In this document: positions 1-53,020 of the stretch, piece after piece | How the letters are laid out: each line of letters starts with the position of its first letter | How positions within the stretch are numbered: the first letter of the stretch is position 1 | Virus record (IMG/VR): IMGVR_UViG_3300043419_000168 | Location: 1-53,020 of that record | DNA: 53,020 bases | Direction: 5' to 3' (one strand) | From: a virus | Taxonomy: Duplodnaviria; Caudoviricetes | Position numbers and translations under genes: made by a program | The notes under the pieces: model-generated | Seen by the model: only the letters and a program-made list of their open reading frames with translations | What the model was told of the DNA's origin: nothing | The model's database searches: none

Positions 1-597
1 TTTAAACTGATCAGACGTCAAATTATTAACAAACTCTTCAAGTTCTTCTTTTGATTGTTCTTTGGCATAGTAAACTTGGCTGCCATCGTAAATGTAATCG
101 ATAGAACTTGTGATAATTTTGAAAACGGCATCAACATCATCTCCGTTAGTCTTTTCGATTAACTGGATCATGTCTACTGATGGATACTTCATCATAACAC
201 CTACATCATCAAACAAATCTATCTTTTTATTATGCCCTTCTTTAAATTCCACCTTTAAGGATGTTAAATCGATACCGATTTTAACTTTAGCCTTCTCGTC
301 ATCGCAATGTGCACAAGGAAATATTAAAGAGATATCTTCACCAACTGACTTTGCTCTAATTTGCGTGAAGATGTATTCCAAATCAAATGTTGCTAATTCA
401 TTAACATCGATCGAATCTTTGATGCATGAATCTAAAATTTCTTTTAAGGTATTTACCATTACCTGAGCATCATCAGATTGTTGAGCAATCAATAATGCTT
501 TTTCTTCCTTAACAAGGAATGGTCTAAACTTAACAACCTTTTTACTAGAAGGAATCTCTAGTGAATAGGTCGGAGTTGCGTTCATCGGTAATGCCAT
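1..597 (-). CDS. gp26: Baseplate hub assembly protein, T4 gp26-like (partial, runs off window start)
   Basis: Not in the ORF track. Manual translation from the ATG at 597 gives MALPMNATPTYSLEIPSSKKVVKFRPFLVKEEKALLIA...LATFDLEYIFTQIRAKSVGE...CAHC, the typical gp26 motifs. SD AAGGAG lies upstream. Confidence 0.9.
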   Translation of the reverse strand, partial: MALPMNATPTYSLEIPSSKKVVKFRPFLVKEEKALLIAQQSDDAQVMVNTLKEILDSCIKDSIDVNELATFDLEYIFTQIRAKSVGEDISLIFPCAHCDDEKAKVKIGIDLTSLKVEFKEGHNKKIDLFDDVGVMMKYPSVDMIQLIEKTNGDDVDAVFKIITSSIDYIYDGSQVYYAKEQSKEELEEFVNNLTSDQFK

Positions 598-599
598 AA

Positions 600-1019
600 T
601 TATTCTCCTTTAGTCATATTCTTTATTAGCTTATTCAACTCAGCTGTGCTACCGACAAAGATAGCATTATTATTTGTCACCTTAGCCTGTTCAGCTTTAT
701 TCGGTGCGTCAAGTTTTTGCTTTTGTTGATGTAAATCCATAAGCTGTTGGTTTACATCTGCAAGTTGTTTCATTAAGTTACCAACAACCTCAAAGGCTCT
801 CGGATGTTCAGATTGTTTAGCAACTTCAAGTGCCTGAATCAATGCTTCTTGTCCCTTAGTTAAAAGTTCACGAAGGTTTGCTCGAGCAACATCATAATCG
901 TCTTCAATTTTTTGTTCTGGTTTCTGGATAATTTCTCCAGTTTCAGAATCAATAACTTCTACTTCTGTAGTTTTAGTTATTGATGGCACGTCAAAAACTT
1001 CTGATAATCTATCATTCAT
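600..1019 (-). CDS. gp16: Terminase small subunit, T4 gp16-like
   Basis: Motifs DDYDVARANL, SEHPRAFEV and NNAIFVGSTAEL are typical of T4-like small terminases. Confidence 0.88.
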   Translation of the reverse strand: MNDRLSEVFDVPSITKTTEVEVIDSETGEIIQKPEQKIEDDYDVARANLRELLTKGQEALIQALEVAKQSEHPRAFEVVGNLMKQLADVNQQLMDLHQQKQKLDAPNKAEQAKVTNNNAIFVGSTAELNKLIKNMTKGE

Positions 1020-1025
1020 ATTTGT

Positions 1026-1454
1026 TTAATCATTTCTAGTGTTTCTAGTTGGGGGATCTCCTGGATCCAACTCAGGAACAACTGGTTTAGGTGTTGGTCT
1101 TGGGATTGTTGGAGTTGTAGGAACCGTAGAACTATTTATTGGCGCAACAGCAGTTGGTGCAGTCACACCAGCTTTATCGTTTAGTTTTTCCTGTGTTCTA
1201 CCATAAGCTGCGATACCTAGGATAGCACCCATAGCCATATGGAATAAGCCAGCACCCTGTAGAGTTATAGGTGACCATTGAGTTCTAACTTCTCCACCAC
1301 CAATCATTTGAACGATTGACCAAAGAACTGGGAAAAGAACGAAGTCGGCGGTACATACAACCATATACATCCAACCCATCATTGGACGCCATTTACTATT
1401 CATCCAATCTTCGTTTTTCTTTGCGCTTTCGCTTTTTTCTTCTTGAGGTGCCAT
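1026..1454 (-). CDS. Putative holin (GTA 3-TM holin-like) with Pro/Thr-rich C-terminal tail
   Basis: KWRPMMGWMYMVVC...LFHMAMGAILGIAAYGRTQEK; hydrophobic segments plus the WRP...G...RT.EK pattern. Confidence 0.7.
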   Translation of the reverse strand: MAPQEEKSESAKKNEDWMNSKWRPMMGWMYMVVCTADFVLFPVLWSIVQMIGGGEVRTQWSPITLQGAGLFHMAMGAILGIAAYGRTQEKLNDKAGVTAPTAVAPINSSTVPTTPTIPRPTPKPVVPELDPGDPPTRNTRND

Positions 1455-1465
1455 CTCGTTATTCC

Positions 1466-2179
1466 TTAAAAGAATGATAATTTATCTGTTATACCAGTTG
1501 AGTAGTTTTGAACTTCTGGTAGTTGGTTTGCGTTACTTTGAAAACCAGAATTGTTTCCGAAGTAATCACCAATCTCTCTATTATTAATTGTTGGTAGTTT
1601 AAATACAGAATCCCATGCTCCTGGTTCAGCTTTAGTGCTTGGAGCAATTTTATAATATGTCCAGTTTCTATAATTCATTGAAACCTGTAATTTCATAACT
1701 TCTTTGTTATCATATCCCAACTGAATAGGCGATAGTCCCTTAGGATATGCCTCATGCAAAATAACAAGATATCTAGAATCATCTCTAGCGTCTTCAACCT
1801 GAATATACATTTCTGTTATATAATTTTTATAATATTCAAATTTTCTTGTTACTGGATTTTGTATAGAATTTATCCAAGCATCAAAGTATTCTTTAACGTC
1901 CATATTTTGGTCGACATAGAATGTTAAATTGATGTTGTCGTAAATTCTATCATACGGTGCTTCTCTAACTTCGCCGAATGTTCTGTTTTGCGCAGTTACT
2001 ATGTTTAGTCCAGGGATTTGAATATCAGAACAGAACAATAAAATCTTTCTTACATCTGCCTTTTGTTTACCCTGAATTGATGTTGGCGTTTGCATTAAAA
2101 CGCTGTAGCGAGAAGTCTTCATTAAACCACCAGTTTTTACGTTGGCGATGAAGTCTTTTAGTTTGGTTGATTTAGCCAT
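1466..2179 (-). CDS. gp54: Baseplate tail-tube initiator (gp54 / tail-tube fold)
   Basis: Tube-fold motifs LFCSDIQIPG, LTFYVD, FDAWINSI, LHEAYPK, MKLQVSMNYRNW; adjacent to gp2. Confidence 0.7.
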   Translation of the reverse strand: MAKSTKLKDFIANVKTGGLMKTSRYSVLMQTPTSIQGKQKADVRKILLFCSDIQIPGLNIVTAQNRTFGEVREAPYDRIYDNINLTFYVDQNMDVKEYFDAWINSIQNPVTRKFEYYKNYITEMYIQVEDARDDSRYLVILHEAYPKGLSPIQLGYDNKEVMKLQVSMNYRNWTYYKIAPSTKAEPGAWDSVFKLPTINNREIGDYFGNNSGFQSNANQLPEVQNYSTGITDKLSFF

Positions 2180-2180
2180 T

Positions 2181-2780
2181 TTAGTTTATTTTTCTTCTTG
2201 AGTCTAACCATACTTCAGTCTTGGTCGCACCAACGAATCTTTCAACTGGTAACATCATAGCAGTCGCCCAATCTTGAGAGAACACCTGTCTCATTGGAGA
2301 TCTAAGGTGAGCAGTCAAATAATGTTTAACACATGGAGCTGCTGGTGCGTATCTTGCTACTCCATCAATCAATGCCCATGAATATCTTAGTCTGGTCGTT
2401 TCATCCATTTTAGAATTGGACTTAAATGCCATTAACTTATCTAACAGTTTAACACGCATCTGGTATGGAAGATAATGCATGTTTAGCCCAAGAAAACCAC
2501 CTTCAACTTTTCTAAATGGAAACACCAAAGGAAATCTATCATAGTATGGTAGGGTTGCCTTTAGTTTCGGGTCATATAAGAACATATACAAGTTTCCAGG
2601 AACCACGTTAGTTCTTAAAGCAGAAGCGTCTCCCTTTAAAACTTTCTGTGGTGTGATCTGCTGCTTAGACATAAGCAGAACCTGTTGTTCGAACCACGAC
2701 TTGGACTTTCTAGCAGCTGTTAGAAGGTCGTACTGATTGCGTTCGAAAACGTCTTGTAGGGTGGATGGGTTTTTAGCCAT
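2181..2780 (-). CDS. gp2: DNA end protector protein, T4 gp2-like
   Basis: YMFLYDPKLKATLPYYDRFPLV, GFLGLNMHYLP, CVKHYL. Confidence 0.92.
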   Translation of the reverse strand: MAKNPSTLQDVFERNQYDLLTAARKSKSWFEQQVLLMSKQQITPQKVLKGDASALRTNVVPGNLYMFLYDPKLKATLPYYDRFPLVFPFRKVEGGFLGLNMHYLPYQMRVKLLDKLMAFKSNSKMDETTRLRYSWALIDGVARYAPAAPCVKHYLTAHLRSPMRQVFSQDWATAMMLPVERFVGATKTEVWLDSRRKIN

Positions 2781-2784
2781 TTAA

Positions 2785-3231
2785 TTATTTAGGTGTTGCA
2801 AGACCGAGTTCATACTCAGTTATGATTTTAAATTCCCAACCCCTATCCTTTGCATACTCACTAGCTGCCTTCCACTTAGCCTGATTTTTGATAAAAGTCA
2901 TTGATTCTGTAAGGTAGCGTTGAGTCTGGCGTCCAGGATAGACTGGCGGAACTGTTTGTTTATGTGGTTTCACTTCTATCAGATAAGTCTTAATTAGACC
3001 ATCTTTTTGTCTAATTTGTATCTGAAAGTCTATAAAGTATCTATGTAATCTATCGTCAGTGGGGCATCTATAAGGGACTACTGTTTCTTCAGATTTCCAC
3101 TTCAATACAGCTGGGTTTCTATCGCACCAGTTGGCGAACTTAGTCTCCCAAGAACTTCTCATTATAATGTTCGTTGGATCACCAGAATACTTCTCTGGAA
3201 ACATAGGTTTGTATAATCTTTTGTGAAACAT
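2785..3231 (-). CDS. gp4: Head completion nuclease, T4 gp4-like (TnsA-type PD-(D/E)xK)
   Basis: KYSGDPTNIIMRSSWE, HRYFIDF, IEVKP, NQAKWKAA, FKIITE. Confidence 0.93.
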   Translation of the reverse strand: MFHKRLYKPMFPEKYSGDPTNIIMRSSWETKFANWCDRNPAVLKWKSEETVVPYRCPTDDRLHRYFIDFQIQIRQKDGLIKTYLIEVKPHKQTVPPVYPGRQTQRYLTESMTFIKNQAKWKAASEYAKDRGWEFKIITEYELGLATPK

Positions 3232-3233
3232 GC

Positions 3234-3270
3234 CTAAATAAATAATAGAATAACACTCTTACTTATTTAG
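3234..3270. promoter_or_regulatory. Pair of oppositely oriented T4-type late promoters serving gp48 (+) and gp4 (-)
   Basis: CTAAATA on + at 3234-3240 and TATTTAG (CTAAATA on -) at 3264-3270, in the 47-bp gap between the divergent genes. Confidence 0.7.
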
Positions 3271-3278
3271 GTAAATCA

Positions 3279-4397
3279 ATGGCAAACAAAGCTACTCCGT
3301 CTATACCAAAACCGAACCCTCCAAGAGCTCCATTATATAAGAGTAGAGATACAGACAAGTTTTCGGCAGAGAAGTATAACATAAAAAACTACTCATATCC
3401 AGAAGACATTATGAGTGATGTCTATGGTAAAAACTACGCTATTTTCTACATTAATGTAGCCATAGACTCAAAATTGTTTAATGATAAAACAGTTGAGACT
3501 GTTGAGGATTATGCTCCAAGAGATCGTGGTCAATTGATCGCTATTAACACGAATCTATACAGTAATCCAACAAGTGCTGGTGCTAAAGCTGGTATGGTTG
3601 GATTAAATGCTACTGGCGCAGCTATTCAGGGTGGTCTTATCGGCGGTTTGTTTGCTGGTAAAAAGGGTGCAGCTATCGGTGCGGCAGCAAACGCAGCTCC
3701 TGATGCTTTAATGATTGGCGCAGCTGCAACTCAAGCAGCTTCAGTCACTCGTGCTCAGAAAAGATTAAAAACAGCAATTGCTTTACATATACCTAACCAA
3801 TTAGCAGTTCGTTACTCAACCAACTGGGGTGATGAAGACACCTTTGGTTATCAGGCAGCAGCTTCTGGAGCTGAAGCAATCACTAAAGCAATTCAGGGTG
3901 GTGGTGCTAAAAACCTTGGTAATGATGCAGCATCTATCGTTGGAGCTATTGGTCTTAAGAGTGATAAACAAGGTGCAGCTGCATCAGCTTCTTTAGGGTT
4001 GGCAGCTAACCCAAAGAAAGAACAAATCTTTAAGGGTGTTGATTATAGAACATTCCAATTTGATTATCAATTTTTCCCAAGAAGCCCAGAAGAAGCTCAA
4101 AATGTATTGAACATTATTCAAGAGTTTAAGTATCACATGCATCCAGAATTTAAAGATACTAATAACTTTTTGTATATCTATCCTTCTGAGTTTGATATTT
4201 TCTACTATCAAAACGGCGAAGAAAACTTAAACATCCATCGTCATACATCATGCGTGTTAAAAGAATTGAACATTAATTATACACCTAATGGTATGTTTAC
4301 TACATTTGATAATGGTATGCCAACTCAAATTAATATTCAAATGACATTCGTCGAGTTGGGTTTAATGGACAAAGATAAAATCAAGAACGGACTATAA
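3279..4397 (+). CDS. gp48: Baseplate tail-tube cap, T4 gp48-like
   Basis: NPKKEQIFKGVDYRTFQFDYQFFPRSPEEA, FKYHMHP, YPSEFDI, CVLKELNINYTP. Confidence 0.88.
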   Translation: MANKATPSIPKPNPPRAPLYKSRDTDKFSAEKYNIKNYSYPEDIMSDVYGKNYAIFYINVAIDSKLFNDKTVETVEDYAPRDRGQLIAINTNLYSNPTSAGAKAGMVGLNATGAAIQGGLIGGLFAGKKGAAIGAAANAAPDALMIGAAATQAASVTRAQKRLKTAIALHIPNQLAVRYSTNWGDEDTFGYQAAASGAEAITKAIQGGGAKNLGNDAASIVGAIGLKSDKQGAAASASLGLAANPKKEQIFKGVDYRTFQFDYQFFPRSPEEAQNVLNIIQEFKYHMHPEFKDTNNFLYIYPSEFDIFYYQNGEENLNIHRHTSCVLKELNINYTPNGMFTTFDNGMPTQINIQMTFVELGLMDKDKIKNGL

Positions 4398-4888
4398 TGT
4401 ATTTCGAAGAATTTCCTAATTTCTTATACGACTTCGATGTAAACGATAAGCGTAAAGCCATATTGATGACTGACATTACAAGAAATGTCAGATTCCGTAG
4501 AGACATATTATCTAACATAACTGTTTATGATGAGTATGATATAATTGATGGTGAGACTCCAGAACTTATTGCTGAGAAGTTTTACGGCGACGCTCAATAT
4601 CATTGGGTTGTTATGTTAGCAAATAACAGATTTGATTATATCAATGATTTTCCATTAGACTATCCAAGACTTGTTGCGTATATGGAAGATAAGTATGGCG
4701 ATTCGTTAGATGATGTTCGCTATTATGTCGATGCTAATGGTAATATCGTTCACCAGACAGCAGTTGGAGCAGCTCCAGTTTCAAACAGAGAGTATGAAGA
4801 AAGACTCAACGAATCTAAACGCAGAATTAAAATTATTTCTAGAGATCTTCTCGCGACAGTATTAAATAATTATAAAGAATTTATGTAA
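4397..4888 (+). CDS. gp53: Baseplate wedge subunit, T4 gp53-like (LysM-like)
   Basis: MYFEEFP, DGETPELIAEKFYGDAQYHWVVMLAN, EYEERLNESKRRIKI. Confidence 0.9.
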   Translation: MYFEEFPNFLYDFDVNDKRKAILMTDITRNVRFRRDILSNITVYDEYDIIDGETPELIAEKFYGDAQYHWVVMLANNRFDYINDFPLDYPRLVAYMEDKYGDSLDDVRYYVDANGNIVHQTAVGAAPVSNREYEERLNESKRRIKIISRDLLATVLNNYKEFM

Positions 4889-6165
4889 TGCAGACATCAC
4901 AAAATCTAAGATTCGCTGGTGATGTTGAGATTGAACAGGTTAGAGTAGTTACTTCTACTGGGTTTTATCAAGACATCACAAATCAGATTATCGGTATTCA
5001 AATCTTTGAAGATTTGTTATCACCATTCATCACAGGTACACTGATTCTTAAAGACACATTAGATTTAATCAATGTTATGCCATTCGTTGGCGAAGAATAC
5101 TTAGATTTAAAGATTAGCACACCTACTCTTAAAACTGGAAATATATCTGGTAAATTTTACATATTCAAAATGACTGACCGAGATATGGTTGGTGATCGAT
5201 CTGTAGTTTACCAATTACATTTTACATCTCAAGATGCTTTATTAGATTTAAATAAAGCCATTAGTAAAACATTCTCTGGTAAAGTTTCTGATGTGGCGAA
5301 AACATTATTGACTGATAAAGTCAATGGTATGCAGGTTACAAAGAAATATAATATTGAAGAAACAGATAACTCTACAAAGTATACTTCTAATTTCTGGTCT
5401 CCATTAAGAAACATTTTATACCTAACTGAAAACGCATTGAGTAAATCTAAAGCTCCAGATTATGTGTTTTTTGAAAATAGAGATGGGTATAACTTCACTT
5501 CTTTATCTTCATTATATAAGCAACTTCCACTTCAGAATTTTATATTCGATAATTATAATAGAGATGATAGAGCTGGTGGCGGTAGCATTAAAAACTTGAA
5601 CGAAGATTACAAACGAATCCAATCTATAACTATCCCAGAGGGGTTTGACTATATCGATAGAATAACCAGTGGTATGTATGGTTCTAGATTATATACACAT
5701 GATATAACTTCTAAAAAAGTTACAAGTAAAAACTTTGATATGCTTGCTAACTTTAAAACCAAAACTCACTTAAACACATACCCAGCTGCTTCGAGTAAGG
5801 TTGTTTATCGTTATGGCGCAAAGGTTATTACTGAACCTAAGTATTATAATAATTTTAGTAACTTTGGTAATGCAACAAATACGGAATTCATTCAAGAGCG
5901 TCTATCTCTGATGAAACAGGCTGAGTCAACTAAAATAGAAATCGTTGTTCCTGGTAGAATGGATTATACCGTCGGAAGAACTGTTTCAGTGAAACTGAAT
6001 AAAATACAACCAATAGCTAAAAACGACAGAGATACATTAGACAATGTGTTCTCTGGTAATTACTTAATCTCTGCGATCAATCATTTTATTACCAGAGAAA
6101 AGCATGAGTGCACTTTAGAGTTGATTAAAGATTCGTTATTAATAAATCTTGATGGGAAGAAATAA
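4888..6165 (+). CDS. Baseplate hub protein (gp27-like)
   Basis: Lies between gp53 and gp5; IFEDLLSPFITG, YVFFENRDGYNF, SGNYLISAINH. Confidence 0.65.
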   Translation: MQTSQNLRFAGDVEIEQVRVVTSTGFYQDITNQIIGIQIFEDLLSPFITGTLILKDTLDLINVMPFVGEEYLDLKISTPTLKTGNISGKFYIFKMTDRDMVGDRSVVYQLHFTSQDALLDLNKAISKTFSGKVSDVAKTLLTDKVNGMQVTKKYNIEETDNSTKYTSNFWSPLRNILYLTENALSKSKAPDYVFFENRDGYNFTSLSSLYKQLPLQNFIFDNYNRDDRAGGGSIKNLNEDYKRIQSITIPEGFDYIDRITSGMYGSRLYTHDITSKKVTSKNFDMLANFKTKTHLNTYPAASSKVVYRYGAKVITEPKYYNNFSNFGNATNTEFIQERLSLMKQAESTKIEIVVPGRMDYTVGRTVSVKLNKIQPIAKNDRDTLDNVFSGNYLISAINHFITREKHECTLELIKDSLLINLDGKK

Positions 6166-8990
6166 TGCAGTTATACACTGGTGTAGTCGAAAATCGTAAC
6201 GATCCATTAAAACTTGGCAGATGTCAGGTTCGCGTAGTTGGTCTTCATACAGACAATAAAACTTTACTGCCGACTGAAGATTTACCATGGGCTTATCCAA
6301 TGCAGCCAGTAACATCTGCAGCTGTTAGTGGTTTAGGTCACTCTCCGACAGGTCCAGTTCCTGGAAGTTGGGTTGTTATTATGTTCAGAGATGAGGATCT
6401 TCAACAACCAGTTATGTTGGGAACTATCGGTGGTATCCCGCAAACAAAATCTGGCGAACGAGCGATTGAAGATTCTTCTGATGAGATCATTCCTCAAGAA
6501 GGTATCTTAACAGATTCTTCTGGTAATCCAGTTTTAGATAGTGATGGTAATCCAATCACAACTGGAACTAATCAGGCTAATAACTCTGCGCCAAATACAC
6601 CATCAACACCAGTCGCACCAGTAGTTACCCCAACAGAAATTCCAACTAATCCACCACCTAAGTCTGGTGCTGGTTCTAATGCATCAGCAGGTATCAAAGC
6701 GTTAATTGCTGCCTGTGATAAAGTTGGATTAACAACGAAGTACGCTAAGTGTGCATTGTTGGGTATTGCTGGTGGTGAATCTAAGTGGGTTCCGCAAAAA
6801 GAAGCACATAACTACAACCCAACAAGATTAAAACAAATTTTTCCAAATGCTACTCAACAAATTTTAGATGAGTATTCTTACGCAGTTAAGAAGGGATTAT
6901 CAAAAGAAGACTTCTTCTCATTCTTCTATGGTCCAACTTATCGTGGTAAAAATTTCTTAGGTAATAAAACTGACCAAGATGGTGGTAAGTATTATGGTCG
7001 TGGGTTCATTCAGTTGACTGGTCGTGGAAACTACGAGCGTTATCAAAAACTTGGTACTGCTGCTGGTTTGAATATTGACATTGTCGGAAATCCAGATTCG
7101 CTTGATGCAGACTTAGACACATCAGCTTTAATCGCTGCTCTTTATATTAAAGACAGAGTTAAAGGTTGGGAAAAGTTAATGTATGAGCCAGGATTTTTCC
7201 AGGCTGCTAAAAATGCGGTTGGTGTTAATAGCCCAGATATCGCATTGGCTAAACAACAGTACTATGAATATTTCTTAGGTTCTTCAACAGATCCAGTATC
7301 TACAAATAAAAACGCAACAGCGACAGAACCTAACTTATCTCCAGAAGAGATCGCAAAACAACCTCTAGATAAACAAGAAGCATACAAAGAAGATCGTTCT
7401 GGTAACGCTACACAATTTGGATTCACAGATCCAACTGGTAAGTACCCATTGCGTGACCATATGAACGAAGCCGATACTAATAGACTAGCACGTGGTATCA
7501 TTGACGGAACATGCTTTAAGTTTAAAGACGCAACAAGAAAACAAGATATCCCAGTTGCTGGTGGAAAAACATGGTCACAACCATTATCACCATACAACGC
7601 AGTATATCCATATAACAAAGTATTTGAATCTGAGTCTGGCCACATTATGGAGTTTGATGATTCTCCAGATGGCGAGCGTATTCACTTATATCATCGTAAG
7701 GGAACATATCTAGAGATAGATCCTAATGGTTCTCAGTTAAACTTTATCGTTGGTGATGGTTATCAAATTGTTTTACGAAACAATAACATTTATGTTGTTG
7801 GAACTGCAAACTTAACTGTCGGTGGAAATATCAATATTCTTTGTCAGGGTGATGCTAAGATTGAGGTTGAAGGACGAAGTAACATTGCACTAAAAGGTGA
7901 TGCTGAGTTAGGTGTTGCTGGTAATCTAGACATGACTGTCGGTGGTGATTACAAACTTAAAGTTGATGGTGACTACAACATTGAAACAACAAACTTAACT
8001 ACAAAGACTTCTGGTTATCAGATACATGACTCTTCTGCTGATTGGTCAGTTAAATCTGCAGGTAATGTTATGGTTAACGCAGGTGGAAACTTTAATGCTG
8101 ACTACGCTGAGATGCAGTTCGCCAATGGTCAGGCAGAAGTTAATGATGCTCCGACAACTGGATTATCTGCTCCAGAATTGATTAACGCAGTTGTTCCTGA
8201 ATTTAAAAACTTGGAACCACCAGAGCGTTCTTTCGATGAAGTCGCTAAGTTTGAAACTCCAGATGAGTGGGAAACTCCAGCTGGTAAATTAGAAAAAGAA
8301 AAGCAGTACGATACTCCAGCATATAAAGCTCCAGAAAATAAAAACGGAGAAGCTCAAGAAGCTGTTGTTCCTCCACCGAATAAGGTTGAAGGTAAGAAGA
8401 TTGATACTGCTCCGTTCTATAATACGACAGATTTCTCTCCATCATACAAGTTATCAAAGAACTTCACTGTCGGACATTTAGTTGAACCATCAGTAATTCT
8501 GCGCGATGCAAGTATTATGGGTAAACTTTACACCAAACAAGATTTAATTGCAAACTTGGCTGCAATGTCAGAAAATATCTGCGAACCATTATACGAATTA
8601 CTTGGACCAACTAGCGGAAAATTTGCTGCTCAGTCTCCACGTGGCGCATGGTGCATTAACTCTGGTTTAAGAAATGGTACTAATAATTCTGACCACAATA
8701 AAGGTAGAGCGATTGACCTTAGATATAATCCTAAGCGTTCGTTCGAAGATATGTGGAAGTTGGCTGTTCAGTTAGAAAAGATTTTACCATATAATCAAAT
8801 TATTTTAGAGTACAGAAAACCAGGTGCCAACTATAATCCAGGTCCAGGTTGGATGAACTGGATTCATATTTCGTATTCTACTGAAGGTAACTTGAAACAA
8901 GCATTCACTATGATTGATGATAAGTCAGTTGATTCTTCTGGAAATATTAAACCAGGAAGTCGTGGTCTATTCTTGTTCGGATCAAGTTAA
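6165..8990 (+). CDS. gp5: Baseplate central spike gp5 with GH19-like glycoside hydrolase and C-terminal M15 peptidase-like domain
   Basis: OB-fold N-terminus GVVENRNDPLKLGRCQVRVVGLH; YYGRGFIQLTGRGNY (GH19); YPYNKVFESESGHIMEFDD followed by beta-helix repeats; LSKNFT...INSGLR...SDHNKGRAID...WIHISY (M15). Confidence 0.9.
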   Translation: MQLYTGVVENRNDPLKLGRCQVRVVGLHTDNKTLLPTEDLPWAYPMQPVTSAAVSGLGHSPTGPVPGSWVVIMFRDEDLQQPVMLGTIGGIPQTKSGERAIEDSSDEIIPQEGILTDSSGNPVLDSDGNPITTGTNQANNSAPNTPSTPVAPVVTPTEIPTNPPPKSGAGSNASAGIKALIAACDKVGLTTKYAKCALLGIAGGESKWVPQKEAHNYNPTRLKQIFPNATQQILDEYSYAVKKGLSKEDFFSFFYGPTYRGKNFLGNKTDQDGGKYYGRGFIQLTGRGNYERYQKLGTAAGLNIDIVGNPDSLDADLDTSALIAALYIKDRVKGWEKLMYEPGFFQAAKNAVGVNSPDIALAKQQYYEYFLGSSTDPVSTNKNATATEPNLSPEEIAKQPLDKQEAYKEDRSGNATQFGFTDPTGKYPLRDHMNEADTNRLARGIIDGTCFKFKDATRKQDIPVAGGKTWSQPLSPYNAVYPYNKVFESESGHIMEFDDSPDGERIHLYHRKGTYLEIDPNGSQLNFIVGDGYQIVLRNNNIYVVGTANLTVGGNINILCQGDAKIEVEGRSNIALKGDAELGVAGNLDMTVGGDYKLKVDGDYNIETTNLTTKTSGYQIHDSSADWSVKSAGNVMVNAGGNFNADYAEMQFANGQAEVNDAPTTGLSAPELINAVVPEFKNLEPPERSFDEVAKFETPDEWETPAGKLEKEKQYDTPAYKAPENKNGEAQEAVVPPPNKVEGKKIDTAPFYNTTDFSPSYKLSKNFTVGHLVEPSVILRDASIMGKLYTKQDLIANLAAMSENICEPLYELLGPTSGKFAAQSPRGAWCINSGLRNGTNNSDHNKGRAIDLRYNPKRSFEDMWKLAVQLEKILPYNQIILEYRKPGANYNPGPGWMNWIHISYSTEGNLKQAFTMIDDKSVDSSGNIKPGSRGLFLFGSS

Positions 8991-9445
8991 TGTTTACACC
9001 TACAGAAAGAAATCTTGGGACAGTTAACGAAGAAGTAAATTTTTCGTTTTCTGTTACCTATGAAGTTACCGACGAAATGACTATGGAAACTATATCACAT
9101 CCAGTTATAATTACAGCTGAAGAGAGTGTTGATACAGTTTTAGTTTCTGGTAATACTATCTCTGGTTATTACACAGATAGCTTTAATAATAACATACAAT
9201 ATTTGAATCAGGGTAAACAACTTGTAACAACAGATAAGTTTGGTAAGGTTGTTAATCTATATGAGATGGTTAAGTATGGTGCCGACAGATCAAGAACTAA
9301 AATCTTTAACTATACAGCAAACGCTATGGATGAAGACACTGTTGTAGACTCTCAGGTTTACACAATAACAGTTCAAAATGATTGGACACCTGGAAAAAAT
9401 ACTCTACAAGCATACGTGAGGTCGACAGATGCCAGCAGTAGTTAG
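8990..9445 (+). CDS. Hypothetical protein between gp5 and PAAR
   Basis: 151-aa ORF translationally coupled (TAATG) to gp5. Confidence 0.6.
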   Translation: MFTPTERNLGTVNEEVNFSFSVTYEVTDEMTMETISHPVIITAEESVDTVLVSGNTISGYYTDSFNNNIQYLNQGKQLVTTDKFGKVVNLYEMVKYGADRSRTKIFNYTANAMDEDTVVDSQVYTITVQNDWTPGKNTLQAYVRSTDASSS

Positions 9446-9731
9446 ACTTGGAGATACGTCAACTGGACATGGTTGTTTCCCACCAACAAATTTGGTGACT
9501 ACAGCTGCGACCAAAAGTTATATCAATGGTATTTTAGTAGGTCTTCAAGACGAAGCCAGCCAATTTTCTGCCCATGCCTGTGGTAATACCACCCACCAGC
9601 AGGTTACCAGATACATTAGTAGCGGTTCTTCGAAGTCTTTTATAGAAGGTAAACCAGTAGCAAGGATTGGCGATGATATTTCCTGTGGGGACGCATGTGC
9701 CCAAGGTTCTCACAATTCCTTTCTACAATAA
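9429..9731 (+). CDS. PAAR spike-tip protein (T4 gp5.4-like)
   Basis: MPAVVRLGDTSTGHGCFPP...HAC...GKPVARIGDDISCG. Confidence 0.92.
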   Translation: MPAVVRLGDTSTGHGCFPPTNLVTTAATKSYINGILVGLQDEASQFSAHACGNTTHQQVTRYISSGSSKSFIEGKPVARIGDDISCGDACAQGSHNSFLQ

Positions 9732-9745
9732 AGCTAAATAATAAA

Positions 9746-10138
9746 ATGGCACGTAATACAAGAATATTCTCTGATTTAGACCTCAATTTCACTGCTCACC
9801 CAGTGACTAAGGACATTACTCGTAGATATGACGAGAATGCGATTAAGACCAGTCTAAAAAACCTAATTTTAACATCAAACTATGAGAGACCATTTCATAG
9901 TGAAATTGGTTCTCCAATAAAGCGTTTATTGTTCGAGCCAGCTACACCTATGCTAGAGAACTTGATTCAACGAGCAATAGTTGATGTTGTGACTAACTTC
10001 GAACCACGTGTTCAGTTAATAGATGTTAATGTTCAGTTAAGTCCAGATACAAATTCACTGTATGTGACAATAGAATTTAAAATAGTTAATACCGAGAGTC
10101 CTTTAACTCTTGACCTAGTATTAGAGAGAACCCGATAA
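9746..10138 (+). CDS. gp25: Baseplate wedge subunit gp25
   Basis: FSDLDLNF, AIKTSLKNLILT, ERPFHSEIGS, FEPRV. Start moved from 9695 to the ATG at 9746 (MARNTR), which follows the PAAR stop and a late promoter motif. Confidence 0.92.
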   Translation: MARNTRIFSDLDLNFTAHPVTKDITRRYDENAIKTSLKNLILTSNYERPFHSEIGSPIKRLLFEPATPMLENLIQRAIVDVVTNFEPRVQLIDVNVQLSPDTNSLYVTIEFKIVNTESPLTLDLVLERTR

Positions 10139-11967
10139 TGGCAAATAAAAAGATCAATGTAACCGAATTAGATTTTGATAAAATCAAGGCTAATCTAAAG
10201 ACGTTTTTACAAGGACAAACAGAATTTCAAGATTACGATTTTGAGGGATCTGGTTTATCTATTTTGTTAGATGTGTTAGCATATAATACACACTACAATG
10301 CTCTTTATAATAACCTAACAATAAATGAGATGTTCCTTGACTCTGCCAGCAAAAGAAACAGTGTAGTTTCTCTGGCTAAGATGCTTGGTTATGTTCCAAG
10401 ATCGGCTAAGTGTTCAGAAGCGTCTCTACGCATAACTGTAAATAATGGGGTTTTAGGACCAAGCAGTTTAACACTACCAGCATATTCTACATTCAACACT
10501 ATCGTTGATGGAACTTCTTATACGTTCCACACTACAGAATCTTATACTATTTCTGGTTCTGGAACATCATACACATTCGATAATGTTAAAGTAGTTGAGG
10601 GAACACCACTATCATTTAAGTATACAGTTGCTTCTGGTGCAAGATACGTAATTCCTAACGCTGATGTTGATTTGACAACATTACGTGTTAAAGTTCAAGA
10701 ATCTGCGTCTTCATCTATATATGAAACATACATTAGTTCTTCTTCTATAACTACAGCTGATAAAGATACTAAAGTATATTTCGTTAAAGAAATCGACGAT
10801 GGTCTTTACGAATTAACATTCGGTGATGGGATTATCGGTAGACAATTATCAAATGGTAATGTTATCCACATCGATTATTTCACATCAAGTTTAGATGCGC
10901 CAAATGGTGCACGTTTGTTTACGTACACTGGTCCAACTCTATTAAGCAATTCAACTGTTAATATCACATGCTTGAGTATTGCTCAGAGTGGTTCTTCCGC
11001 TGAAGATATTGAAAGTATCAGATTTAACGCACCAAGAACTTATGCTGCCCAAAACCGAGCAGTAACTCCAGAAGATTATAAGGCGATTATCTACTCAGCT
11101 ATGCCAGAAGCTAAAGCAGTTTCTGTTTGGGGTGGCGAAGATAATAATCCACCTGTTTATGGTAAAATTTTCGTGTGTATTAAGCCACGCGATGCAAGCA
11201 AATTGACTCAGTTACAAAAAGCCAATTTAAACTCAACAATATTGGCAAATAAAAACGTAGTTTCTGTTATACCAGAAATCGTAGATCCTGAGTTTATCAA
11301 TATCTCTTTGGATGTTAAAGTATATTTCAACGAAAGAGAAACTACGAGAACTGCTGCTGAGATTGAAACTATCGTAACAAATACAATATTTGATTATGAT
11401 GATTCAGACCTACAGAACTTTGATGGTGTATTCAGATTCTCTAAACTATCTCGCTTAATTGACGAGTGTGAGCAGGGCATCCTAAATAATATTACAACAG
11501 TAACTATCAGAAGAAAATTACAACCAAGATATAACGTCTCAGCCCAGTATCTATTGAACATTATTAACCCAATTTATACTGCGGGTTTACCAGAGGGTGC
11601 TGTTACTACAACTGGATTCTATATTGCTGGATCTGACGATATACATTATATCGATGACGATGGTGTTGGTAACCTTCGTTTATTTAAGTATGGAACTAAT
11701 GCCACAAAGATTATTGTTGATGAATCTATTGGATTTGTTTACTACGATAAAGGTATTTTAGATATTAGAAATTTACATATTGTTGCTTTGGCTGACATTG
11801 ATTTTGAAGTATCTATCAAACCAAGTTCTAATGATGTTGTTTCAGCATTAACTCAAATTGCGCAAATCGCAAGAGATCACTTAACAGTGACAGCGATTGC
11901 AGATAAGTCAGCTAATGGTGATTTACGTGGTGGTTACAATTACACATTCTCTCCAAGTAGAACATGA
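10138..11967 (+). CDS. gp6: Baseplate wedge subunit gp6
   Basis: LDFDKIKANLK, DYDFEGSGLSILLDVLAYNTHY, FGDGIIG, AQNRAVTPEDY, VWGGEDNNPPVYGK. Confidence 0.95.
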   Translation: MANKKINVTELDFDKIKANLKTFLQGQTEFQDYDFEGSGLSILLDVLAYNTHYNALYNNLTINEMFLDSASKRNSVVSLAKMLGYVPRSAKCSEASLRITVNNGVLGPSSLTLPAYSTFNTIVDGTSYTFHTTESYTISGSGTSYTFDNVKVVEGTPLSFKYTVASGARYVIPNADVDLTTLRVKVQESASSSIYETYISSSSITTADKDTKVYFVKEIDDGLYELTFGDGIIGRQLSNGNVIHIDYFTSSLDAPNGARLFTYTGPTLLSNSTVNITCLSIAQSGSSAEDIESIRFNAPRTYAAQNRAVTPEDYKAIIYSAMPEAKAVSVWGGEDNNPPVYGKIFVCIKPRDASKLTQLQKANLNSTILANKNVVSVIPEIVDPEFINISLDVKVYFNERETTRTAAEIETIVTNTIFDYDDSDLQNFDGVFRFSKLSRLIDECEQGILNNITTVTIRRKLQPRYNVSAQYLLNIINPIYTAGLPEGAVTTTGFYIAGSDDIHYIDDDGVGNLRLFKYGTNATKIIVDESIGFVYYDKGILDIRNLHIVALADIDFEVSIKPSSNDVVSALTQIAQIARDHLTVTAIADKSANGDLRGGYNYTFSPSRT

Positions 11968-13787
11968 TAACTAGACCAAGAATTTCTTCACTTGTAGCGA
12001 GTCAGTTACCTGAGTTCGTTAGAGAAGATCATCAGACGTTCGTCCAATTTTTAAAAGCGTATTATGATTATCTGGACGGAGAAACTCCAGATATCAAAAC
12101 ACTAAGAGATTTAGATACAACTCTAGAATCTTTTATTAAACATTTTAAAAATGAGTTGGCAGTAAATCTACCAACCACTGTTGTTTCTGAAAGATTTTTA
12201 TTACAACACATTAAAGAACATTACTTAGCCAAGGGTTCAGAAGAATCATTTAAGCTGCTGTTCAGATTGTTATTTAATAAAGATGTTACTGTTGAGTATC
12301 CATCTAAACAGATGCTCCGTGCTTCTGATGGTAAGTGGAATCAAGACGTTTCTATTATATGTAAAGTTTTAACTGGCCACCCAGACGAGGTTGTTGGTAA
12401 ACTAATTGACGTAATCACACCAAACAGAATCATTCGTGTTTTAATTGACAGACGTCAATATGTTGAAATTGAAGTTGAGCGTGTAGTTGAAATCGCTCCA
12501 GATATCTATGAGTTTTATATTGACCGTAGATTCTTCGGTGACATTTCTATCGGCGACAGACTTCGTTATCAAACAGATGACATTTATTTCACTGCAGAAA
12601 TATTAGCGACAACAGCAAAATTAGATATATTGCAGGCTGGAACTGGATTTAGAGTTGGACAACTATATCCTATCAGAAATGGTAGAGGATATGGTTCTAT
12701 TATGAAAGTCACTAAGGCTAGTTCTGAGGGTGGTATATTATCAGCTGAGTTTATTAAGTTCGGAACTGGTTATTCTACAGATTTCACATCAACAATTTAT
12801 GCTGACTTGGGACAATCGTCAACAGGTACTGGTGGAACTACATTACAAGTCATTGGTGGTAATATTTCTATTAGTGAAACCACTGATGGTTTTTCTGAAT
12901 CAGGAACATTAAACAGAGCAGACTACGCTTTAACTGCTATTGATGGAACATATGCTGGTGAAGTTTTAAGAGAATTCGGTAATCAAGAAGCAGCTATTGA
13001 AAGTCCATTTGAACCAGCAGTAATTAAAGTTTCTCTTGGACCTCTTGGTAAATATCCAGGTTATTACATCAATAATGATGGTTTCTTGAATGACGCTATT
13101 TTTATTCAAGATAGTCGTTACTATCAGGCATTCTCATATGTACTTAAGATTGACGAGCTTCTAGATTCTTATAAGTCATTAGTGAAAGCATTAGTTCACC
13201 CAGCTGGTATGGCTGTATTTGGTGAATATGATATTCGTAACGAGTTTGATATCGGATTAGAATTAGAATCAATGATTAAAATTCTTGCTGTTACTGAGCA
13301 AGAAGAACAGTTTATCGAAGACTCTATTTCAGAGATTTTCTTGACTAAAGGCTTTGAACATAGTGTTTCTTTATCTAATGATTTTATTTCGACTAAAGGC
13401 TTGCATAAACCTTTAGCAGATACTACATCATACTCAGACGAAATTTCAAGAAGAGATTTCGGTAAATTATTAAACGGTAATGGCGAAGCAGTTCTGTTGG
13501 GTGATGATGGTATTCAACAGAAAGATTTCGGTAAATTATTGACAGATATTCAATTAATGTCTGACAATGGTAATGGGGCATTTAAGAGAGATTTCGGTAA
13601 GTTACTAGAAGATATTCCTGTTGTTATAGAGACGCCTTACCTAACTGTGACTAAATATATTGACCCTGCAATTTCTGGTGTTGACGAGACTATACCTGTC
13701 GATGCTGGCGGTTTTATGATTATAAACCCTTATGCTGACGCTGGTTGGTTCTTAGAACAATACGTCGGCGAACCAATCAATTTTTAA
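11964..13787 (+). CDS. gp7: Baseplate wedge initiator, gp7-like
   Basis: QLPEFV, YLAKGSEESFKLLFRLLF, LRASDGKW, IQDSRYYQAFSYVLK, LVHPAGMAVFGE; follows gp6. Confidence 0.78.
   Translation: MITRPRISSLVASQLPEFVREDHQTFVQFLKAYYDYLDGETPDIKTLRDLDTTLESFIKHFKNELAVNLPTTVVSERFLLQHIKEHYLAKGSEESFKLLFRLLFNKDVTVEYPSKQMLRASDGKWNQDVSIICKVLTGHPDEVVGKLIDVITPNRIIRVLIDRRQYVEIEVERVVEIAPDIYEFYIDRRFFGDISIGDRLRYQTDDIYFTAEILATTAKLDILQAGTGFRVGQLYPIRNGRGYGSIMKVTKASSEGGILSAEFIKFGTGYSTDFTSTIYADLGQSSTGTGGTTLQVIGGNISISETTDGFSESGTLNRADYALTAIDGTYAGEVLREFGNQEAAIESPFEPAVIKVSLGPLGKYPGYYINNDGFLNDAIFIQDSRYYQAFSYVLKIDELLDSYKSLVKALVHPAGMAVFGEYDIRNEFDIGLELESMIKILAVTEQEEQFIEDSISEIFLTKGFEHSVSLSNDFISTKGLHKPLADTTSYSDEISRRDFGKLLNGNGEAVLLGDDGIQQKDFGKLLTDIQLMSDNGNGAFKRDFGKLLEDIPVVIETPYLTVTKYIDPAISGVDETIPVDAGGFMIINPYADAGWFLEQYVGEPINF
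13452..13606 (+). repeat. Three imperfect repeats encoding (R/K)DFGKLL
   Basis: AGATTTCGGTAA(A/G)TTA recurs at ~13454, ~13523 and ~13589 (spacing 69 and 66 bp). Confidence 0.7.
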
Positions 13788-13799
13788 TAGGAGATACTC

Positions 13800-14243
13800 A
13801 TGGATTTAAATGAAAATCTAAAGATGAAAGGCGAATTATCTATCGTCGTTCGTGGTGAAAATGGACAAGTTAAGAAGACTCTCCATGTTCCAAACTTAGT
13901 TGTTACAGTTGGTAAAAACTACATCGCTTCACGTATCGTTGGAACTGCTTCCAACATTATGTCTCATATGGCTATTGGTACTGGCACTGCAACTCCAGCA
14001 GCTGGTGATACAACTCTAGGTACTGAAGCTGGTCGTGTAACTTTAGCTTCTGGCACATCTTCAAACAACACTGTAACTTATACTGCTACATTCCCAGCTG
14101 GTACTGGTACTGGTGCTATTACTGAAGCTGGCGTATTTAATGCTGGATCTTTAGGTACTATGCTTTGCCGTACTACATTCCCAGTTGTTAACAAAGCAGC
14201 TGGTGACTCTATCGCTATTACTTGGGTTGTTACAGTAAGCTAA
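13800..14243 (+). CDS. Putative virion structural protein (baseplate/collar-like)
   Basis: NLVVTVG, HMAIGTG, GAITEAGVFN, VNKAAGDSIAITW; SD AGGAG; upstream CTAAATA at 13651. Confidence 0.65.
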   Translation: MDLNENLKMKGELSIVVRGENGQVKKTLHVPNLVVTVGKNYIASRIVGTASNIMSHMAIGTGTATPAAGDTTLGTEAGRVTLASGTSSNNTVTYTATFPAGTGTGAITEAGVFNAGSLGTMLCRTTFPVVNKAAGDSIAITWVVTVS

Positions 14244-14263
14244 TTTTTCCGTAAAGAGATACA

Positions 14264-16834
14264 ATGGCAAATTCATCGCTATTAAAATCATCATTGCACA
14301 ACTCCATTGCTGAGGGGTTGTTCAATGAGATTCAGACACGTTCTTCTCGTTATTACTACTTTTTAGGTAAAACTTTAGAGTGGTCAAACGAAGTTACTCC
14401 ACCATTTCCTATTGATAGTTTCGACTATGAGTTGCAAACTCGTAATGAAATTATTACTATGAAAGAAATTAAATCCACCGACGTAGCGTTTATTGTTAAT
14501 CGTGTTGATTGGGTTTCTGGAACTGTGTATGATATGTATGATGATAATTATGATGATGAACTTGACGGTATCAATTTAATTTCTGGTGGATTTGGTTATG
14601 CCGATCCTCCTACAGTGACAATCACTGGCGGTGGTGGTACTGGTGCCACAGCAGTTGCTTCTATCGTAGAAGGTGTTGTTATTGATATAACAATAACGAA
14701 TGCTGGTCGTGGTTATACATCAGCACCAACTGTCGCATTAACTGGTGGTGGTGGCGAAGGTGCTTTAGCTCAGGCTGTTATATCAAAAACACCATCTGGT
14801 GTTCAAAGAATGGAAGACGCAAACTTCTATGTTATGACAGACGAATACAACGTGTATAAATGTCTAGATAATAACTTAGGTGCAGAATCTACATATAAAC
14901 CAGTAGGTACTACTGTCGATCCAGTTATTATGCCAGATGGATATATGTGGAAATATTTGTATAGTATTCCAATCGCATTACGTAATAAGTTTTTAACAGA
15001 CGTGTATATGCCAGTAGTTACTGCTCTTCGTGGACAGTTCTACTCTAATGGTGGTATCGAAACTGTTCAAATTTTAAGTGGTGGACAAAATTATACTTCT
15101 GCTGCGATAACTTTGCAGGGAGATGGTAATAGAGAAAGTGATCCTCTATTCATAACAGGAACTACAATTACTTCTGGTGGCAGTTCTTATACTGGCGGTG
15201 CAACTGTTGAAATAGATCCACCGATCTCATCAAATGCGTGGATTGATGGAACTACAGTTCTTCTCGGTCAAAAAGTTAATCACAATGGTAACATTTACGA
15301 AGTGACATTACCAGGTGTTTTAGACACACCTGCACCTACTCACAGAATGGGTATCGTTGCTAACGGAACTGCTGCGTTAAAGTTCATTGGTGCAACTGCT
15401 AGAGCTGAAGCTATTGTTACTGGTGGTGTTGTTACTGCAGTAAACTTAATTGGTGGCGTAAGAGAAGTTAATATGACCAATGGTGGTTCTGGTTATACAT
15501 CAGCACCTGCGGTAACTTTCTCTGGTGGGTCTGGATCTGGTGTAGTTGCAACTGCGGTTATGATCGGAACTTCAGTTTCTCATGTTGTAATTTCAAACTT
15601 TGGTGATGATTTTACTTCTGTGCCAACTGTAGTTTTCGGAAACCCGTGGGCAGCAACAACTACATATACAGTTGGCCAGCAAATTTTCCAATCAAATAGA
15701 TTATATACTGTTACTGTTGCAGGAACTACAAGTTCAACCCCACCGACACATACTTCTGGTGCAGTTCTTAATGGTACTGCAGAATTGACTTATGCAGGAG
15801 AAACTGCTTCTGGTGTTGCAGTATTACGTTATGGTTATGGATACTCTGCTTTACCAGACGTTTTAATTCAACCAGTTTCTGGTGGTTCTGGCGCAGCATG
15901 TTATTTCTCTGGTGTTAAATCTGAAGCTAAGTTAATACCAAGAATTCAAGATGGTCAAATAGTTGGTGTTCAGATTGATGATCCAGGTGTTGGTTATACG
16001 TATGCTAATATCTCAGTTACTGGTGATGGTATTGGCGCAGAACTACAGGCAGACTTATCTCCTGGCGACATCAATACTCTACAAGCCAACACTGAATTGT
16101 TGACACCAGATGGTAGAATTATGTCATATAAAGTTACTTCTGGTGGTTTCGGATACGCAGCAGCAACTGTAACTATCGAGGGTGATGGTAATGGCGCAGC
16201 AGCTGAGGCTGTCATTGAGGGCGGTAAGATTGTTAAAATTAGAGTAATTAATTATGGTACTGGATATCGTTGGGCAAGAGTAACTATAACTGGTAACGGA
16301 TACGGAGCTAAGGCTCGTGCTATCATTACTGTTTATGGTGGTCATGGTAAAGATTCTATCAATGGTTTATATTGCAGAACATTGATGTTTTACACTAACG
16401 TCTCTAAAGATAAAAACCAAGGATTCGACGTAAACAACGACTTTCGTCAGGTTGGTATTATTAAAAACCCAAGAAAATATGGAACAACATATAAATTAGA
16501 TTCAGCTATTGGATCTGCATGTTGGGTTGTTACAGGAAGTATTAACACAAGTAATTTTGAACAAGACATGATTATTCGTTTAGCTTCAAATAATGCAAGA
16601 TTCAGAATTGTTAATTTGACAGCTAACTCTGCGTTACTGCAATCATTGGATAACGCAGCCCCTACGATTGGTGGGGTTATGGTAAATGAAAGTGCGCAAA
16701 CATTTGGTATCGCTGGTGTAACTGCTCCAACAGCTGATAAATATTCTGGAGATTTATTGTTTATTGATAATAAGCAAGCGTTTACACCGACACAAGACCA
16801 AACAGTTACACTACGAACTGTTATTAAGTTCTAA
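14264..16834 (+). CDS. gp8: Baseplate wedge subunit gp8-like with inserted Gly/Thr-rich and CBM-like modules
   Basis: [60 protein letters not shown]. Confidence 0.85.
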
Positions 16835-16873
16835 TAAATATAGTAGTAATCAACTTATAGATAAGAGCAAAGA

Positions 16874-19800
16874 ATGATCGATTTCAATACAGAACCGTAT
16901 AATGACGATTACGACGAGAATCAGAAATTTTACCGTATTCTATTCCGTCCAAGTTTCGCTGTGCAAGCCCGAGAGCTTACTCAGATGCAAACTATTTTAC
17001 AGAAACAAATTTCCCGTCATGGTGACCACGTATTCAAACAAGGTGCAATGGTTATCCCAGGACAGATCTCTATCGATAATAAAGCACAGTATGTTAAGCT
17101 AAACCCATTATATGCTGGTGTTGCGGTAGAAACATTCTTATCCAACTTAGAAGGTAAGATCCTTGTTGGCAGTAGCGGTCTAAAGGCAGAAGTTATTAAA
17201 ACTCAAAGCCAAGAAACTACAGAACCAACAACAATTTACGTTCGTTATAAGAACTCTGGTACAAATACAACAACAAAAACATTTGCTCCTGATGAAGTTA
17301 TCACAACAGAAGATTCAGTATATTCTGTTCAAGTATCTCCATTAGAAACAACTCCGACTGGTGTCGGTTCAATTGTAACAATTCAACGTGGTGTTTACTA
17401 CGTTAACGGACACTTCGTTTTAGTTGATACTCATTCTTTAATTTTAGAAAAATATTCTGACACACCATCATATCGTGTTGGTTTGGCTGTTCAAGAAACA
17501 GTTATAACTCCAGAGGATGAAGATAGCTTATTAGACAATGCTCAAAACAGTTATAACTTTGCTGCTCCAGGTGCTCATCGTTATTTCATTGATTTAACAT
17601 TGGCTAAGTTACCTTTAACTTCAGTTGAAGATAAAGACTTTATTGAACTTCTTCGTGTTAACGAAGGTGTTAATCAGAAACAAGTTTCTAAGACAGAATA
17701 TGCTGAATTAGAAAAGACTTTAGCACGCAGAACTTACGACGAATCTGGTGATTACACTGTTCGTGAGTTTGCAATCGATGTTCGTGAACATCGTAATAAT
17801 GATCGTGGCGCATGGACTGGCACTACATCATTCCTATTGGGCGACGTAGTTACTAATGCTGGTAAAACATACGTAGCTAAAAATAATGGAACATCTGTTT
17901 CAATTGCACCGACACATACTTCTGGCACTGCATACGATGGTCCAGGTTCTACTGGTATTAACTGGGAATATAACGAGAACCCAGTTTATAATCGTGGTAT
18001 CTTCAGAACAGGCGATGTCAACAAATTAGCTATTGGTTTGGAGCCAGGAAAAGCATATGTTCGTGGTTACGAAATTGAAAAGATTTCTACAGAATATGTT
18101 GCTGTAAATAAAGCACGCGATTATGTTCAGGCTGATAATGCGTTCGTTACTGCAACAGTCGGTAACTTTATCTACGCAACTAACCTTAATAATCTACCTC
18201 CAATCAATACATTTGACACAGTAGATCTATACAATAGAGTTACTGGATCAGCTGGTCGTGGAACTGCTGTTGGTACTAAAATTGGTACTGCCCGTGTTCG
18301 TTTTATCGAATGGGATAACGGAACTATCGGTTCAGCTTCAGCAGTGTGGAAAGTTTCTCTATTTGATGTTAAATTAAACTCTGGTTACACTTTCGATCGC
18401 CATGTTAAATCTGTATTCTTTAATGGTGGTTCTGCAGCTACAAGTTTTACTGCAGACGTTAATCCAATAACAACTCAGTTAATTGGATCAGTAACTGCTG
18501 CGGGAACTACAGTAACTGGTACTGGAACTTCATTCCAAACAGATTTAATCGTTGGCGATTATATCTCTGTTGCTGGTGGATTATATCGTGTTACTGCTAT
18601 CGCTTCTCAAACATCATTAACGATTGATGCTTCTTTAACTACAACTGGTGCTACATATAGCTTAGTTGAAACTAGATTGATCGAGTCTGATAAAGATAGT
18701 TTAGTATTCTCATTGCCATACTATGCTATTCGTTCTTTAAGAAGTTCTCTTGGAACTAATGATACTTCTTATACAGTTTACGAAAGATTCACAGGAACAA
18801 CTTCTTCCTTATCTGGCGGTAACTGCACATTAACAGTATCAACATCATCTGGTTCTATGGCATCAGGTGCTGTTTCTGGTAACTACATTTTGATTGACAA
18901 TACTACTGGTGATGTTGTGTTACCATCTGCCATTGTTCCATCTGGTGCTTCTGTTACATTTACGATCCCAGGAGCTTATGCATCAAGACCATTCGTAGTT
19001 ATCGGTGCTGTTAATAAAACTGGTTCTACAAATACTGAAAAAACTAAAACTCTTAACAGTGCAACAGTAACATTTACTACTCAGGCTACTGCAACAGCAA
19101 CTACTTTGTCTCTAGGTAAGTCTGACGCGTGGAGAATTGTTTCTATTAAAATGAAGTCTGGAACATTCGCAAGTCCAGGTTCTACTTATGACATTGATAT
19201 TTCAGATCGTTATAGTTTCGATAATGGTCAACGTGCCACTTATTACGATCTAGGTAAAATTAACCTAAAAGATACATTCGTCCCACCATCAGCACCAATC
19301 GAAGTTGTGTTCGAATACTTCACACACTCTACTGGTGACTACTGCTCTGTTAACTCATACCCATCTGAAGTTTCTTACAATGATATCCCAGCTGAGTTGC
19401 GCGATTCATTAGACTTCCGTCCACGAATTGATGATGCAGGAACAACATTCACTGGATCTGGTTCTGCAGTATTAGTACCTAAGCGTGGTGCCGATGTTAG
19501 AACAGACTTCACTTACTACCTATCAAGAAAAGAAAAAGTTGCTGTTGATATCAATGGTAACTTCTTTAGTATTTCTGGAACATCTTCTTTAACTCCTGGA
19601 GAGCCAGAAGATCCAGCTACTGGCATGGTTCTTTACAAGTTAACACTTGAGCCATACACATTCGGCACTTCTTCAGAGAACGTAACTATTTCTAAAGTAG
19701 ACAATAAACGCTACACAATGCGTGATATCGGTAAGCTAGAAAAGCGTATCGATAACTTGGAATACTACACTTCATTATCATTGTTGGAGCAAGAAACTCA

Positions 19801-22800
19801 GTCATTGAAGATTTCTGATTCAACTGGTTTAGATCGTTTGAAGAATGGTTTCATTGTTGATAACTTCTCTGGCCATGGTGTTGGTAATGTATCATCACCA
19901 GACTATAAGTGTTCAGTTGATATGGAGAAAGGCGAACTACGTCCATTCTTCACAATGACCAACGTAAACTTAATCGAGAAGAACTCGAACGACACACAAA
20001 GAGAAGCCAGCAACTACGCTCAATATGGTGATGTTGTAACATTACCAATTCTTGAAGATGTTGTTTTAGTTAAACAAGAATTTGCTTCTCGTTTAGAAAA
20101 CATTAACCCATTCGCTATCTTCACTTTTATCGGTGACGTTAAGATGAACCCAGCTGCCGATGAGTGGTTCGAGGTTGATCGTCGCCCAGATATTGTGAAT
20201 AATATTGAAGGTAACTTCTCAACAATCGCTACACTTGCTGAAAAAGCTGGTGTTCTTGGAACTGTTTGGAACTCATGGCAGACTCAGTGGTCTGGAGTTC
20301 CTGTATCTCAAGGAGTTAGAGGTCTTTCTCGTAGCGAAATCGTTTCACGTTTCGGTAATGGTCCAGCTCGTCAGGTTACAGCTGAGTTCTTCGCAACTGA
20401 AATTGGTCAATCAAGAACTGGTGTTAGAAGTTCTGTTGTAGCTAAAGTTGATAAGCAAGTAGTTGCTGATCGTGTTTTATCTACTGCAGTTATTCCTTAC
20501 ATTCGTTCAAGAAATGTATTAGTTCAGGTTCGTGGTCTAAAACCACAAACTCGTTTCTATCCATACTTCGATAATATCGATGTTTCTTCTTACTGCACTC
20601 CAGCATCTAAGATTACTTACACTGGAACTCAAGCGTTCGACTTTGAAAGTAATGTTGGTGGTACTGCATCAGAAACTGCTCGTAGAATCGCTGGTGATTC
20701 ACAAGTATGTTTGAACAGAGGTGATGTTATCACTGGTGTTACTTCTGGAGCTACAGCGGTTGTTGTTGGAACAGAACTAGACCCAGATACTGGTGCTAAA
20801 GCGTTATTGGTCGTTAACATTATTGGAACATTCCAAACTAACGAACAGATTACTGGTTCTATCACTAACTCAACTGCGACAATCAACTCTGTGTCATTAG
20901 CAACAGTTGGTGGAACTTTAACATCAAATAAGAATGGTAACATTAACTTACTATTCAACATTCCTAACACTGATGCGGTTCGTTTCCGTACTGGTTCTCG
21001 TGAGTTCAAGTTAATCGACAACTCAGTTGCAACTGGTGATTACACTTCTCGTGGTCGCTCAAACTATAGAGCTGAGGGTATTATTGAAACTCGCCAGTCA
21101 TTGGTTAACGCAGTTCGTAACGCAGAAATTGCTCAAGAAGTTGTTCAAGATTCTCAAACTATCATTGAAACTTCTCAGCGTGTTATTTCTGATACTGGTT
21201 GGTATGACCCTCTTGCTCAAACATTCTTGGTTGAGAATAAGGGTGGCGCATTCTTGACAGCTGTTGACATTTTCTTCGCTTCTAAAGATTCACAAATTCC
21301 TGTGACTTTAGAGATTCGTGAAGTTGTTAATGGATATCCAGGTAAGCGTGTTCTACCATTCTCACGTGTAACTCTTAACCCAGAACAGATTAACTTGTCT
21401 ACAACTACAGTAGATCTAGATGGTGTTGCTACTCCTAAGTATGACACACCTACACAATTTAGATTCACTTCTCCAGTTTATGTTCAGGACGCTGGTGAAT
21501 ATTGTATCGTCTTGCAATCTGACTCTAACAAATACAAGTGCTGGATTTCTCAGGTAGGTGATGCTGTTCCAGGAACATCTAGAACTATTTCTGAGCAACC
21601 GTATGCAGGTTCTTTATTCAAGTCTCAGAATGCTTCTACTTGGACAACTGATCAAACACAAGACTTGAAGTTTACTATCCATCGTGCTAAGTTTGATACT
21701 TCAGCTGTTGGAACAGTTCAGTTCGTAAACGATGTTCTACCATATAAGTCTTTAGTGGCTGATCCATTCCAGACTACTACTGGTTCTACAATCGTTCGTG
21801 TATGGCATGATAACCATGGCTTGGTAGCTGGTTCTAAAGTTATTATCTCTGGCGCAACTGGAACTCTAAACGGAATTCCTTCTGCTCAGCTAAACGCAAC
21901 ACATACTGTTGCTAACGTAGATCTAGATTCTTATACGATAACAGTTACTACAGCTGCAACAGCAACTGGTTATGCTGGTGGTTCAACTATCCGTGCAACT
22001 GGTCAGGTTCAATATGATGCTGTTTATCCAATCGCTCAGGTTCAAAGTTTCTCTGAGACATCTGTAAACTACTCAGTTAAAACAACTTCTGGTGCGTCTG
22101 TTGATGGAACTCAAACTGCCTACATTCAGGATGTGAGTTTCGGTGATTGCTTGGCCAATGAAAATAATTACTTCTACAGCCCTCGTTTGGTTGCTTCTGA
22201 AGTGAACGAAAATAATTCTCTTGGTGGTAACAAGTCTGTTACATTCGCAGTTAACCTATCTTCAACTAATGACTCTTTGTCTCCAGTTTTAGATACACAA
22301 AGAATGTCGCTAGTTGCTATTTCTAATAGAATTAACTCTCCTACACACGCTAACGTGGACGTAACTCCAGTAGATTACACAACACTGTTTACTGGTGCGA
22401 CTGGAGCGTTTAGCTTCTCTGGTTCTACAATTACATCAACTAATACTACTGTAAGAAACTTAATTTCTACAATTGGTATCGGTCAATACGTTAAGATTGA
22501 GTCTGCAACAACTTCTGGTAATAACGGACAATTCTTAGTAACTGATTTGACTGATGATGGAACAACAGGAACTATAACTGTATCTGGTGTAACATTCACC
22601 AGCGAAGCAGCTGTTACTGGAACTACAGTATCAACTGTAAACTTGTTCACAGATGAAATTGCACCGATTGGTTCTTCGACTGCTTCTAAGTATGTAACAA
22701 ATGCAGTTAAATTGGCTCTTCCATCAACATTCGTGAAGATCCGTTTTGCAGCTAATGTTCCTTCTGGAGCAGACGTTGATGTTTATTATAAAACTTCTCT

Positions 22801-23020
22801 TGGTTCTACTGGAACACTGGATAAGACTAAATATACTTTAGCAACTCCAGTTGTCCCTGCCGTTAAGGTAGAGAATGGAAATGAAACATTCTACGATGTT
22901 GACTATTCTTTAACTAACCTAAACCCATTCGATACGATTCAGGTTAAGGTTGTTATGAAGTCTACAAATAGTTCTGCAATTCCTAGAATCAAAGATTTAC
23001 GAATTATTGCTTGTGCGTAA
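16874..23020 (+). CDS. Large virion structural protein, VrlC/DUF4815-like
   Basis: FNTEPYNDDY...FYRILFRPSFAVQARELTQMQ, APGAHR, LARRTYDESGDY, YTMRDIGKLEKRI, DPLAQTF, PRIKDLRIIA; late promoter motif ATAAATA at 16834. Confidence 0.85.
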   Translation: MIDFNTEPYNDDYDENQKFYRILFRPSFAVQARELTQMQTILQKQISRHGDHVFKQGAMVIPGQISIDNKAQYVKLNPLYAGVAVETFLSNLEGKILVGSSGLKAEVIKTQSQETTEPTTIYVRYKNSGTNTTTKTFAPDEVITTEDSVYSVQVSPLETTPTGVGSIVTIQRGVYYVNGHFVLVDTHSLILEKYSDTPSYRVGLAVQETVITPEDEDSLLDNAQNSYNFAAPGAHRYFIDLTLAKLPLTSVEDKDFIELLRVNEGVNQKQVSKTEYAELEKTLARRTYDESGDYTVREFAIDVREHRNNDRGAWTGTTSFLLGDVVTNAGKTYVAKNNGTSVSIAPTHTSGTAYDGPGSTGINWEYNENPVYNRGIFRTGDVNKLAIGLEPGKAYVRGYEIEKISTEYVAVNKARDYVQADNAFVTATVGNFIYATNLNNLPPINTFDTVDLYNRVTGSAGRGTAVGTKIGTARVRFIEWDNGTIGSASAVWKVSLFDVKLNSGYTFDRHVKSVFFNGGSAATSFTADVNPITTQLIGSVTAAGTTVTGTGTSFQTDLIVGDYISVAGGLYRVTAIASQTSLTIDASLTTTGATYSLVETRLIESDKDSLVFSLPYYAIRSLRSSLGTNDTSYTVYERFTGTTSSLSGGNCTLTVSTSSGSMASGAVSGNYILIDNTTGDVVLPSAIVPSGASVTFTIPGAYASRPFVVIGAVNKTGSTNTEKTKTLNSATVTFTTQATATATTLSLGKSDAWRIVSIKMKSGTFASPGSTYDIDISDRYSFDNGQRATYYDLGKINLKDTFVPPSAPIEVVFEYFTHSTGDYCSVNSYPSEVSYNDIPAELRDSLDFRPRIDDAGTTFTGSGSAVLVPKRGADVRTDFTYYLSRKEKVAVDINGNFFSISGTSSLTPGEPEDPATGMVLYKLTLEPYTFGTSSENVTISKVDNKRYTMRDIGKLEKRIDNLEYYTSLSLLEQETQSLKISDSTGLDRLKNGFIVDNFSGHGVGNVSSPDYKCSVDMEKGELRPFFTMTNVNLIEKNSNDTQREASNYAQYGDVVTLPILEDVVLVKQEFASRLENINPFAIFTFIGDVKMNPAADEWFEVDRRPDIVNNIEGNFSTIATLAEKAGVLGTVWNSWQTQWSGVPVSQGVRGLSRSEIVSRFGNGPARQVTAEFFATEIGQSRTGVRSSVVAKVDKQVVADRVLSTAVIPYIRSRNVLVQVRGLKPQTRFYPYFDNIDVSSYCTPASKITYTGTQAFDFESNVGGTASETARRIAGDSQVCLNRGDVITGVTSGATAVVVGTELDPDTGAKALLVVNIIGTFQTNEQITGSITNSTATINSVSLATVGGTLTSNKNGNINLLFNIPNTDAVRFRTGSREFKLIDNSVATGDYTSRGRSNYRAEGIIETRQSLVNAVRNAEIAQEVVQDSQTIIETSQRVISDTGWYDPLAQTFLVENKGGAFLTAVDIFFASKDSQIPVTLEIREVVNGYPGKRVLPFSRVTLNPEQINLSTTTVDLDGVATPKYDTPTQFRFTSPVYVQDAGEYCIVLQSDSNKYKCWISQVGDAVPGTSRTISEQPYAGSLFKSQNASTWTTDQTQDLKFTIHRAKFDTSAVGTVQFVNDVLPYKSLVADPFQTTTGSTIVRVWHDNHGLVAGSKVIISGATGTLNGIPSAQLNATHTVANVDLDSYTITVTTAATATGYAGGSTIRATGQVQYDAVYPIAQVQSFSETSVNYSVKTTSGASVDGTQTAYIQDVSFGDCLANENNYFYSPRLVASEVNENNSLGGNKSVTFAVNLSSTNDSLSPVLDTQRMSLVAISNRINSPTHANVDVTPVDYTTLFTGATGAFSFSGSTITSTNTTVRNLISTIGIGQYVKIESATTSGNNGQFLVTDLTDDGTTGTITVSGVTFTSEAAVTGTTVSTVNLFTDEIAPIGSSTASKYVTNAVKLALPSTFVKIRFAANVPSGADVDVYYKTSLGSTGTLDKTKYTLATPVVPAVKVENGNETFYDVDYSLTNLNPFDTIQVKVVMKSTNSSAIPRIKDLRIIACA

Positions 23021-23247
23021 TGGAAAATTTTCTTAAAGTTCAGGGTCATGATGGCTTGGTTAGAGATACCTCTTCCAATGCCATCATAAATACTAGTATG
23101 GTTGATTATGTTCAATATATGAACCAACGTAAGGCTGCAGAACAAAAAGAAAATATTATAAAGACTCAAGCAGAAGAAATAAATAATATTAAATCAGAGC
23201 TTTCTGACATTAAGCAGATGCTTACTGTGTTACTAAAAGATCGCTAA
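23020..23247 (+). CDS. Small coiled-coil protein following the VrlC-like gene
   Basis: KVQGHDGLVRDTSSNAIINT followed by a coiled coil; start set at the TAATG overlap (23020). Confidence 0.75.
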   Translation: MENFLKVQGHDGLVRDTSSNAIINTSMVDYVQYMNQRKAAEQKENIIKTQAEEINNIKSELSDIKQMLTVLLKDR

Positions 23248-23262
23248 GAATAAGGGAAAATA

Positions 23263-24435
23263 ATGGCGACACTCGTTCTCCGACAAGTCAAGGGGTCTCC
23301 TCTTACAAACGCTGAGGTTGATGCCAACTTCACGAATCTAAACAATGAATTATCAACTAAGCTAACAGCTACAGACTATAACGCTGCTGACATTCTCACA
23401 AAACTTAAAACAGTTGATGGGTCTGGTTCTGGTTTAGATTCAGACTTACTAGATGGTCTATCAGCATTATCAACACTTCCTGTACCGACAGATAAGAGCT
23501 CTATCGTAGCTCGTGATTCTTCTGGTAACGCAACCCTAAATGCATTGACTTTGGTTGGTGCTTTAGCTGGAACTTCTGGTACGTTTTCTGGAAATTTATC
23601 AGTTGGAAGTATCACTATCAATGGTGGTTCTATTCCAGTTTCTGTTGGTGGTACTGGTGCAACAAACGCATCGAACGCTAGAGCGAATCTTGGCTTGGCG
23701 ATCGGGTCTGATATTCAGGCTTATGATGATTCGTTGCAAGCTATTTCTGCTGTAACACTGACAGCAGACTCTATTCCATATTTTACAAGTTCTACTGCAG
23801 CTGCAGCAACTACGCTAACTGCCTTTGCCAGAACTCTATTGGATGACGCTAACGCATCAACTGCCAGATCTACTCTTGGTTTAGTTATCGGTACAGATGT
23901 TCAACCATTCGACGCTGACTTGTCTGGATTCTCTGGTTTATCTACCAATGGTATTATTGTTAGAGTTTCCAGCGGTAACATCGTTTCAAGAGAAATTACT
24001 GGTGTTATCGGCGACATCGATGTAGTAAATGGTGATGGTGTTGCTGGTTCTCCAGCTTTATCTGTTGGCGCAAATATTCCTCGTCTAGCTTCTAATAATA
24101 CATTTGCTGGAACTACAAATACATTTGTTAATGTGGTGGCTACCTCTTACCAAACTACTTCTGATGCAAGATTAAAAGAGAATGTTCAAACGCTAAATAA
24201 TGCTGTAGAAGTTGTAAATAGACTTCGTGGTGTTTCATATACAAGAAACGGTAAACCAGAAATTGGTCTTATTGCACAAGAAGTTGAGGCTGTTATTCCA
24301 GAGGTTGTTGGTGAATCTGGTGAATATAAGACAGTTTCTTATGCTAACATTGTTGGTTTATTGATCGAAGCTATTAAAGAACAACAAAAAACTATTAAAG
24401 AATTAACTACTCGCGTAGAGAACTTGGAGAAATAA
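23263..24435 (+). CDS. Tail fibre with C-terminal intramolecular chaperone (peptidase S74)
   Basis: KGSPLTNAEVDANF N-terminus; GGTGA...ARANLGL fibre repeats; SDARLKENV...IGLIAQEVE...LLIEAIKE. Confidence 0.88.
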   Translation: MATLVLRQVKGSPLTNAEVDANFTNLNNELSTKLTATDYNAADILTKLKTVDGSGSGLDSDLLDGLSALSTLPVPTDKSSIVARDSSGNATLNALTLVGALAGTSGTFSGNLSVGSITINGGSIPVSVGGTGATNASNARANLGLAIGSDIQAYDDSLQAISAVTLTADSIPYFTSSTAAAATTLTAFARTLLDDANASTARSTLGLVIGTDVQPFDADLSGFSGLSTNGIIVRVSSGNIVSREITGVIGDIDVVNGDGVAGSPALSVGANIPRLASNNTFAGTTNTFVNVVATSYQTTSDARLKENVQTLNNAVEVVNRLRGVSYTRNGKPEIGLIAQEVEAVIPEVVGESGEYKTVSYANIVGLLIEAIKEQQKTIKELTTRVENLEK

Positions 24436-24436
24436 T

Positions 24437-24805
24437 ATGCCTGTAAGCGCAACTGGATTTAAAATTTCGTCTGGAGCAGACCTTAATGGTGTGTTCTGGG
24501 GATGGCAGGGTGATACTGGAAATCGTGGTGTAAACGACAGTAATGGTAACTGCGGATGGAACTGTGCATGTAACGCATGTAACTCAGCATGTAACTGTAA
24601 CTGTGGTAACTGCGACGCTGCTGACTTAGCATTAAACGTACACGTTACTGATTGGCGTTTAAACGTATTCCGCAATACTGCATACAATGATGGTCTCCGT
24701 CACGACTCACAAGAACAATCAATGGGACATTTCAAGTATTTACGTGTTAATTGCAACTGTAACTGTGCATGTAACTGTAACTGTGCATGTAACTGTAACT
24801 GCTAA
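24437..24805 (+). CDS. Cys/Asn-rich small protein (17 Cys); candidate radical-SAM substrate or fibre-tip protein
   Basis: NCGWNCACNACNSACNCNCGNC (8 Cys) and terminal NCNCNCACNCNCACNCNC (9 Cys); SD GGAG; starts 1 bp after the fibre stop. Confidence 0.8.
   Translation: MPVSATGFKISSGADLNGVFWGWQGDTGNRGVNDSNGNCGWNCACNACNSACNCNCGNCDAADLALNVHVTDWRLNVFRNTAYNDGLRHDSQEQSMGHFKYLRVNCNCNCACNCNCACNCNC
24755..24802 (+). repeat. Tandem 18-bp repeat AACTGTAACTGTGCATGT (~2.7 copies) encoding NCNCAC
   Basis: Read directly from the sequence. Confidence 0.9.
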
Positions 24806-24817
24806 GGAATAAATTAA

Positions 24818-25840
24818 ATGTATAAGTTAATTAAAACAAAAATTACTGGCTTTGACGATATTGAAGATAGCCCTATTGGTGTTAACTCTAATTATAGAGC
24901 TACTATGGGATATGATTCTACAAACGAAACCATTAATGTTAAAGTAGAAAAAATTATTCGCCCTGAGTTAACTAGAGACGAAGAAGTTGAATTTTCTTAT
25001 CAGATTGTTGATGAAAAGTCTTTCACTAAAGCAGACTTTGTTCAAACTAAAGAAAATATGGCATGGCAGGTAGACTTTGATGTTCAGAGTGAGAAAATTG
25101 TAGCTCCTTTAGACGTTTATGCGTACACATCAACTATCGCTACTGGTTCATTATTCCATCGTGTAATGTGGAGAAAAATTAAAGAGCGTTATTCTAGCGA
25201 TACTTTACTTCCACTATTCACTGTAGATTCTTTCTATAAACAAGCTGAAGGGTTTTCCCTTTCAACGCTACAGTTCCACGTGGCTGATAATCCAGGACAA
25301 ATTTCTGACACTGTTATTACAAATTCTGACGTAGAAGAAATGACACAAGCAGAAAAGATTTCTTATTTGTTTGATAATATCAATACTGCAGTTTTTTATG
25401 AAGTGTTTGATGCAGATGATAATTTGTTATCAACCATTGTACCAGTCCCATGTCCTTACCCACAAGTTGCTGTAGCTGCTCGTGAAGGTGATGCAGTAAG
25501 ATCTAGAGGTGGTAATCAGTATAGAACTACATTACCTAAGGCTAGCTCATATAAAGTTGTAGTGTTTTTCCTTAGACTTAATCACAACACAACAATTCCA
25601 TGTCAGTTTGATGTTTCATGTGTTAATGGAGTTGCTTCTAAATCACGTGTTATTTCTGGACTAAAACCAGGTGAACCTACTTCTTATAGAGGAGTTAACC
25701 CAAGAGGAGAATTTACTAGATTTTCTGGAAGCGAAGTCATTAAAGTTAATGTGGACTTAGAATCTGGAGATTTCTTTAAATTGAAATTATCTTGTGGAGA
25801 TTTCTACTCATATTCAGAACTTTGGGCTGATATAGAATAA
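24818..25840 (+). CDS. Hypothetical protein in the radical SAM island
   Basis: 340-aa ORF with SD AAGGA; no motif recognised. Confidence 0.7.
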   Translation: MYKLIKTKITGFDDIEDSPIGVNSNYRATMGYDSTNETINVKVEKIIRPELTRDEEVEFSYQIVDEKSFTKADFVQTKENMAWQVDFDVQSEKIVAPLDVYAYTSTIATGSLFHRVMWRKIKERYSSDTLLPLFTVDSFYKQAEGFSLSTLQFHVADNPGQISDTVITNSDVEEMTQAEKISYLFDNINTAVFYEVFDADDNLLSTIVPVPCPYPQVAVAAREGDAVRSRGGNQYRTTLPKASSYKVVVFFLRLNHNTTIPCQFDVSCVNGVASKSRVISGLKPGEPTSYRGVNPRGEFTRFSGSEVIKVNVDLESGDFFKLKLSCGDFYSYSELWADIE

Positions 25841-25857
25841 TACTATTTACAGAGACT

Positions 25858-25886
25858 AAATACCCTGTATAGAACAGGGTATTTTT
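25858..25886 (+). terminator. Intrinsic terminator-like hairpin overlapping a late promoter motif
   Basis: AAATACCCTGT-ATAGA-ACAGGGTATTT then TT; CTAAATA at 25856-25862. Confidence 0.7.
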
Positions 25887-25907
25887 CATTTATTATAAAG
25901 GAATAAC

Positions 25908-27377
25908 ATGGCTGCATATAAAATGATCTTACAGGGATCAAATGACGTGAAACAGGTTTTAGTATATGACCCGATGACATCAAAAATGTATTGGGAAGAA
26001 ACTGGCGAAAGACCATCGCTAAACTATATCGCTAATGGTTTGGAGTATCAAATTGATGCTAAAGTCTGGACTCCTGCAAATGTAACTAATCCACATAATC
26101 CAGATCTTCACGGAAAAAAATCAAGAAAACCTACAACTCTTAAGATAACTATGGGTCTTAAGTGTAATTATGCATGTTCATATTGTAACCAAGCTCATCA
26201 ACCACATGACCCAGTTGGTGGTCCAGAAGATGCTGAAGAATTGATTGCTAAGATGAAATCTAATTTCTCATTTGGCACTTATGATAAATTTAGACTAGAA
26301 TTTTGGGGTGGTGAACCTTTAGTTTATTGGAAAACATTAAAACCTCTAGCTGAAAAGGTTAGAAAAGTTTATCCCAACGCACAATTTATGATGGTCACTA
26401 ATGGATCTTTATTAGATCGCGATAAAGTCGACTGGTTCAACCGTATGGGATTTTCAATCGGTATGTCTCATGATGGACCTTTACATGCACAAAATCGTGG
26501 ACCTGATCCACTAGATGAGCCTAAGGCTAAAGATGCTGTTGTTTATGCTCTTAAAACTATGGGTCAGACTAGATTTACCTTTAACTGCGTATTGACAAGA
26601 GAAAACGTGTCAATCTCTGCAGTTCGTGATTTCATTTTAGACAAATTAAATCGTAAAGATTTTGGGTATGAATATACTGAAGTTTCTCAGATGGAACTTC
26701 AAGTGACGACAGAAGAACTGATGTTACCTTATGACGACTCTGGTATGGCACATTCTTTGCATACTACTGATGAAAAGAAAGAAATTTTACATTCTCTATT
26801 CTGGGAAACTATTCAATCTAAGAATCAGTTTAGTTGGACGATTAATCAAAAGATTCAATCTTTCTTTGAGTCTTTAGTGTATCAAAGACCTGCTGAAGTT
26901 ATTGGTCAAAAATGTGGTATGGATAAAGAAGATAATCTTGCCATCGATATGAAGGGTAATGTAACTACATGTCAGAACACTTCTTCTTTAACTAAACACA
27001 ATCTTGGTAATATCGAAGATATGGATAATGTCCGATTGACGAATTCATATCACTGGTCAACTAGAGCGGAATGTCCGTCATGCCCAGTTGTTCAATTGTG
27101 TCAGGGTGCGTGTTTGTTCTTAGAGGATCAGTATTGGACTCAGGCATGTGAAAACTTATTCTATTATAACTTGGGTATGTTAGCTAGTTCTCTTTTCATC
27201 CTTACAGATGGTTTAATTTTAACCGAAATTCATGGCGATAAAATTAGATTCGAAGGAGTTACTTCTATTCCAGTAATTGATATTGACTTCGTCAAGTCTA
27301 ATGGAAAGCAGAAATCTTGGAAAGTTAAAAAACCAATTAACATTCCTATCGTTACAGTACCAGCAGTACCACAATAA
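25908..27377 (+). CDS. Radical SAM enzyme with SPASM domain (peptide/protein maturase-like)
   Basis: CNYACSYC (CxxxCxxC), FWGGEPL, VTNGSLL, SHDG; SPASM cysteines C-x18-C and CPSCPVVQLCQGAC-x11-C. Confidence 0.93.
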   Translation: MAAYKMILQGSNDVKQVLVYDPMTSKMYWEETGERPSLNYIANGLEYQIDAKVWTPANVTNPHNPDLHGKKSRKPTTLKITMGLKCNYACSYCNQAHQPHDPVGGPEDAEELIAKMKSNFSFGTYDKFRLEFWGGEPLVYWKTLKPLAEKVRKVYPNAQFMMVTNGSLLDRDKVDWFNRMGFSIGMSHDGPLHAQNRGPDPLDEPKAKDAVVYALKTMGQTRFTFNCVLTRENVSISAVRDFILDKLNRKDFGYEYTEVSQMELQVTTEELMLPYDDSGMAHSLHTTDEKKEILHSLFWETIQSKNQFSWTINQKIQSFFESLVYQRPAEVIGQKCGMDKEDNLAIDMKGNVTTCQNTSSLTKHNLGNIEDMDNVRLTNSYHWSTRAECPSCPVVQLCQGACLFLEDQYWTQACENLFYYNLGMLASSLFILTDGLILTEIHGDKIRFEGVTSIPVIDIDFVKSNGKQKSWKVKKPINIPIVTVPAVPQ

Positions 27378-27378
27378 T

Positions 27379-27696
27379 ATGGCATTTCTTGATTGTTATA
27401 TTTGGGAAGTTAATAAGTTTCCCAGGTATGGTAAAAACCTTGATAGAAACACGATCTCTAACATATTTTATGTTAAATCTGACGAGAACGGATTTCAAAA
27501 TAATAATGTTAACATACAGATCCCCGATTTTTTAATTCAGGGAACTGAGGCTGAAAAACTCTTTGTGTATAAATATAAAGAGAAAATAATTAAACATTGT
27601 CTTCCAATAATCGTTTCTGTGAGTAATAGTTATGGTGAACTTGAATGGAAGCTAGACCTACGTGTTGCAGAACACGTTAAATATCTAAGAAACTAG
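27379..27696 (+). CDS. Hypothetical protein
   Basis: Likely start MAFLDCYIWEV at 27379, 1 bp after the rSAM stop; the track's 27277 start overlaps the rSAM gene. Confidence 0.55.
   Translation: MAFLDCYIWEVNKFPRYGKNLDRNTISNIFYVKSDENGFQNNNVNIQIPDFLIQGTEAEKLFVYKYKEKIIKHCLPIIVSVSNSYGELEWKLDLRVAEHVKYLRN
27568..27575 (+). promoter_or_regulatory. T4-type late promoter upstream of dctP
   Basis: Exact TATAAATA ~130 bp before the dctP start. Confidence 0.55.
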
Positions 27697-27706
27697 GAGA
27701 TTAAAA

Positions 27707-28654
27707 ATGCAACAAAAACACGTAAAATGGGTTATTGCCCATGAGCCGATTGGTTTGTTCTTAAAGGTAGCTGACGCATTCGCTAAAGAAGTGAACGAAC
27801 AAACTGGTGGAAAATTCAATATTGAAGTTCTATCATTATCTGACTATGCAGAAAAGTATAACGATGGTAAGAAAATTACTAAAGACGACTTGATGGCATT
27901 GGTTGATACTGGTGCAATCGAAATGAGTCACATCTATACAACATGGCTAGCTGACTATAACAAAGATCTACATGCTCTAGATCTACCATTCTTGTTCCGT
28001 GATCACGATCATGCTGACGCAGTTCTAGAAGGCGAAATCGGTACTGAATTGTTGGCTGGTGTTTCTAAACAGTCAAATATCAAGGCTATGTCTTTCACTT
28101 ATTCTGGTGGTTATCGCGTAGTTCCAGCTAACTTCCGTGCTGATACTGTAGAAGCATGGAAAGGTAAAGCTGTTCGTACCTCACGTTCACCAGTTGCTGT
28201 TGAAACATTCAAGCTACTTGGCGCAGAACCAAAAGAGCACATCGCTCTAGAAGAAATGAACGCAGCTGCTAAAGCTGGTCAGATCGAAGCTGGTGAATCT
28301 ACTTATGTTCGTGTATTCCCACTACAACAGAATGAAGCATTTGCTGTAGTTAATGATACTGCACATAGCTTGTTCTTAACTTCTATTATCGTTAACCAAG
28401 ATTTCTTCAAGCAGTTTGATCAAGAAACTCAAGAAATTATGGCTACTGCTGCATTCAATGCTGCTCGTAAAGAGCGTCGTGAATCAGTTGCTGATATTCC
28501 AAACATCCTAGCTGAATGTGCAGCTAAAGGTGTTGAAGTTGTTAAGATGTCTGCTACTGAAGAGCAGAAGTTTAAGGAAGTTACTTCTTCTGTGTATGAG
28601 AAGTTCGCTGACTACTTCACTCCAGGATTGGTTCAGAAGATTCAATTACATTAA
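27707..28654 (+). CDS. dctP: TRAP transporter substrate-binding protein (DctP family), no signal peptide
   Basis: FAKEVNEQTGGKFNIEV, LDLPFLFRD, GYR, GKAVRT (conserved Arg position), TAHSLF; strong SD AGGAG. Confidence 0.85.
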   Translation: MQQKHVKWVIAHEPIGLFLKVADAFAKEVNEQTGGKFNIEVLSLSDYAEKYNDGKKITKDDLMALVDTGAIEMSHIYTTWLADYNKDLHALDLPFLFRDHDHADAVLEGEIGTELLAGVSKQSNIKAMSFTYSGGYRVVPANFRADTVEAWKGKAVRTSRSPVAVETFKLLGAEPKEHIALEEMNAAAKAGQIEAGESTYVRVFPLQQNEAFAVVNDTAHSLFLTSIIVNQDFFKQFDQETQEIMATAAFNAARKERRESVADIPNILAECAAKGVEVVKMSATEEQKFKEVTSSVYEKFADYFTPGLVQKIQLH

Positions 28655-28672
28655 TTTGTGAGCGATAAATAT

Positions 28673-28698
28673 TGGGGAGCTTCGGCTCCCCATTTTTT
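28673..28698 (+). terminator. Intrinsic terminator with cUUCGg tetraloop
   Basis: TGGGGAGC-TTCG-GCTCCCCA-TTTTTT after dctP; ATAAATA at 28665-28671 immediately upstream. Confidence 0.88.
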
Positions 28699-28712
28699 CA
28701 TTTGAGGATATT

Positions 28713-29789
28713 ATGAGTAACATATTATTTTACAATGTAGGTTTCACCAAACAAGTGATTGACAAGAACCCAGAATCAATCTCTGAGTTTCTTAATCCAG
28801 ATTATAAACAACTATTTGATTTTTATGATAAACATAAAATGAATATGAATGTTGTCTATGATAGAACTGGAAACACACCTCATTATTTAAAAATTAAACC
28901 AGATCTACTGAAAATTCCTACAGTAGACTCTACATTCAATAAATCGTTTAGACAATGTGTAGAAGAAAGAACTAAACATCTTCTTTCGCTGGGTAAAAGA
29001 ATTAATGTCGTTTGGAGTGGTGGTATTGATAGCACTCTTGTATTGTTTGCATTTTTACATTACTGCAACGACCCATCACAAATAACAGTGTATGGAACTT
29101 ATAGTTCTGTACTAGAATCTGGAAGTTTGTTTGATAAAGTAATATTACCTTCTGGTGTTCACCATAAAATAAAGGTATCATCAAGAAGAGATTTTGATGA
29201 CTGTCCAGAAGATGAAATATTCGTAACTGGGTTTTTCGGTAATCAGTTGTTCGGTCCGACTGATAATTTTACTACAAATAAAACAGTAAAAACTGACATA
29301 TCATTTTTCCATCATCAGTTTAATGGAACAGATCCACTTGATGATTACACCAAGTACATAGATCCAGAGCTACATGAGTTTTTGACGCCATGTATTAAAG
29401 CAAGTCCGAAGCCAATAGAAACTTTGAGGGATCTAAGATGGTGGTTTATTTTTAATTTGGATTGGTATACTGCAGAATTTGCAACAAGAATTAACACTAA
29501 GCAACAAGACAACCAATATCACTTCTTTAATACTGACGATTTTCAGCGTTATGTTATAACAACTAAAGAACCATTCACGAAAGAAGTTGGTAATCCATTA
29601 ACCCATCGTTGGGTTATGCGCGAGTTAATTGAAGAGTGGAGTGGAGATAGCCATTATGCTTGGAACAAACCAAAAGGGGTTTCCAATCTAGGAAACCCCA
29701 ACCCTACATGGTTATTTTTATTAGACGACTATTCAGTCTATTATTTAAGAAACAACAGTCTTTTTAGTAGTTCGCGAAACTTACCATAA
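28713..29789 (+). CDS. Asparagine-synthetase-like / PP-loop ATP pyrophosphatase family protein
   Basis: INVVWSGGIDST PP-loop; FVTGFFGNQLFG corresponds to the AsnB-type GxGxDELFG motif; no glutaminase domain evident. Confidence 0.7.
   Translation: MSNILFYNVGFTKQVIDKNPESISEFLNPDYKQLFDFYDKHKMNMNVVYDRTGNTPHYLKIKPDLLKIPTVDSTFNKSFRQCVEERTKHLLSLGKRINVVWSGGIDSTLVLFAFLHYCNDPSQITVYGTYSSVLESGSLFDKVILPSGVHHKIKVSSRRDFDDCPEDEIFVTGFFGNQLFGPTDNFTTNKTVKTDISFFHHQFNGTDPLDDYTKYIDPELHEFLTPCIKASPKPIETLRDLRWWFIFNLDWYTAEFATRINTKQQDNQYHFFNTDDFQRYVITTKEPFTKEVGNPLTHRWVMRELIEEWSGDSHYAWNKPKGVSNLGNPNPTWLFLLDDYSVYYLRNNSLFSSSRNLP
29671..29699 (-). terminator. Minus-strand intrinsic terminator embedded in the PP-loop gene
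   Basis: Minus strand reads GGGGTTTCC-TAGATT-GGAAACCCC-TTTTG, ~65 bp past the stop of ORF 29764..30402. Confidence 0.6.
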
Positions 29790-30402
29790 CATTGATAGTT
29801 ACGTAAGTTTGATCGTCTAAGTTAGTTTCTGTATATCTTTGGACATATCCAGGAGTTACAAAAATCTCTCCGATATTTCCTTTAATACCGTAACCAGTTC
29901 CAATAAGGTTTTGGCTTACGATATTTTTATCAACTGTTTGAACACCACCACGAGTGTCAGCGAAGTATGTCACTGGACTATTTTGACTAGCATTAACAAC
30001 AAATGTGAACACTAATGGAGTGAACTCATAACAGTGTAATGGGATATGCTCGAACTTTTGTTGGAACAATGTATTTGCACCAATAATCATTGGAGGTCTT
30101 TGGTTTTCTCCAGAAAATAGTGGAAGATTATCACAAATTTCATAAATCACTTCCTTTAGTCTATTTACAGCTGGATGGTCTAGTTTCATAACATCAACAT
30201 ACGCATTTGCTTCTGTAGCGTTAGATGAATCTGACAAATCCATTAATGTTTGCGCAATTTTGTTCCAATCAGAGAATGTATAGCTTCTGAATAATGTTGG
30301 AAACATTACTTTTTCATGAGTTTGCGTAACTGGGGTGTAATCAAAAGCAGGAAGTTCAGATTCTTGAACAATTCCGTTTTGTGGTGCTTGGATGTTTTCC
30401 AT
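29764..30402 (-). CDS. 2OG-Fe(II) oxygenase-like (TIGR02466-type) protein with apparently degenerate metal ligands
   Basis: MFPTLF, IPLHCY, TYFADTRG, GEIFVTPGYVQRYTETN...VTINV follow the family layout; SD GGAG and late promoter motifs upstream. Confidence 0.55.
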   Translation of the reverse strand: MENIQAPQNGIVQESELPAFDYTPVTQTHEKVMFPTLFRSYTFSDWNKIAQTLMDLSDSSNATEANAYVDVMKLDHPAVNRLKEVIYEICDNLPLFSGENQRPPMIIGANTLFQQKFEHIPLHCYEFTPLVFTFVVNASQNSPVTYFADTRGGVQTVDKNIVSQNLIGTGYGIKGNIGEIFVTPGYVQRYTETNLDDQTYVTINVMVSFANY

Positions 30403-30444
30403 AGTATCTCCATAAGTTAAAAAGTATCGCTTTCGCTTGTATAT

Positions 30445-30486
30445 TATTTATACAACAATATTTAGCGTTCCAAAATAAGATAAATA
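30445..30486. promoter_or_regulatory. Divergent late promoter motifs
   Basis: Minus strand TATAAATA (30445-30452) and CTAAATA (30459-30465); plus strand ATAAATA (30480-30486). Confidence 0.65.
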
Positions 30487-30509
30487 AGTATGTATATTGG
30501 GAGAAATAA

Positions 30510-30845
30510 GTGGCTACAGTAACAAATCTTTATGTCGATCAGGGTTCTTTTTACAGAACATATGTAACAGTCGCGAATACCGACGGAACACCTATGGACT
30601 TAACTGGATATACAGCAGCTTCTCAAATGAGAAAGTCGTATCAATCAACAGTTGCATACAACTTCACTACTTCTATAAGTAATCCGACTCAGGGTAGAGT
30701 TCGAGTTGAACTATCTTCTGAGCAATCTAGGGCAATCCCAGCAGGTAAGTATCTATACGACCTAGAAGTAACATCTCCTTCTGGAGAAAGAACTAGAGTC
30801 GTAGAAGGTATTGTTTTGATTAACCCAGAAATAACTAAGATTTAA
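30510..30845 (+). CDS. Conserved T4-like virion protein (BppU-N-like fibre adaptor)
   Basis: NLYVDQGS, DLTGYTAASQMRKSY, GKYLYDLEV, RVVEGIV; GTG start with SD GGAG. Confidence 0.7.
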   Translation: MATVTNLYVDQGSFYRTYVTVANTDGTPMDLTGYTAASQMRKSYQSTVAYNFTTSISNPTQGRVRVELSSEQSRAIPAGKYLYDLEVTSPSGERTRVVEGIVLINPEITKI

Positions 30846-30846
30846 T

Positions 30847-31077
30847 ATGGCAGATATCATAGCAACTGTATCAGACCCATATGGTAATACTACTGAGAGT
30901 GGAGCTACTGTAACAGCTAGCCCAACATCAGTTGCACCAAACACAATAGAAAACATGTTGGATGTTGATTTACAGCAACTATCCAACGGATCGATTTTAA
31001 TTTACAAGAATAACACTGCCAAATGGACTGCGTCTGTAAACTTAGACGCCCAGAACATGGAAGGCGGAGAATTTTAA
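30847..31077 (+). CDS. Small fibre-associated protein
   Basis: LDVD...NGSILIY...KW, ends in EGGEF. Confidence 0.6.
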   Translation: MADIIATVSDPYGNTTESGATVTASPTSVAPNTIENMLDVDLQQLSNGSILIYKNNTAKWTASVNLDAQNMEGGEF

Positions 31078-31089
31078 CGGAGACACAAG

Positions 31090-33282
31090 ATGGCATCTAT
31101 AATTCGCATTAAGCGTTCATCAGTTAGCGGAAATCCAAGTACACTTGGTGCTGGTGAGTTAGCCTACTCAAACTTAACAGATAATGGTTCGAATGGTGGT
31201 GATCGCTTATACATCGGTATGGGTAGTGAAACTGCTGGTAATGCTGCGAACCATATCGTTATCGGTGGTAAATATTTCACCGATATGTTGGATCACACTA
31301 AAGGTGTATTAACAGCAAACTCAGCTTTACTTGTTGACGCCAATAGTAAATTAGATAATCTTAAAGTTGATAACTTAGACTTAAATGGTAATGAGTTAAG
31401 TTCAACAAACGCCAATGGTAATATTTTAATTACACCAAATGGCACTGGTAAAACTATCGTTACTAATTTGTATACAGATAGTAACACATCATTAGCTGAA
31501 TACATTCAAGACGTAACTGGCGGTCAGTTAGTTGATAGCTCAGAAATTGCTCCTGCTTACAATGACGTAACAGGAACTACTACTTTAGCACTTAAGACTA
31601 CTGGTGTTACTGCTGGTTCTTATGGTTCTACTACAAAGATCCCTACATTTACTGTAGACACTAAGGGTCGTTTATCTGCAGCTGGTGAAGTTGACGTAGC
31701 TACAACTCTATCACTAATTGGTGATACTGGTTCTGATGGTATTTCATTACTATCAGAAACACTAACAATCGTTGGTGGTGAAGGTATTGATACTGCAGTT
31801 ACAGCTAATACTCTAACAATATCAGCTGAATTAGCATCAACATCAAATAAAGGTGTTGCATCTTTTGAAACTGCAGACTTTAATGTGACTTCTGGTGCAG
31901 TTGAACTAAAAGATACAGTAGTTAAATCATTTACAACTGATTCTGGTTCTCTAACTCCTACTTCACATGGTGTTTCTATTCTCGGCGGTGAAGGTATTGA
32001 TGTAACCCATTCTGGAAATGTTATTACAGTTGCAGGTGAAGATGCATCTACCACTAATAAAGGTGTTGCTTCGTTCAACACAGATAACTTCACTGTAACA
32101 AGTGGCGCAGTTTCTACTAAAACGATCACTCTTGGTAATACAACATTAACTAATGGTTCCACTACTACAGGTATAACTGGTTTAAGTGAAGTAGAAGTTG
32201 ACAACATCAGAGTTGATGGTAATACAATTAGTTCTACAAATACAGATGGTAATATCGTCATTTCTCCAAATGGTAATGGTAGTGTTGATGTTTCTTCTTC
32301 TAGAATAATTAACTTATCAGAACCAGTAGCTGATTCTGACGCAGCTACCAAGTACTACGTTGATGCTGCTCGTTCTGGTCTTGATATTAAGAACTCTGTT
32401 AAAGCTGCTACAACAGCAAACATAACATTAAGCAACACCCAAACCATTGATGGTGTTGCTCTTTCAGTTGGCGATCGTGTTCTTGTTAAAGACCAAACGA
32501 ACTCTGCGCAGAATGGTATCTACGTTGTTGCTTCTGGATCTTGGACTCGTTCTACTGATGCAGATGCTCCAGCTGAATTAAATCCAGGAACTTTCGTATT
32601 CGTTGAACAAGGTTCTGTAAATAGTGATACTGGTTTTGTTGTAGTTTCTGATGGTGCATTAACTATCGGTACTGATCCAATCCAGTGGACTCTATTCTCA
32701 ACATCTGGTACTTTAATCGCTGGTGCTGGTTTATCTAAGAACGGATATACTTTAGAAGTTAACGTAGCTGGTTCTGGTGGTATTGAAATTGTTTCTGACA
32801 ATTTACAATTAAAATCTACAATCGCTGGTGCTGGTTTAATCTATGATTCTGGTGTATTAGATATCGTTGGTACTGCCAACCGTATCACTGTTAGTGCCAA
32901 TGGTATTGACATCGCATCAACTTATGTTGGTCAAACTTCTATTACAACTCTTGGTACTATCACTACTGGTACTTGGCAGGCTGATGTAATTCAAGATGCT
33001 TATATTGCTAATGATTTAACAATCGTTGGTGGTACTATTAATAATACACCTATCGGTGCTACTACTCGTTCAAGTGGTGCCTTCACTACTTTAAGTGCGA
33101 ACAGTACTCTTGGTGTAACTGGTGCTGCTACTTTAGGTTCTACATTATCAGTAACTGGTGCAGCAACTCTAAGTTCTACACTATCTGTTTCTGGTAACGC
33201 TACTTTTGCTGCTAATTTGACTGGAGCTGGTGCTGATACATCTAACTTAGATGGTTTCAACATCGATGGTGGCACTTATTAA
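31090..33282 (+). CDS. Tail fibre-like protein
   Basis: IIRIKRS...GELAY N-terminus; DAATKYYVD, GDRVLVKDQ...NGIY; internal duplications; ends in DGGTY. Confidence 0.78.
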   Translation: MASIIRIKRSSVSGNPSTLGAGELAYSNLTDNGSNGGDRLYIGMGSETAGNAANHIVIGGKYFTDMLDHTKGVLTANSALLVDANSKLDNLKVDNLDLNGNELSSTNANGNILITPNGTGKTIVTNLYTDSNTSLAEYIQDVTGGQLVDSSEIAPAYNDVTGTTTLALKTTGVTAGSYGSTTKIPTFTVDTKGRLSAAGEVDVATTLSLIGDTGSDGISLLSETLTIVGGEGIDTAVTANTLTISAELASTSNKGVASFETADFNVTSGAVELKDTVVKSFTTDSGSLTPTSHGVSILGGEGIDVTHSGNVITVAGEDASTTNKGVASFNTDNFTVTSGAVSTKTITLGNTTLTNGSTTTGITGLSEVEVDNIRVDGNTISSTNTDGNIVISPNGNGSVDVSSSRIINLSEPVADSDAATKYYVDAARSGLDIKNSVKAATTANITLSNTQTIDGVALSVGDRVLVKDQTNSAQNGIYVVASGSWTRSTDADAPAELNPGTFVFVEQGSVNSDTGFVVVSDGALTIGTDPIQWTLFSTSGTLIAGAGLSKNGYTLEVNVAGSGGIEIVSDNLQLKSTIAGAGLIYDSGVLDIVGTANRITVSANGIDIASTYVGQTSITTLGTITTGTWQADVIQDAYIANDLTIVGGTINNTPIGATTRSSGAFTTLSANSTLGVTGAATLGSTLSVTGAATLSSTLSVSGNATFAANLTGAGADTSNLDGFNIDGGTY

Positions 33283-33288
33283 TTTAAG

Positions 33289-33337
33289 CTAAATATATTG
33301 GTGGGATGAAAATCCCACCACTCAGTATATACTGAGT
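33289..33337 (+). promoter_or_regulatory. Late promoter motif followed by a GAAA-loop hairpin and an 18-bp perfect palindrome
   Basis: CTAAATA 33289-33295; TGGTGGGAT-GAAA-ATCCCACCA 33299-33320; ACTCAGTATATACTGAGT 33320-33337. Confidence 0.6.
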
Positions 33338-33365
33338 AATTTGTTTCTACATAGAATAGGTTATA

Positions 33366-33992
33366 ATGTCTAATTCAATTAAAATTAAGCGTTCTGCCGT
33401 CGCAGGAAAAGTTCCACTAACAACAGACTTGTCTCTTGGTGAACTTGCAGTAAACACATACGACGGTAATCTATTCTTCAAAAAATCTACCCTTGGTACA
33501 GAGTCTGTTGTAACAGTAGTATCACTGAATGGTAGTCAAACACTTACCAATAAAACACTAAACAATTTAACGCTAACTGGCACCTTAAATGCTGGTGGCA
33601 GCACAGGTGTAAACGGACAATTTTTAGTTTCTACTGGAACTGGTGTTCAGTGGAAAACACTAGATACAAATACGCTTGATGGGCTTTCTGATGTTGCAAT
33701 CAACTCACCAACTGCTCAGCAAGTTTTAAAATATAATGGTACCCAATGGGTAAATGCTAATAATGATGTTGCAGTAGCTTCAGCGGTTTTCGCTCCGCAG
33801 GCTATGAGCGATTTAGGATCTGTGACAGATTTGGTTATTGGTATATCTGAAGATTTGGGTCTCGTTACTGATATAGCGTATTTCGTTTACGATATGGGAC
33901 AATTGAGAATCGATGGTATTGTTTCTTTATCAAACATCGACCAATCTATCAAAGCAGATTACATTGGTTATTCTATTATTTTTGGATTCTAA
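33366..33992 (+). CDS. Tail fibre-associated protein
   Basis: IKIKRSAVAGKVP...GELAVNTYDG; LSDVAINSP...VLKYNGTQWVN. Confidence 0.7.
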   Translation: MSNSIKIKRSAVAGKVPLTTDLSLGELAVNTYDGNLFFKKSTLGTESVVTVVSLNGSQTLTNKTLNNLTLTGTLNAGGSTGVNGQFLVSTGTGVQWKTLDTNTLDGLSDVAINSPTAQQVLKYNGTQWVNANNDVAVASAVFAPQAMSDLGSVTDLVIGISEDLGLVTDIAYFVYDMGQLRIDGIVSLSNIDQSIKADYIGYSIIFGF

Positions 33993-34004
33993 AGAGGATA
34001 TAAT

Positions 34005-36866
34005 ATGGCACGTCAATTAGTTGAAAAATACATTTTTACACCTGGTATTGCTGGTGAAGGAACGATCAAGTTTCCTGGAAAATGCGATGAAACTCAATTA
34101 TTAATTATCGCGAATAAAACATCTCAAGAAAACATTTACGCTATCGGCGATCCAACAAGAACAGGAACTCTTGTTTATGATCCAAACGATAACTCATCAT
34201 TCTTCTCAGAGCAGACTGGCAGCACAACAGTAACATTCTCTAAAGATACGTCAACAATGTTGGCGTCAGATAAGATTGCAGTTTATACTGATGCACCAAA
34301 ACAGGTTGGTAATATTGTTAGACCTTACGCTTTCGGTGTTGATGCTATTGAGCGTATGCGTACATCAAATCCACAGTCGCTGATTGACGCTGACTTTGAA
34401 TACGGTCTACAAACAACTAAGTGGCAAAACTACACAGATATCCGTGGTATTCCAGGTATCTACGAGCGTCCAGGTCTTGACTTATTCTTGACTAACATTA
34501 CAACTGATGGTAATACTCCATCGTTGATTACAGTAACATGTTCTGCTCCACACAATTTAAATGTTAACGACCCAGTTATTCTTTATGGTCTCGGCAACAC
34601 ATCTAATTATGCTCGTGCCGAAGGTGCGTTCGTAATTAACTCAGTTCCGCACACAACATCATTCACTTACTACGCCAAGGGTATTGTTGGCACAGCTGGG
34701 CAATCTATTTTCACTGGTTCTACTTATGGTCGTCGTGGTGGTTTCTATACTGGCGCATCATTACCGATCGGTTCTATTGTTTCTGACGGAGCAAACCCAT
34801 CAAGAATCACAGTAACATGTACTGCTAATCATGGCTTGGTTCCTGGAGCACCTTTAGTTTCAATCGCAACTTCTTCTGGAACTAATCATAATTTAATCAC
34901 AGGAAACTTCTTTGCAGAATCTGTTCCTTCACAAACATCATTCACTTTCACTGCCCGAGTTGGTGGCGCAGTTGCAAATACTGGGTTAGCATCAAATATG
35001 TTTGTTCGTTCAGATGCCTTTGCCCTACATCGTCCATTCGATGGTGGTGTTACTCTTGGACCATTTCTACCGTCTCATGGTGCTTCTATCTCTCGTCAGA
35101 CTAAGAAGTATATGCGTTACCAATCTGGTAAAGGTGTTCTTTGGACTTCTGGTGTTTTATTCAACCCAGTTCTTAACCTTGACCAAATTTCTGCGTCAGG
35201 AACAACTCCTGGATCTACAGTTACTGTAGTAACAGAAACTGACCACTGTTTACAGGTAGGTGCGACAGTTTTAATTTCTGGTGTTGTTACTGAAGGATAC
35301 AACGGAACATATGGTGTTTCTTCTATCGTGAATGAAAACACATTCACATACGCAGCTGCTAACACATTAGGTTCTACTAGTGCAATTATCACTAACTTAC
35401 CACGTGTAACTGTTAAAAATTGGCATGGAGCATCTGTTCGTGTTGGTGCGTTTGATGATCAAAACGGATTATTCTGGGAATATGATGGTAGAGAGTTAGC
35501 CGTTGTTCGTAGAGCTTCTACTTATCAGTTATCTGGTTTCGTATCAGTAACTCCAGGATCTCAAAGTGTAGTTGGTACTAGCTGCCGTTTCACACAACAA
35601 CTTAAAGTTGGTGATAATATTGTTATTCGTGGTATGACGTATAAAGTTGGTACTATCACAAATGATAATAACTTGACTATCAACCCAGAGTATCGTGGTA
35701 TTAATCCATCTTCTGGTATTAAAATTGCAACTGTTATTGATCAAAGAGTTTCGCAGACAGAGTTTAATATTGATAAGTTAGATGGAACAGGTATTTCTGG
35801 TTATAACATTAACCTTAACAAAATGCAGATGATGGGAATTTCATTCTCATGGTACGGTGCTGGTTTCATTGACTTTATGTGCCGTGGCGGTGATGGTAAT
35901 ATGATTCTTGCTCATCGTATGAAACAAAACAACGTAAATGATGAAGCGTATATGCGTTCTGGTAACAGTGCTGTTCGTTATCAGGCTATTAACGAATCTG
36001 TTATTGGTAGATTATCTGAATCTATGACCAATACTCAAACAACTATTCCTTTAGTTGACGCTTCGCGTTTCCCATCAACTGGGGGTACTGTTTTAATACA
36101 AAACGAATGTATTAACTTTACTGGCAAATCAGGAAATAACCTTACTGGTTGCACTCGTGGTGCAACATTCTCTCAATTCGTTGGTGGTAACAATAGAAAC
36201 TTCACTGGTGGTTCAGCTACTTCTCATAGCTCTGGTAATGGTTACACTTCTGTGACACTAATCAGCTGTACTGCTGCTCCAGTAATTAACCACTGGGGTT
36301 CTTCTTACATTATGGATGGTGGTTTTGACAGCGATCGTGGTTACTATTTTAACTACCCATCTCTATCAAACGAAGTAGCTTCTGGTGCAAGCGAAACAGT
36401 ATTCTTCTTAAGACTAGCTCCATCAGTTTCTAACTCTATCGCTGGCAACTTCGGAGATCGCGATCTAATCAATCGTTCACAATTATTACTACAAAAATTA
36501 CAGATTCAATCTGATAAATCTGTGCAGGTTTACGGTATGTTGAATCCAGGTAACATTGATGCTTCTACATTATCATGGCAGTCAGTTAACACTGCAGCAT
36601 TAGGTTCTCAACCTTCGTTCGCTCAAGTTTCTACAAGTGTTTCTACAGCAGCGACTCCAGGAGAACAGGTTTTCTCAACACTAGGGCAACCAAATGGTTT
36701 TGCTGAGATTGACTTATCAAATCTTAAAGAATTGTCAAACTCAGCTATCGGTGGTTACAGTAACTTCCCAGATGGTCCAGACGTTCTTGCTGTTGTTGTT
36801 AAAAATCTTGAACCTATTACTGCTAAAGTAAGTATAAACTTGTTCTGGTCAGAAGCACAAGCATAA
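34005..36866 (+). CDS. Large virion structural / receptor-binding-like protein with three repeated beta modules
   Basis: RTSNPQSLIDADFEYGLQ, RQTKKYMRYQSGKG, FSWYGAG, HWGSSYIMDGGFD; repeats of the form TVT...H.L..G. Confidence 0.72.
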   Translation: MARQLVEKYIFTPGIAGEGTIKFPGKCDETQLLIIANKTSQENIYAIGDPTRTGTLVYDPNDNSSFFSEQTGSTTVTFSKDTSTMLASDKIAVYTDAPKQVGNIVRPYAFGVDAIERMRTSNPQSLIDADFEYGLQTTKWQNYTDIRGIPGIYERPGLDLFLTNITTDGNTPSLITVTCSAPHNLNVNDPVILYGLGNTSNYARAEGAFVINSVPHTTSFTYYAKGIVGTAGQSIFTGSTYGRRGGFYTGASLPIGSIVSDGANPSRITVTCTANHGLVPGAPLVSIATSSGTNHNLITGNFFAESVPSQTSFTFTARVGGAVANTGLASNMFVRSDAFALHRPFDGGVTLGPFLPSHGASISRQTKKYMRYQSGKGVLWTSGVLFNPVLNLDQISASGTTPGSTVTVVTETDHCLQVGATVLISGVVTEGYNGTYGVSSIVNENTFTYAAANTLGSTSAIITNLPRVTVKNWHGASVRVGAFDDQNGLFWEYDGRELAVVRRASTYQLSGFVSVTPGSQSVVGTSCRFTQQLKVGDNIVIRGMTYKVGTITNDNNLTINPEYRGINPSSGIKIATVIDQRVSQTEFNIDKLDGTGISGYNINLNKMQMMGISFSWYGAGFIDFMCRGGDGNMILAHRMKQNNVNDEAYMRSGNSAVRYQAINESVIGRLSESMTNTQTTIPLVDASRFPSTGGTVLIQNECINFTGKSGNNLTGCTRGATFSQFVGGNNRNFTGGSATSHSSGNGYTSVTLISCTAAPVINHWGSSYIMDGGFDSDRGYYFNYPSLSNEVASGASETVFFLRLAPSVSNSIAGNFGDRDLINRSQLLLQKLQIQSDKSVQVYGMLNPGNIDASTLSWQSVNTAALGSQPSFAQVSTSVSTAATPGEQVFSTLGQPNGFAEIDLSNLKELSNSAIGGYSNFPDGPDVLAVVVKNLEPITAKVSINLFWSEAQA

Positions 36867-36889
36867 ATATATCGAAAGAGGAATTTTAA

Positions 36890-38425
36890 ATGGCAACACA
36901 AGTACAGTTTAGAAGAGGTACCACTACTCAGAACAATGCGTTCACTGGTGCAGTTGGCGAATTAACATACGACGTTGATGTTAAGACCCTGCGAATCCAT
37001 GATGGAACAACTCCAGGTGGCGGTGCCATCGTAGCTACCTTACAGGCTAGCCAGACTTTGTTGTTTAAAACACTTAGTACTGGTTCTGTTTGGCAGGGTA
37101 ATGCTGTTGGATTACAGTACGGTGGTACTGGATCATCATTAACAGCAACACCAGGTGCTGTTCTTTATTCTGGTGTCAGTGGTCTATCACTTTCAGACGC
37201 AGGAACTTCTGGTCAGGTTCTTATCTCTGGTGGTTCTTCTGCGCCAACATGGGTTAATGCCACTTCTCTACAAACTGGTACTGCTGTTAATGCTACTTAT
37301 GCAACTAACGTGGCTGGTGGTTCTGCTGGTCAGTTAGTTATTCAACAAGATACTGACCTAACAACATTCATTACTGCTGGTGCTGCTGGAACATTCTTAC
37401 GTTCTGCTGGTGCTGGTTATGCTCCAACATGGGCGACAGCTGACATTACTATTGGTACAACAGTCATTGACCTTGGTTCTTCAAGCACATCACTAGCTGG
37501 TCTTAATATTTTAGCTGCAACTGGAACAAGTCACTGGACATTACCAGTTGGTACTACTGCACAACGTCCAGCATCGCCAGCCATTGGTATGGTTCGTTAT
37601 AACTCTACTCAATCTACATTTGAGGGTTATTCTTCTGGATCATGGTCATCACTTGGTGGTGTTAAGTCTGTTGATGGATTTACTTATATCATTGCAGAAA
37701 CATCAGCTGGAGCATCGAACGGAGAACTAGAGTTTTACGTAGAAAATTCTGCTGGTAATGGAACGACTAAGGCTGGTGGTTGGACGCAAGCTGCATTAAC
37801 TGTTAATAATAACTTGGTTGTTTCTGGAAACTTAACAGTAAACGGAACAACTACCACTATCAATTCTACAACATTATCTGTAGATGATTTAAACATTGTT
37901 CTTGCAGATGGTGCCACTACTGCAGCTGCAGCTAATGGTGCTGGACTTACAGTTTCTGGTGCTTCTGCAACTATCACTTATGCTAATTCTGACGATTCTT
38001 GGAACATCAATAAGAGATTGAATGTTTCTGGTAACTTGCATGCGACATTAGTTGGTACTGCAAATAACATTCGTGATTATACAATCAATCAAAACTTAGG
38101 AACAGGCAACTCTCCTACTTTTGCTGGCGTCACTTCTGGTTCTTTCCAAACTTCTTCTGACGTAAGATTAAAAACTAACATCGAAGATTCTAACTATGGA
38201 TTAACTGAGGTTCTACAGTTACGTTCTGTTAAGTATGTTAAAGACAGTAAGACAGAAGTAGGTTTTATCGCTCAAGAAATAGAATCAATTTTACCAGAGT
38301 TTGTTGCAGAAAATTCTGATGGTATGAAGACTGTTAACTATGGTCAACTAGTTTCTGTTCTAGTTAAAGCAGTTCAAGATCTTAAATCTGAAGTTGATGC
38401 ACTAAAAGCCCAATTAGGAAAATAA
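36890..38425 (+). CDS. Tail fibre with Mtd-N-like N-terminus and C-terminal S74 chaperone
   Basis: QVQFRRGTT...FTGAVGELT...HDG; LPVGTTAQRP...GMVRYN; SDVRLKTNI...GFIAQE. Confidence 0.85.
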   Translation: MATQVQFRRGTTTQNNAFTGAVGELTYDVDVKTLRIHDGTTPGGGAIVATLQASQTLLFKTLSTGSVWQGNAVGLQYGGTGSSLTATPGAVLYSGVSGLSLSDAGTSGQVLISGGSSAPTWVNATSLQTGTAVNATYATNVAGGSAGQLVIQQDTDLTTFITAGAAGTFLRSAGAGYAPTWATADITIGTTVIDLGSSSTSLAGLNILAATGTSHWTLPVGTTAQRPASPAIGMVRYNSTQSTFEGYSSGSWSSLGGVKSVDGFTYIIAETSAGASNGELEFYVENSAGNGTTKAGGWTQAALTVNNNLVVSGNLTVNGTTTTINSTTLSVDDLNIVLADGATTAAAANGAGLTVSGASATITYANSDDSWNINKRLNVSGNLHATLVGTANNIRDYTINQNLGTGNSPTFAGVTSGSFQTSSDVRLKTNIEDSNYGLTEVLQLRSVKYVKDSKTEVGFIAQEIESILPEFVAENSDGMKTVNYGQLVSVLVKAVQDLKSEVDALKAQLGK

Positions 38426-38426
38426 A

Positions 38427-39164
38427 ATGGCTGTTAATTCAAGAGAATCCCTAAAGCAATACGCACTTAGAGCGTTAGGTGCACCTGTTTTAGAAATTAA
38501 CGTAGACGACGATCAACTAGAAGATCGTCTTGATGAAGCTCTTGAGTATTGGAGACAATACCACTGGGATGGTGTTGAAAAAGTATATCTAAAACATCAG
38601 ATTACAAGTACAGATAAAACTAACAAGTATATTCCAATACCAGACTTAGTTTATGGTGTAACGAGAGTTATCCCTCTATCTCTACAGTCTTCATCTAAAG
38701 ATCTGTTTAATATTCAATATCAGTTAAGATTACACGATCTTTATGATTTAACTTCTACATCAATAATTTACTACAAGTCTATTATGAGTCATATCTCTTT
38801 GTTAGATATGGAACTTAATGGACCACAGATGTTTAGATTTAACAGACTACAAAACAAATTAAATTTAGAAATTAACTGGGATAGCGAAGTTGCTGTTGGT
38901 GACTATGTTATTGTAGAATGTTACCGTGTTTTGGATCCGACAGAATATACAAAAGTTTGGAACGAAGCATGGCTGAAACATTATGTAACTGCATTGTTTA
39001 AAAAGCAGTGGGCAGTTAACATTAAAAAGTTTTCTGGAATTCAACTTCCAGGTGGTGTTACTTTAGACGGTAATGCTTTATATGACGAAGCAACTGGAGA
39101 AATAAAAGAGCTTGAAGATGAGTTAATGAACAAATCTGCTCCCCTTGATTTCTTCTTAGGATAA
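38427..39164 (+). CDS. gp13: Neck protein gp13
   Basis: LRALGAPVLEINVDDDQ, WLKHYVTALFKKQW, KFSGIQLPGGVTLDG. Confidence 0.93.
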   Translation: MAVNSRESLKQYALRALGAPVLEINVDDDQLEDRLDEALEYWRQYHWDGVEKVYLKHQITSTDKTNKYIPIPDLVYGVTRVIPLSLQSSSKDLFNIQYQLRLHDLYDLTSTSIIYYKSIMSHISLLDMELNGPQMFRFNRLQNKLNLEINWDSEVAVGDYVIVECYRVLDPTEYTKVWNEAWLKHYVTALFKKQWAVNIKKFSGIQLPGGVTLDGNALYDEATGEIKELEDELMNKSAPLDFFLG

Positions 39165-39166
39165 TA

Positions 39167-40069
39167 ATGACCACAACAAATGTTTATTTTTCTCATGGAA
39201 CTAGAAACGAACAGTATCTAGTTGAGGATTTAATTATTGAATCGTTACGTATGTATGGTAACGAGGTTATGTATATTCCAAGAACTTTGGTTTCTAAAGA
39301 CGAGATTCTTGGTGAAGATAGACTATCACAGTTTAAAACAGCATTCCCAATTGAAATGTATTTCGAGAACGTAGACTCGTTCTCTGGTCAGGGTGCGTTC
39401 ATTCAGAAGTTTGGTTTGATGATGGAACAGTCAGCTACATTGGTGGTTGCTCGTCGCAGATGGGAGCAGTTCGTTGGACGTTATGGTGTAACAACATTAC
39501 CGAATAGACCAAACGAAGGTGACTTAATTTACTTCCCATTAACAAAAGGGTTGTTTGAAATTAAATTTGTAACACATCAAGATCCATTTTATCAACTTGG
39601 TAAACTCTATGTTTACAAACTACAGGTTGAGTTGTTCCAGTATAGCTCTGAATTTATTGATACTGGTATTAGTCAGATCGATAACTTCGAAACACTGAAG
39701 TCATTTACCACAAATACAACTAGAACAGAAAACGCTAAAATTGTTTCTGCCACTGTAACTAATCAGGGTAATTTTTATACTTCTGCCCCAACGCTAGTTA
39801 TTAGCAATGGTACTGGTCGTGGTGCTGTTCTAGAACCAGTGATTCAGGCTGGTAAATTGGTTTCTGTTAATATTGTAAATCCAGGAATCGGTTTCAATTC
39901 AACACCAACTGTAACAGTAACTGGGGGTGGTGGTTCCGGAGCAACTGTCACTGTAGAAATCGCAGCCAATGTAGATGCTCCAGATTCTTATGGTGATAAT
40001 AACTCATTCAAAGAAGAAGCTGCTGACATTTTATTCAATGAGAATAATCCTTTCGGAGATGTAGTTTAA
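39167..40069 (+). CDS. gp14: Neck protein gp14
   Basis: EQYLVEDLIIESLRMYG, YIPR, RPNEGDLIYFP, PFYQLGK, ENNPFG. Confidence 0.93.
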   Translation: MTTTNVYFSHGTRNEQYLVEDLIIESLRMYGNEVMYIPRTLVSKDEILGEDRLSQFKTAFPIEMYFENVDSFSGQGAFIQKFGLMMEQSATLVVARRRWEQFVGRYGVTTLPNRPNEGDLIYFPLTKGLFEIKFVTHQDPFYQLGKLYVYKLQVELFQYSSEFIDTGISQIDNFETLKSFTTNTTRTENAKIVSATVTNQGNFYTSAPTLVISNGTGRGAVLEPVIQAGKLVSVNIVNPGIGFNSTPTVTVTGGGGSGATVTVEIAANVDAPDSYGDNNSFKEEAADILFNENNPFGDVV

Positions 40070-40815
40070 TGCTAAGCAACCAAGTATTCTACCATGGTAT
40101 AATTAGAAAAACTATCGTTGGCTTCGGTAGCTTATTCAGTAGTATCTATATTGATCGTAAACAGGGCGACTCTGTTAATGGAACAACTATTCAAAGAGTT
40201 CAGGTTCCATTGGCTTACGCACCGAAAGAAAAGTGGTTAGTTCGTATTGATTCAGATCCTAATCTGGAAAACAATACTTATACTACATTACCAAGAATGT
40301 CCTTTGAAATAACTGGATATTCTTACGATTCATCAAGAAAAACTAATCGTATGCAGAAGATAACATGTGGTGTTGGAACAACATCAATGAACACTCTGTA
40401 TACACCTGTTCCTTACAATATTGATATATCTCTTTATGTTTTAACTAAAACACAAGAAGATGGTCTTCAAATCATTGAACAAATACTTCCAACATTCACA
40501 CCAGAATACACTCTTGCTATTAAAACTGTAGAAGATATGAACATTGTTCTTGATGTTCCAGTTATACTGAATAGTATTTCTGTTCAAGACGATTATGATG
40601 GTGACTTCCAAACAAGAAGATTCGTCACTCATACATTGAATTTTACACTAAAGACTAATCTGTTTGGTTCCCTTAGCAATCAGGGAGTTATATCTCAGGT
40701 TAATGCTAATGTCGGTCAGAATGAAAATTTCTCTAATCCAAATAGAGTTTATGTCGCTGAGGGTGATACAGCTACGGGAACTGTGTCGCAAGAAAATTGG
40801 CAAGATAATTTTTAA
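40069..40815 (+). CDS. gp15: Tail sheath stabiliser / terminator gp15
   Basis: FYHGIIRK, VPLAYAPKEK, TLPRMSFE, QIIEQILPTFTP. Confidence 0.93.
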   Translation: MLSNQVFYHGIIRKTIVGFGSLFSSIYIDRKQGDSVNGTTIQRVQVPLAYAPKEKWLVRIDSDPNLENNTYTTLPRMSFEITGYSYDSSRKTNRMQKITCGVGTTSMNTLYTPVPYNIDISLYVLTKTQEDGLQIIEQILPTFTPEYTLAIKTVEDMNIVLDVPVILNSISVQDDYDGDFQTRRFVTHTLNFTLKTNLFGSLSNQGVISQVNANVGQNENFSNPNRVYVAEGDTATGTVSQENWQDNF

Positions 40816-40817
40816 AT

Positions 40818-42398
40818 ATGAGTAAAGTTTATAATGCTAATGTGAACCTAAAAGCTGCAAACGTCAGCGTTCAATTCACACCAGAACAGGTTCAAGAATA
40901 CTTAAAGTGTTCTCAAGATCCAATTTACTTCATTGAAAACTATTGTAAAATTGTTTCTTTGGATCATGGCTTAGTTCCATTTAAGCTGTATGAGTGTCAA
41001 AAAGAAAAGGTTAAAGTTATTCATGAGAATCGTAGAGTTATTCTTATGGAAGGACGTCAGCAGGGTAAGACTACTACTTCTGCTGCATACATTTTATGGT
41101 ATACATTATTTCAAGAAAATAAGAACGTAGCTATCTTAGCGAACAAAGCTACAGCTGCCAGAGAAGTTCTAGATCGTTACCAAACTATGTATGAACACTT
41201 GCCTAGTTGGTTACAACAGGGTGTTACTACATGGAACAAAGGTGACATTGAATTAGAAAATGGGTCAAAGGTATTTACCGCTGCGACATCTGCTTCTGGT
41301 ATTCGTGGCAAATCTGTTAACTTACTTTATGTTGACGAAGCTGCGATTATTCCAAACACTGTAGCTGAACAGTTCTTCACTTCTGTGTATCCAACTATTT
41401 CTGCAGGTGAAACAACTAAGATTCTTTTATCTTCAACACCATTGGGATACAATCACTTCTGGAAATTCTGGAATGATGCTGAAAATAAAAGAAATGGTTT
41501 CGTTCCTTTATTCATTCCTTACTGGAAAATTCCAGGTCGTGATGAGAAGTGGGCGAATGAACAAAAGGCTATGCTTGGCGATCTTAAGTATAACCAAGAG
41601 GTTCTGTGTAAATTCCTCGGTTCTAGCTTAACTTTAATTAATGCTGATACTATTGCCAGAATGTCATTGGCTCAGCCAGTATTTACTAAAGATGGTTTAG
41701 ATATATACGAACACCCACAAGAAGATCATACATATGTTATTGTAGCTGATACGGCTAAAGGTGTTGGTGGTGACTATTCTGCGTTTACTATTATGGACAT
41801 AACAGAAGTTCCATATAAATTAGTTGGTAAATACAGAAAGAATGATATAAGTCCTTTACTATATCCAAACGTAATTCACCAAGTAGCTACTAAATTTAAT
41901 GAAGCATATGTGTTGGTCGAAACCAACTCAAGCGAGCAAGTCCCTTATATTCTACATAATGAATTGGAATATGAAAACTTGATTTTTGTAAATAGAACTA
42001 CTGGCTTACAGACTGTATCTGGTGGTTTTGGTGGAGGTAAAACTCAGTTAGGTGTTACAACTGATAAAAAGGTTAAACGAACTGGGTGTCACAATTTCAA
42101 GTCTTTGCTTGAAGAAAGTAAAATGATTATTCAGGATGCTGATATTATTTCAGAAATATCAACATTTATTGAGACTAAAGGATCGTATGCAGCAGATGAT
42201 GGATACCATGACGACTTAGTTATGACATTAGTCTTGTTTAGTTGGCTCACAAGTACCAGCTATTTTAAAGACCTAAATAATGTTAATCTGAGACAAATTA
42301 TGTACGATAAAAAGATTAAAGCGATGGAAGAAGAATTGACTCCATTCGGCTTCTTTGATAATGGAGATACAACGGAAAAGTCGCCATTGAACTTCTGA
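40818..42398 (+). CDS. gp17: Terminase large subunit gp17
   Basis: Walker A GRQQGKTT, Walker B LYVDEAA, IVADTAKG, HDDLVM; no intein or intron seen. Confidence 0.97.
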   Translation: MSKVYNANVNLKAANVSVQFTPEQVQEYLKCSQDPIYFIENYCKIVSLDHGLVPFKLYECQKEKVKVIHENRRVILMEGRQQGKTTTSAAYILWYTLFQENKNVAILANKATAAREVLDRYQTMYEHLPSWLQQGVTTWNKGDIELENGSKVFTAATSASGIRGKSVNLLYVDEAAIIPNTVAEQFFTSVYPTISAGETTKILLSSTPLGYNHFWKFWNDAENKRNGFVPLFIPYWKIPGRDEKWANEQKAMLGDLKYNQEVLCKFLGSSLTLINADTIARMSLAQPVFTKDGLDIYEHPQEDHTYVIVADTAKGVGGDYSAFTIMDITEVPYKLVGKYRKNDISPLLYPNVIHQVATKFNEAYVLVETNSSEQVPYILHNELEYENLIFVNRTTGLQTVSGGFGGGKTQLGVTTDKKVKRTGCHNFKSLLEESKMIIQDADIISEISTFIETKGSYAADDGYHDDLVMTLVLFSWLTSTSYFKDLNNVNLRQIMYDKKIKAMEEELTPFGFFDNGDTTEKSPLNF

Positions 42399-42480
42399 AA
42401 ATGACTTTTCAATAAATAAATTAGTGCTTTCAAGTGCTCCTCGAAGCAAAACAGAATAACATGTAATAAGGAGAATTACA

Positions 42481-44676
42481 ATGCCTTTTCAATTAAGTCC
42501 TGGCGTTGCAGTTGTAGAAAAAGACTTCACTTCAATCGTTCCAGCAGTATCTACTGCAGCTGGAGCATTTGCTGGTGTGTTTCAATGGGGTCCATGCCTA
42601 CAGCCAGTAACGATCAATTCCGAAAATACTTTAGTAAGTCGTTTCGGTAAACCAACTGACGATATAACAATCAATCGTTCGTTTTTCACTGCTGCTAACT
42701 TTTTATCTTATACTAATAATTTATTGGTAACTCGCGCAGATACATTGGCTCATAGAAATGCGGTTGCCCGTGTTTCTGGTACATTACAGAGCGTAACATT
42801 AACTAATGGTGGTTCTGGTTATACATCAACCCCAACTGTAACTTTTAGCGCACCACAAGTTGTTGGTGGTGTTCGTGCTACTGGTAATGCAGTTCTTTCT
42901 GGTGGTGGCGTAACTGCTGCAACTATTGCGACTCAGGGTTCTGGTTATGTGACTGCAACTGTAACATTCAGCTTACCTAACATTACTGGTGGTGTTCGTG
43001 CTACTGGTACTGCTACTATCGTTGGTGGTCAAATTACTGCTATCGTAATCACTAACGCTGGTTCTGGATACTTAACAGCTCCAACTGTAACAATCACTTC
43101 AGACACTGGTACTGGTGCTTCTGCTGGTGTTGTTACTATTCAACCTTCTAGCGTTGTTAGCATTACTACAACTAATGGTGGTTCTGGTTATACTTCTGCT
43201 CCAACAATTACTATCACTAATGGTGGTGGTACTGGTGCTGCAGCTACTGCAACTATTCAGGTTGGTGGTATTAAAGTTCTAAACGAGAACGATTACTTAC
43301 GTAACTGGGACGGAGGTTCTGGTGTTACTGGTGAATGGGCTGCGAAATATCCAGGCTCACTAGGTAACTCTTTAACTGTAGGTTTATGCGATTCAGTTGG
43401 TTTCTCAACATGGGCATATAAACAAGAATTCGATGCTGCTCCTGGAACTTCTGATTATGCTGCAGGTGTTTCTGGTTCTAATGATGAACTTCATGTTATC
43501 ATTCTTGATAGAGATGGTCGTTGGACTGGTGTTCCTGGATCAATCCTAGAGAAGTTTTCTTTCTTATCTAAAGCAATCGACGCTAAGAAATCTGATGGTA
43601 CTAATAACTACTATAAAGATGTAATCAATTCACGTTCACAGTATATTTGGTGGACTGACTTCCCAGAATTGGCAGATTATTCAGGTCCAGTTACTAACTG
43701 GGGTGGGCCAGCTGCGAATATCGCATTCCAGTCTTCTGGTCCACACAACTATGATTTATCTGGTGGTGTAGATTCCACAGCCGTAACTGATGGACAATTA
43801 ACAACTGCCTGGAACGTATATCGTGATACAGAATTGTATGACGTATCATTACTTCCTGCTGGTTGGGCAAGCACAGTTGTTGCCAATTATGTTATCGCTT
43901 TAGCTGAAGAGCGTAAAGATTGCGTAGCATTCTTATCACCAGTTGATGTTTCTACTGGTGAATATGTATCAAACTTTAACTATGCTGGTTCAGAAGCAGT
44001 TGATACTTTAATTGAATATAGAAATGCATTAACATCATCTTCATATGCTGTTCTTGACTCTGGATTCAAATATCAATACGATCGTTACAATGACAAATAT
44101 CGTTGGGTTCCATTGAACGGCGACGTGGCTGGTTTATGTGCTCGTACTGACTACACTAATGACCCATGGTTCTCTCCAGGTGGTTTAAATCGTGGACAAA
44201 TTAAGAACGTAGTTAAATTAGCTATGCACTTACATAAGACTGATCGCGATAATCTATATAAAGCTGGTATCAACCCAGTTATTACAGTTCCAGGTGATGG
44301 TACTGTATTGTTCGGCGATAAGACTCTATTGGCTAAACCATCTGCATTCGATCGTATCAATGTACGTCGTCTGTTTATCGTTCTAGAAAAAGCGATCGCT
44401 ACAGCTGCTAAATATCAGTTGTTCGAATTAAACGACAGCTTTACTCGTGCTCAATTTAAGAACTTGGTAGAACCATTCTTACGTGATGTTCAGGGTCGTC
44501 GTGGTATTACTGACTTCGTTGTTAAGTGTGATGATTCTAACAACACTGGTGAAGTTATTGACCGTAACGAGTTCGTCGCTGATATCTTTATTAAACCAAC
44601 TCGTTCTATTAACTTTATTAGTCTTAACTTCGTTGCTGCTCGCTCTGGAATTAATTTCACAGAGATCGGTGCGTAA
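42481..44676 (+). CDS. gp18: Tail sheath protein gp18
   Basis: FQLSPGV, PWFSPGGLNRG, LFGDKT, FDRINVRRLF; upstream ATAAATA at 42412 and SD AAGGAG. Confidence 0.97.
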   Translation: MPFQLSPGVAVVEKDFTSIVPAVSTAAGAFAGVFQWGPCLQPVTINSENTLVSRFGKPTDDITINRSFFTAANFLSYTNNLLVTRADTLAHRNAVARVSGTLQSVTLTNGGSGYTSTPTVTFSAPQVVGGVRATGNAVLSGGGVTAATIATQGSGYVTATVTFSLPNITGGVRATGTATIVGGQITAIVITNAGSGYLTAPTVTITSDTGTGASAGVVTIQPSSVVSITTTNGGSGYTSAPTITITNGGGTGAAATATIQVGGIKVLNENDYLRNWDGGSGVTGEWAAKYPGSLGNSLTVGLCDSVGFSTWAYKQEFDAAPGTSDYAAGVSGSNDELHVIILDRDGRWTGVPGSILEKFSFLSKAIDAKKSDGTNNYYKDVINSRSQYIWWTDFPELADYSGPVTNWGGPAANIAFQSSGPHNYDLSGGVDSTAVTDGQLTTAWNVYRDTELYDVSLLPAGWASTVVANYVIALAEERKDCVAFLSPVDVSTGEYVSNFNYAGSEAVDTLIEYRNALTSSSYAVLDSGFKYQYDRYNDKYRWVPLNGDVAGLCARTDYTNDPWFSPGGLNRGQIKNVVKLAMHLHKTDRDNLYKAGINPVITVPGDGTVLFGDKTLLAKPSAFDRINVRRLFIVLEKAIATAAKYQLFELNDSFTRAQFKNLVEPFLRDVQGRRGITDFVVKCDDSNNTGEVIDRNEFVADIFIKPTRSINFISLNFVAARSGINFTEIGA

Positions 44677-44706
44677 AGACTAAATAAAGAGGACAAGGAG
44701 AAATAA

Positions 44707-45300
44707 ATGGCAAATATCGCTGATTTTAAAGCGCAAATGATTGGGGGTGGTGCTCGCCCTAACCAATTCCGTGTTGAATTGGTTTTCCCTTCATTCGTGC
44801 CACTAGGTATCGTTGCTGGTCAACGTGCTCAGTTCTTATGTAAAGCTACTACGCTTCCAGCTTCTACGATCGAAACTATTCCAGTTTTATATCGTGGTCG
44901 TCAAGTGCAGTTTGCTGGAGAAAGAACTTTCGCACCATGGTCAGTGACAATCTATAACGATACGACTTTCAATATTCGTAACGCTATGGAACAATGGCAG
45001 GCTGGCATTCAGAACTATTCATCAACAGAAGGTCGTGTTAACCCACGTGACTATCAGGTTGATTTGCAAGTTCACCAGTTGGATCGTTCTGGCGCAATCA
45101 TCAAGAGCTATAAGTTCGTTGATGCTTTCCCAACATTGATTGGTCCAATTGCTTTAGATTTCGATCAGCAAAACCAGATCGAACAATTTGATGTAGAGTT
45201 CAATTACAACTACTTCACTTCTCAGTCTACTGAGGGTGGTGGCATTAATATTAATGTTTCTGTTGATACGCCAATCGGTAGTTTCCCTCTACCAATTTAA
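44707..45300 (+). CDS. gp19: Tail tube protein gp19
   Basis: GGGARPNQFRV, AGERTFAPWSVTIYND, IEQFDVEF; CTAAATA at 44680. Confidence 0.95.
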   Translation: MANIADFKAQMIGGGARPNQFRVELVFPSFVPLGIVAGQRAQFLCKATTLPASTIETIPVLYRGRQVQFAGERTFAPWSVTIYNDTTFNIRNAMEQWQAGIQNYSSTEGRVNPRDYQVDLQVHQLDRSGAIIKSYKFVDAFPTLIGPIALDFDQQNQIEQFDVEFNYNYFTSQSTEGGGININVSVDTPIGSFPLPI

Positions 45301-45321
45301 TTTTAGGTTGACAATTTAATT

Positions 45322-46896
45322 ATGCAATTATTTGGATTCGAGATAAAACGTAAAGAAGAACCTAAGGATATCGGGGCTGTAGTAACCCCGATATCTGATG
45401 ATGGTTCAACAGTTGTATCCACTTCCGCCACTTCCTATTATGGAATGGTTATGGATTTGGATACGATCGTTAAAAACGAAAACGATTTAATTAGAAGATA
45501 TCGCGAAACAGCAATGTATGCTGATTGTGATGCTGCTATTGAAGACATCGTTAATGAATCTATCATCGCTGAGTCTGACGACCAAGCTGTTAAGATTGAC
45601 TTAGATAAAGTTAAATTATCTGAATCAATTAAAAACAAAATCAGAGCAGAGTTTGATGAAGTTCTTCGTTTGTATGACTTTGATGATAAAGGTCATGACA
45701 TTTTCCGTCAATGGTATATTGATGGTCGTAGTTACTACAATGTGCTTCTGGATCCAAAAAATCCAAAGGCTGGAATTCAAGAACTTCGTTACGTTGATCC
45801 ACGTAAAATTCGCAAGATTAAAAATGTGGAAAAGAAAAGAAACGAACGAGGTGTAGATATCGTTGTCAAGAATGAAGAATATTACTTGTATAACGATAAG
45901 GGTATTAGCGAAGCTACAGTACAGGGTGTTAAACTTTCTGTAGATTCTATTGTTTATTGTCCATCTGGTTTGATGGATCAAAACTCTGGTATGATGCTTT
46001 CTTATTTACATAAAGCAATCAAACCAGTAAATCAATTAAAGATGATTGAAGATGCGGTAGTTATCTACCGTATATCACGTGCTCCAGAAAGACGTGTGTT
46101 TTACGTAGACGTTGGTAACTTACCTAAGTTAAAAGCTGAACAATACGTAAATGATATTATGAACAAGTTTAGAAATAAGATTGTTTATGATGCAACTACT
46201 GGTGAGACTCGCGATGATCGTAGACATCTATCAATGATGGAAGATTTCTGGATGCCACGTCGCGAAGGTGGTAAGGGTACAGAAATTACCACACTTCCTG
46301 GTGGACAAAACCTTGGTGATATCGAAGATATTCGTTATTTCCAAAGAAAATTGTATCAGGCATTAAATGTTCCAATGTCACGTTTAGAATCTTCAACTGG
46401 ATTTGCTCTTGGTAGATCTACTGAAATTACACGTGATGAAATTAAGTTTAATAAATTTATCCAGCGTTTACGTAAAAAGTTCGCTGCCTTATTTAATGGT
46501 GCTTTACGTGTTCAGCTTATTGCAAAGAACATAATTACACCAGATGATTGGGAAATGTTAGAGCAATCAATTCAATATGACTTCCAGCAAGATAATAATT
46601 TTGCAGAATTAAAAGATAATGAATTGATGTTACAAAGACTAGCTGCTCTGCAACAAGTAGAACCTTATATTGGAAGATTCTATTCTTCTACTTGGATTCG
46701 TAAAAATATCCTACGTCAAACTGATGAAGAAATGGATATTATGGATAAAGAGATGGAAGAAGATAAGATGCGTGCGTTTGATCAGGCTGAACAGCAGGGT
46801 CAAATCGCTGGTGTTACACAAGTTGCTCAACAGCAACACTTGGCTGATAATGGTTTTGGTGGCAATGAACAGTCACCAACTGATAAAGGAGAATGA
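45322..46896 (+). CDS. gp20: Portal protein gp20
   Basis: LSYLHKAIKPVNQLKMIEDAVVIYRISRAPERRVFYVDVGNLP, EDFWMPRREGGKGTEI. Confidence 0.97.
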   Translation: MQLFGFEIKRKEEPKDIGAVVTPISDDGSTVVSTSATSYYGMVMDLDTIVKNENDLIRRYRETAMYADCDAAIEDIVNESIIAESDDQAVKIDLDKVKLSESIKNKIRAEFDEVLRLYDFDDKGHDIFRQWYIDGRSYYNVLLDPKNPKAGIQELRYVDPRKIRKIKNVEKKRNERGVDIVVKNEEYYLYNDKGISEATVQGVKLSVDSIVYCPSGLMDQNSGMMLSYLHKAIKPVNQLKMIEDAVVIYRISRAPERRVFYVDVGNLPKLKAEQYVNDIMNKFRNKIVYDATTGETRDDRRHLSMMEDFWMPRREGGKGTEITTLPGGQNLGDIEDIRYFQRKLYQALNVPMSRLESSTGFALGRSTEITRDEIKFNKFIQRLRKKFAALFNGALRVQLIAKNIITPDDWEMLEQSIQYDFQQDNNFAELKDNELMLQRLAALQQVEPYIGRFYSSTWIRKNILRQTDEEMDIMDKEMEEDKMRAFDQAEQQGQIAGVTQVAQQQHLADNGFGGNEQSPTDKGE

Positions 46897-46898
46897 TA

Positions 46899-47084
46899 AT
46901 GAGTGAATCCGTACATAATTTAATTACTGCAATTGCTTCTGGCAATGCTATAGATACAGAAAATGCTTTTAATGCAGCAATGGCAGAGAAAATTTCTGCT
47001 AGATTAGATGATATGAAAATTTCTGTTGCTCAGAATTTATTTAAGGGTGAAGCCCAAGTAGAAACTACTGAAGATCAAGAATGA
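46899..47084 (+). CDS. Small prohead core protein (gp67-like position)
   Basis: Acidic helical ~61-aa ORF after the portal gene; SD AGGAG favours a start at 46899. Confidence 0.6.
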   Translation: MSESVHNLITAIASGNAIDTENAFNAAMAEKISARLDDMKISVAQNLFKGEAQVETTEDQE

Positions 47085-47500
47085 AATATAGAGAGTTCGT
47101 AAAGACTGTTAAATCTGACGATAAGTCAATAGATAATACACGTCAAGAAATCGTTAAAGAGTCTTACGAAGAAATCGAAGATGGTCGAATCGCTACTATC
47201 ATAAAAGAATACCACGACATTAAAGTAACGAATACACTAATAGAATCATATAAAGAGTTAGCTTCTTCTAATATATTTACTGTTGACCCAATCGTACAAA
47301 AAATTAGAAACTTAAATAAATTAGATTCGATCATCGAAGGTAAAATTCACTATCAATTAAATGATGGATGTGTAGTTACAATAAATGAACAGACACAAGA
47401 ACAACTAAATAATTTGTTGAACAATCAAAAAGAAATAGTTGAGTATATGAGAGAAAGTAAAAGCAATTTCTTTCATGTTCTTAATAAAATTAAGGAATAA
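47081..47500 (+). CDS. Hypothetical protein (prohead core region)
   Basis: 139-aa ORF between gp20 and gp21. Confidence 0.6.
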   Translation: MKYREFVKTVKSDDKSIDNTRQEIVKESYEEIEDGRIATIIKEYHDIKVTNTLIESYKELASSNIFTVDPIVQKIRNLNKLDSIIEGKIHYQLNDGCVVTINEQTQEQLNNLLNNQKEIVEYMRESKSNFFHVLNKIKE

Positions 47501-47502
47501 AG

Positions 47503-48168
47503 ATGGCATTAACTAAAAGCATCTTAAAGATGACCGAAACCGAAACAGTTGTTAAAGTTGCTGGTGCGGGTGGTGATACTACCATCTCATTAGATGTAGA
47601 TTTACTTGACGTCAATCAAGTGTTCGTTGCAGCTACTTCTTCTGAGTTAATAACTTTACAAGAATCTTATGATGACGCTTTACAAAATTTAGCTGACGTG
47701 TTTGATTCATACTCATCTGACCCGAACTATCCATTCGGTGCCACTTTACCTGTATCTCATCTAACATATTCACAACTTATCGTAAATGCTCCTGGCATAG
47801 TTCCAACACCATTACTTCCTGCAGCACTGAATGTTCAACATATTAGAAGCGATTTACTAGAAGCTATTGGTGCGAATGTCACTATAACAGGAGTTCGTTG
47901 GAATGGTGAACTTGGTAACACTATTAAAATTTCAAGAAACTCTGTAAGAGTTCTTACTTTACCAACTGAGTCTGCAGATTATATCGCATTTGATGGCCAA
48001 GAAATGCCACCAGAAAAGACTGAATCTGATTATGATATAGTAGTTGAACAAACTGGTACAGGTCAAATTGAACTGTATTTAAAGTTGAGAAAAGTTTCTG
48101 GTTATGCACCAAAAGTTGAGACAGCTGAATTCAGCGTCTATGACGACACTAACACAGTAGGAAGCTAA
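47503..48168 (+). CDS. Hypothetical head-associated protein
   Basis: 221-aa ORF, SD AAGGA, CTAAATA at 47405; LKLRKVSGY near the C-terminus. Confidence 0.6.
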   Translation: MALTKSILKMTETETVVKVAGAGGDTTISLDVDLLDVNQVFVAATSSELITLQESYDDALQNLADVFDSYSSDPNYPFGATLPVSHLTYSQLIVNAPGIVPTPLLPAALNVQHIRSDLLEAIGANVTITGVRWNGELGNTIKISRNSVRVLTLPTESADYIAFDGQEMPPEKTESDYDIVVEQTGTGQIELYLKLRKVSGYAPKVETAEFSVYDDTNTVGS

Positions 48169-48169
48169 A

Positions 48170-48823
48170 ATGAGATTAATTAAAGAAGTCTTTGATACAA
48201 CTAACGTAATCGTTGAATCAAAACTAGGTAAACCAAAACAATATTTCATTGAAGGTGTTTTCCTTCAATCAGAATTAAAAAACCGTAACGGACGTATGTA
48301 TCCAGAAGCAGTTATGGATAAAGAAGTTAAGCGTTACTGTGAAGATTATGTCGCCAAGAATCGTGCTTATGGTGAGTTAGGTCACCCAGAAACACCATCT
48401 ATTAACTTAGATCGTGTTTCTCACATTATTACTGACCTACGCAAAGAAGGTACGAACTACATTGGCAGAGCAAAGATTCTTGAAACTCCAATGGGTATGA
48501 TTGCACGTGGTCTATTAGATGGCGGTGCAAACCTTGGTGTATCAAGTAGAGCACTTGGTTCTCTTCAAATGAACAAAGAGGGTGTTCAAGTGGTTCAGGA
48601 CGACTTTATGCTGTCAACTGCAGCTGATATCGTTGCTGATCCATCCGCTCCAGATGCATTCGTTCAGGGCATTATGGAAAGCAAGGAGTGGGTTTTCGTT
48701 GATGGAAAGTTTGTGGAGAAGCATATCGATGAAGTTAGATCAATGATCAAGAAAGCGTCATCAAAGAATTTAGAAGAAGCGAAAATAATCGCTTTCCAGA
48801 AGTTTCTGAGAGAAATCAGATAA
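48170..48823 (+). CDS. gp21: Prohead protease gp21
   Basis: NRNGRMYP, GELGHP, LGVSSRALGS, DIVADPSAPDAFV. Confidence 0.96.
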   Translation: MRLIKEVFDTTNVIVESKLGKPKQYFIEGVFLQSELKNRNGRMYPEAVMDKEVKRYCEDYVAKNRAYGELGHPETPSINLDRVSHIITDLRKEGTNYIGRAKILETPMGMIARGLLDGGANLGVSSRALGSLQMNKEGVQVVQDDFMLSTAADIVADPSAPDAFVQGIMESKEWVFVDGKFVEKHIDEVRSMIKKASSKNLEEAKIIAFQKFLREIR

Positions 48824-48866
48824 ATAATAAATAATTACATAGAACTATTCCAGTTAGGAGAAAACG

Positions 48867-49778
48867 ATGTCAATCGAACAAAAAATCGCTGAACTTCTTG
48901 CCGAATCTAAAGCTGCTGAATTAACTCAGCAAGTTGAAGACCAAGCTGAAGAAGTTATCGCTGAAGAGACAGCTGAAGAAGTTGTAGCTGAAGAAGTTTC
49001 TGTAGAAGAAGCTGAAGAAGTTATCGCTGAAGAAGCTGAAGAAGAGTATACTGTTGATGTTTCTGCAGACGTAGAAGCTCTTATCAATGGTGAAGAACTT
49101 ACTGAAGAATTCAAAACTAAAGCTGCTACGATTTTCGAAGCTGCTGTAGTTACTCGAGTAAAGCAAGAGGTTGCTAAACTTGATGAAGAATATGCTGCTA
49201 AGTTAGACGAAGCAGTACAAAAGAATGTAGAGGGTCTTGTTGAACAAGTTGATGGATATCTCAACTACGTAGTTGAGCAGTGGATTGCACAGAATGAATT
49301 AGCCCTTGAGCATGGTATGAAGTCCGAAATCCTAGAAGGATTTGTTGCTGGACTAAAAGGTCTTTTCGAAGAAAACTATATTGAAATTCCTGAAGAGAAA
49401 TTCGATGTATTGGGTTCTATGGAAAGCAAAATCGAAGAACTAGAAACTAAGCTAAACGAACAAGTTGCTGCTAATGTTGAGTTGAGCAAAACTCTTGCTG
49501 AACAGAAGCGTATCGAAATCGTTGAGGCTGCATGTGAAGGTTTAACTGACACAGAAGTTGAGAAGTTCAAAGGTCTAGCTGAAGAGTTAGCATACGAAGA
49601 TGTTGAAACTTTTACTACTAAAGTTAAGACTATCCGCGAAAGCTACTTCACTACCAAAGCACAAGCAGATGTTACATCTGTAGTTACTGATGCTCCAGTA
49701 GAGTCATTAGTTGAGGAAAAGAAAGTTGACCCAACTATGGCGAAATATCTACAAGCACTAAACAACTTTAACAAGTAA
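48867..49778 (+). CDS. gp22: Prohead core scaffold gp22
   Basis: LTEEFKTKAATIFEAAV, VDGYLNYVVEQW; acidic coiled coil with AEEVIAEE repeats; ATAAATA twice at 48820-48833. Confidence 0.93.
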   Translation: MSIEQKIAELLAESKAAELTQQVEDQAEEVIAEETAEEVVAEEVSVEEAEEVIAEEAEEEYTVDVSADVEALINGEELTEEFKTKAATIFEAAVVTRVKQEVAKLDEEYAAKLDEAVQKNVEGLVEQVDGYLNYVVEQWIAQNELALEHGMKSEILEGFVAGLKGLFEENYIEIPEEKFDVLGSMESKIEELETKLNEQVAANVELSKTLAEQKRIEIVEAACEGLTDTEVEKFKGLAEELAYEDVETFTTKVKTIRESYFTTKAQADVTSVVTDAPVESLVEEKKVDPTMAKYLQALNNFNK

Positions 49779-49796
49779 TCTAAAAAGGAAAAACAA

Positions 49797-51065
49797 ATGA
49801 CTACTCGTCAAGAATTATTAGCTAAATGGGCTCCGATTCTAGAATCAGAAGCTGCCCCATCTATCAAAGACAACTACCGTAAGGAAGTTACTGCTGTTCT
49901 TTTGGAAAACCAAGAACGCGAAATGGCAAAACAAAACCAAGTTCTAACTGAAGCTACTCATGCTAACGCTGGTGGTTTAGGTGTTGCACTTGGTGGTGCT
50001 GGTACTAACGCAAACATGGCTGGTTACGATCCAGTGTTGATCAGCTTGGTTCGCCGTGCTGCTCCACAAATGATCGCTTATGACATCGCTGGTGTTCAGC
50101 CAATGACTCAACCAACTGGTTTGATCTTCGCAATGAAGAGCAAGTATACTAGCCAAGCTGGTACTGAGGCTCTATTCAACGAAGCTGATACAGACTTCTC
50201 TGGTACTGGTACTCATGCTGGTGCAAACCCAGTTGACGGTACTTACACTACTGGTACTGGTATGTCTACTGAGACTGCTGAAGGTCTTGGTGATTCAACT
50301 GCATTCAACCAAATGGCTTTCTCAATCGAGAAGACTACTGTAACTGCTAAGACTCGTGCTTTGAAAGCAGAATACACTGTTGAATTGGCTCAAGATTTGC
50401 AAGCTGTTCATGGTTTGAACGCTGAAGGCGAATTGAGCAACATTCTTTCAACAGAAATCACTGCTGAATTGAACCGTGAAGTAGTTCGTACAGTTTACAC
50501 TGCTGCTAAAGTTGGTGCTGAAGTTGGTACTGCTACTGCTGGTACTTTCGACCTAGACGTTGACGCTAATGGTCGTTGGTCTGTTGAGAAGTTCAAAGGT
50601 CTATTGTTCCAAATCGAACGTGAAGCAAACGCTATCGCTCAGACTACTCGTCGTGGTCGTGGTAACTTCATCATCTGTTCTTCAGATGTTGCTTCTGCTC
50701 TAGCTATGGCTGGTGTTCTTGACTATGCTCCAGCATTGTCAACTGGTTTGAACGTAGATGAAGCTTCTACTACTTTCGCTGGTGTATTGAACGGTAAGTA
50801 CAAAGTGTATGTTGATCCATATTCTGCTAACCAATCTGCTAGCCAGTTCTTCGTAGTTGGTTACAAGGGTACTTCAGCATTCGACGCTGGTTTGTTCTAC
50901 TGTCCATACGTACCACTACAAAAGGTTAATGCTGTTGATCCTAACACTTTCCAACCTAAGATTGGTTTCAAGACTCGTTACGGTATGGTTGCAAACCCAT
51001 TCACTAGCTTGTCTTCTGGCCAGAACATCTACTACCGCAAGGTTAAAGTAACTAACTTGATGTAA
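49797..51065 (+). CDS. gp23: Major capsid protein gp23
   Basis: GVQPMTQPTGLIFA, RALKAEYTVELAQDL, LFYCPYVP, TFQPKIGFKTRYG. Confidence 0.98.
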   Translation: MTTRQELLAKWAPILESEAAPSIKDNYRKEVTAVLLENQEREMAKQNQVLTEATHANAGGLGVALGGAGTNANMAGYDPVLISLVRRAAPQMIAYDIAGVQPMTQPTGLIFAMKSKYTSQAGTEALFNEADTDFSGTGTHAGANPVDGTYTTGTGMSTETAEGLGDSTAFNQMAFSIEKTTVTAKTRALKAEYTVELAQDLQAVHGLNAEGELSNILSTEITAELNREVVRTVYTAAKVGAEVGTATAGTFDLDVDANGRWSVEKFKGLLFQIEREANAIAQTTRRGRGNFIICSSDVASALAMAGVLDYAPALSTGLNVDEASTTFAGVLNGKYKVYVDPYSANQSASQFFVVGYKGTSAFDAGLFYCPYVPLQKVNAVDPNTFQPKIGFKTRYGMVANPFTSLSSGQNIYYRKVKVTNLM

Positions 51066-51103
51066 TATTCAAGTTGTATTAAACCTACGTAGATAGGTAA
51101 TTT

Positions 51104-51130
51104 AAAAGGGATCTTCGGATCCCTTTTTTT
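51104..51130 (+). terminator. Intrinsic terminator after gp23 (cUUCGg loop)
   Basis: AAAAGGGATC-TTCG-GATCCCTTTTTTT. Confidence 0.92.
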
Positions 51131-51148
51131 ATATGACTAAATATCTGT

Positions 51149-51682
51149 ATGAACAATATTCTTTCTTGCCCTGTACCAGAAAACATTTCTCCATTATCAC
51201 CTAATGGATTCATGTTCAACATTCAAAAATTGCCAGAAGTTAATTTCTTCTGTCAACAAGTAAACCTACCTGGAATTTTACTTGGTGCTCCAGAATTTGG
51301 TAACCCATTTAATACAGCACCGATCCCTGGTGAAACATTGACATACGATCAACTTACTGTTCAGTTCTTAGTTGACGAAAATATGTCAAACTATAAAGCC
51401 ATATATAACTGGATCGTGGCTTTGGGATTCCCAGAAAATTACACACAGTATGTAAATTTCTTATCTCAATCTGAAGCATTAGTGACATCAGAGTTAGCAA
51501 AGAACTACTCAGACGCAACTCTTGCAATTTTAGATGGTTCAAATAATGTTGTGCAAACTGCACAATTTCATGACTTATTTCCAATATCATTAGACTCTCT
51601 AGTCTTTCAATCAACAAATCAAGATGTGCAATACCTAGTTGGGAATGCAACATTTAGATACGGTTATTACAAGTTTATTTGA
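51149..51682 (+). CDS. gp3: Tail completion / tube terminator gp3
   Basis: LSPNGF, FFCQQVNLPG, FLVDENMSNY, SDATL, FHDLFPISL; CTAAATA at 51137. Confidence 0.88.
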   Translation: MNNILSCPVPENISPLSPNGFMFNIQKLPEVNFFCQQVNLPGILLGAPEFGNPFNTAPIPGETLTYDQLTVQFLVDENMSNYKAIYNWIVALGFPENYTQYVNFLSQSEALVTSELAKNYSDATLAILDGSNNVVQTAQFHDLFPISLDSLVFQSTNQDVQYLVGNATFRYGYYKFI

Positions 51683-51707
51683 CATTTTTGCAATTTAGTA
51701 GTAAAAT
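51679..51707 (+). promoter_or_regulatory. Sigma70-type (early/middle) promoter for uvsY
   Basis: TTGACA (51679-51684), 17-bp spacer, TAAAAT (51702-51707). Confidence 0.8.
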
Positions 51708-51733
51708 TATTATTACGAAAACTTGGAGTTATT

Positions 51734-52171
51734 ATGAATCTTGAAGAATTACAAAATATGTGGGACATCGATTGCGTCATTGATGATAATTATCTTGGCG
51801 AACAGTCAACAGCCACACCTAAACTACATGCTAAGTATGTTAAGTTATTAGTCAATGTTAAATTAAAACATACCAAATTAAGTTCTGATTATAATATGTT
51901 GCGAAAAAATAAATTTCGTTACTATCGTGGAGAACTTAGTCGTGACGAATTAACTCAGTTAGATTGGCCACAGTGGCAGGGTGTTAAACCATTGAAGAAT
52001 GAGATGGACGAATTTCTTCAGGGTGACACCGATCTAAATATATTACGAGTTAAGATTGATTATCTTGAAACGATGATATATTTTTTAGAATCTGTTCTTG
52101 GTCAAATTAAAGCCAGAGACTGGCAAATTAAGACCCATGTTGAATGGAAGAAATTTTTAGCTGGAATGTAA
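51734..52171 (+). CDS. uvsY: Recombination mediator UvsY
   Basis: WDIDCVID, PKLHAKY, YYRGE, RDWQIK...EWKKFLAG; lies between gp3 and uvsW. Confidence 0.9.
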   Translation: MNLEELQNMWDIDCVIDDNYLGEQSTATPKLHAKYVKLLVNVKLKHTKLSSDYNMLRKNKFRYYRGELSRDELTQLDWPQWQGVKPLKNEMDEFLQGDTDLNILRVKIDYLETMIYFLESVLGQIKARDWQIKTHVEWKKFLAGM

Positions 52172-53020
52172 TGATTATTAAAATTGAGAAACTTGATGAA
52201 GTTTATGTTCGTGTATTTTCAGAAGCATCTATCGAACAAGAAATTTCTGACTTCTTTACCTATGAATATCCAGGTGCTAGGTTCACTCCACAATTCAGAG
52301 CACGTCTGTGGGACGGTAAAGTAAGGTTATATGATCAGGTTCGTAAAACTCTTTACGTAGGTTTAGTTTCTTACGTAGAAGAATTCGCTACTCGTAATGG
52401 TTATTCAGTTGAGTATGTGAATCAAGTTGTAAATATAAATCCAAACATCACAAACGAATCTATTGAATTGTTTGCTAAAACATTGGAACCACAGGGTCGT
52501 GGTAAACCAATCGAGATTCGTGACTATCAAATAGAAGCAGTGCAAACTGCTTTATCAAAAGAAAGAACATTGCTTCTTTCACCTACCGCATCTGGTAAAT
52601 CATTTATTATATACACAATTATGCGTTGGCACTTGCTGGCCAAGCGTAAGTGTATTATTATTGTTCCAACAACATCCTTAGTTGAGCAATTATTCGCTGA
52701 CTTTGAAGATTACTCATCAGCGAATAAATGGGATGTTTCTGGACACTGCCAAAAACTATATTCTGGATTCACAAAAGATTTCACTAAAGACGTTTTAATT
52801 ACGACATGGCAGTCAGTATATTTACAACCAAAAGCGTGGTTCCGTCAGTTTGATGTAATCTTCGGTGACGAAGCTCATCAATTTAAAGCTAAATCTTTAA
52901 CTACTGTTATGGAAAAGATGGATAACATTCGTTATCGTATCGGAACGACAGGAACATTAGATAATAAAAAAGTTCATAAGTTAGTGCTCGAAGGTATGTT
53001 CGGTCCAGTCCATAGAGTTA
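52171..53020 (+). CDS. uvsW: SF2 helicase UvsW (partial, runs off window end)
   Basis: Not in the ORF track. Manual translation gives MIIKIEKLDEV...RLWDGKVRL...IRDYQ...LSPTASGKS...IIVPTTSLV...GDEAH...GTTGTL. Confidence 0.95.
   Translation, partial: MIIKIEKLDEVYVRVFSEASIEQEISDFFTYEYPGARFTPQFRARLWDGKVRLYDQVRKTLYVGLVSYVEEFATRNGYSVEYVNQVVNINPNITNESIELFAKTLEPQGRGKPIEIRDYQIEAVQTALSKERTLLLSPTASGKSFIIYTIMRWHLLAKRKCIIIVPTTSLVEQLFADFEDYSSANKWDVSGHCQKLYSGFTKDFTKDVLITTWQSVYLQPKAWFRQFDVIFGDEAHQFKAKSLTTVMEKMDNIRYRIGTTGTLDNKKVHKLVLEGMFGPVHRV

Follow-up and report, generated by a model that had tools for sequence, protein, structure and literature searches.

Many unrelated phages and prophages, and the T4-like phage studied here, pair a tail fibre ending in an Asn-Cys repeat with a radical SAM (rSAM) enzyme of their own. 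This suggests an RS-SPASM maturation system acting on the phage fibre tail, with chemical modification of the host-recognition fibre in a manner so far undescribed. The stretch of DNA analysed here (the window, 53,020 nt) belongs to a freshwater T4-like phage. The preliminary description had reported an eight-ORF run between fibre genes, and this run is real: all eight ORFs lie at the coordinates first assigned, with the amendments that the oxygenase-like gene is on the minus strand and that the conserved form of the small ORF begins at the ATG at 27379 and not at 27277. The run comprises the following features.

23263..24435, plus strand: P0001, fibre shaft of 390 aa with a C-terminal Peptidase_S74 intramolecular-chaperone domain (PF13884, tail-fibre PHROGs)
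24437..24805, plus strand: P0002, Asn-Cys repeat protein of 122 aa with 17 Cys, putative substrate and fibre-tip module (sequence, relatives)
24548..24613, plus strand: first Cys block of P0002, residues 38-59, NCGWNCACNACNSACNCNCGNC (sequence and alignment)
24749..24802, plus strand: C-terminal (Xaa-Cys)9 tail of P0002, residues 105-122, with Cys directly before the stop codon (sequence and alignment)
24818..25840, plus strand: P0003, accessory protein of 340 aa, distant member of the c3 family (hhalign)
25858..25884, plus strand: hairpin resembling a terminator, with a T run after it, in the gap that separates P0003 from the rSAM gene
25908..27377, plus strand: P0004, radical SAM/SPASM enzyme of 489 aa (invariant motifs, phrog_1802, TIGR04085, PDB sequence matches)
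27379..27696, plus strand: small conserved ORF of 105 aa, cluster c34, function unassigned
27707..28654, plus strand: P0006, DctP-family solute-binding protein (PF03480, NF037995)
28673..28692, plus strand: terminator-like hairpin in the dctP/PP-loop intergenic region
28713..29789, plus strand: P0007, stand-alone AsnB-class synthetase with PP-loop SGGIDS and without glutaminase domain (model, VIA-align)
29764..30402, minus strand: P0008, divergent PF13759 (2OG-FeII_Oxy_5)-like protein (phrog_81, hhalign, alignments), its gene convergent with that of P0007 and overlapping it

The first two genes of the run are related to NC-tailed fibres of other phages. In P0001, the Peptidase_S74 domain covers residues 300-349 (PF13884, E 1.3e-15, 57.9 bits, above the Pfam cut-off of 22), and the protein also matches tail-fibre PHROGs. 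Residues 2-308 align with the first ~300 aa of NC-tailed fibres from related myophages that share gene order with the window (40-51% identity, E 1e-54 to 1e-92). P0002 ends in VNCNCNCACNCNCACNCNC, directly followed by the stop codon, and has 10 distinct relatives at 59-94% identity; every Cys of its tail is invariant across 10 aligned sequences. It shows a weak alignment to the last ~90 aa of NC-tailed fibres (E 0.002, 25-29% over ~108 aa), and its first Cys block is similar to NCNCGxFNC, a motif found ahead of the tails in other clades. Reading the P0002 sequence revealed no C/S-x-P/A-x-R sulfatase motif. Judged from these alignments, the NC module of the window is a separate 122-aa ORF, placed where related fibres carry their C-terminal tip. 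In most other phages, the tail forms the final 10-30 residues of the fibre itself.

The repeat and the enzyme were found together in both directions of search. An (Xaa-Cys)n ORF lies upstream of the rSAM/SPASM gene, on the same strand, in 56/57 IMG/VR loci and 53/61 loci from bacterial genomes (GTDB); no repeat ORF was detected in the remaining 1/57 viral and 8/61 genome loci holding the rSAM gene. Such ORFs occur downstream of the rSAM gene in 2/52 IMG/VR and 2/60 GTDB loci, and on the opposite strand in 7/57 and 4/61, respectively. In the reverse test, 117 loci were retrieved solely by the NCNCNCNC DNA pattern. Eighty-nine of the 117 carry NCNCNCNC in frame, and 52 of these 89 contain an rSAM gene, which was found in none of the 28 out-of-frame loci. 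With these upstream counts, the central proposal of the preliminary description, that an rSAM/SPASM enzyme is paired with the Asn-Cys ORF and acts on a virion component, came through its preset check unrefuted; taken as a whole, that description is partly supported. In other phages the repeat ORF is a full-length tail fibre, with T7-fibre N-terminal and collagen domains (Phage_T7_tail, 5e-20; Collagen, 2e-31).

Carriers span 120-730 aa with the tail terminal; most are fibres of 200-730 aa with T7-fibre, collagen and Hint domains, and some short ones measure 71-134 aa. The repeat always occupies a terminal position: it either ends the protein or directly precedes a self-cleaving Hint domain, and in the Hint-bearing carriers the last Cys of the repeat is the first Cys of the Hint domain. 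The distinct tails number 46 in IMG/VR and 51 in GTDB. Asn fills 72% of the Xaa positions, Ala, which is not a known ranthipeptide acceptor, 15%, and Asp 7%. Two cultured phages of different morphotypes show the same fibre-rSAM pairing: gp028 of Achromobacter phage JWF has NCNCDCNCNCSC followed by a Hint domain and adjoins the rSAM gene gp030, and the side fibre of Ralstonia phage RSP15 ends in NCQCGN, with two Xaa-Cys units only. JWF gp030 is annotated as an anaerobic sulfatase-maturating enzyme. The predicted substrate is a protein tail, not an excised leader-core peptide.

In P0004, the SAM cluster motif and both auxiliary-cluster motifs are intact. The Cys residues of CX3CX2C (C86, C90 and C93) do not vary among 16 homologues, nor do those of SPASM (C336, C355, C389, C392, C398, C402 and C414), which complete the 7-Cys motif C-x13-G-x4-C ... 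CX2CX5CX3C ... C. The radical SAM domain scores 37.5 bits with PF04055 (cut-off 29.5) and the SPASM domain 36.3 bits with NCBIfam TIGR04085 (cut-off 27); the Pfam SPASM model alone gives 13.6 bits, below its cut-off of 21.5. The enzyme matches phrog_1802 with an E of 1.7e-63, and its best curated matches are maturases of Cys-containing peptides or proteins: PapB (1.3e-20), anSME (1.3e-17), QhpD (7e-16) and CteB. YydG, which we take to be an epimerase, matches the P0004 profile at 1.8e-7. All NCBIfam equivalog scores fall far below cut-off, including those of PapB (NF047865, 73.9 bits vs 340) and anSME (TIGR03942, 63.9 bits vs 349.45, E 1.3e-17), and P0004 therefore falls in no characterised family. 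Among PDB sequences, 8vpo (4.8e-17) and CteB (5wgg, 1.2e-11) match over the SAM domain alone (profile positions 66-228), and the anSME match extends across the entire enzyme (profile positions 80-388, chain residues 15-331, E 4.5e-11). Pfam detected no RRE or PqqD-like domain in P0003 or P0004. Our literature search found no description of an NC-tail/rSAM system.

P0003 has no family match in Pfam, PHROGs or NCBIfam. Its group (A2) aligned with the c3 group (A3) in hhalign with a probability of 87.6% (E 3.5e-6, 210 columns). The c3 model (pLDDT 85) has a C-terminal domain similar to Ig-like domains (VIA-align Z 11.4) and an unmatched N-terminal domain. Members of c3/c14 are present in 27/29 and 28/40 de-duplicated rSAM loci, and loci in which the NC ORF is immediately followed by the rSAM gene lack c3 (L105, L107, L111). 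Three members make up the conserved core: the NC-tailed fibre, the rSAM enzyme and a protein of ~300 aa that ends in an Ig-like domain.

The small ORF (c34) is found in 23/80 loci retrieved through the PP-loop gene. P0006 belongs with DctP (PF03480, E 3.8e-42, 145 bits vs a cut-off of 23.4; NF037995, 105.7 vs 50), scoring below cut-off with TIGR00787 (111.2 bits vs 175); its N-terminus, MQQKHVKWVIAHEP, shows no hydrophobic leader when the sequence is read. P0007 (358 aa, SGGIDS at residues 102-107) is predicted to have an AsnB-class synthetase fold: its model (pLDDT 84.8) superposes in VIA-align with beta-lactam synthetase 1mc1 at Z 14.4 (193 residues, 3.1 A) and with AsnB/ASNS at Z 13.5-14.1 (13.5 to 1ct9), vs at most 11.1 for other PP-loop enzymes. 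It lacks the N-terminal Ntn glutaminase domain, its matches beginning around residue 142-190 of enzymes that are ~500 aa long, and scores 15.4 bits with TIGR01536 (cut-off 267). Among de-duplicated loci retrieved by rSAM, the PP-loop gene is present in 4/29 and 1/40 and DctP in 4/29 and 0/40; we rejected the two as general parts of the system because of this scarcity. DctP/PP-loop pairs are also found without an rSAM gene within 8 kb (L305, L308-L312, L331). DctP and the AsnB-class synthetase are linked as a pair, which is mostly seen in T4-like phages of aquatic origin. The tail ends in Cys in 32/33 distinct carriers with a PP-loop gene vs 34/119 without, a link confounded by lineage; the close relatives L012 and L056, with neither DctP nor PP-loop gene, have tails ending in Lys.

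PF13759 oxygenase-like genes are frequent in cassette loci. P0008 alone gave no Pfam match at E <=0.1; it matches phrog_81 (E 1.2e-6), and its family is homologous to PF13759-matching neighbours by hhalign (probability 96.2%, E 2e-9). It keeps H119, H123 and D149 of PHxH ... D ... H, residues that are presumably metal ligands in PF13759. In the P0008 family, an invariant Arg189 stands at the position of the distal His (H160 of alignment A7), which is invariant in PF13759 proteins. The earlier oxygenase-like assignment is to be qualified in two points: Arg replaces this conserved His, and the gene lies on the minus strand. By Pfam, PHROGs and NCBIfam, the eight ORFs contain no peptidase family other than S74 and no transporter other than DctP.

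The preliminary description had also placed T4-type late promoter motifs before the fibre, rSAM, dctP, PP-loop and oxygenase-like genes. This claim is confirmed in part: motif sites were found 27-139 nt ahead of the starts of four of these, fibre (23179), dctP (27569), PP-loop (28665) and oxygenase-like (30445, minus strand).

23179..23185, plus strand: ATAAATA late-promoter-like core, 84 nt upstream of the fibre gene
27568..27575, plus strand: TATAAATA, inside the small ORF, 139 nt before dctP
28665-28671, plus strand: ATAAATA core before the PP-loop gene
30445..30452, minus strand: TATAAATA, 43 nt before the start of P0008

The window scan found no such motif before the rSAM gene, where the terminator-like hairpin at 25858-25884 lies instead. 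The window contains two perfect copies of TATAAATA (27568, plus; 30445, minus) vs 5.3 expected, and 14 of the ATAAATA core vs 19.3 expected, so there is no enrichment.

With moderate confidence, we read the whole as a phage cassette that matures the tip of the tail fibre. The candidate substrate is the C-terminal (Asn/Ala/Asp-Cys)n tail of the fibre, with P0004 as its dedicated partner; we are most confident that the target of the enzyme is an NC tail on a virion fibre, in which it probably modifies the Cys before virion release. For the reaction, a thioether crosslink is our leading proposal, put forward tentatively and at somewhat less than even odds. The bond would run from the Cys sulfur to carbon in a neighbouring residue, following the chemistry of ranthipeptides, QhpD or sactipeptides, with links within one chain or between the three fibre chains. 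The outcome would be a covalently locked tip, built in the cytoplasm, whose reducing conditions prevent disulfides from forming. NxxcB reportedly makes a Cys-Asn linkage. The Asn and Asp residues of the tails would fit known types of beta-thioether acceptor, a fit in residue make-up only; PMC12373016 gives Asp and Glu as acceptors in PapB chemistry. P0003 and its c3 relatives may be conserved accessories, possibly an adaptor or a fibre-associated protein, and the PF13759-like and other oxygenase-like genes may encode optional tailoring enzymes. Aquatic T4-like phages add the apparently leaderless DctP-type binding protein and the AsnB-class synthetase. Since tails that accompany this pair nearly always end exactly in Cys, the two might act on the free C-terminal carboxylate, by adenylation and then amide or ring formation; this role at the tail C-terminus we regard as doubtful.

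The same enzyme-substrate pair might carry out other chemistry, the tail Cys being converted to formylglycine in the manner of anSME, or alternate residues being epimerised or otherwise altered, to give a reactive or unusually folded tip. The whole-length alignment with anSME and the TIGR03942 and YydG matches speak for this, the strict alternation of residues suits a reaction on each second residue, and the oxygenase-like neighbours point to oxidative tailoring. We nonetheless judge it unlikely: the anSME score of P0004 is far from the cut-off of 349, the tail of P0002 has no sulfatase motif, and the PapB, DynA and nif11-type maturase models score P0004 as well as or better than anSME does. 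Less probable still is that the Xaa-Cys tail is a metal- or Fe-S-binding needle, like the His-x-His iron sites at the tip of T4 gp37, with the rSAM enzyme making no covalent change to it but perhaps loading a cofactor or serving another target. CxC runs are classic metal-binding motifs, alternating Cys could share one face of the trimeric fibre, and some myophage carriers are His-rich just before the tail. Metal binding alone, however, leaves unexplained both the dedicated, intact rSAM/SPASM enzyme that accompanies the repeat in nearly all loci and the terminal or Hint-exposed position of the tail, and we know of no rSAM/SPASM enzyme that works as a simple metal loader.

We give very little weight to a cassette unrelated to the virion, be it for a released RiPP (bacteriocin or signal peptide) or a metabolic gene set that sits in the fibre region by chance. 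Short carriers (71-134 aa) do lie beside more distant rSAM genes (L089, L139, L151, L178, L194), P0002 itself has only 122 aa, and PMC7029224 describes hypervariable fibre regions of aquatic myophages as collecting unrelated genes. Against this, most carriers are long fibres with fibre, collagen and Hint domains, P0002 occupies the place of its relatives' fibre C-terminus, and the eight ORFs hold no further peptidase or transporter.

For the favoured reading, maturation of the fibre tip, the closest known systems are other RS-SPASM maturases. QhpD reportedly introduces crosslinks into QhpC of quinohemoprotein amine dehydrogenase, a protein subunit and not an excised peptide. P0004 shares the RS-SPASM class with QhpD and with the ranthipeptide maturases PapB and NxxcB, enzymes for Cys-rich ribosomal substrates in which the sulfur of Cys is linked to Asp, Glu or Asn through a side-chain carbon (for PapB, PMC12373016); PapB-type thioethers reach the beta or gamma carbon of an acidic or amide residue. 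P0004 differs from them in scoring far below the family cut-offs, in its putative substrate, an alternating Xaa-Cys tail on a phage fibre in place of CX3D-type motifs, and in its setting, a virion structural module without leader peptide, protease or exporter. The RS-SPASM enzyme anSME aligns with it over the full length and modifies a Cys in a full-size folded protein, as P0004 is proposed to do, but neither a sulfatase nor a CxPxR motif is present here, and the putative substrate has many tandem Cys. The sactipeptide, SCIFF and cyclopropylglycine maturases include the closest solved structures by sequence (CteB 5wgg and 8vpo, the latter cited in PMC10878394, which deals with cyclopropyl synthases), and some act on repeated short motifs; their matches span the SAM domain alone, no RRE was detected here, and the substrate class is another.

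On the side of the fibre, S74 chaperone and metal-binding tips also have a specially processed or stabilised C-terminal end of a trimeric fibre; the metal-binding ones are said to include T4 gp37 and gp12. What sets the present system apart is a separate redox enzyme devoted to the fibre end, and we know of none for gp37, gp12 or S74 fibres. For dioxygenase operons that include tail-collar or collagen-like proteins, Iyer et al. 2010 (PMC2938197) predicted enzymatic modification of fibre- or collagen-like proteins by neighbouring 2OG dioxygenases, and the cassette here also often has oxygenase-like genes; the passages of that paper considered here name neither an rSAM partner for those operons nor an Asn-Cys tail.

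It is possible, and put forward more tentatively than the thioether chemistry itself, that in many tailed phages, prophages and possibly tailocins the rSAM enzyme turns (Asn-Cys)n into a poly-thioether ladder, perhaps linking three chains, which oxygenases and the AsnB-like ligase then decorate. If true, virions would include a class of structure whose covalent crosslinks are made in the cytoplasm, and the protein-modifying RS-SPASM enzymes responsible would form a large family, so far untapped, whose substrate is a very simple repeat.

The window carries the structural module of a T4-like myophage, with a gp5-like hub, a gp6-like wedge, sheath, portal and major head protein. All eight ORFs named in the preliminary description of its fibre cassette were recovered with the same coordinates, including a small ORF between the radical SAM (rSAM) and DctP genes. 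The cassette and its flanks are arranged as follows:

16874-23020, 2048-aa protein (phrog_358, E 0)
23011-23247, conserved ORF of about 78 aa
23263-24435, plus strand, P0001, fibre with a C-terminal Peptidase_S74 domain
24437-24805, plus strand, P0002, 122-aa Asn-Cys repeat ORF
24818-25840, plus strand, P0003
25908-27377, plus strand, P0004, rSAM/SPASM enzyme
27707-28654, plus strand, P0006, DctP-type protein
28713-29789, plus strand, P0007, AsnB-class PP-loop enzyme with an SGGIDS motif
29764-30402, minus strand, P0008, PF13759-like (oxygenase-like) protein
31090-33282, 730-aa fibre-like protein

P0002 contains 17 Cys; it has a Cys block in its interior and NCNCNCACNCNCACNCNC as its terminal tail. 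P0004 has the CX3CX2C motif and all seven SPASM Cys. P0003 has no family match in Pfam, PHROGs or NCBIfam. P0008 is oxygenase-like, but its gene lies on the minus strand. The late-promoter words reported before the fibre, rSAM, dctP, PP-loop and oxygenase-like genes are present upstream of four of them, the rSAM gene being preceded by a terminator-like hairpin instead, and such words are not enriched in the window. The whole 7.1-kb region has no DNA match in the phage collection. Among the sequencing runs listed, two contain half or more of the words sampled from the region; both are freshwater metagenome runs of one sample, from which this DNA may derive, and no RNA run containing the region was listed.

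The 2048-aa protein and the ORF of about 78 aa lie directly 5' of the cassette, and the same pair precedes the fibre bearing an (Xaa-Cys)n repeat (hereafter, NC tail) in related myophages. The 2048-aa protein occupies the position given to VrlC in PMC7029224, which places VrlC of pelagimyophages just 5' of a variable 'host recognition cluster'. On the 3' side, the 730-aa fibre-like protein falls into the same neighbour-gene sequence cluster (c1) as ORFs with an NC tail (carriers), without having an Xaa-Cys tail of its own, and throughout the clade the genes beyond the cassette form a conserved c15-c23-c1-c24 block.

Relatives of P0004 with 36-38% identity were identified by tblastn in Ralstonia phage RSP15 (Ackermannviridae) and in Achromobacter phages JWF and 2-1. 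The JWF locus has a tail gene order of the siphovirus type, and the rSAM gene lies within the tail-fibre module in both annotated loci (JWF and RSP15). The JWF fibre, gp028, carries NCNCDCNCNCSC followed immediately by a Hint domain, and the RSP15 side-fibre protein ends in NCQCGN. P0002 itself had no tblastn match in phages, the repeats probably being hidden by the low-complexity filter.

We then built a profile from 16 P0004 homologues and scanned it against IMG/VR (575 relatives, 78 loci kept) and one genome per prokaryotic species (151 relatives, 80 loci kept, mostly Alpha- and Betaproteobacteria according to record titles). Carriers were counted mechanically: a stop-to-stop ORF qualified if it reached 40 aa and its runs of at least three Xaa-Cys units came to 8 residues or more. 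Of the loci with at least 3 kb upstream, 56 of the 57 viral and 53 of the 61 genome ones have an Xaa-Cys ORF upstream of the rSAM gene and on its strand, with the reservation that loci of one clade are not independent; 46 (viral) and 51 (genome) distinct tails underlie these counts. An Xaa-Cys ORF lay downstream in only 2/52 viral and 2/60 genome loci, and on the opposite strand in 7/57 and 4/61, respectively, the opposite-strand hits listed for viral loci overlapping carrier genes. An earlier count with other thresholds gave 57/60. In the reverse direction, a DNA pattern for NCNCNCNC retrieved 117 new loci, 89 of which have the pattern in frame inside an ORF; an rSAM gene was present within the fetched DNA at 52 of these 89, versus none of the 28 out-of-frame loci. 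That rSAM homologues usually lack a neighbouring Cys-rich ORF, an outcome that would have spoken against the pairing proposed from the window alone, is thus clearly contradicted by these counts. At the level of gene neighbourhoods, these data show that intact RS-SPASM enzymes are coupled to fibre proteins with a terminal Xaa-Cys tail, and that this coupling is specific, ancient and widespread.

The same pattern also matched giant-virus contigs (L086, L088, L091, L098 and other GVMAG contigs), but these sites do not encode Asn-Cys in the reading frame of any ORF reaching 40 aa, and the contigs have no rSAM gene close to them. At nine loci (L014, L016, L022, L023, L040, L044, L050, L061, L072), an extra ORF of about 335-340 aa that clusters with the rSAM family lies just 5' of the rSAM gene; it may be a paralogue, or else an artefact of overlapping frames.

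Carrier lengths span about 120 to 730 aa. Among the carriers scanned are proteins with collagen repeats and, at the N-terminus, a T7 tail-fibre domain, others with collagen and CBM_5_12, and fibres that bear a Hint domain; several have no Pfam family. In nearly all, the repeat is at the protein end: of 152 distinct tails, 66 have Cys as the final residue, 67 continue for 1-12 residues, and 19 have a long extension, which in most cases starts Hint-like (CFPAGT...) and in a few resembles a spurious ORF. Hint domains are known for self-cleavage. In JWF, the Pfam Hint match begins at residue 308, the last Cys of the repeat, and we infer that self-cleavage at the Hint start would make this repeat terminal as well. 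Over 200 distinct carriers, Xaa is N at 72% of positions, A at 15% and D at 7%, with a median of 6 units and a maximum of 15. The idea that the repeat is a DNA microsatellite artefact was rejected, as codons vary while P0002 is conserved across 59-94% identity.

Several carriers and carrier-like ORFs have further features. NC-tailed myophage fibres at L316, L321, L329, L332 and L346 are strikingly His-rich just N-terminal to the tail (e.g. ...HLDTNHHFDPHHHHNNCTNCNCNC), which hints at metal binding beside the Cys tail. Two carriers (L002 5679-7127 and L040 4014-5120) have weak matches to Pfam Shufflon_N, the shufflon PilV-type constant region (E 5e-7 and 2.5e-6). In IMG/VR, ORFs of 67-82 aa ending in ...HIFYDDYSTACNCNCNCNC plus about 5 residues (L089, L139, L155, L181, L097) may represent a true small-peptide version of the system; L089 and L139 have a more distant rSAM in the same locus (E 1e-40 to 1e-43 against the profile). 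Likewise, 134-aa Cys-rich ORFs (...CQSVRCQYCQTQCTNCNCNCNCSNCDCGDDGG; L151, L178, L194, L110, IMG/VR) adjoin a still more distant rSAM (E ~1e-24) and may be another branch of the same theme.

How P0001 and P0002 relate to these fibres emerges from related aquatic myophages, which share the gene order VrlC-like, ~80-aa ORF, fibre, c3, rSAM, DctP and PP-loop gene. Their fibre, of 370-440 aa, has a short end tail such as NCNCNC. Residues 2-308 of P0001 align with the first ~300 residues of those fibres (40-51% identity, E 1e-54 to 1e-92), and the final ~90 residues of the fibres show a weak alignment (E 0.002) to P0002, whose ORF starts two bases past the P0001 stop codon. On these alignments, the window's clade has a shaft that acquired an S74 chaperone end, with the NC-bearing tip as a separate ORF. 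This split arrangement is the best support here for P0002 as a putative fibre component, on the basis of homology and gene order.

All-against-all clustering of neighbours placed a ~300-aa family, c3, between carrier and rSAM. P0003 is one of its distant members (hhalign probability 87.6%, E 3.5e-6, 210 columns). In a confident c3 model (pLDDT 85), the C-terminal domain is Ig-like (Z 11.4, VIA-align), and the N-terminal domain has no known match in Foldseek or VIA-align; the model's full-length structural relatives in BFVD are all uncharacterised phage proteins. P0003 gave no usable feature match in the protein atlas, with structure rows at TM <0.4, and complex prediction with P0002 returned 'no answer' (score 0.00), which we count neither for nor against binding. 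Cassette-gene frequencies were taken from de-duplicated, rSAM-retrieved loci with adequate flanks (29 viral, 40 genome), since counts mixing loci fetched four ways overstate PP-loop, DctP and tail frequencies. On this basis, c3/c14 is present in 27/29 viral and 28/40 genome loci, PF13759-like genes in 18/29 and 15/40, the PP-loop gene in 4/29 and 1/40, and DctP in 4/29 and 0/40. P0008 falls within the PF13759 group by hhalign (probability 96.2%) and may not be a working Fe/2OG enzyme, because its family has an invariant Arg where other PF13759 members have an invariant His.

Two close relatives, L012 and L056, have neither DctP nor a PP-loop gene, and a c9 gene takes their place. No Pfam family matches c3 or c9. 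Between the NC gene and the rSAM gene, L012 has two tandem fatty-acid-desaturase-family genes (3365-4872; PF00487, E 1e-14 to 1e-15), and L056 has two similar ORFs of the same cluster (4078-5582), the Pfam scan having covered L012 only.

The P0007 model (pLDDT 84.8) scores Z 12.3-14.4 against beta-lactam synthetase, AsnB/ASNS and carbapenam synthetase domains, versus at most 11.1 against other PP-loop enzymes, and is without a glutaminase domain. At 80 IMG/VR loci fetched via the PP-loop gene, DctP adjoins in 62 and rSAM in 54. Because DctP and the PP-loop gene also occur as an adjacent pair without an rSAM gene in flanks of up to 8 kb each side (L305, L308-L312, L331; IMG/VR), the pair is, judged by gene order, an independent module that has its own role and frequently accompanies the cassette. 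Among 33 distinct carriers from loci with a PP-loop gene, 32 have a tail whose last residue is Cys, versus 34 of 119 from loci without one, a comparison confounded by shared ancestry, and the tails of L012 and L056, which lack the pair, end in Lys. These associations suggest that the pair may act on the terminal carboxylate of the tail. Amidation of tail Asp by the AsnB-like enzyme was rejected, Asp being rarer with the PP-loop gene (2.1% vs 9.4%).

We infer that the rSAM enzyme would modify the terminal Xaa-Cys tail of the fibre. Its closest solved structures are 8vpo, CteB and anSME, and the PapB, DynA, nif11-type, anSME, CcpM and QhpD maturase models score within a few bits of each other, all far below cut-off. 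Thioether formation would be the favoured reaction, because Cys occupies every second residue of the substrate, Asn and Asp dominate the remaining positions, and a trimeric fibre would plainly benefit from being covalently locked in the cytoplasm. Formylglycine formation on the tail and epimerisation of its residues are both live alternatives to the thioether, and metal binding by the tail with no covalent change is less likely.

No NCBIfam model (June 2026 release) recognises P0002, P0003 or P0004 as a family above cut-off, and PHROGs labels P0004 only as a radical SAM protein. Searches of the full-text literature other than subscription journals found no description of Asn-Cys-tailed fibres or of a fibre-modifying rSAM. 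The accessible portion of PMC12801897 mentions a cyanophage rSAM maturase beside different genes, and that of PMC7029224 notes radical-SAM cassettes in the pelagimyophage host-recognition cluster without interpretation. The enzyme class and the general logic of RS-SPASM enzymes with Cys-rich substrates are already known, unlike the type of substrate and the virion context. To our knowledge, examples of phage receptor-binding proteins that enzymes modify after translation are few. For RiPP enzymologists, the system offers a minimal, repetitive substrate, and for phage engineers a portable module of tail plus enzyme. If true, the proposed reaction would explain how a fibre could be given covalent crosslinks by a virus in a reducing cytoplasm. 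Should the tails indeed be modified, many environmental phages, and some cultured ones, would rely for host recognition or fibre stability on a radical enzyme that is currently annotated only as 'radical SAM protein' or 'sulfatase maturase'.

Follow-up and report, generated by a model that had tools for sequence, protein, structure and literature searches.

A C-terminal Asn-Cys repeat encoded beside a phage tail-fibre gene and its association with a radical SAM/SPASM enzyme

Results

Location of the NC gene in a baseplate and fibre block

The stretch of DNA analysed in this study (the window) is an entire viral record of 53,020 bases, with an estimated completeness of 33%. Proteins of the gp6-like and baseplate-wedge type are encoded at positions 10138..13787, and the portal-like protein of the window showed 55-60% identity to its counterparts in myophages of Pelagibacter, Methylophilales, and Synechococcus. 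Together with a giant DUF4815 protein, these neighbours placed the gene for an Asn-Cys repeat protein (NC protein) in the baseplate/fibre block of a T4-like aquatic myovirus. The following features were identified, in which conservation of segments of the NC protein is expressed as the mean fraction of residues identical to the window residue in 16 homologues.

16874..23020, + strand: DUF4815 giant structural protein, 2048 aa, 5' of the fibre gene (PF16075, E 3.3e-57)
23263..24435, + strand: tail fibre, 390 aa, ending in a Peptidase_S74 domain, a self-cleaving chaperone, at residues ~300-390 (PF13884)
24437..24805, + strand: NC protein (Asn-Cys repeat protein), ATG-started ORF, 122 aa, 17 Cys
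24437..24550, + strand: residues 1-38 of the NC protein, Cys-free N-terminal segment (identity to window 0.65)
24551..24613, + strand: residues 39-59 of the NC protein, first Cys cluster with 8 Cys (conservation 0.87)
24614..24748, + strand: residues 60-104 of the NC protein, Cys-free spacer of 45 aa (conservation 0.66)
24749..24802, + strand: residues 105-122 of the NC protein, (N/A)C x9 tail running to the stop codon (conservation 0.94)
24818..25840, + strand: 'cluster 0' protein, third core gene of the module, 340 aa, all-beta and multi-domain with an Ig-like C-terminal domain in an AF2 model
25908..27377, + strand: radical SAM/SPASM protein-modifying enzyme (rSAM), 489 aa (PF04055 and TIGR04085)
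26163..26186, + strand: CxxxCxxC motif of the rSAM, residues 86-93 (C86, C90, and C93 invariant in 12 diverse homologues)
26913..27149, + strand: seven SPASM Cys of the rSAM, residues 336-414 (C336, C355, C389, C392, C398, C402, and C414 invariant in 12 homologues)

Residues 300-349 of the fibre matched PF13884 with 57.9 bits (E 1.3e-15; cut-off 22), which identified its C-terminus as a member of the S74 family, and 43 PHROG families, chiefly of tail fibres, matched the same protein. A single nucleotide separates the stop codon of the fibre gene (24435) from the ATG of the NC gene, as had been stated in an initial annotation of the locus.

Anatomy and conservation of the NC protein

The division of the NC protein proposed in the initial annotation, with a Cys-free segment of residues 1-38, an 8-Cys cluster, a spacer, and nine (N/A)C units up to the stop codon, was confirmed from the ORF; the spacer itself was present, its length being 45 aa instead of the approximately 44 aa given previously. 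The first Cys is residue 39, and nine of the 17 Cys lie within the final 18 residues. The tail (residues 105-122) reads NCNCNCACNCNCACNCNC, with nine units directly followed by the stop codon, and a GGAG sequence is located 7 nt 5' of the ATG. A degenerate DNA pattern for the repeat gave three overlapping matches in the window, versus 0.00 expected from 100 shuffles, and the Asn-Cys repeat in the window is not a chance occurrence.

In 11 in-register homologues, the tail Cys was retained in 99 out of 99 cells, in 37 of which the other Cys codon was used. Over the last 18 codons, 62 synonymous and 10 non-synonymous codon differences were counted in these homologues; addition of three out-of-register rows changed these numbers to 68 and 52, respectively. 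The reading frame of the tail is the selected one, and the tail is under purifying selection. Segment conservation was highest for the tail (0.94), followed by the first Cys cluster (0.87), the spacer (0.66), and the N-terminus (0.65). The initial annotation had anticipated conserved Cys clusters around a variable spacer; conservation of both clusters was indeed found, whereas the spacer was about as conserved as the N-terminus and thus does not represent a hypervariable loop. In homologue alignment A2, six of the eight Cys of the first cluster (Cys 39, 43, 45, 54, 56, and 59) were invariant, as were spacer residues T71, D72, R74, F78, R88, Q92, F99, and R103. The residue preceding each tail Cys was exchanged between N, A, and D even among close homologues.

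Searches of Pfam (E 0.01 or better), NCBIfam, and PHROG (E 0.001 or better) assigned the NC protein to no family, and, judged by the lack of any Pfam or PHROG match, it is unrelated to the gp38 adhesin, with which its gene position had been compared in the initial annotation. When its 122-aa sequence was compared by tblastn with 50,697 phage records, no match at E 1 or better was obtained, probably owing to the low-complexity filter and to the lack of close isolates. A large sequence database returned 10 clusters, none of which carried a name, and searches of a protein atlas with the NC protein and the cluster 0 protein gave no usable matches. The AF2 monomer model of the NC protein, based on a 16-row alignment, was unusable (mean pLDDT 40.9, pTM 0.18).

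The NC tail occurs at the C-terminus of tail fibres

Across 137 loci, 128 distinct carriers of the NC tail were found, with lengths of 68-726 aa. In these carriers, 816 positions preceding a tail Cys were occupied by N (540), A (151), or D (81), among other residues, and some tails ended in CC, CCGCC, or DCCC. Many of the long carriers are true tail fibres. The carriers in L019 and L025 matched the tail-fibre family phrog_8469 (3.8e-31 and 3.9e-19, respectively), and those in L137 and L160 combined a T7 tail-fibre N-domain (5.4e-20 and 3.1e-22, respectively) with collagen repeats and CBM_5_12. Collagen repeats were also found in the carriers of L073 and L095, in the latter of which the NC tail comes directly after them. 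Among ten sampled long carriers, seven matched PHROG tail families and three were without a match. In Ralstonia phage RSP15, the annotated side tail fibre ORF048 (290 aa, 3 Cys) has the C-terminus NTNCQCGN. The N-terminus of phage fibres, such as those of T7 and T4, is the end attached to the tail, and the NC repeat is therefore located at the distal end of the fibre.

In the gp36-like fibre gp028 of Achromobacter phage JWF, NCNCDCNCNCSC is followed without a gap by a Hint domain (PF05203, 47.5 bits; cut-off 32.1). At least 10 carriers showed a Hint-type motif right behind the last repeat Cys, and a C-F-P/L-x-G-T motif was present in ten of the 11 Hint-fused carriers, with a variant of it in L154. 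Hint-type Pfam matches were obtained for four of six sampled Hint-fused carriers, each of them below the cut-off, and for the other two no such match was found. A Shufflon_N match was also seen on JWF gp028. Pfam searches of the rSAM neighbours in RSP15 and JWF returned nothing beyond the Hint and Shufflon_N matches of JWF gp028, and a tentative assignment of RSP15 ORF046 as a 2OG/Asn hydroxylase received no support from Pfam.

Small NC proteins (up to 140 aa) were encoded directly after an S74-type fibre in 16 out of 21 distinct cases, versus 0 out of 95 for long carriers, where the 16 S74-linked proteins represent only two lineages, the clade of the window and L021/L022. Since the C-terminus of an S74 fibre is cleaved off, such a fibre cannot itself bear a terminal repeat, and S74 cleavage therefore predicts a small, separate NC protein after the fibre, in agreement with the 16 of 21 observed. 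The L136 fibre just misses the S74 motif; counting it would bring the number to 17 of 21. The assignment of the NC protein to the fibre, made in the initial annotation, is thus upheld, both by these small forms and by the occurrence of the same repeat as the C-terminus of true tail fibres. A pairing of the two Cys clusters that presents the spacer as a loop, proposed at the same time, is weakened, as many carriers have the terminal repeat alone and few other Cys, such as the RSP15 fibre with 3 Cys in 290 aa. An obligatory pairing of the two clusters of the NC protein was discarded, as in most carriers no cluster other than the terminal repeat is present.

A radical SAM/SPASM enzyme downstream of the NC gene

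The rSAM gene is the second gene 3' of the NC gene, on the same strand and at a distance of 1.1 kb. Its product matched the radical SAM family PF04055 with 37.5 bits (cut-off 29.5) and the SPASM family TIGR04085 with 36.3 bits (cut-off 27), and belongs to both; it also matched phrog_1802 (E 1.7e-63). The top named family was PapB (NF047865; 1.3e-20, 73.9 bits, cut-off 340), and scores for anSME (TIGR03942; 1.3e-17, 63.9 bits, cut-off 349.45), CcpM (TIGR04068; 2.5e-17, 62.9 bits, cut-off 500), QhpD (TIGR03906; 7.3e-16, 57.9 bits, cut-off 453), and the SCIFF maturase CteB (TIGR03974; 2.1e-14, 53.3 bits, cut-off 425) were likewise below their cut-offs. DynA and nif11 maturase were also among the best named NCBIfam matches. 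Judged by these sequence matches, the nearest named families of the rSAM modify Cys-rich peptides or proteins, and PapB, CcpM, QhpD, and SCIFF among them introduce cross-links at Cys. As all named-family scores lay far under their cut-offs, the rSAM constitutes a separate family, and for the same reason the reactions of the named maturases cannot be transferred to it by homology. Among solved structures, the closest sequences were 5wgg (E 1.4e-10), 8vpo, and the anSME entries 4k36 and 4k37 (4k36 at 4e-7).

Searches with tblastn identified rSAMs of approximately 38% identity in Ralstonia phage RSP15 and in Achromobacter phages JWF and 2-1. In both annotated phages, RSP15 and JWF, the rSAM gene is situated amid tail-fibre genes. 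A giant ORF resembling the DUF4815 protein adjoins the rSAM gene in RSP15 and L028. In IMG/VR, at least 576 relatives were matched by the rSAM profile; in bacterial genomes sampled at one per species, chiefly of Alpha- and Betaproteobacteria, the number was 184, and these copies are presumably prophages.

Association of NC tail and enzyme, tested in both directions

The enzyme-led sample consisted of 176 loci, of which five lacked a full rSAM ORF and 129 had both a full ORF and at least 3 kb of DNA 5' of the rSAM. In 124 of these 129 loci, an NC-type repeat was found 5' of the rSAM on the same strand, either at a C-terminus or directly before a Hint domain. This number comprises 106 loci in which an upstream ORF ends in ([NDAQSTV]C)x3 or more at no more than 4 aa from the stop, seven loci with the same repeat and a slightly longer tail after it, and 11 loci in which the repeat is fused directly to a Hint-like domain. 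The remaining five loci (L078, L082, L084, L131, and L167) were without an upstream NC tail. In none of the loci was an NC-type tail present 3' of the rSAM. With a looser control pattern, a C-terminal (xC)x2, 34 of 6231 minus-strand ORFs matched versus 147 of 5656 plus-strand ORFs.

For the reciprocal scan, a DNA pattern for (NC)x4 was used that was blind to the enzyme, and this identified at least 117 new IMG/VR loci. In 67 of them, a reading frame of 60 aa or longer had the repeat as its C-terminus. Among these 67 listed loci, an rSAM was found on the same strand in 45, fewer than 5 kb of downstream DNA was available in 17, and no rSAM was present in five, such that 45 of the 50 assessable C-terminal NC tails among the matches listed had a downstream rSAM. 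The five tails without an rSAM within 5 kb or more downstream were, among the matches listed, those of L211, L261, L275, L282, and L316. The remaining 50 listed pattern matches, which lay in short frames, internally, or at contig ends and many of which came from giant-virus bins, had an rSAM in one case. The link between tail and enzyme thus holds in both directions, in counts that overstate the number of independent events since many of the loci are closely related to one another or are copies in prophages. These results showed that the NC tail and the rSAM form a conserved and widespread three-gene module with cluster 0.

Cluster 0 and additional genes of the module

The cluster 0 gene was located directly 3' of the NC gene in 95 of the 137 loci. 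In 14 loci close to the window, it was the most divergent gene of the module, with 19-39% identity of its product to that of the window, as compared to 53-71% for the S74 fibre, 55-94% for the NC protein, and 63-88% for the rSAM. Its AF2 model had a pLDDT of 87 and a pTM of 0.86. A Foldseek search of this model against the PDB gave just low-TM pilin and Ig-like matches of the generic beta-sandwich type, and a wide VIA-align search reached Z values of up to 8.5, within the common range of the tool and for the C-terminal Ig-like domain only. BFVD matches of cluster 0 were uncharacterised phage proteins, and the N-terminal 190 residues were barely covered by the fold searches. Position and divergence suggest that cluster 0 may be a partner of the fibre tip, either an adhesin or an assembly chaperone. 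Being more variable than all other genes of the module, it would be a better adhesin candidate than the NC protein.

Between the NC gene and the rSAM gene, 2OG-Fe(II) oxygenases were encoded in 51 and 10 of the 137 loci, and a second rSAM in nine of the 137 loci. An unnamed family of ~285-aa proteins occurred in the same gap in 17 loci, and a desaturase-like protein was also found there. No peptidase or transporter/exporter family was found between the NC gene and the rSAM across loci, nor among the neighbours in the window.

Discussion

Comparison with known systems

In QhpD/QhpC, a SPASM rSAM acts, as would be the case here, on a folded or structural protein of ~100 aa and not on an exported peptide. 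QhpD is an rSAM/SPASM enzyme that cross-links the small Cys-rich subunit QhpC by joining Cys to Asp/Glu carbons, and its family TIGR03906 was matched by the rSAM. However, the score was 57.9 against a cut-off of 453, the putative substrate described here is an alternating (N/D/A)C series with which the protein ends, and the genes belong to a phage fibre module instead of a dehydrogenase operon. Ranthipeptide and sactipeptide systems also have a Cys-rich repeat beside an rSAM/SPASM enzyme, and their PapB, CcpM, and SCIFF families were matched, with 5wgg as the best solved sequence. Known substrate motifs are CX3D for PapB/freyrasin and NxxC for NxxcB, in which Cys is joined to the Asn beta-carbon; an NCNC run includes an N-x-x-C spacing. 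These systems differ from the present one in that scores were far under cut-offs, no exporter or protease was found here, and the carriers are fibres of up to 726 aa. None of the NCBIfam Cys-repeat maturase systems that were matched (for example CefB, with Cys at every fifth residue) has the pattern of the window, with Cys at every second residue.

In T2/T6-type phages, the gp38 adhesin and fibre assembly proteins are encoded just after the fibre gene, and the NC gene resembles gp38 in its position immediately 3' of a distal fibre gene, to which its start is tightly coupled. Unlike gp38, to which no sequence relationship was found, the NC protein is conserved, and the hypervariable gene is 24818..25840. 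The HxH-iron needle of T4 gp37, the zinc site of T4 gp12, and the C-terminal cystine knot of collagen III are examples of a short, regular ligand or cross-link motif at the end of a trimeric fibre, and the NC repeat would have the same place on a putatively trimeric phage fibre. In contrast to the gp37 needle, the potential ligand is Cys and not His, and a dedicated radical enzyme is encoded alongside. Self-cleaving fibre domains are represented both by S74 on the fibre of the window and by the Hint-type motif on at least 10 carriers. Exposure of a Cys repeat as a new C-terminus by Hint cleavage was not found in the literature searched.

A putative substrate of the rSAM at the fibre tip

With moderate probability, the NC protein forms part, as a structural protein, of the tip of the tail fibre in a T4-like aquatic myovirus, and the rSAM/SPASM enzyme acts on its (N/A)C repeat. 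In most phages with the module, the repeat forms the final 6-25 residues of the fibre protein itself. In the Hint-fused forms, the Hint domain would cut itself off, upon which the repeat would become the new C-terminus. In the window, where the S74 domain would be cleaved off the fibre, the tail would be supplied on the small, separate NC protein, which, translated from a start 1 nt past the fibre stop, would then join the S74 fibre and be carried into the virion. The rSAM would abstract hydrogen from a neighbouring residue and join the Cys sulfur to carbon, in a sactionine- or ranthionine-type thioether. By analogy with sactipeptides, ranthipeptides, and QhpC, thioether cross-links are the most likely chemistry on the NC tail. 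The cytoplasm in which fibres are assembled does not permit disulfides; non-reducible cross-links, by contrast, could form in this reducing compartment.

The initial annotation had proposed, as one of two possibilities, that Cys is crosslinked to Asn. Enzymatic chemistry on Cys, of which Cys-to-Asn thioethers would be an example, is plausible because an rSAM/SPASM maturase is its near-constant neighbour, and the presence of further protein-modifying enzymes (2OG-Fe(II) oxygenases and a second rSAM) in the same gap is counted in favour of the tail as a substrate. A fixed Asn acceptor fits poorly with the interchange of N, A, and D before Cys. Tail ends such as CC, CCGCC, and DCCC look more like metal-binding motifs and count against the tail as a substrate. 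The five rSAM loci without an NC tail and, among the matches listed, the five C-terminal NC tails without an rSAM likewise count against the favoured reading.

A tentative and rather doubtful extension of the favoured reading is that the rSAM/SPASM enzyme ties the three (N/D/A)C tails of a trimeric fibre into a non-reducible thioether knot in the cytoplasm, in phages of several morphotypes, and that this knot would lock the receptor-binding tip and serve as a dock for cluster 0. If true, such a knot would correspond to the cystine knot of collagen but be made by an enzyme, and it would be the first RiPP-type radical chemistry on a virion structural protein.

Alternative explanations

An unlikely alternative is that the repeat serves to bind metal or to form disulfides and that the rSAM acts on another target. 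The three CxC tails of a trimeric fibre could coordinate metal ions along the fibre axis, in the manner of the HxH motifs that hold iron in the T4 gp37 needle, or they could be oxidised after lysis to an interchain cystine knot, such as that in which type III collagen ends. Alternating Cys would share one face of a beta-strand, and in L095, where the repeat directly follows collagen triple-helix repeats, three tails would be held in register. Free exchange of N, A, and D before Cys would be expected if small size alone matters. The Cys richness of a metallothionein-like protein, with CxC/CC/CxxC motifs, was observed (17 Cys in 122 aa, nine of them in the last 18), and the CC, CCGCC, and DCCC tail ends resemble motifs of metallothioneins. 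However, metallothioneins are small and essentially devoid of aromatic residues, whereas the NC protein exceeds them in size, contains W, F, and Y, and matched no metallothionein family in Pfam. Moreover, this alternative leaves the companion SPASM enzyme unexplained, which was found across different morphotypes (in 124 of the 129 enzyme-led loci and, among the matches listed, in 45 of the 50 reciprocal cases).

A second alternative is that the rSAM modifies the tail by other than thioether chemistry, either by conversion of Cys to formylglycine, as in anSME, or by formation of a C-C or C-O link, which would yield a reactive or rigid tip. SPASM enzymes are known to catalyse several types of reaction, anSME is among the closest named and solved relatives of the rSAM (TIGR03942 at 1.3e-17; 4k36 at 4e-7), and the enzyme of JWF was annotated as an anSME by its depositors. 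However, the anSME score was far under its cut-off (63.9 versus 349), the sulfatase motif recognised by anSME (C/S-x-P/A-x-R) is missing from the NC protein, and thioether-forming families gave the strongest named matches, which together make such chemistry quite improbable. Even less credible is an ordinary RiPP precursor, with the N-terminus as a leader and the Cys-rich core released as a bioactive peptide with no role in the virion. A small Cys-rich ORF beside an rSAM/SPASM maturase is the classic layout of ranthipeptide and sactipeptide loci, and the NC protein has no structural-family match of its own. Yet homologous tails terminate fibres of 190-726 aa that bear tail-fibre domains, the module resides within baseplate and fibre gene blocks, neither a protease nor an exporter family was found in the gap between the two genes or next to them in the window, and Hint-fused forms would release a fibre and not a peptide. 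Release of a RiPP is thus highly unlikely because the carriers are fibres.

Implications for fibre-tip maturation

The tips of tail fibres decide the host range of phages and, to our knowledge, are thought to mature by folding, chaperones, and self-cleavage only. If the tail is indeed the substrate of the rSAM, this list would be extended by post-translational chemistry carried out by a conserved enzyme-substrate pair that is encoded with the fibre. A substrate for a large phage rSAM family of unassigned function would then become testable, and Cys at every second residue of a C-terminus would represent a new, easily recognised SPASM substrate motif.

In the literature searched, largely open-access main texts, neither the repeat nor an rSAM that acts on fibres was described, and the module of fibre tail and rSAM/SPASM enzyme, although widespread, apparently has not been described before. 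Published work reports that pelagimyophages carry rSAM cassettes within their host-recognition cluster (PMC7029224), an abundance of rSAM genes in marine T4-like genomes, with up to 12 in one (PMC5332604), and dioxygenases predicted to modify collagen-like and tail-collar proteins (PMC2938197); in a further paper, an rSAM maturase is listed in another context (PMC12801897). Should the doubtful thioether knot exist, it would account for a share of the many rSAM genes without an assigned role, and possibly of the 2OG-oxygenase genes, that marine T4-like phages carry in their host-recognition regions. The presence of the module in two isolated phages, JWF and RSP15, makes experiments on the tail and the enzyme feasible.

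NC repeats in other carrier proteins

Among the loci collected from other phages and prophages (L-numbers), the NC repeat, a C-terminal (N/D/A)-C run, was directly joined to a Hint-type self-cleaving domain in L027 (Achromobacter phage JWF), L080, L081, L086, L093, L097, L100, L101, L104, and L109, and occurred with such a domain in a variant form in L154 and L148. In these Hint-fused loci, the final Cys of the NC repeat was residue 1 of the Hint domain, whose match exceeded the Pfam cut-off in JWF only. Cleavage by the Hint domain would, via a thioester intermediate, leave the NC repeat as the new C-terminus of these carriers.

A terminal NC repeat was also found in two fibres that combined a T7 tail-fibre N-terminal domain with collagen repeats and CBM_5_12, a carbohydrate-binding module:

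L137, 3853..6030, NC-tailed fibre
L160, 5220..7085, NC-tailed fibre

Their T7-type N-terminal domain indicated that the module, consisting of an NC-tail gene and a downstream radical SAM/SPASM enzyme (rSAM), is found in podovirus-type fibres too.

Two further families of small proteins ended in NC repeats, one represented by L211 and L261 (also L219, L277, and L303) and the other by L316 (also L232, L273, and L300). For both, no same-strand rSAM of the module's family was detected within at least 5 kb. In one of these families a conserved HTH-x-F-x-DDY segment preceded the NC repeat; the other was CQ- and CxxC-rich.

Genes within and beside the module

Many loci carried, between the NC-tail gene and the rSAM gene, genes for 2OG-Fe(II) oxygenases (PF13759, PF13640; protein clusters 1 and 5), with one, two or three such genes per locus. 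Some loci additionally contained a second rSAM, and a fatty-acid-desaturase-like gene was present at L136 and L175. Examples are:

L025, 6162..7956, 2OG-Fe(II) oxygenase region
L021, 3372..4016 and 5422..6018, 2OG-Fe(II) oxygenase genes
L146, 6963..7976, second rSAM

None of these additional genes is present in the window.

A giant DUF4815 (VrlC-like) structural protein adjoined the module in the window, Ralstonia phage RSP15, and L028:

Window, 16874..23020, upstream of the fibre
L001 (RSP15), 7208..12142, downstream of rSAM
L028, 6112..10071, downstream of rSAM

In the window, the DUF4815 gene and the fibre gene flank a 78-aa ORF (23011..23247, +), which weakly matched the phage G1 gp67 C-terminal domain; at 21.8 bits (E 2.8e-4), the score did not reach the cut-off of 27. 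Shortly 3' of the rSAM gene, within the phage structural region, the window encodes a DctP-family TRAP transporter solute-binding protein (27707..28654, +; PF03480, E 3.8e-42), presumably an auxiliary metabolic gene.
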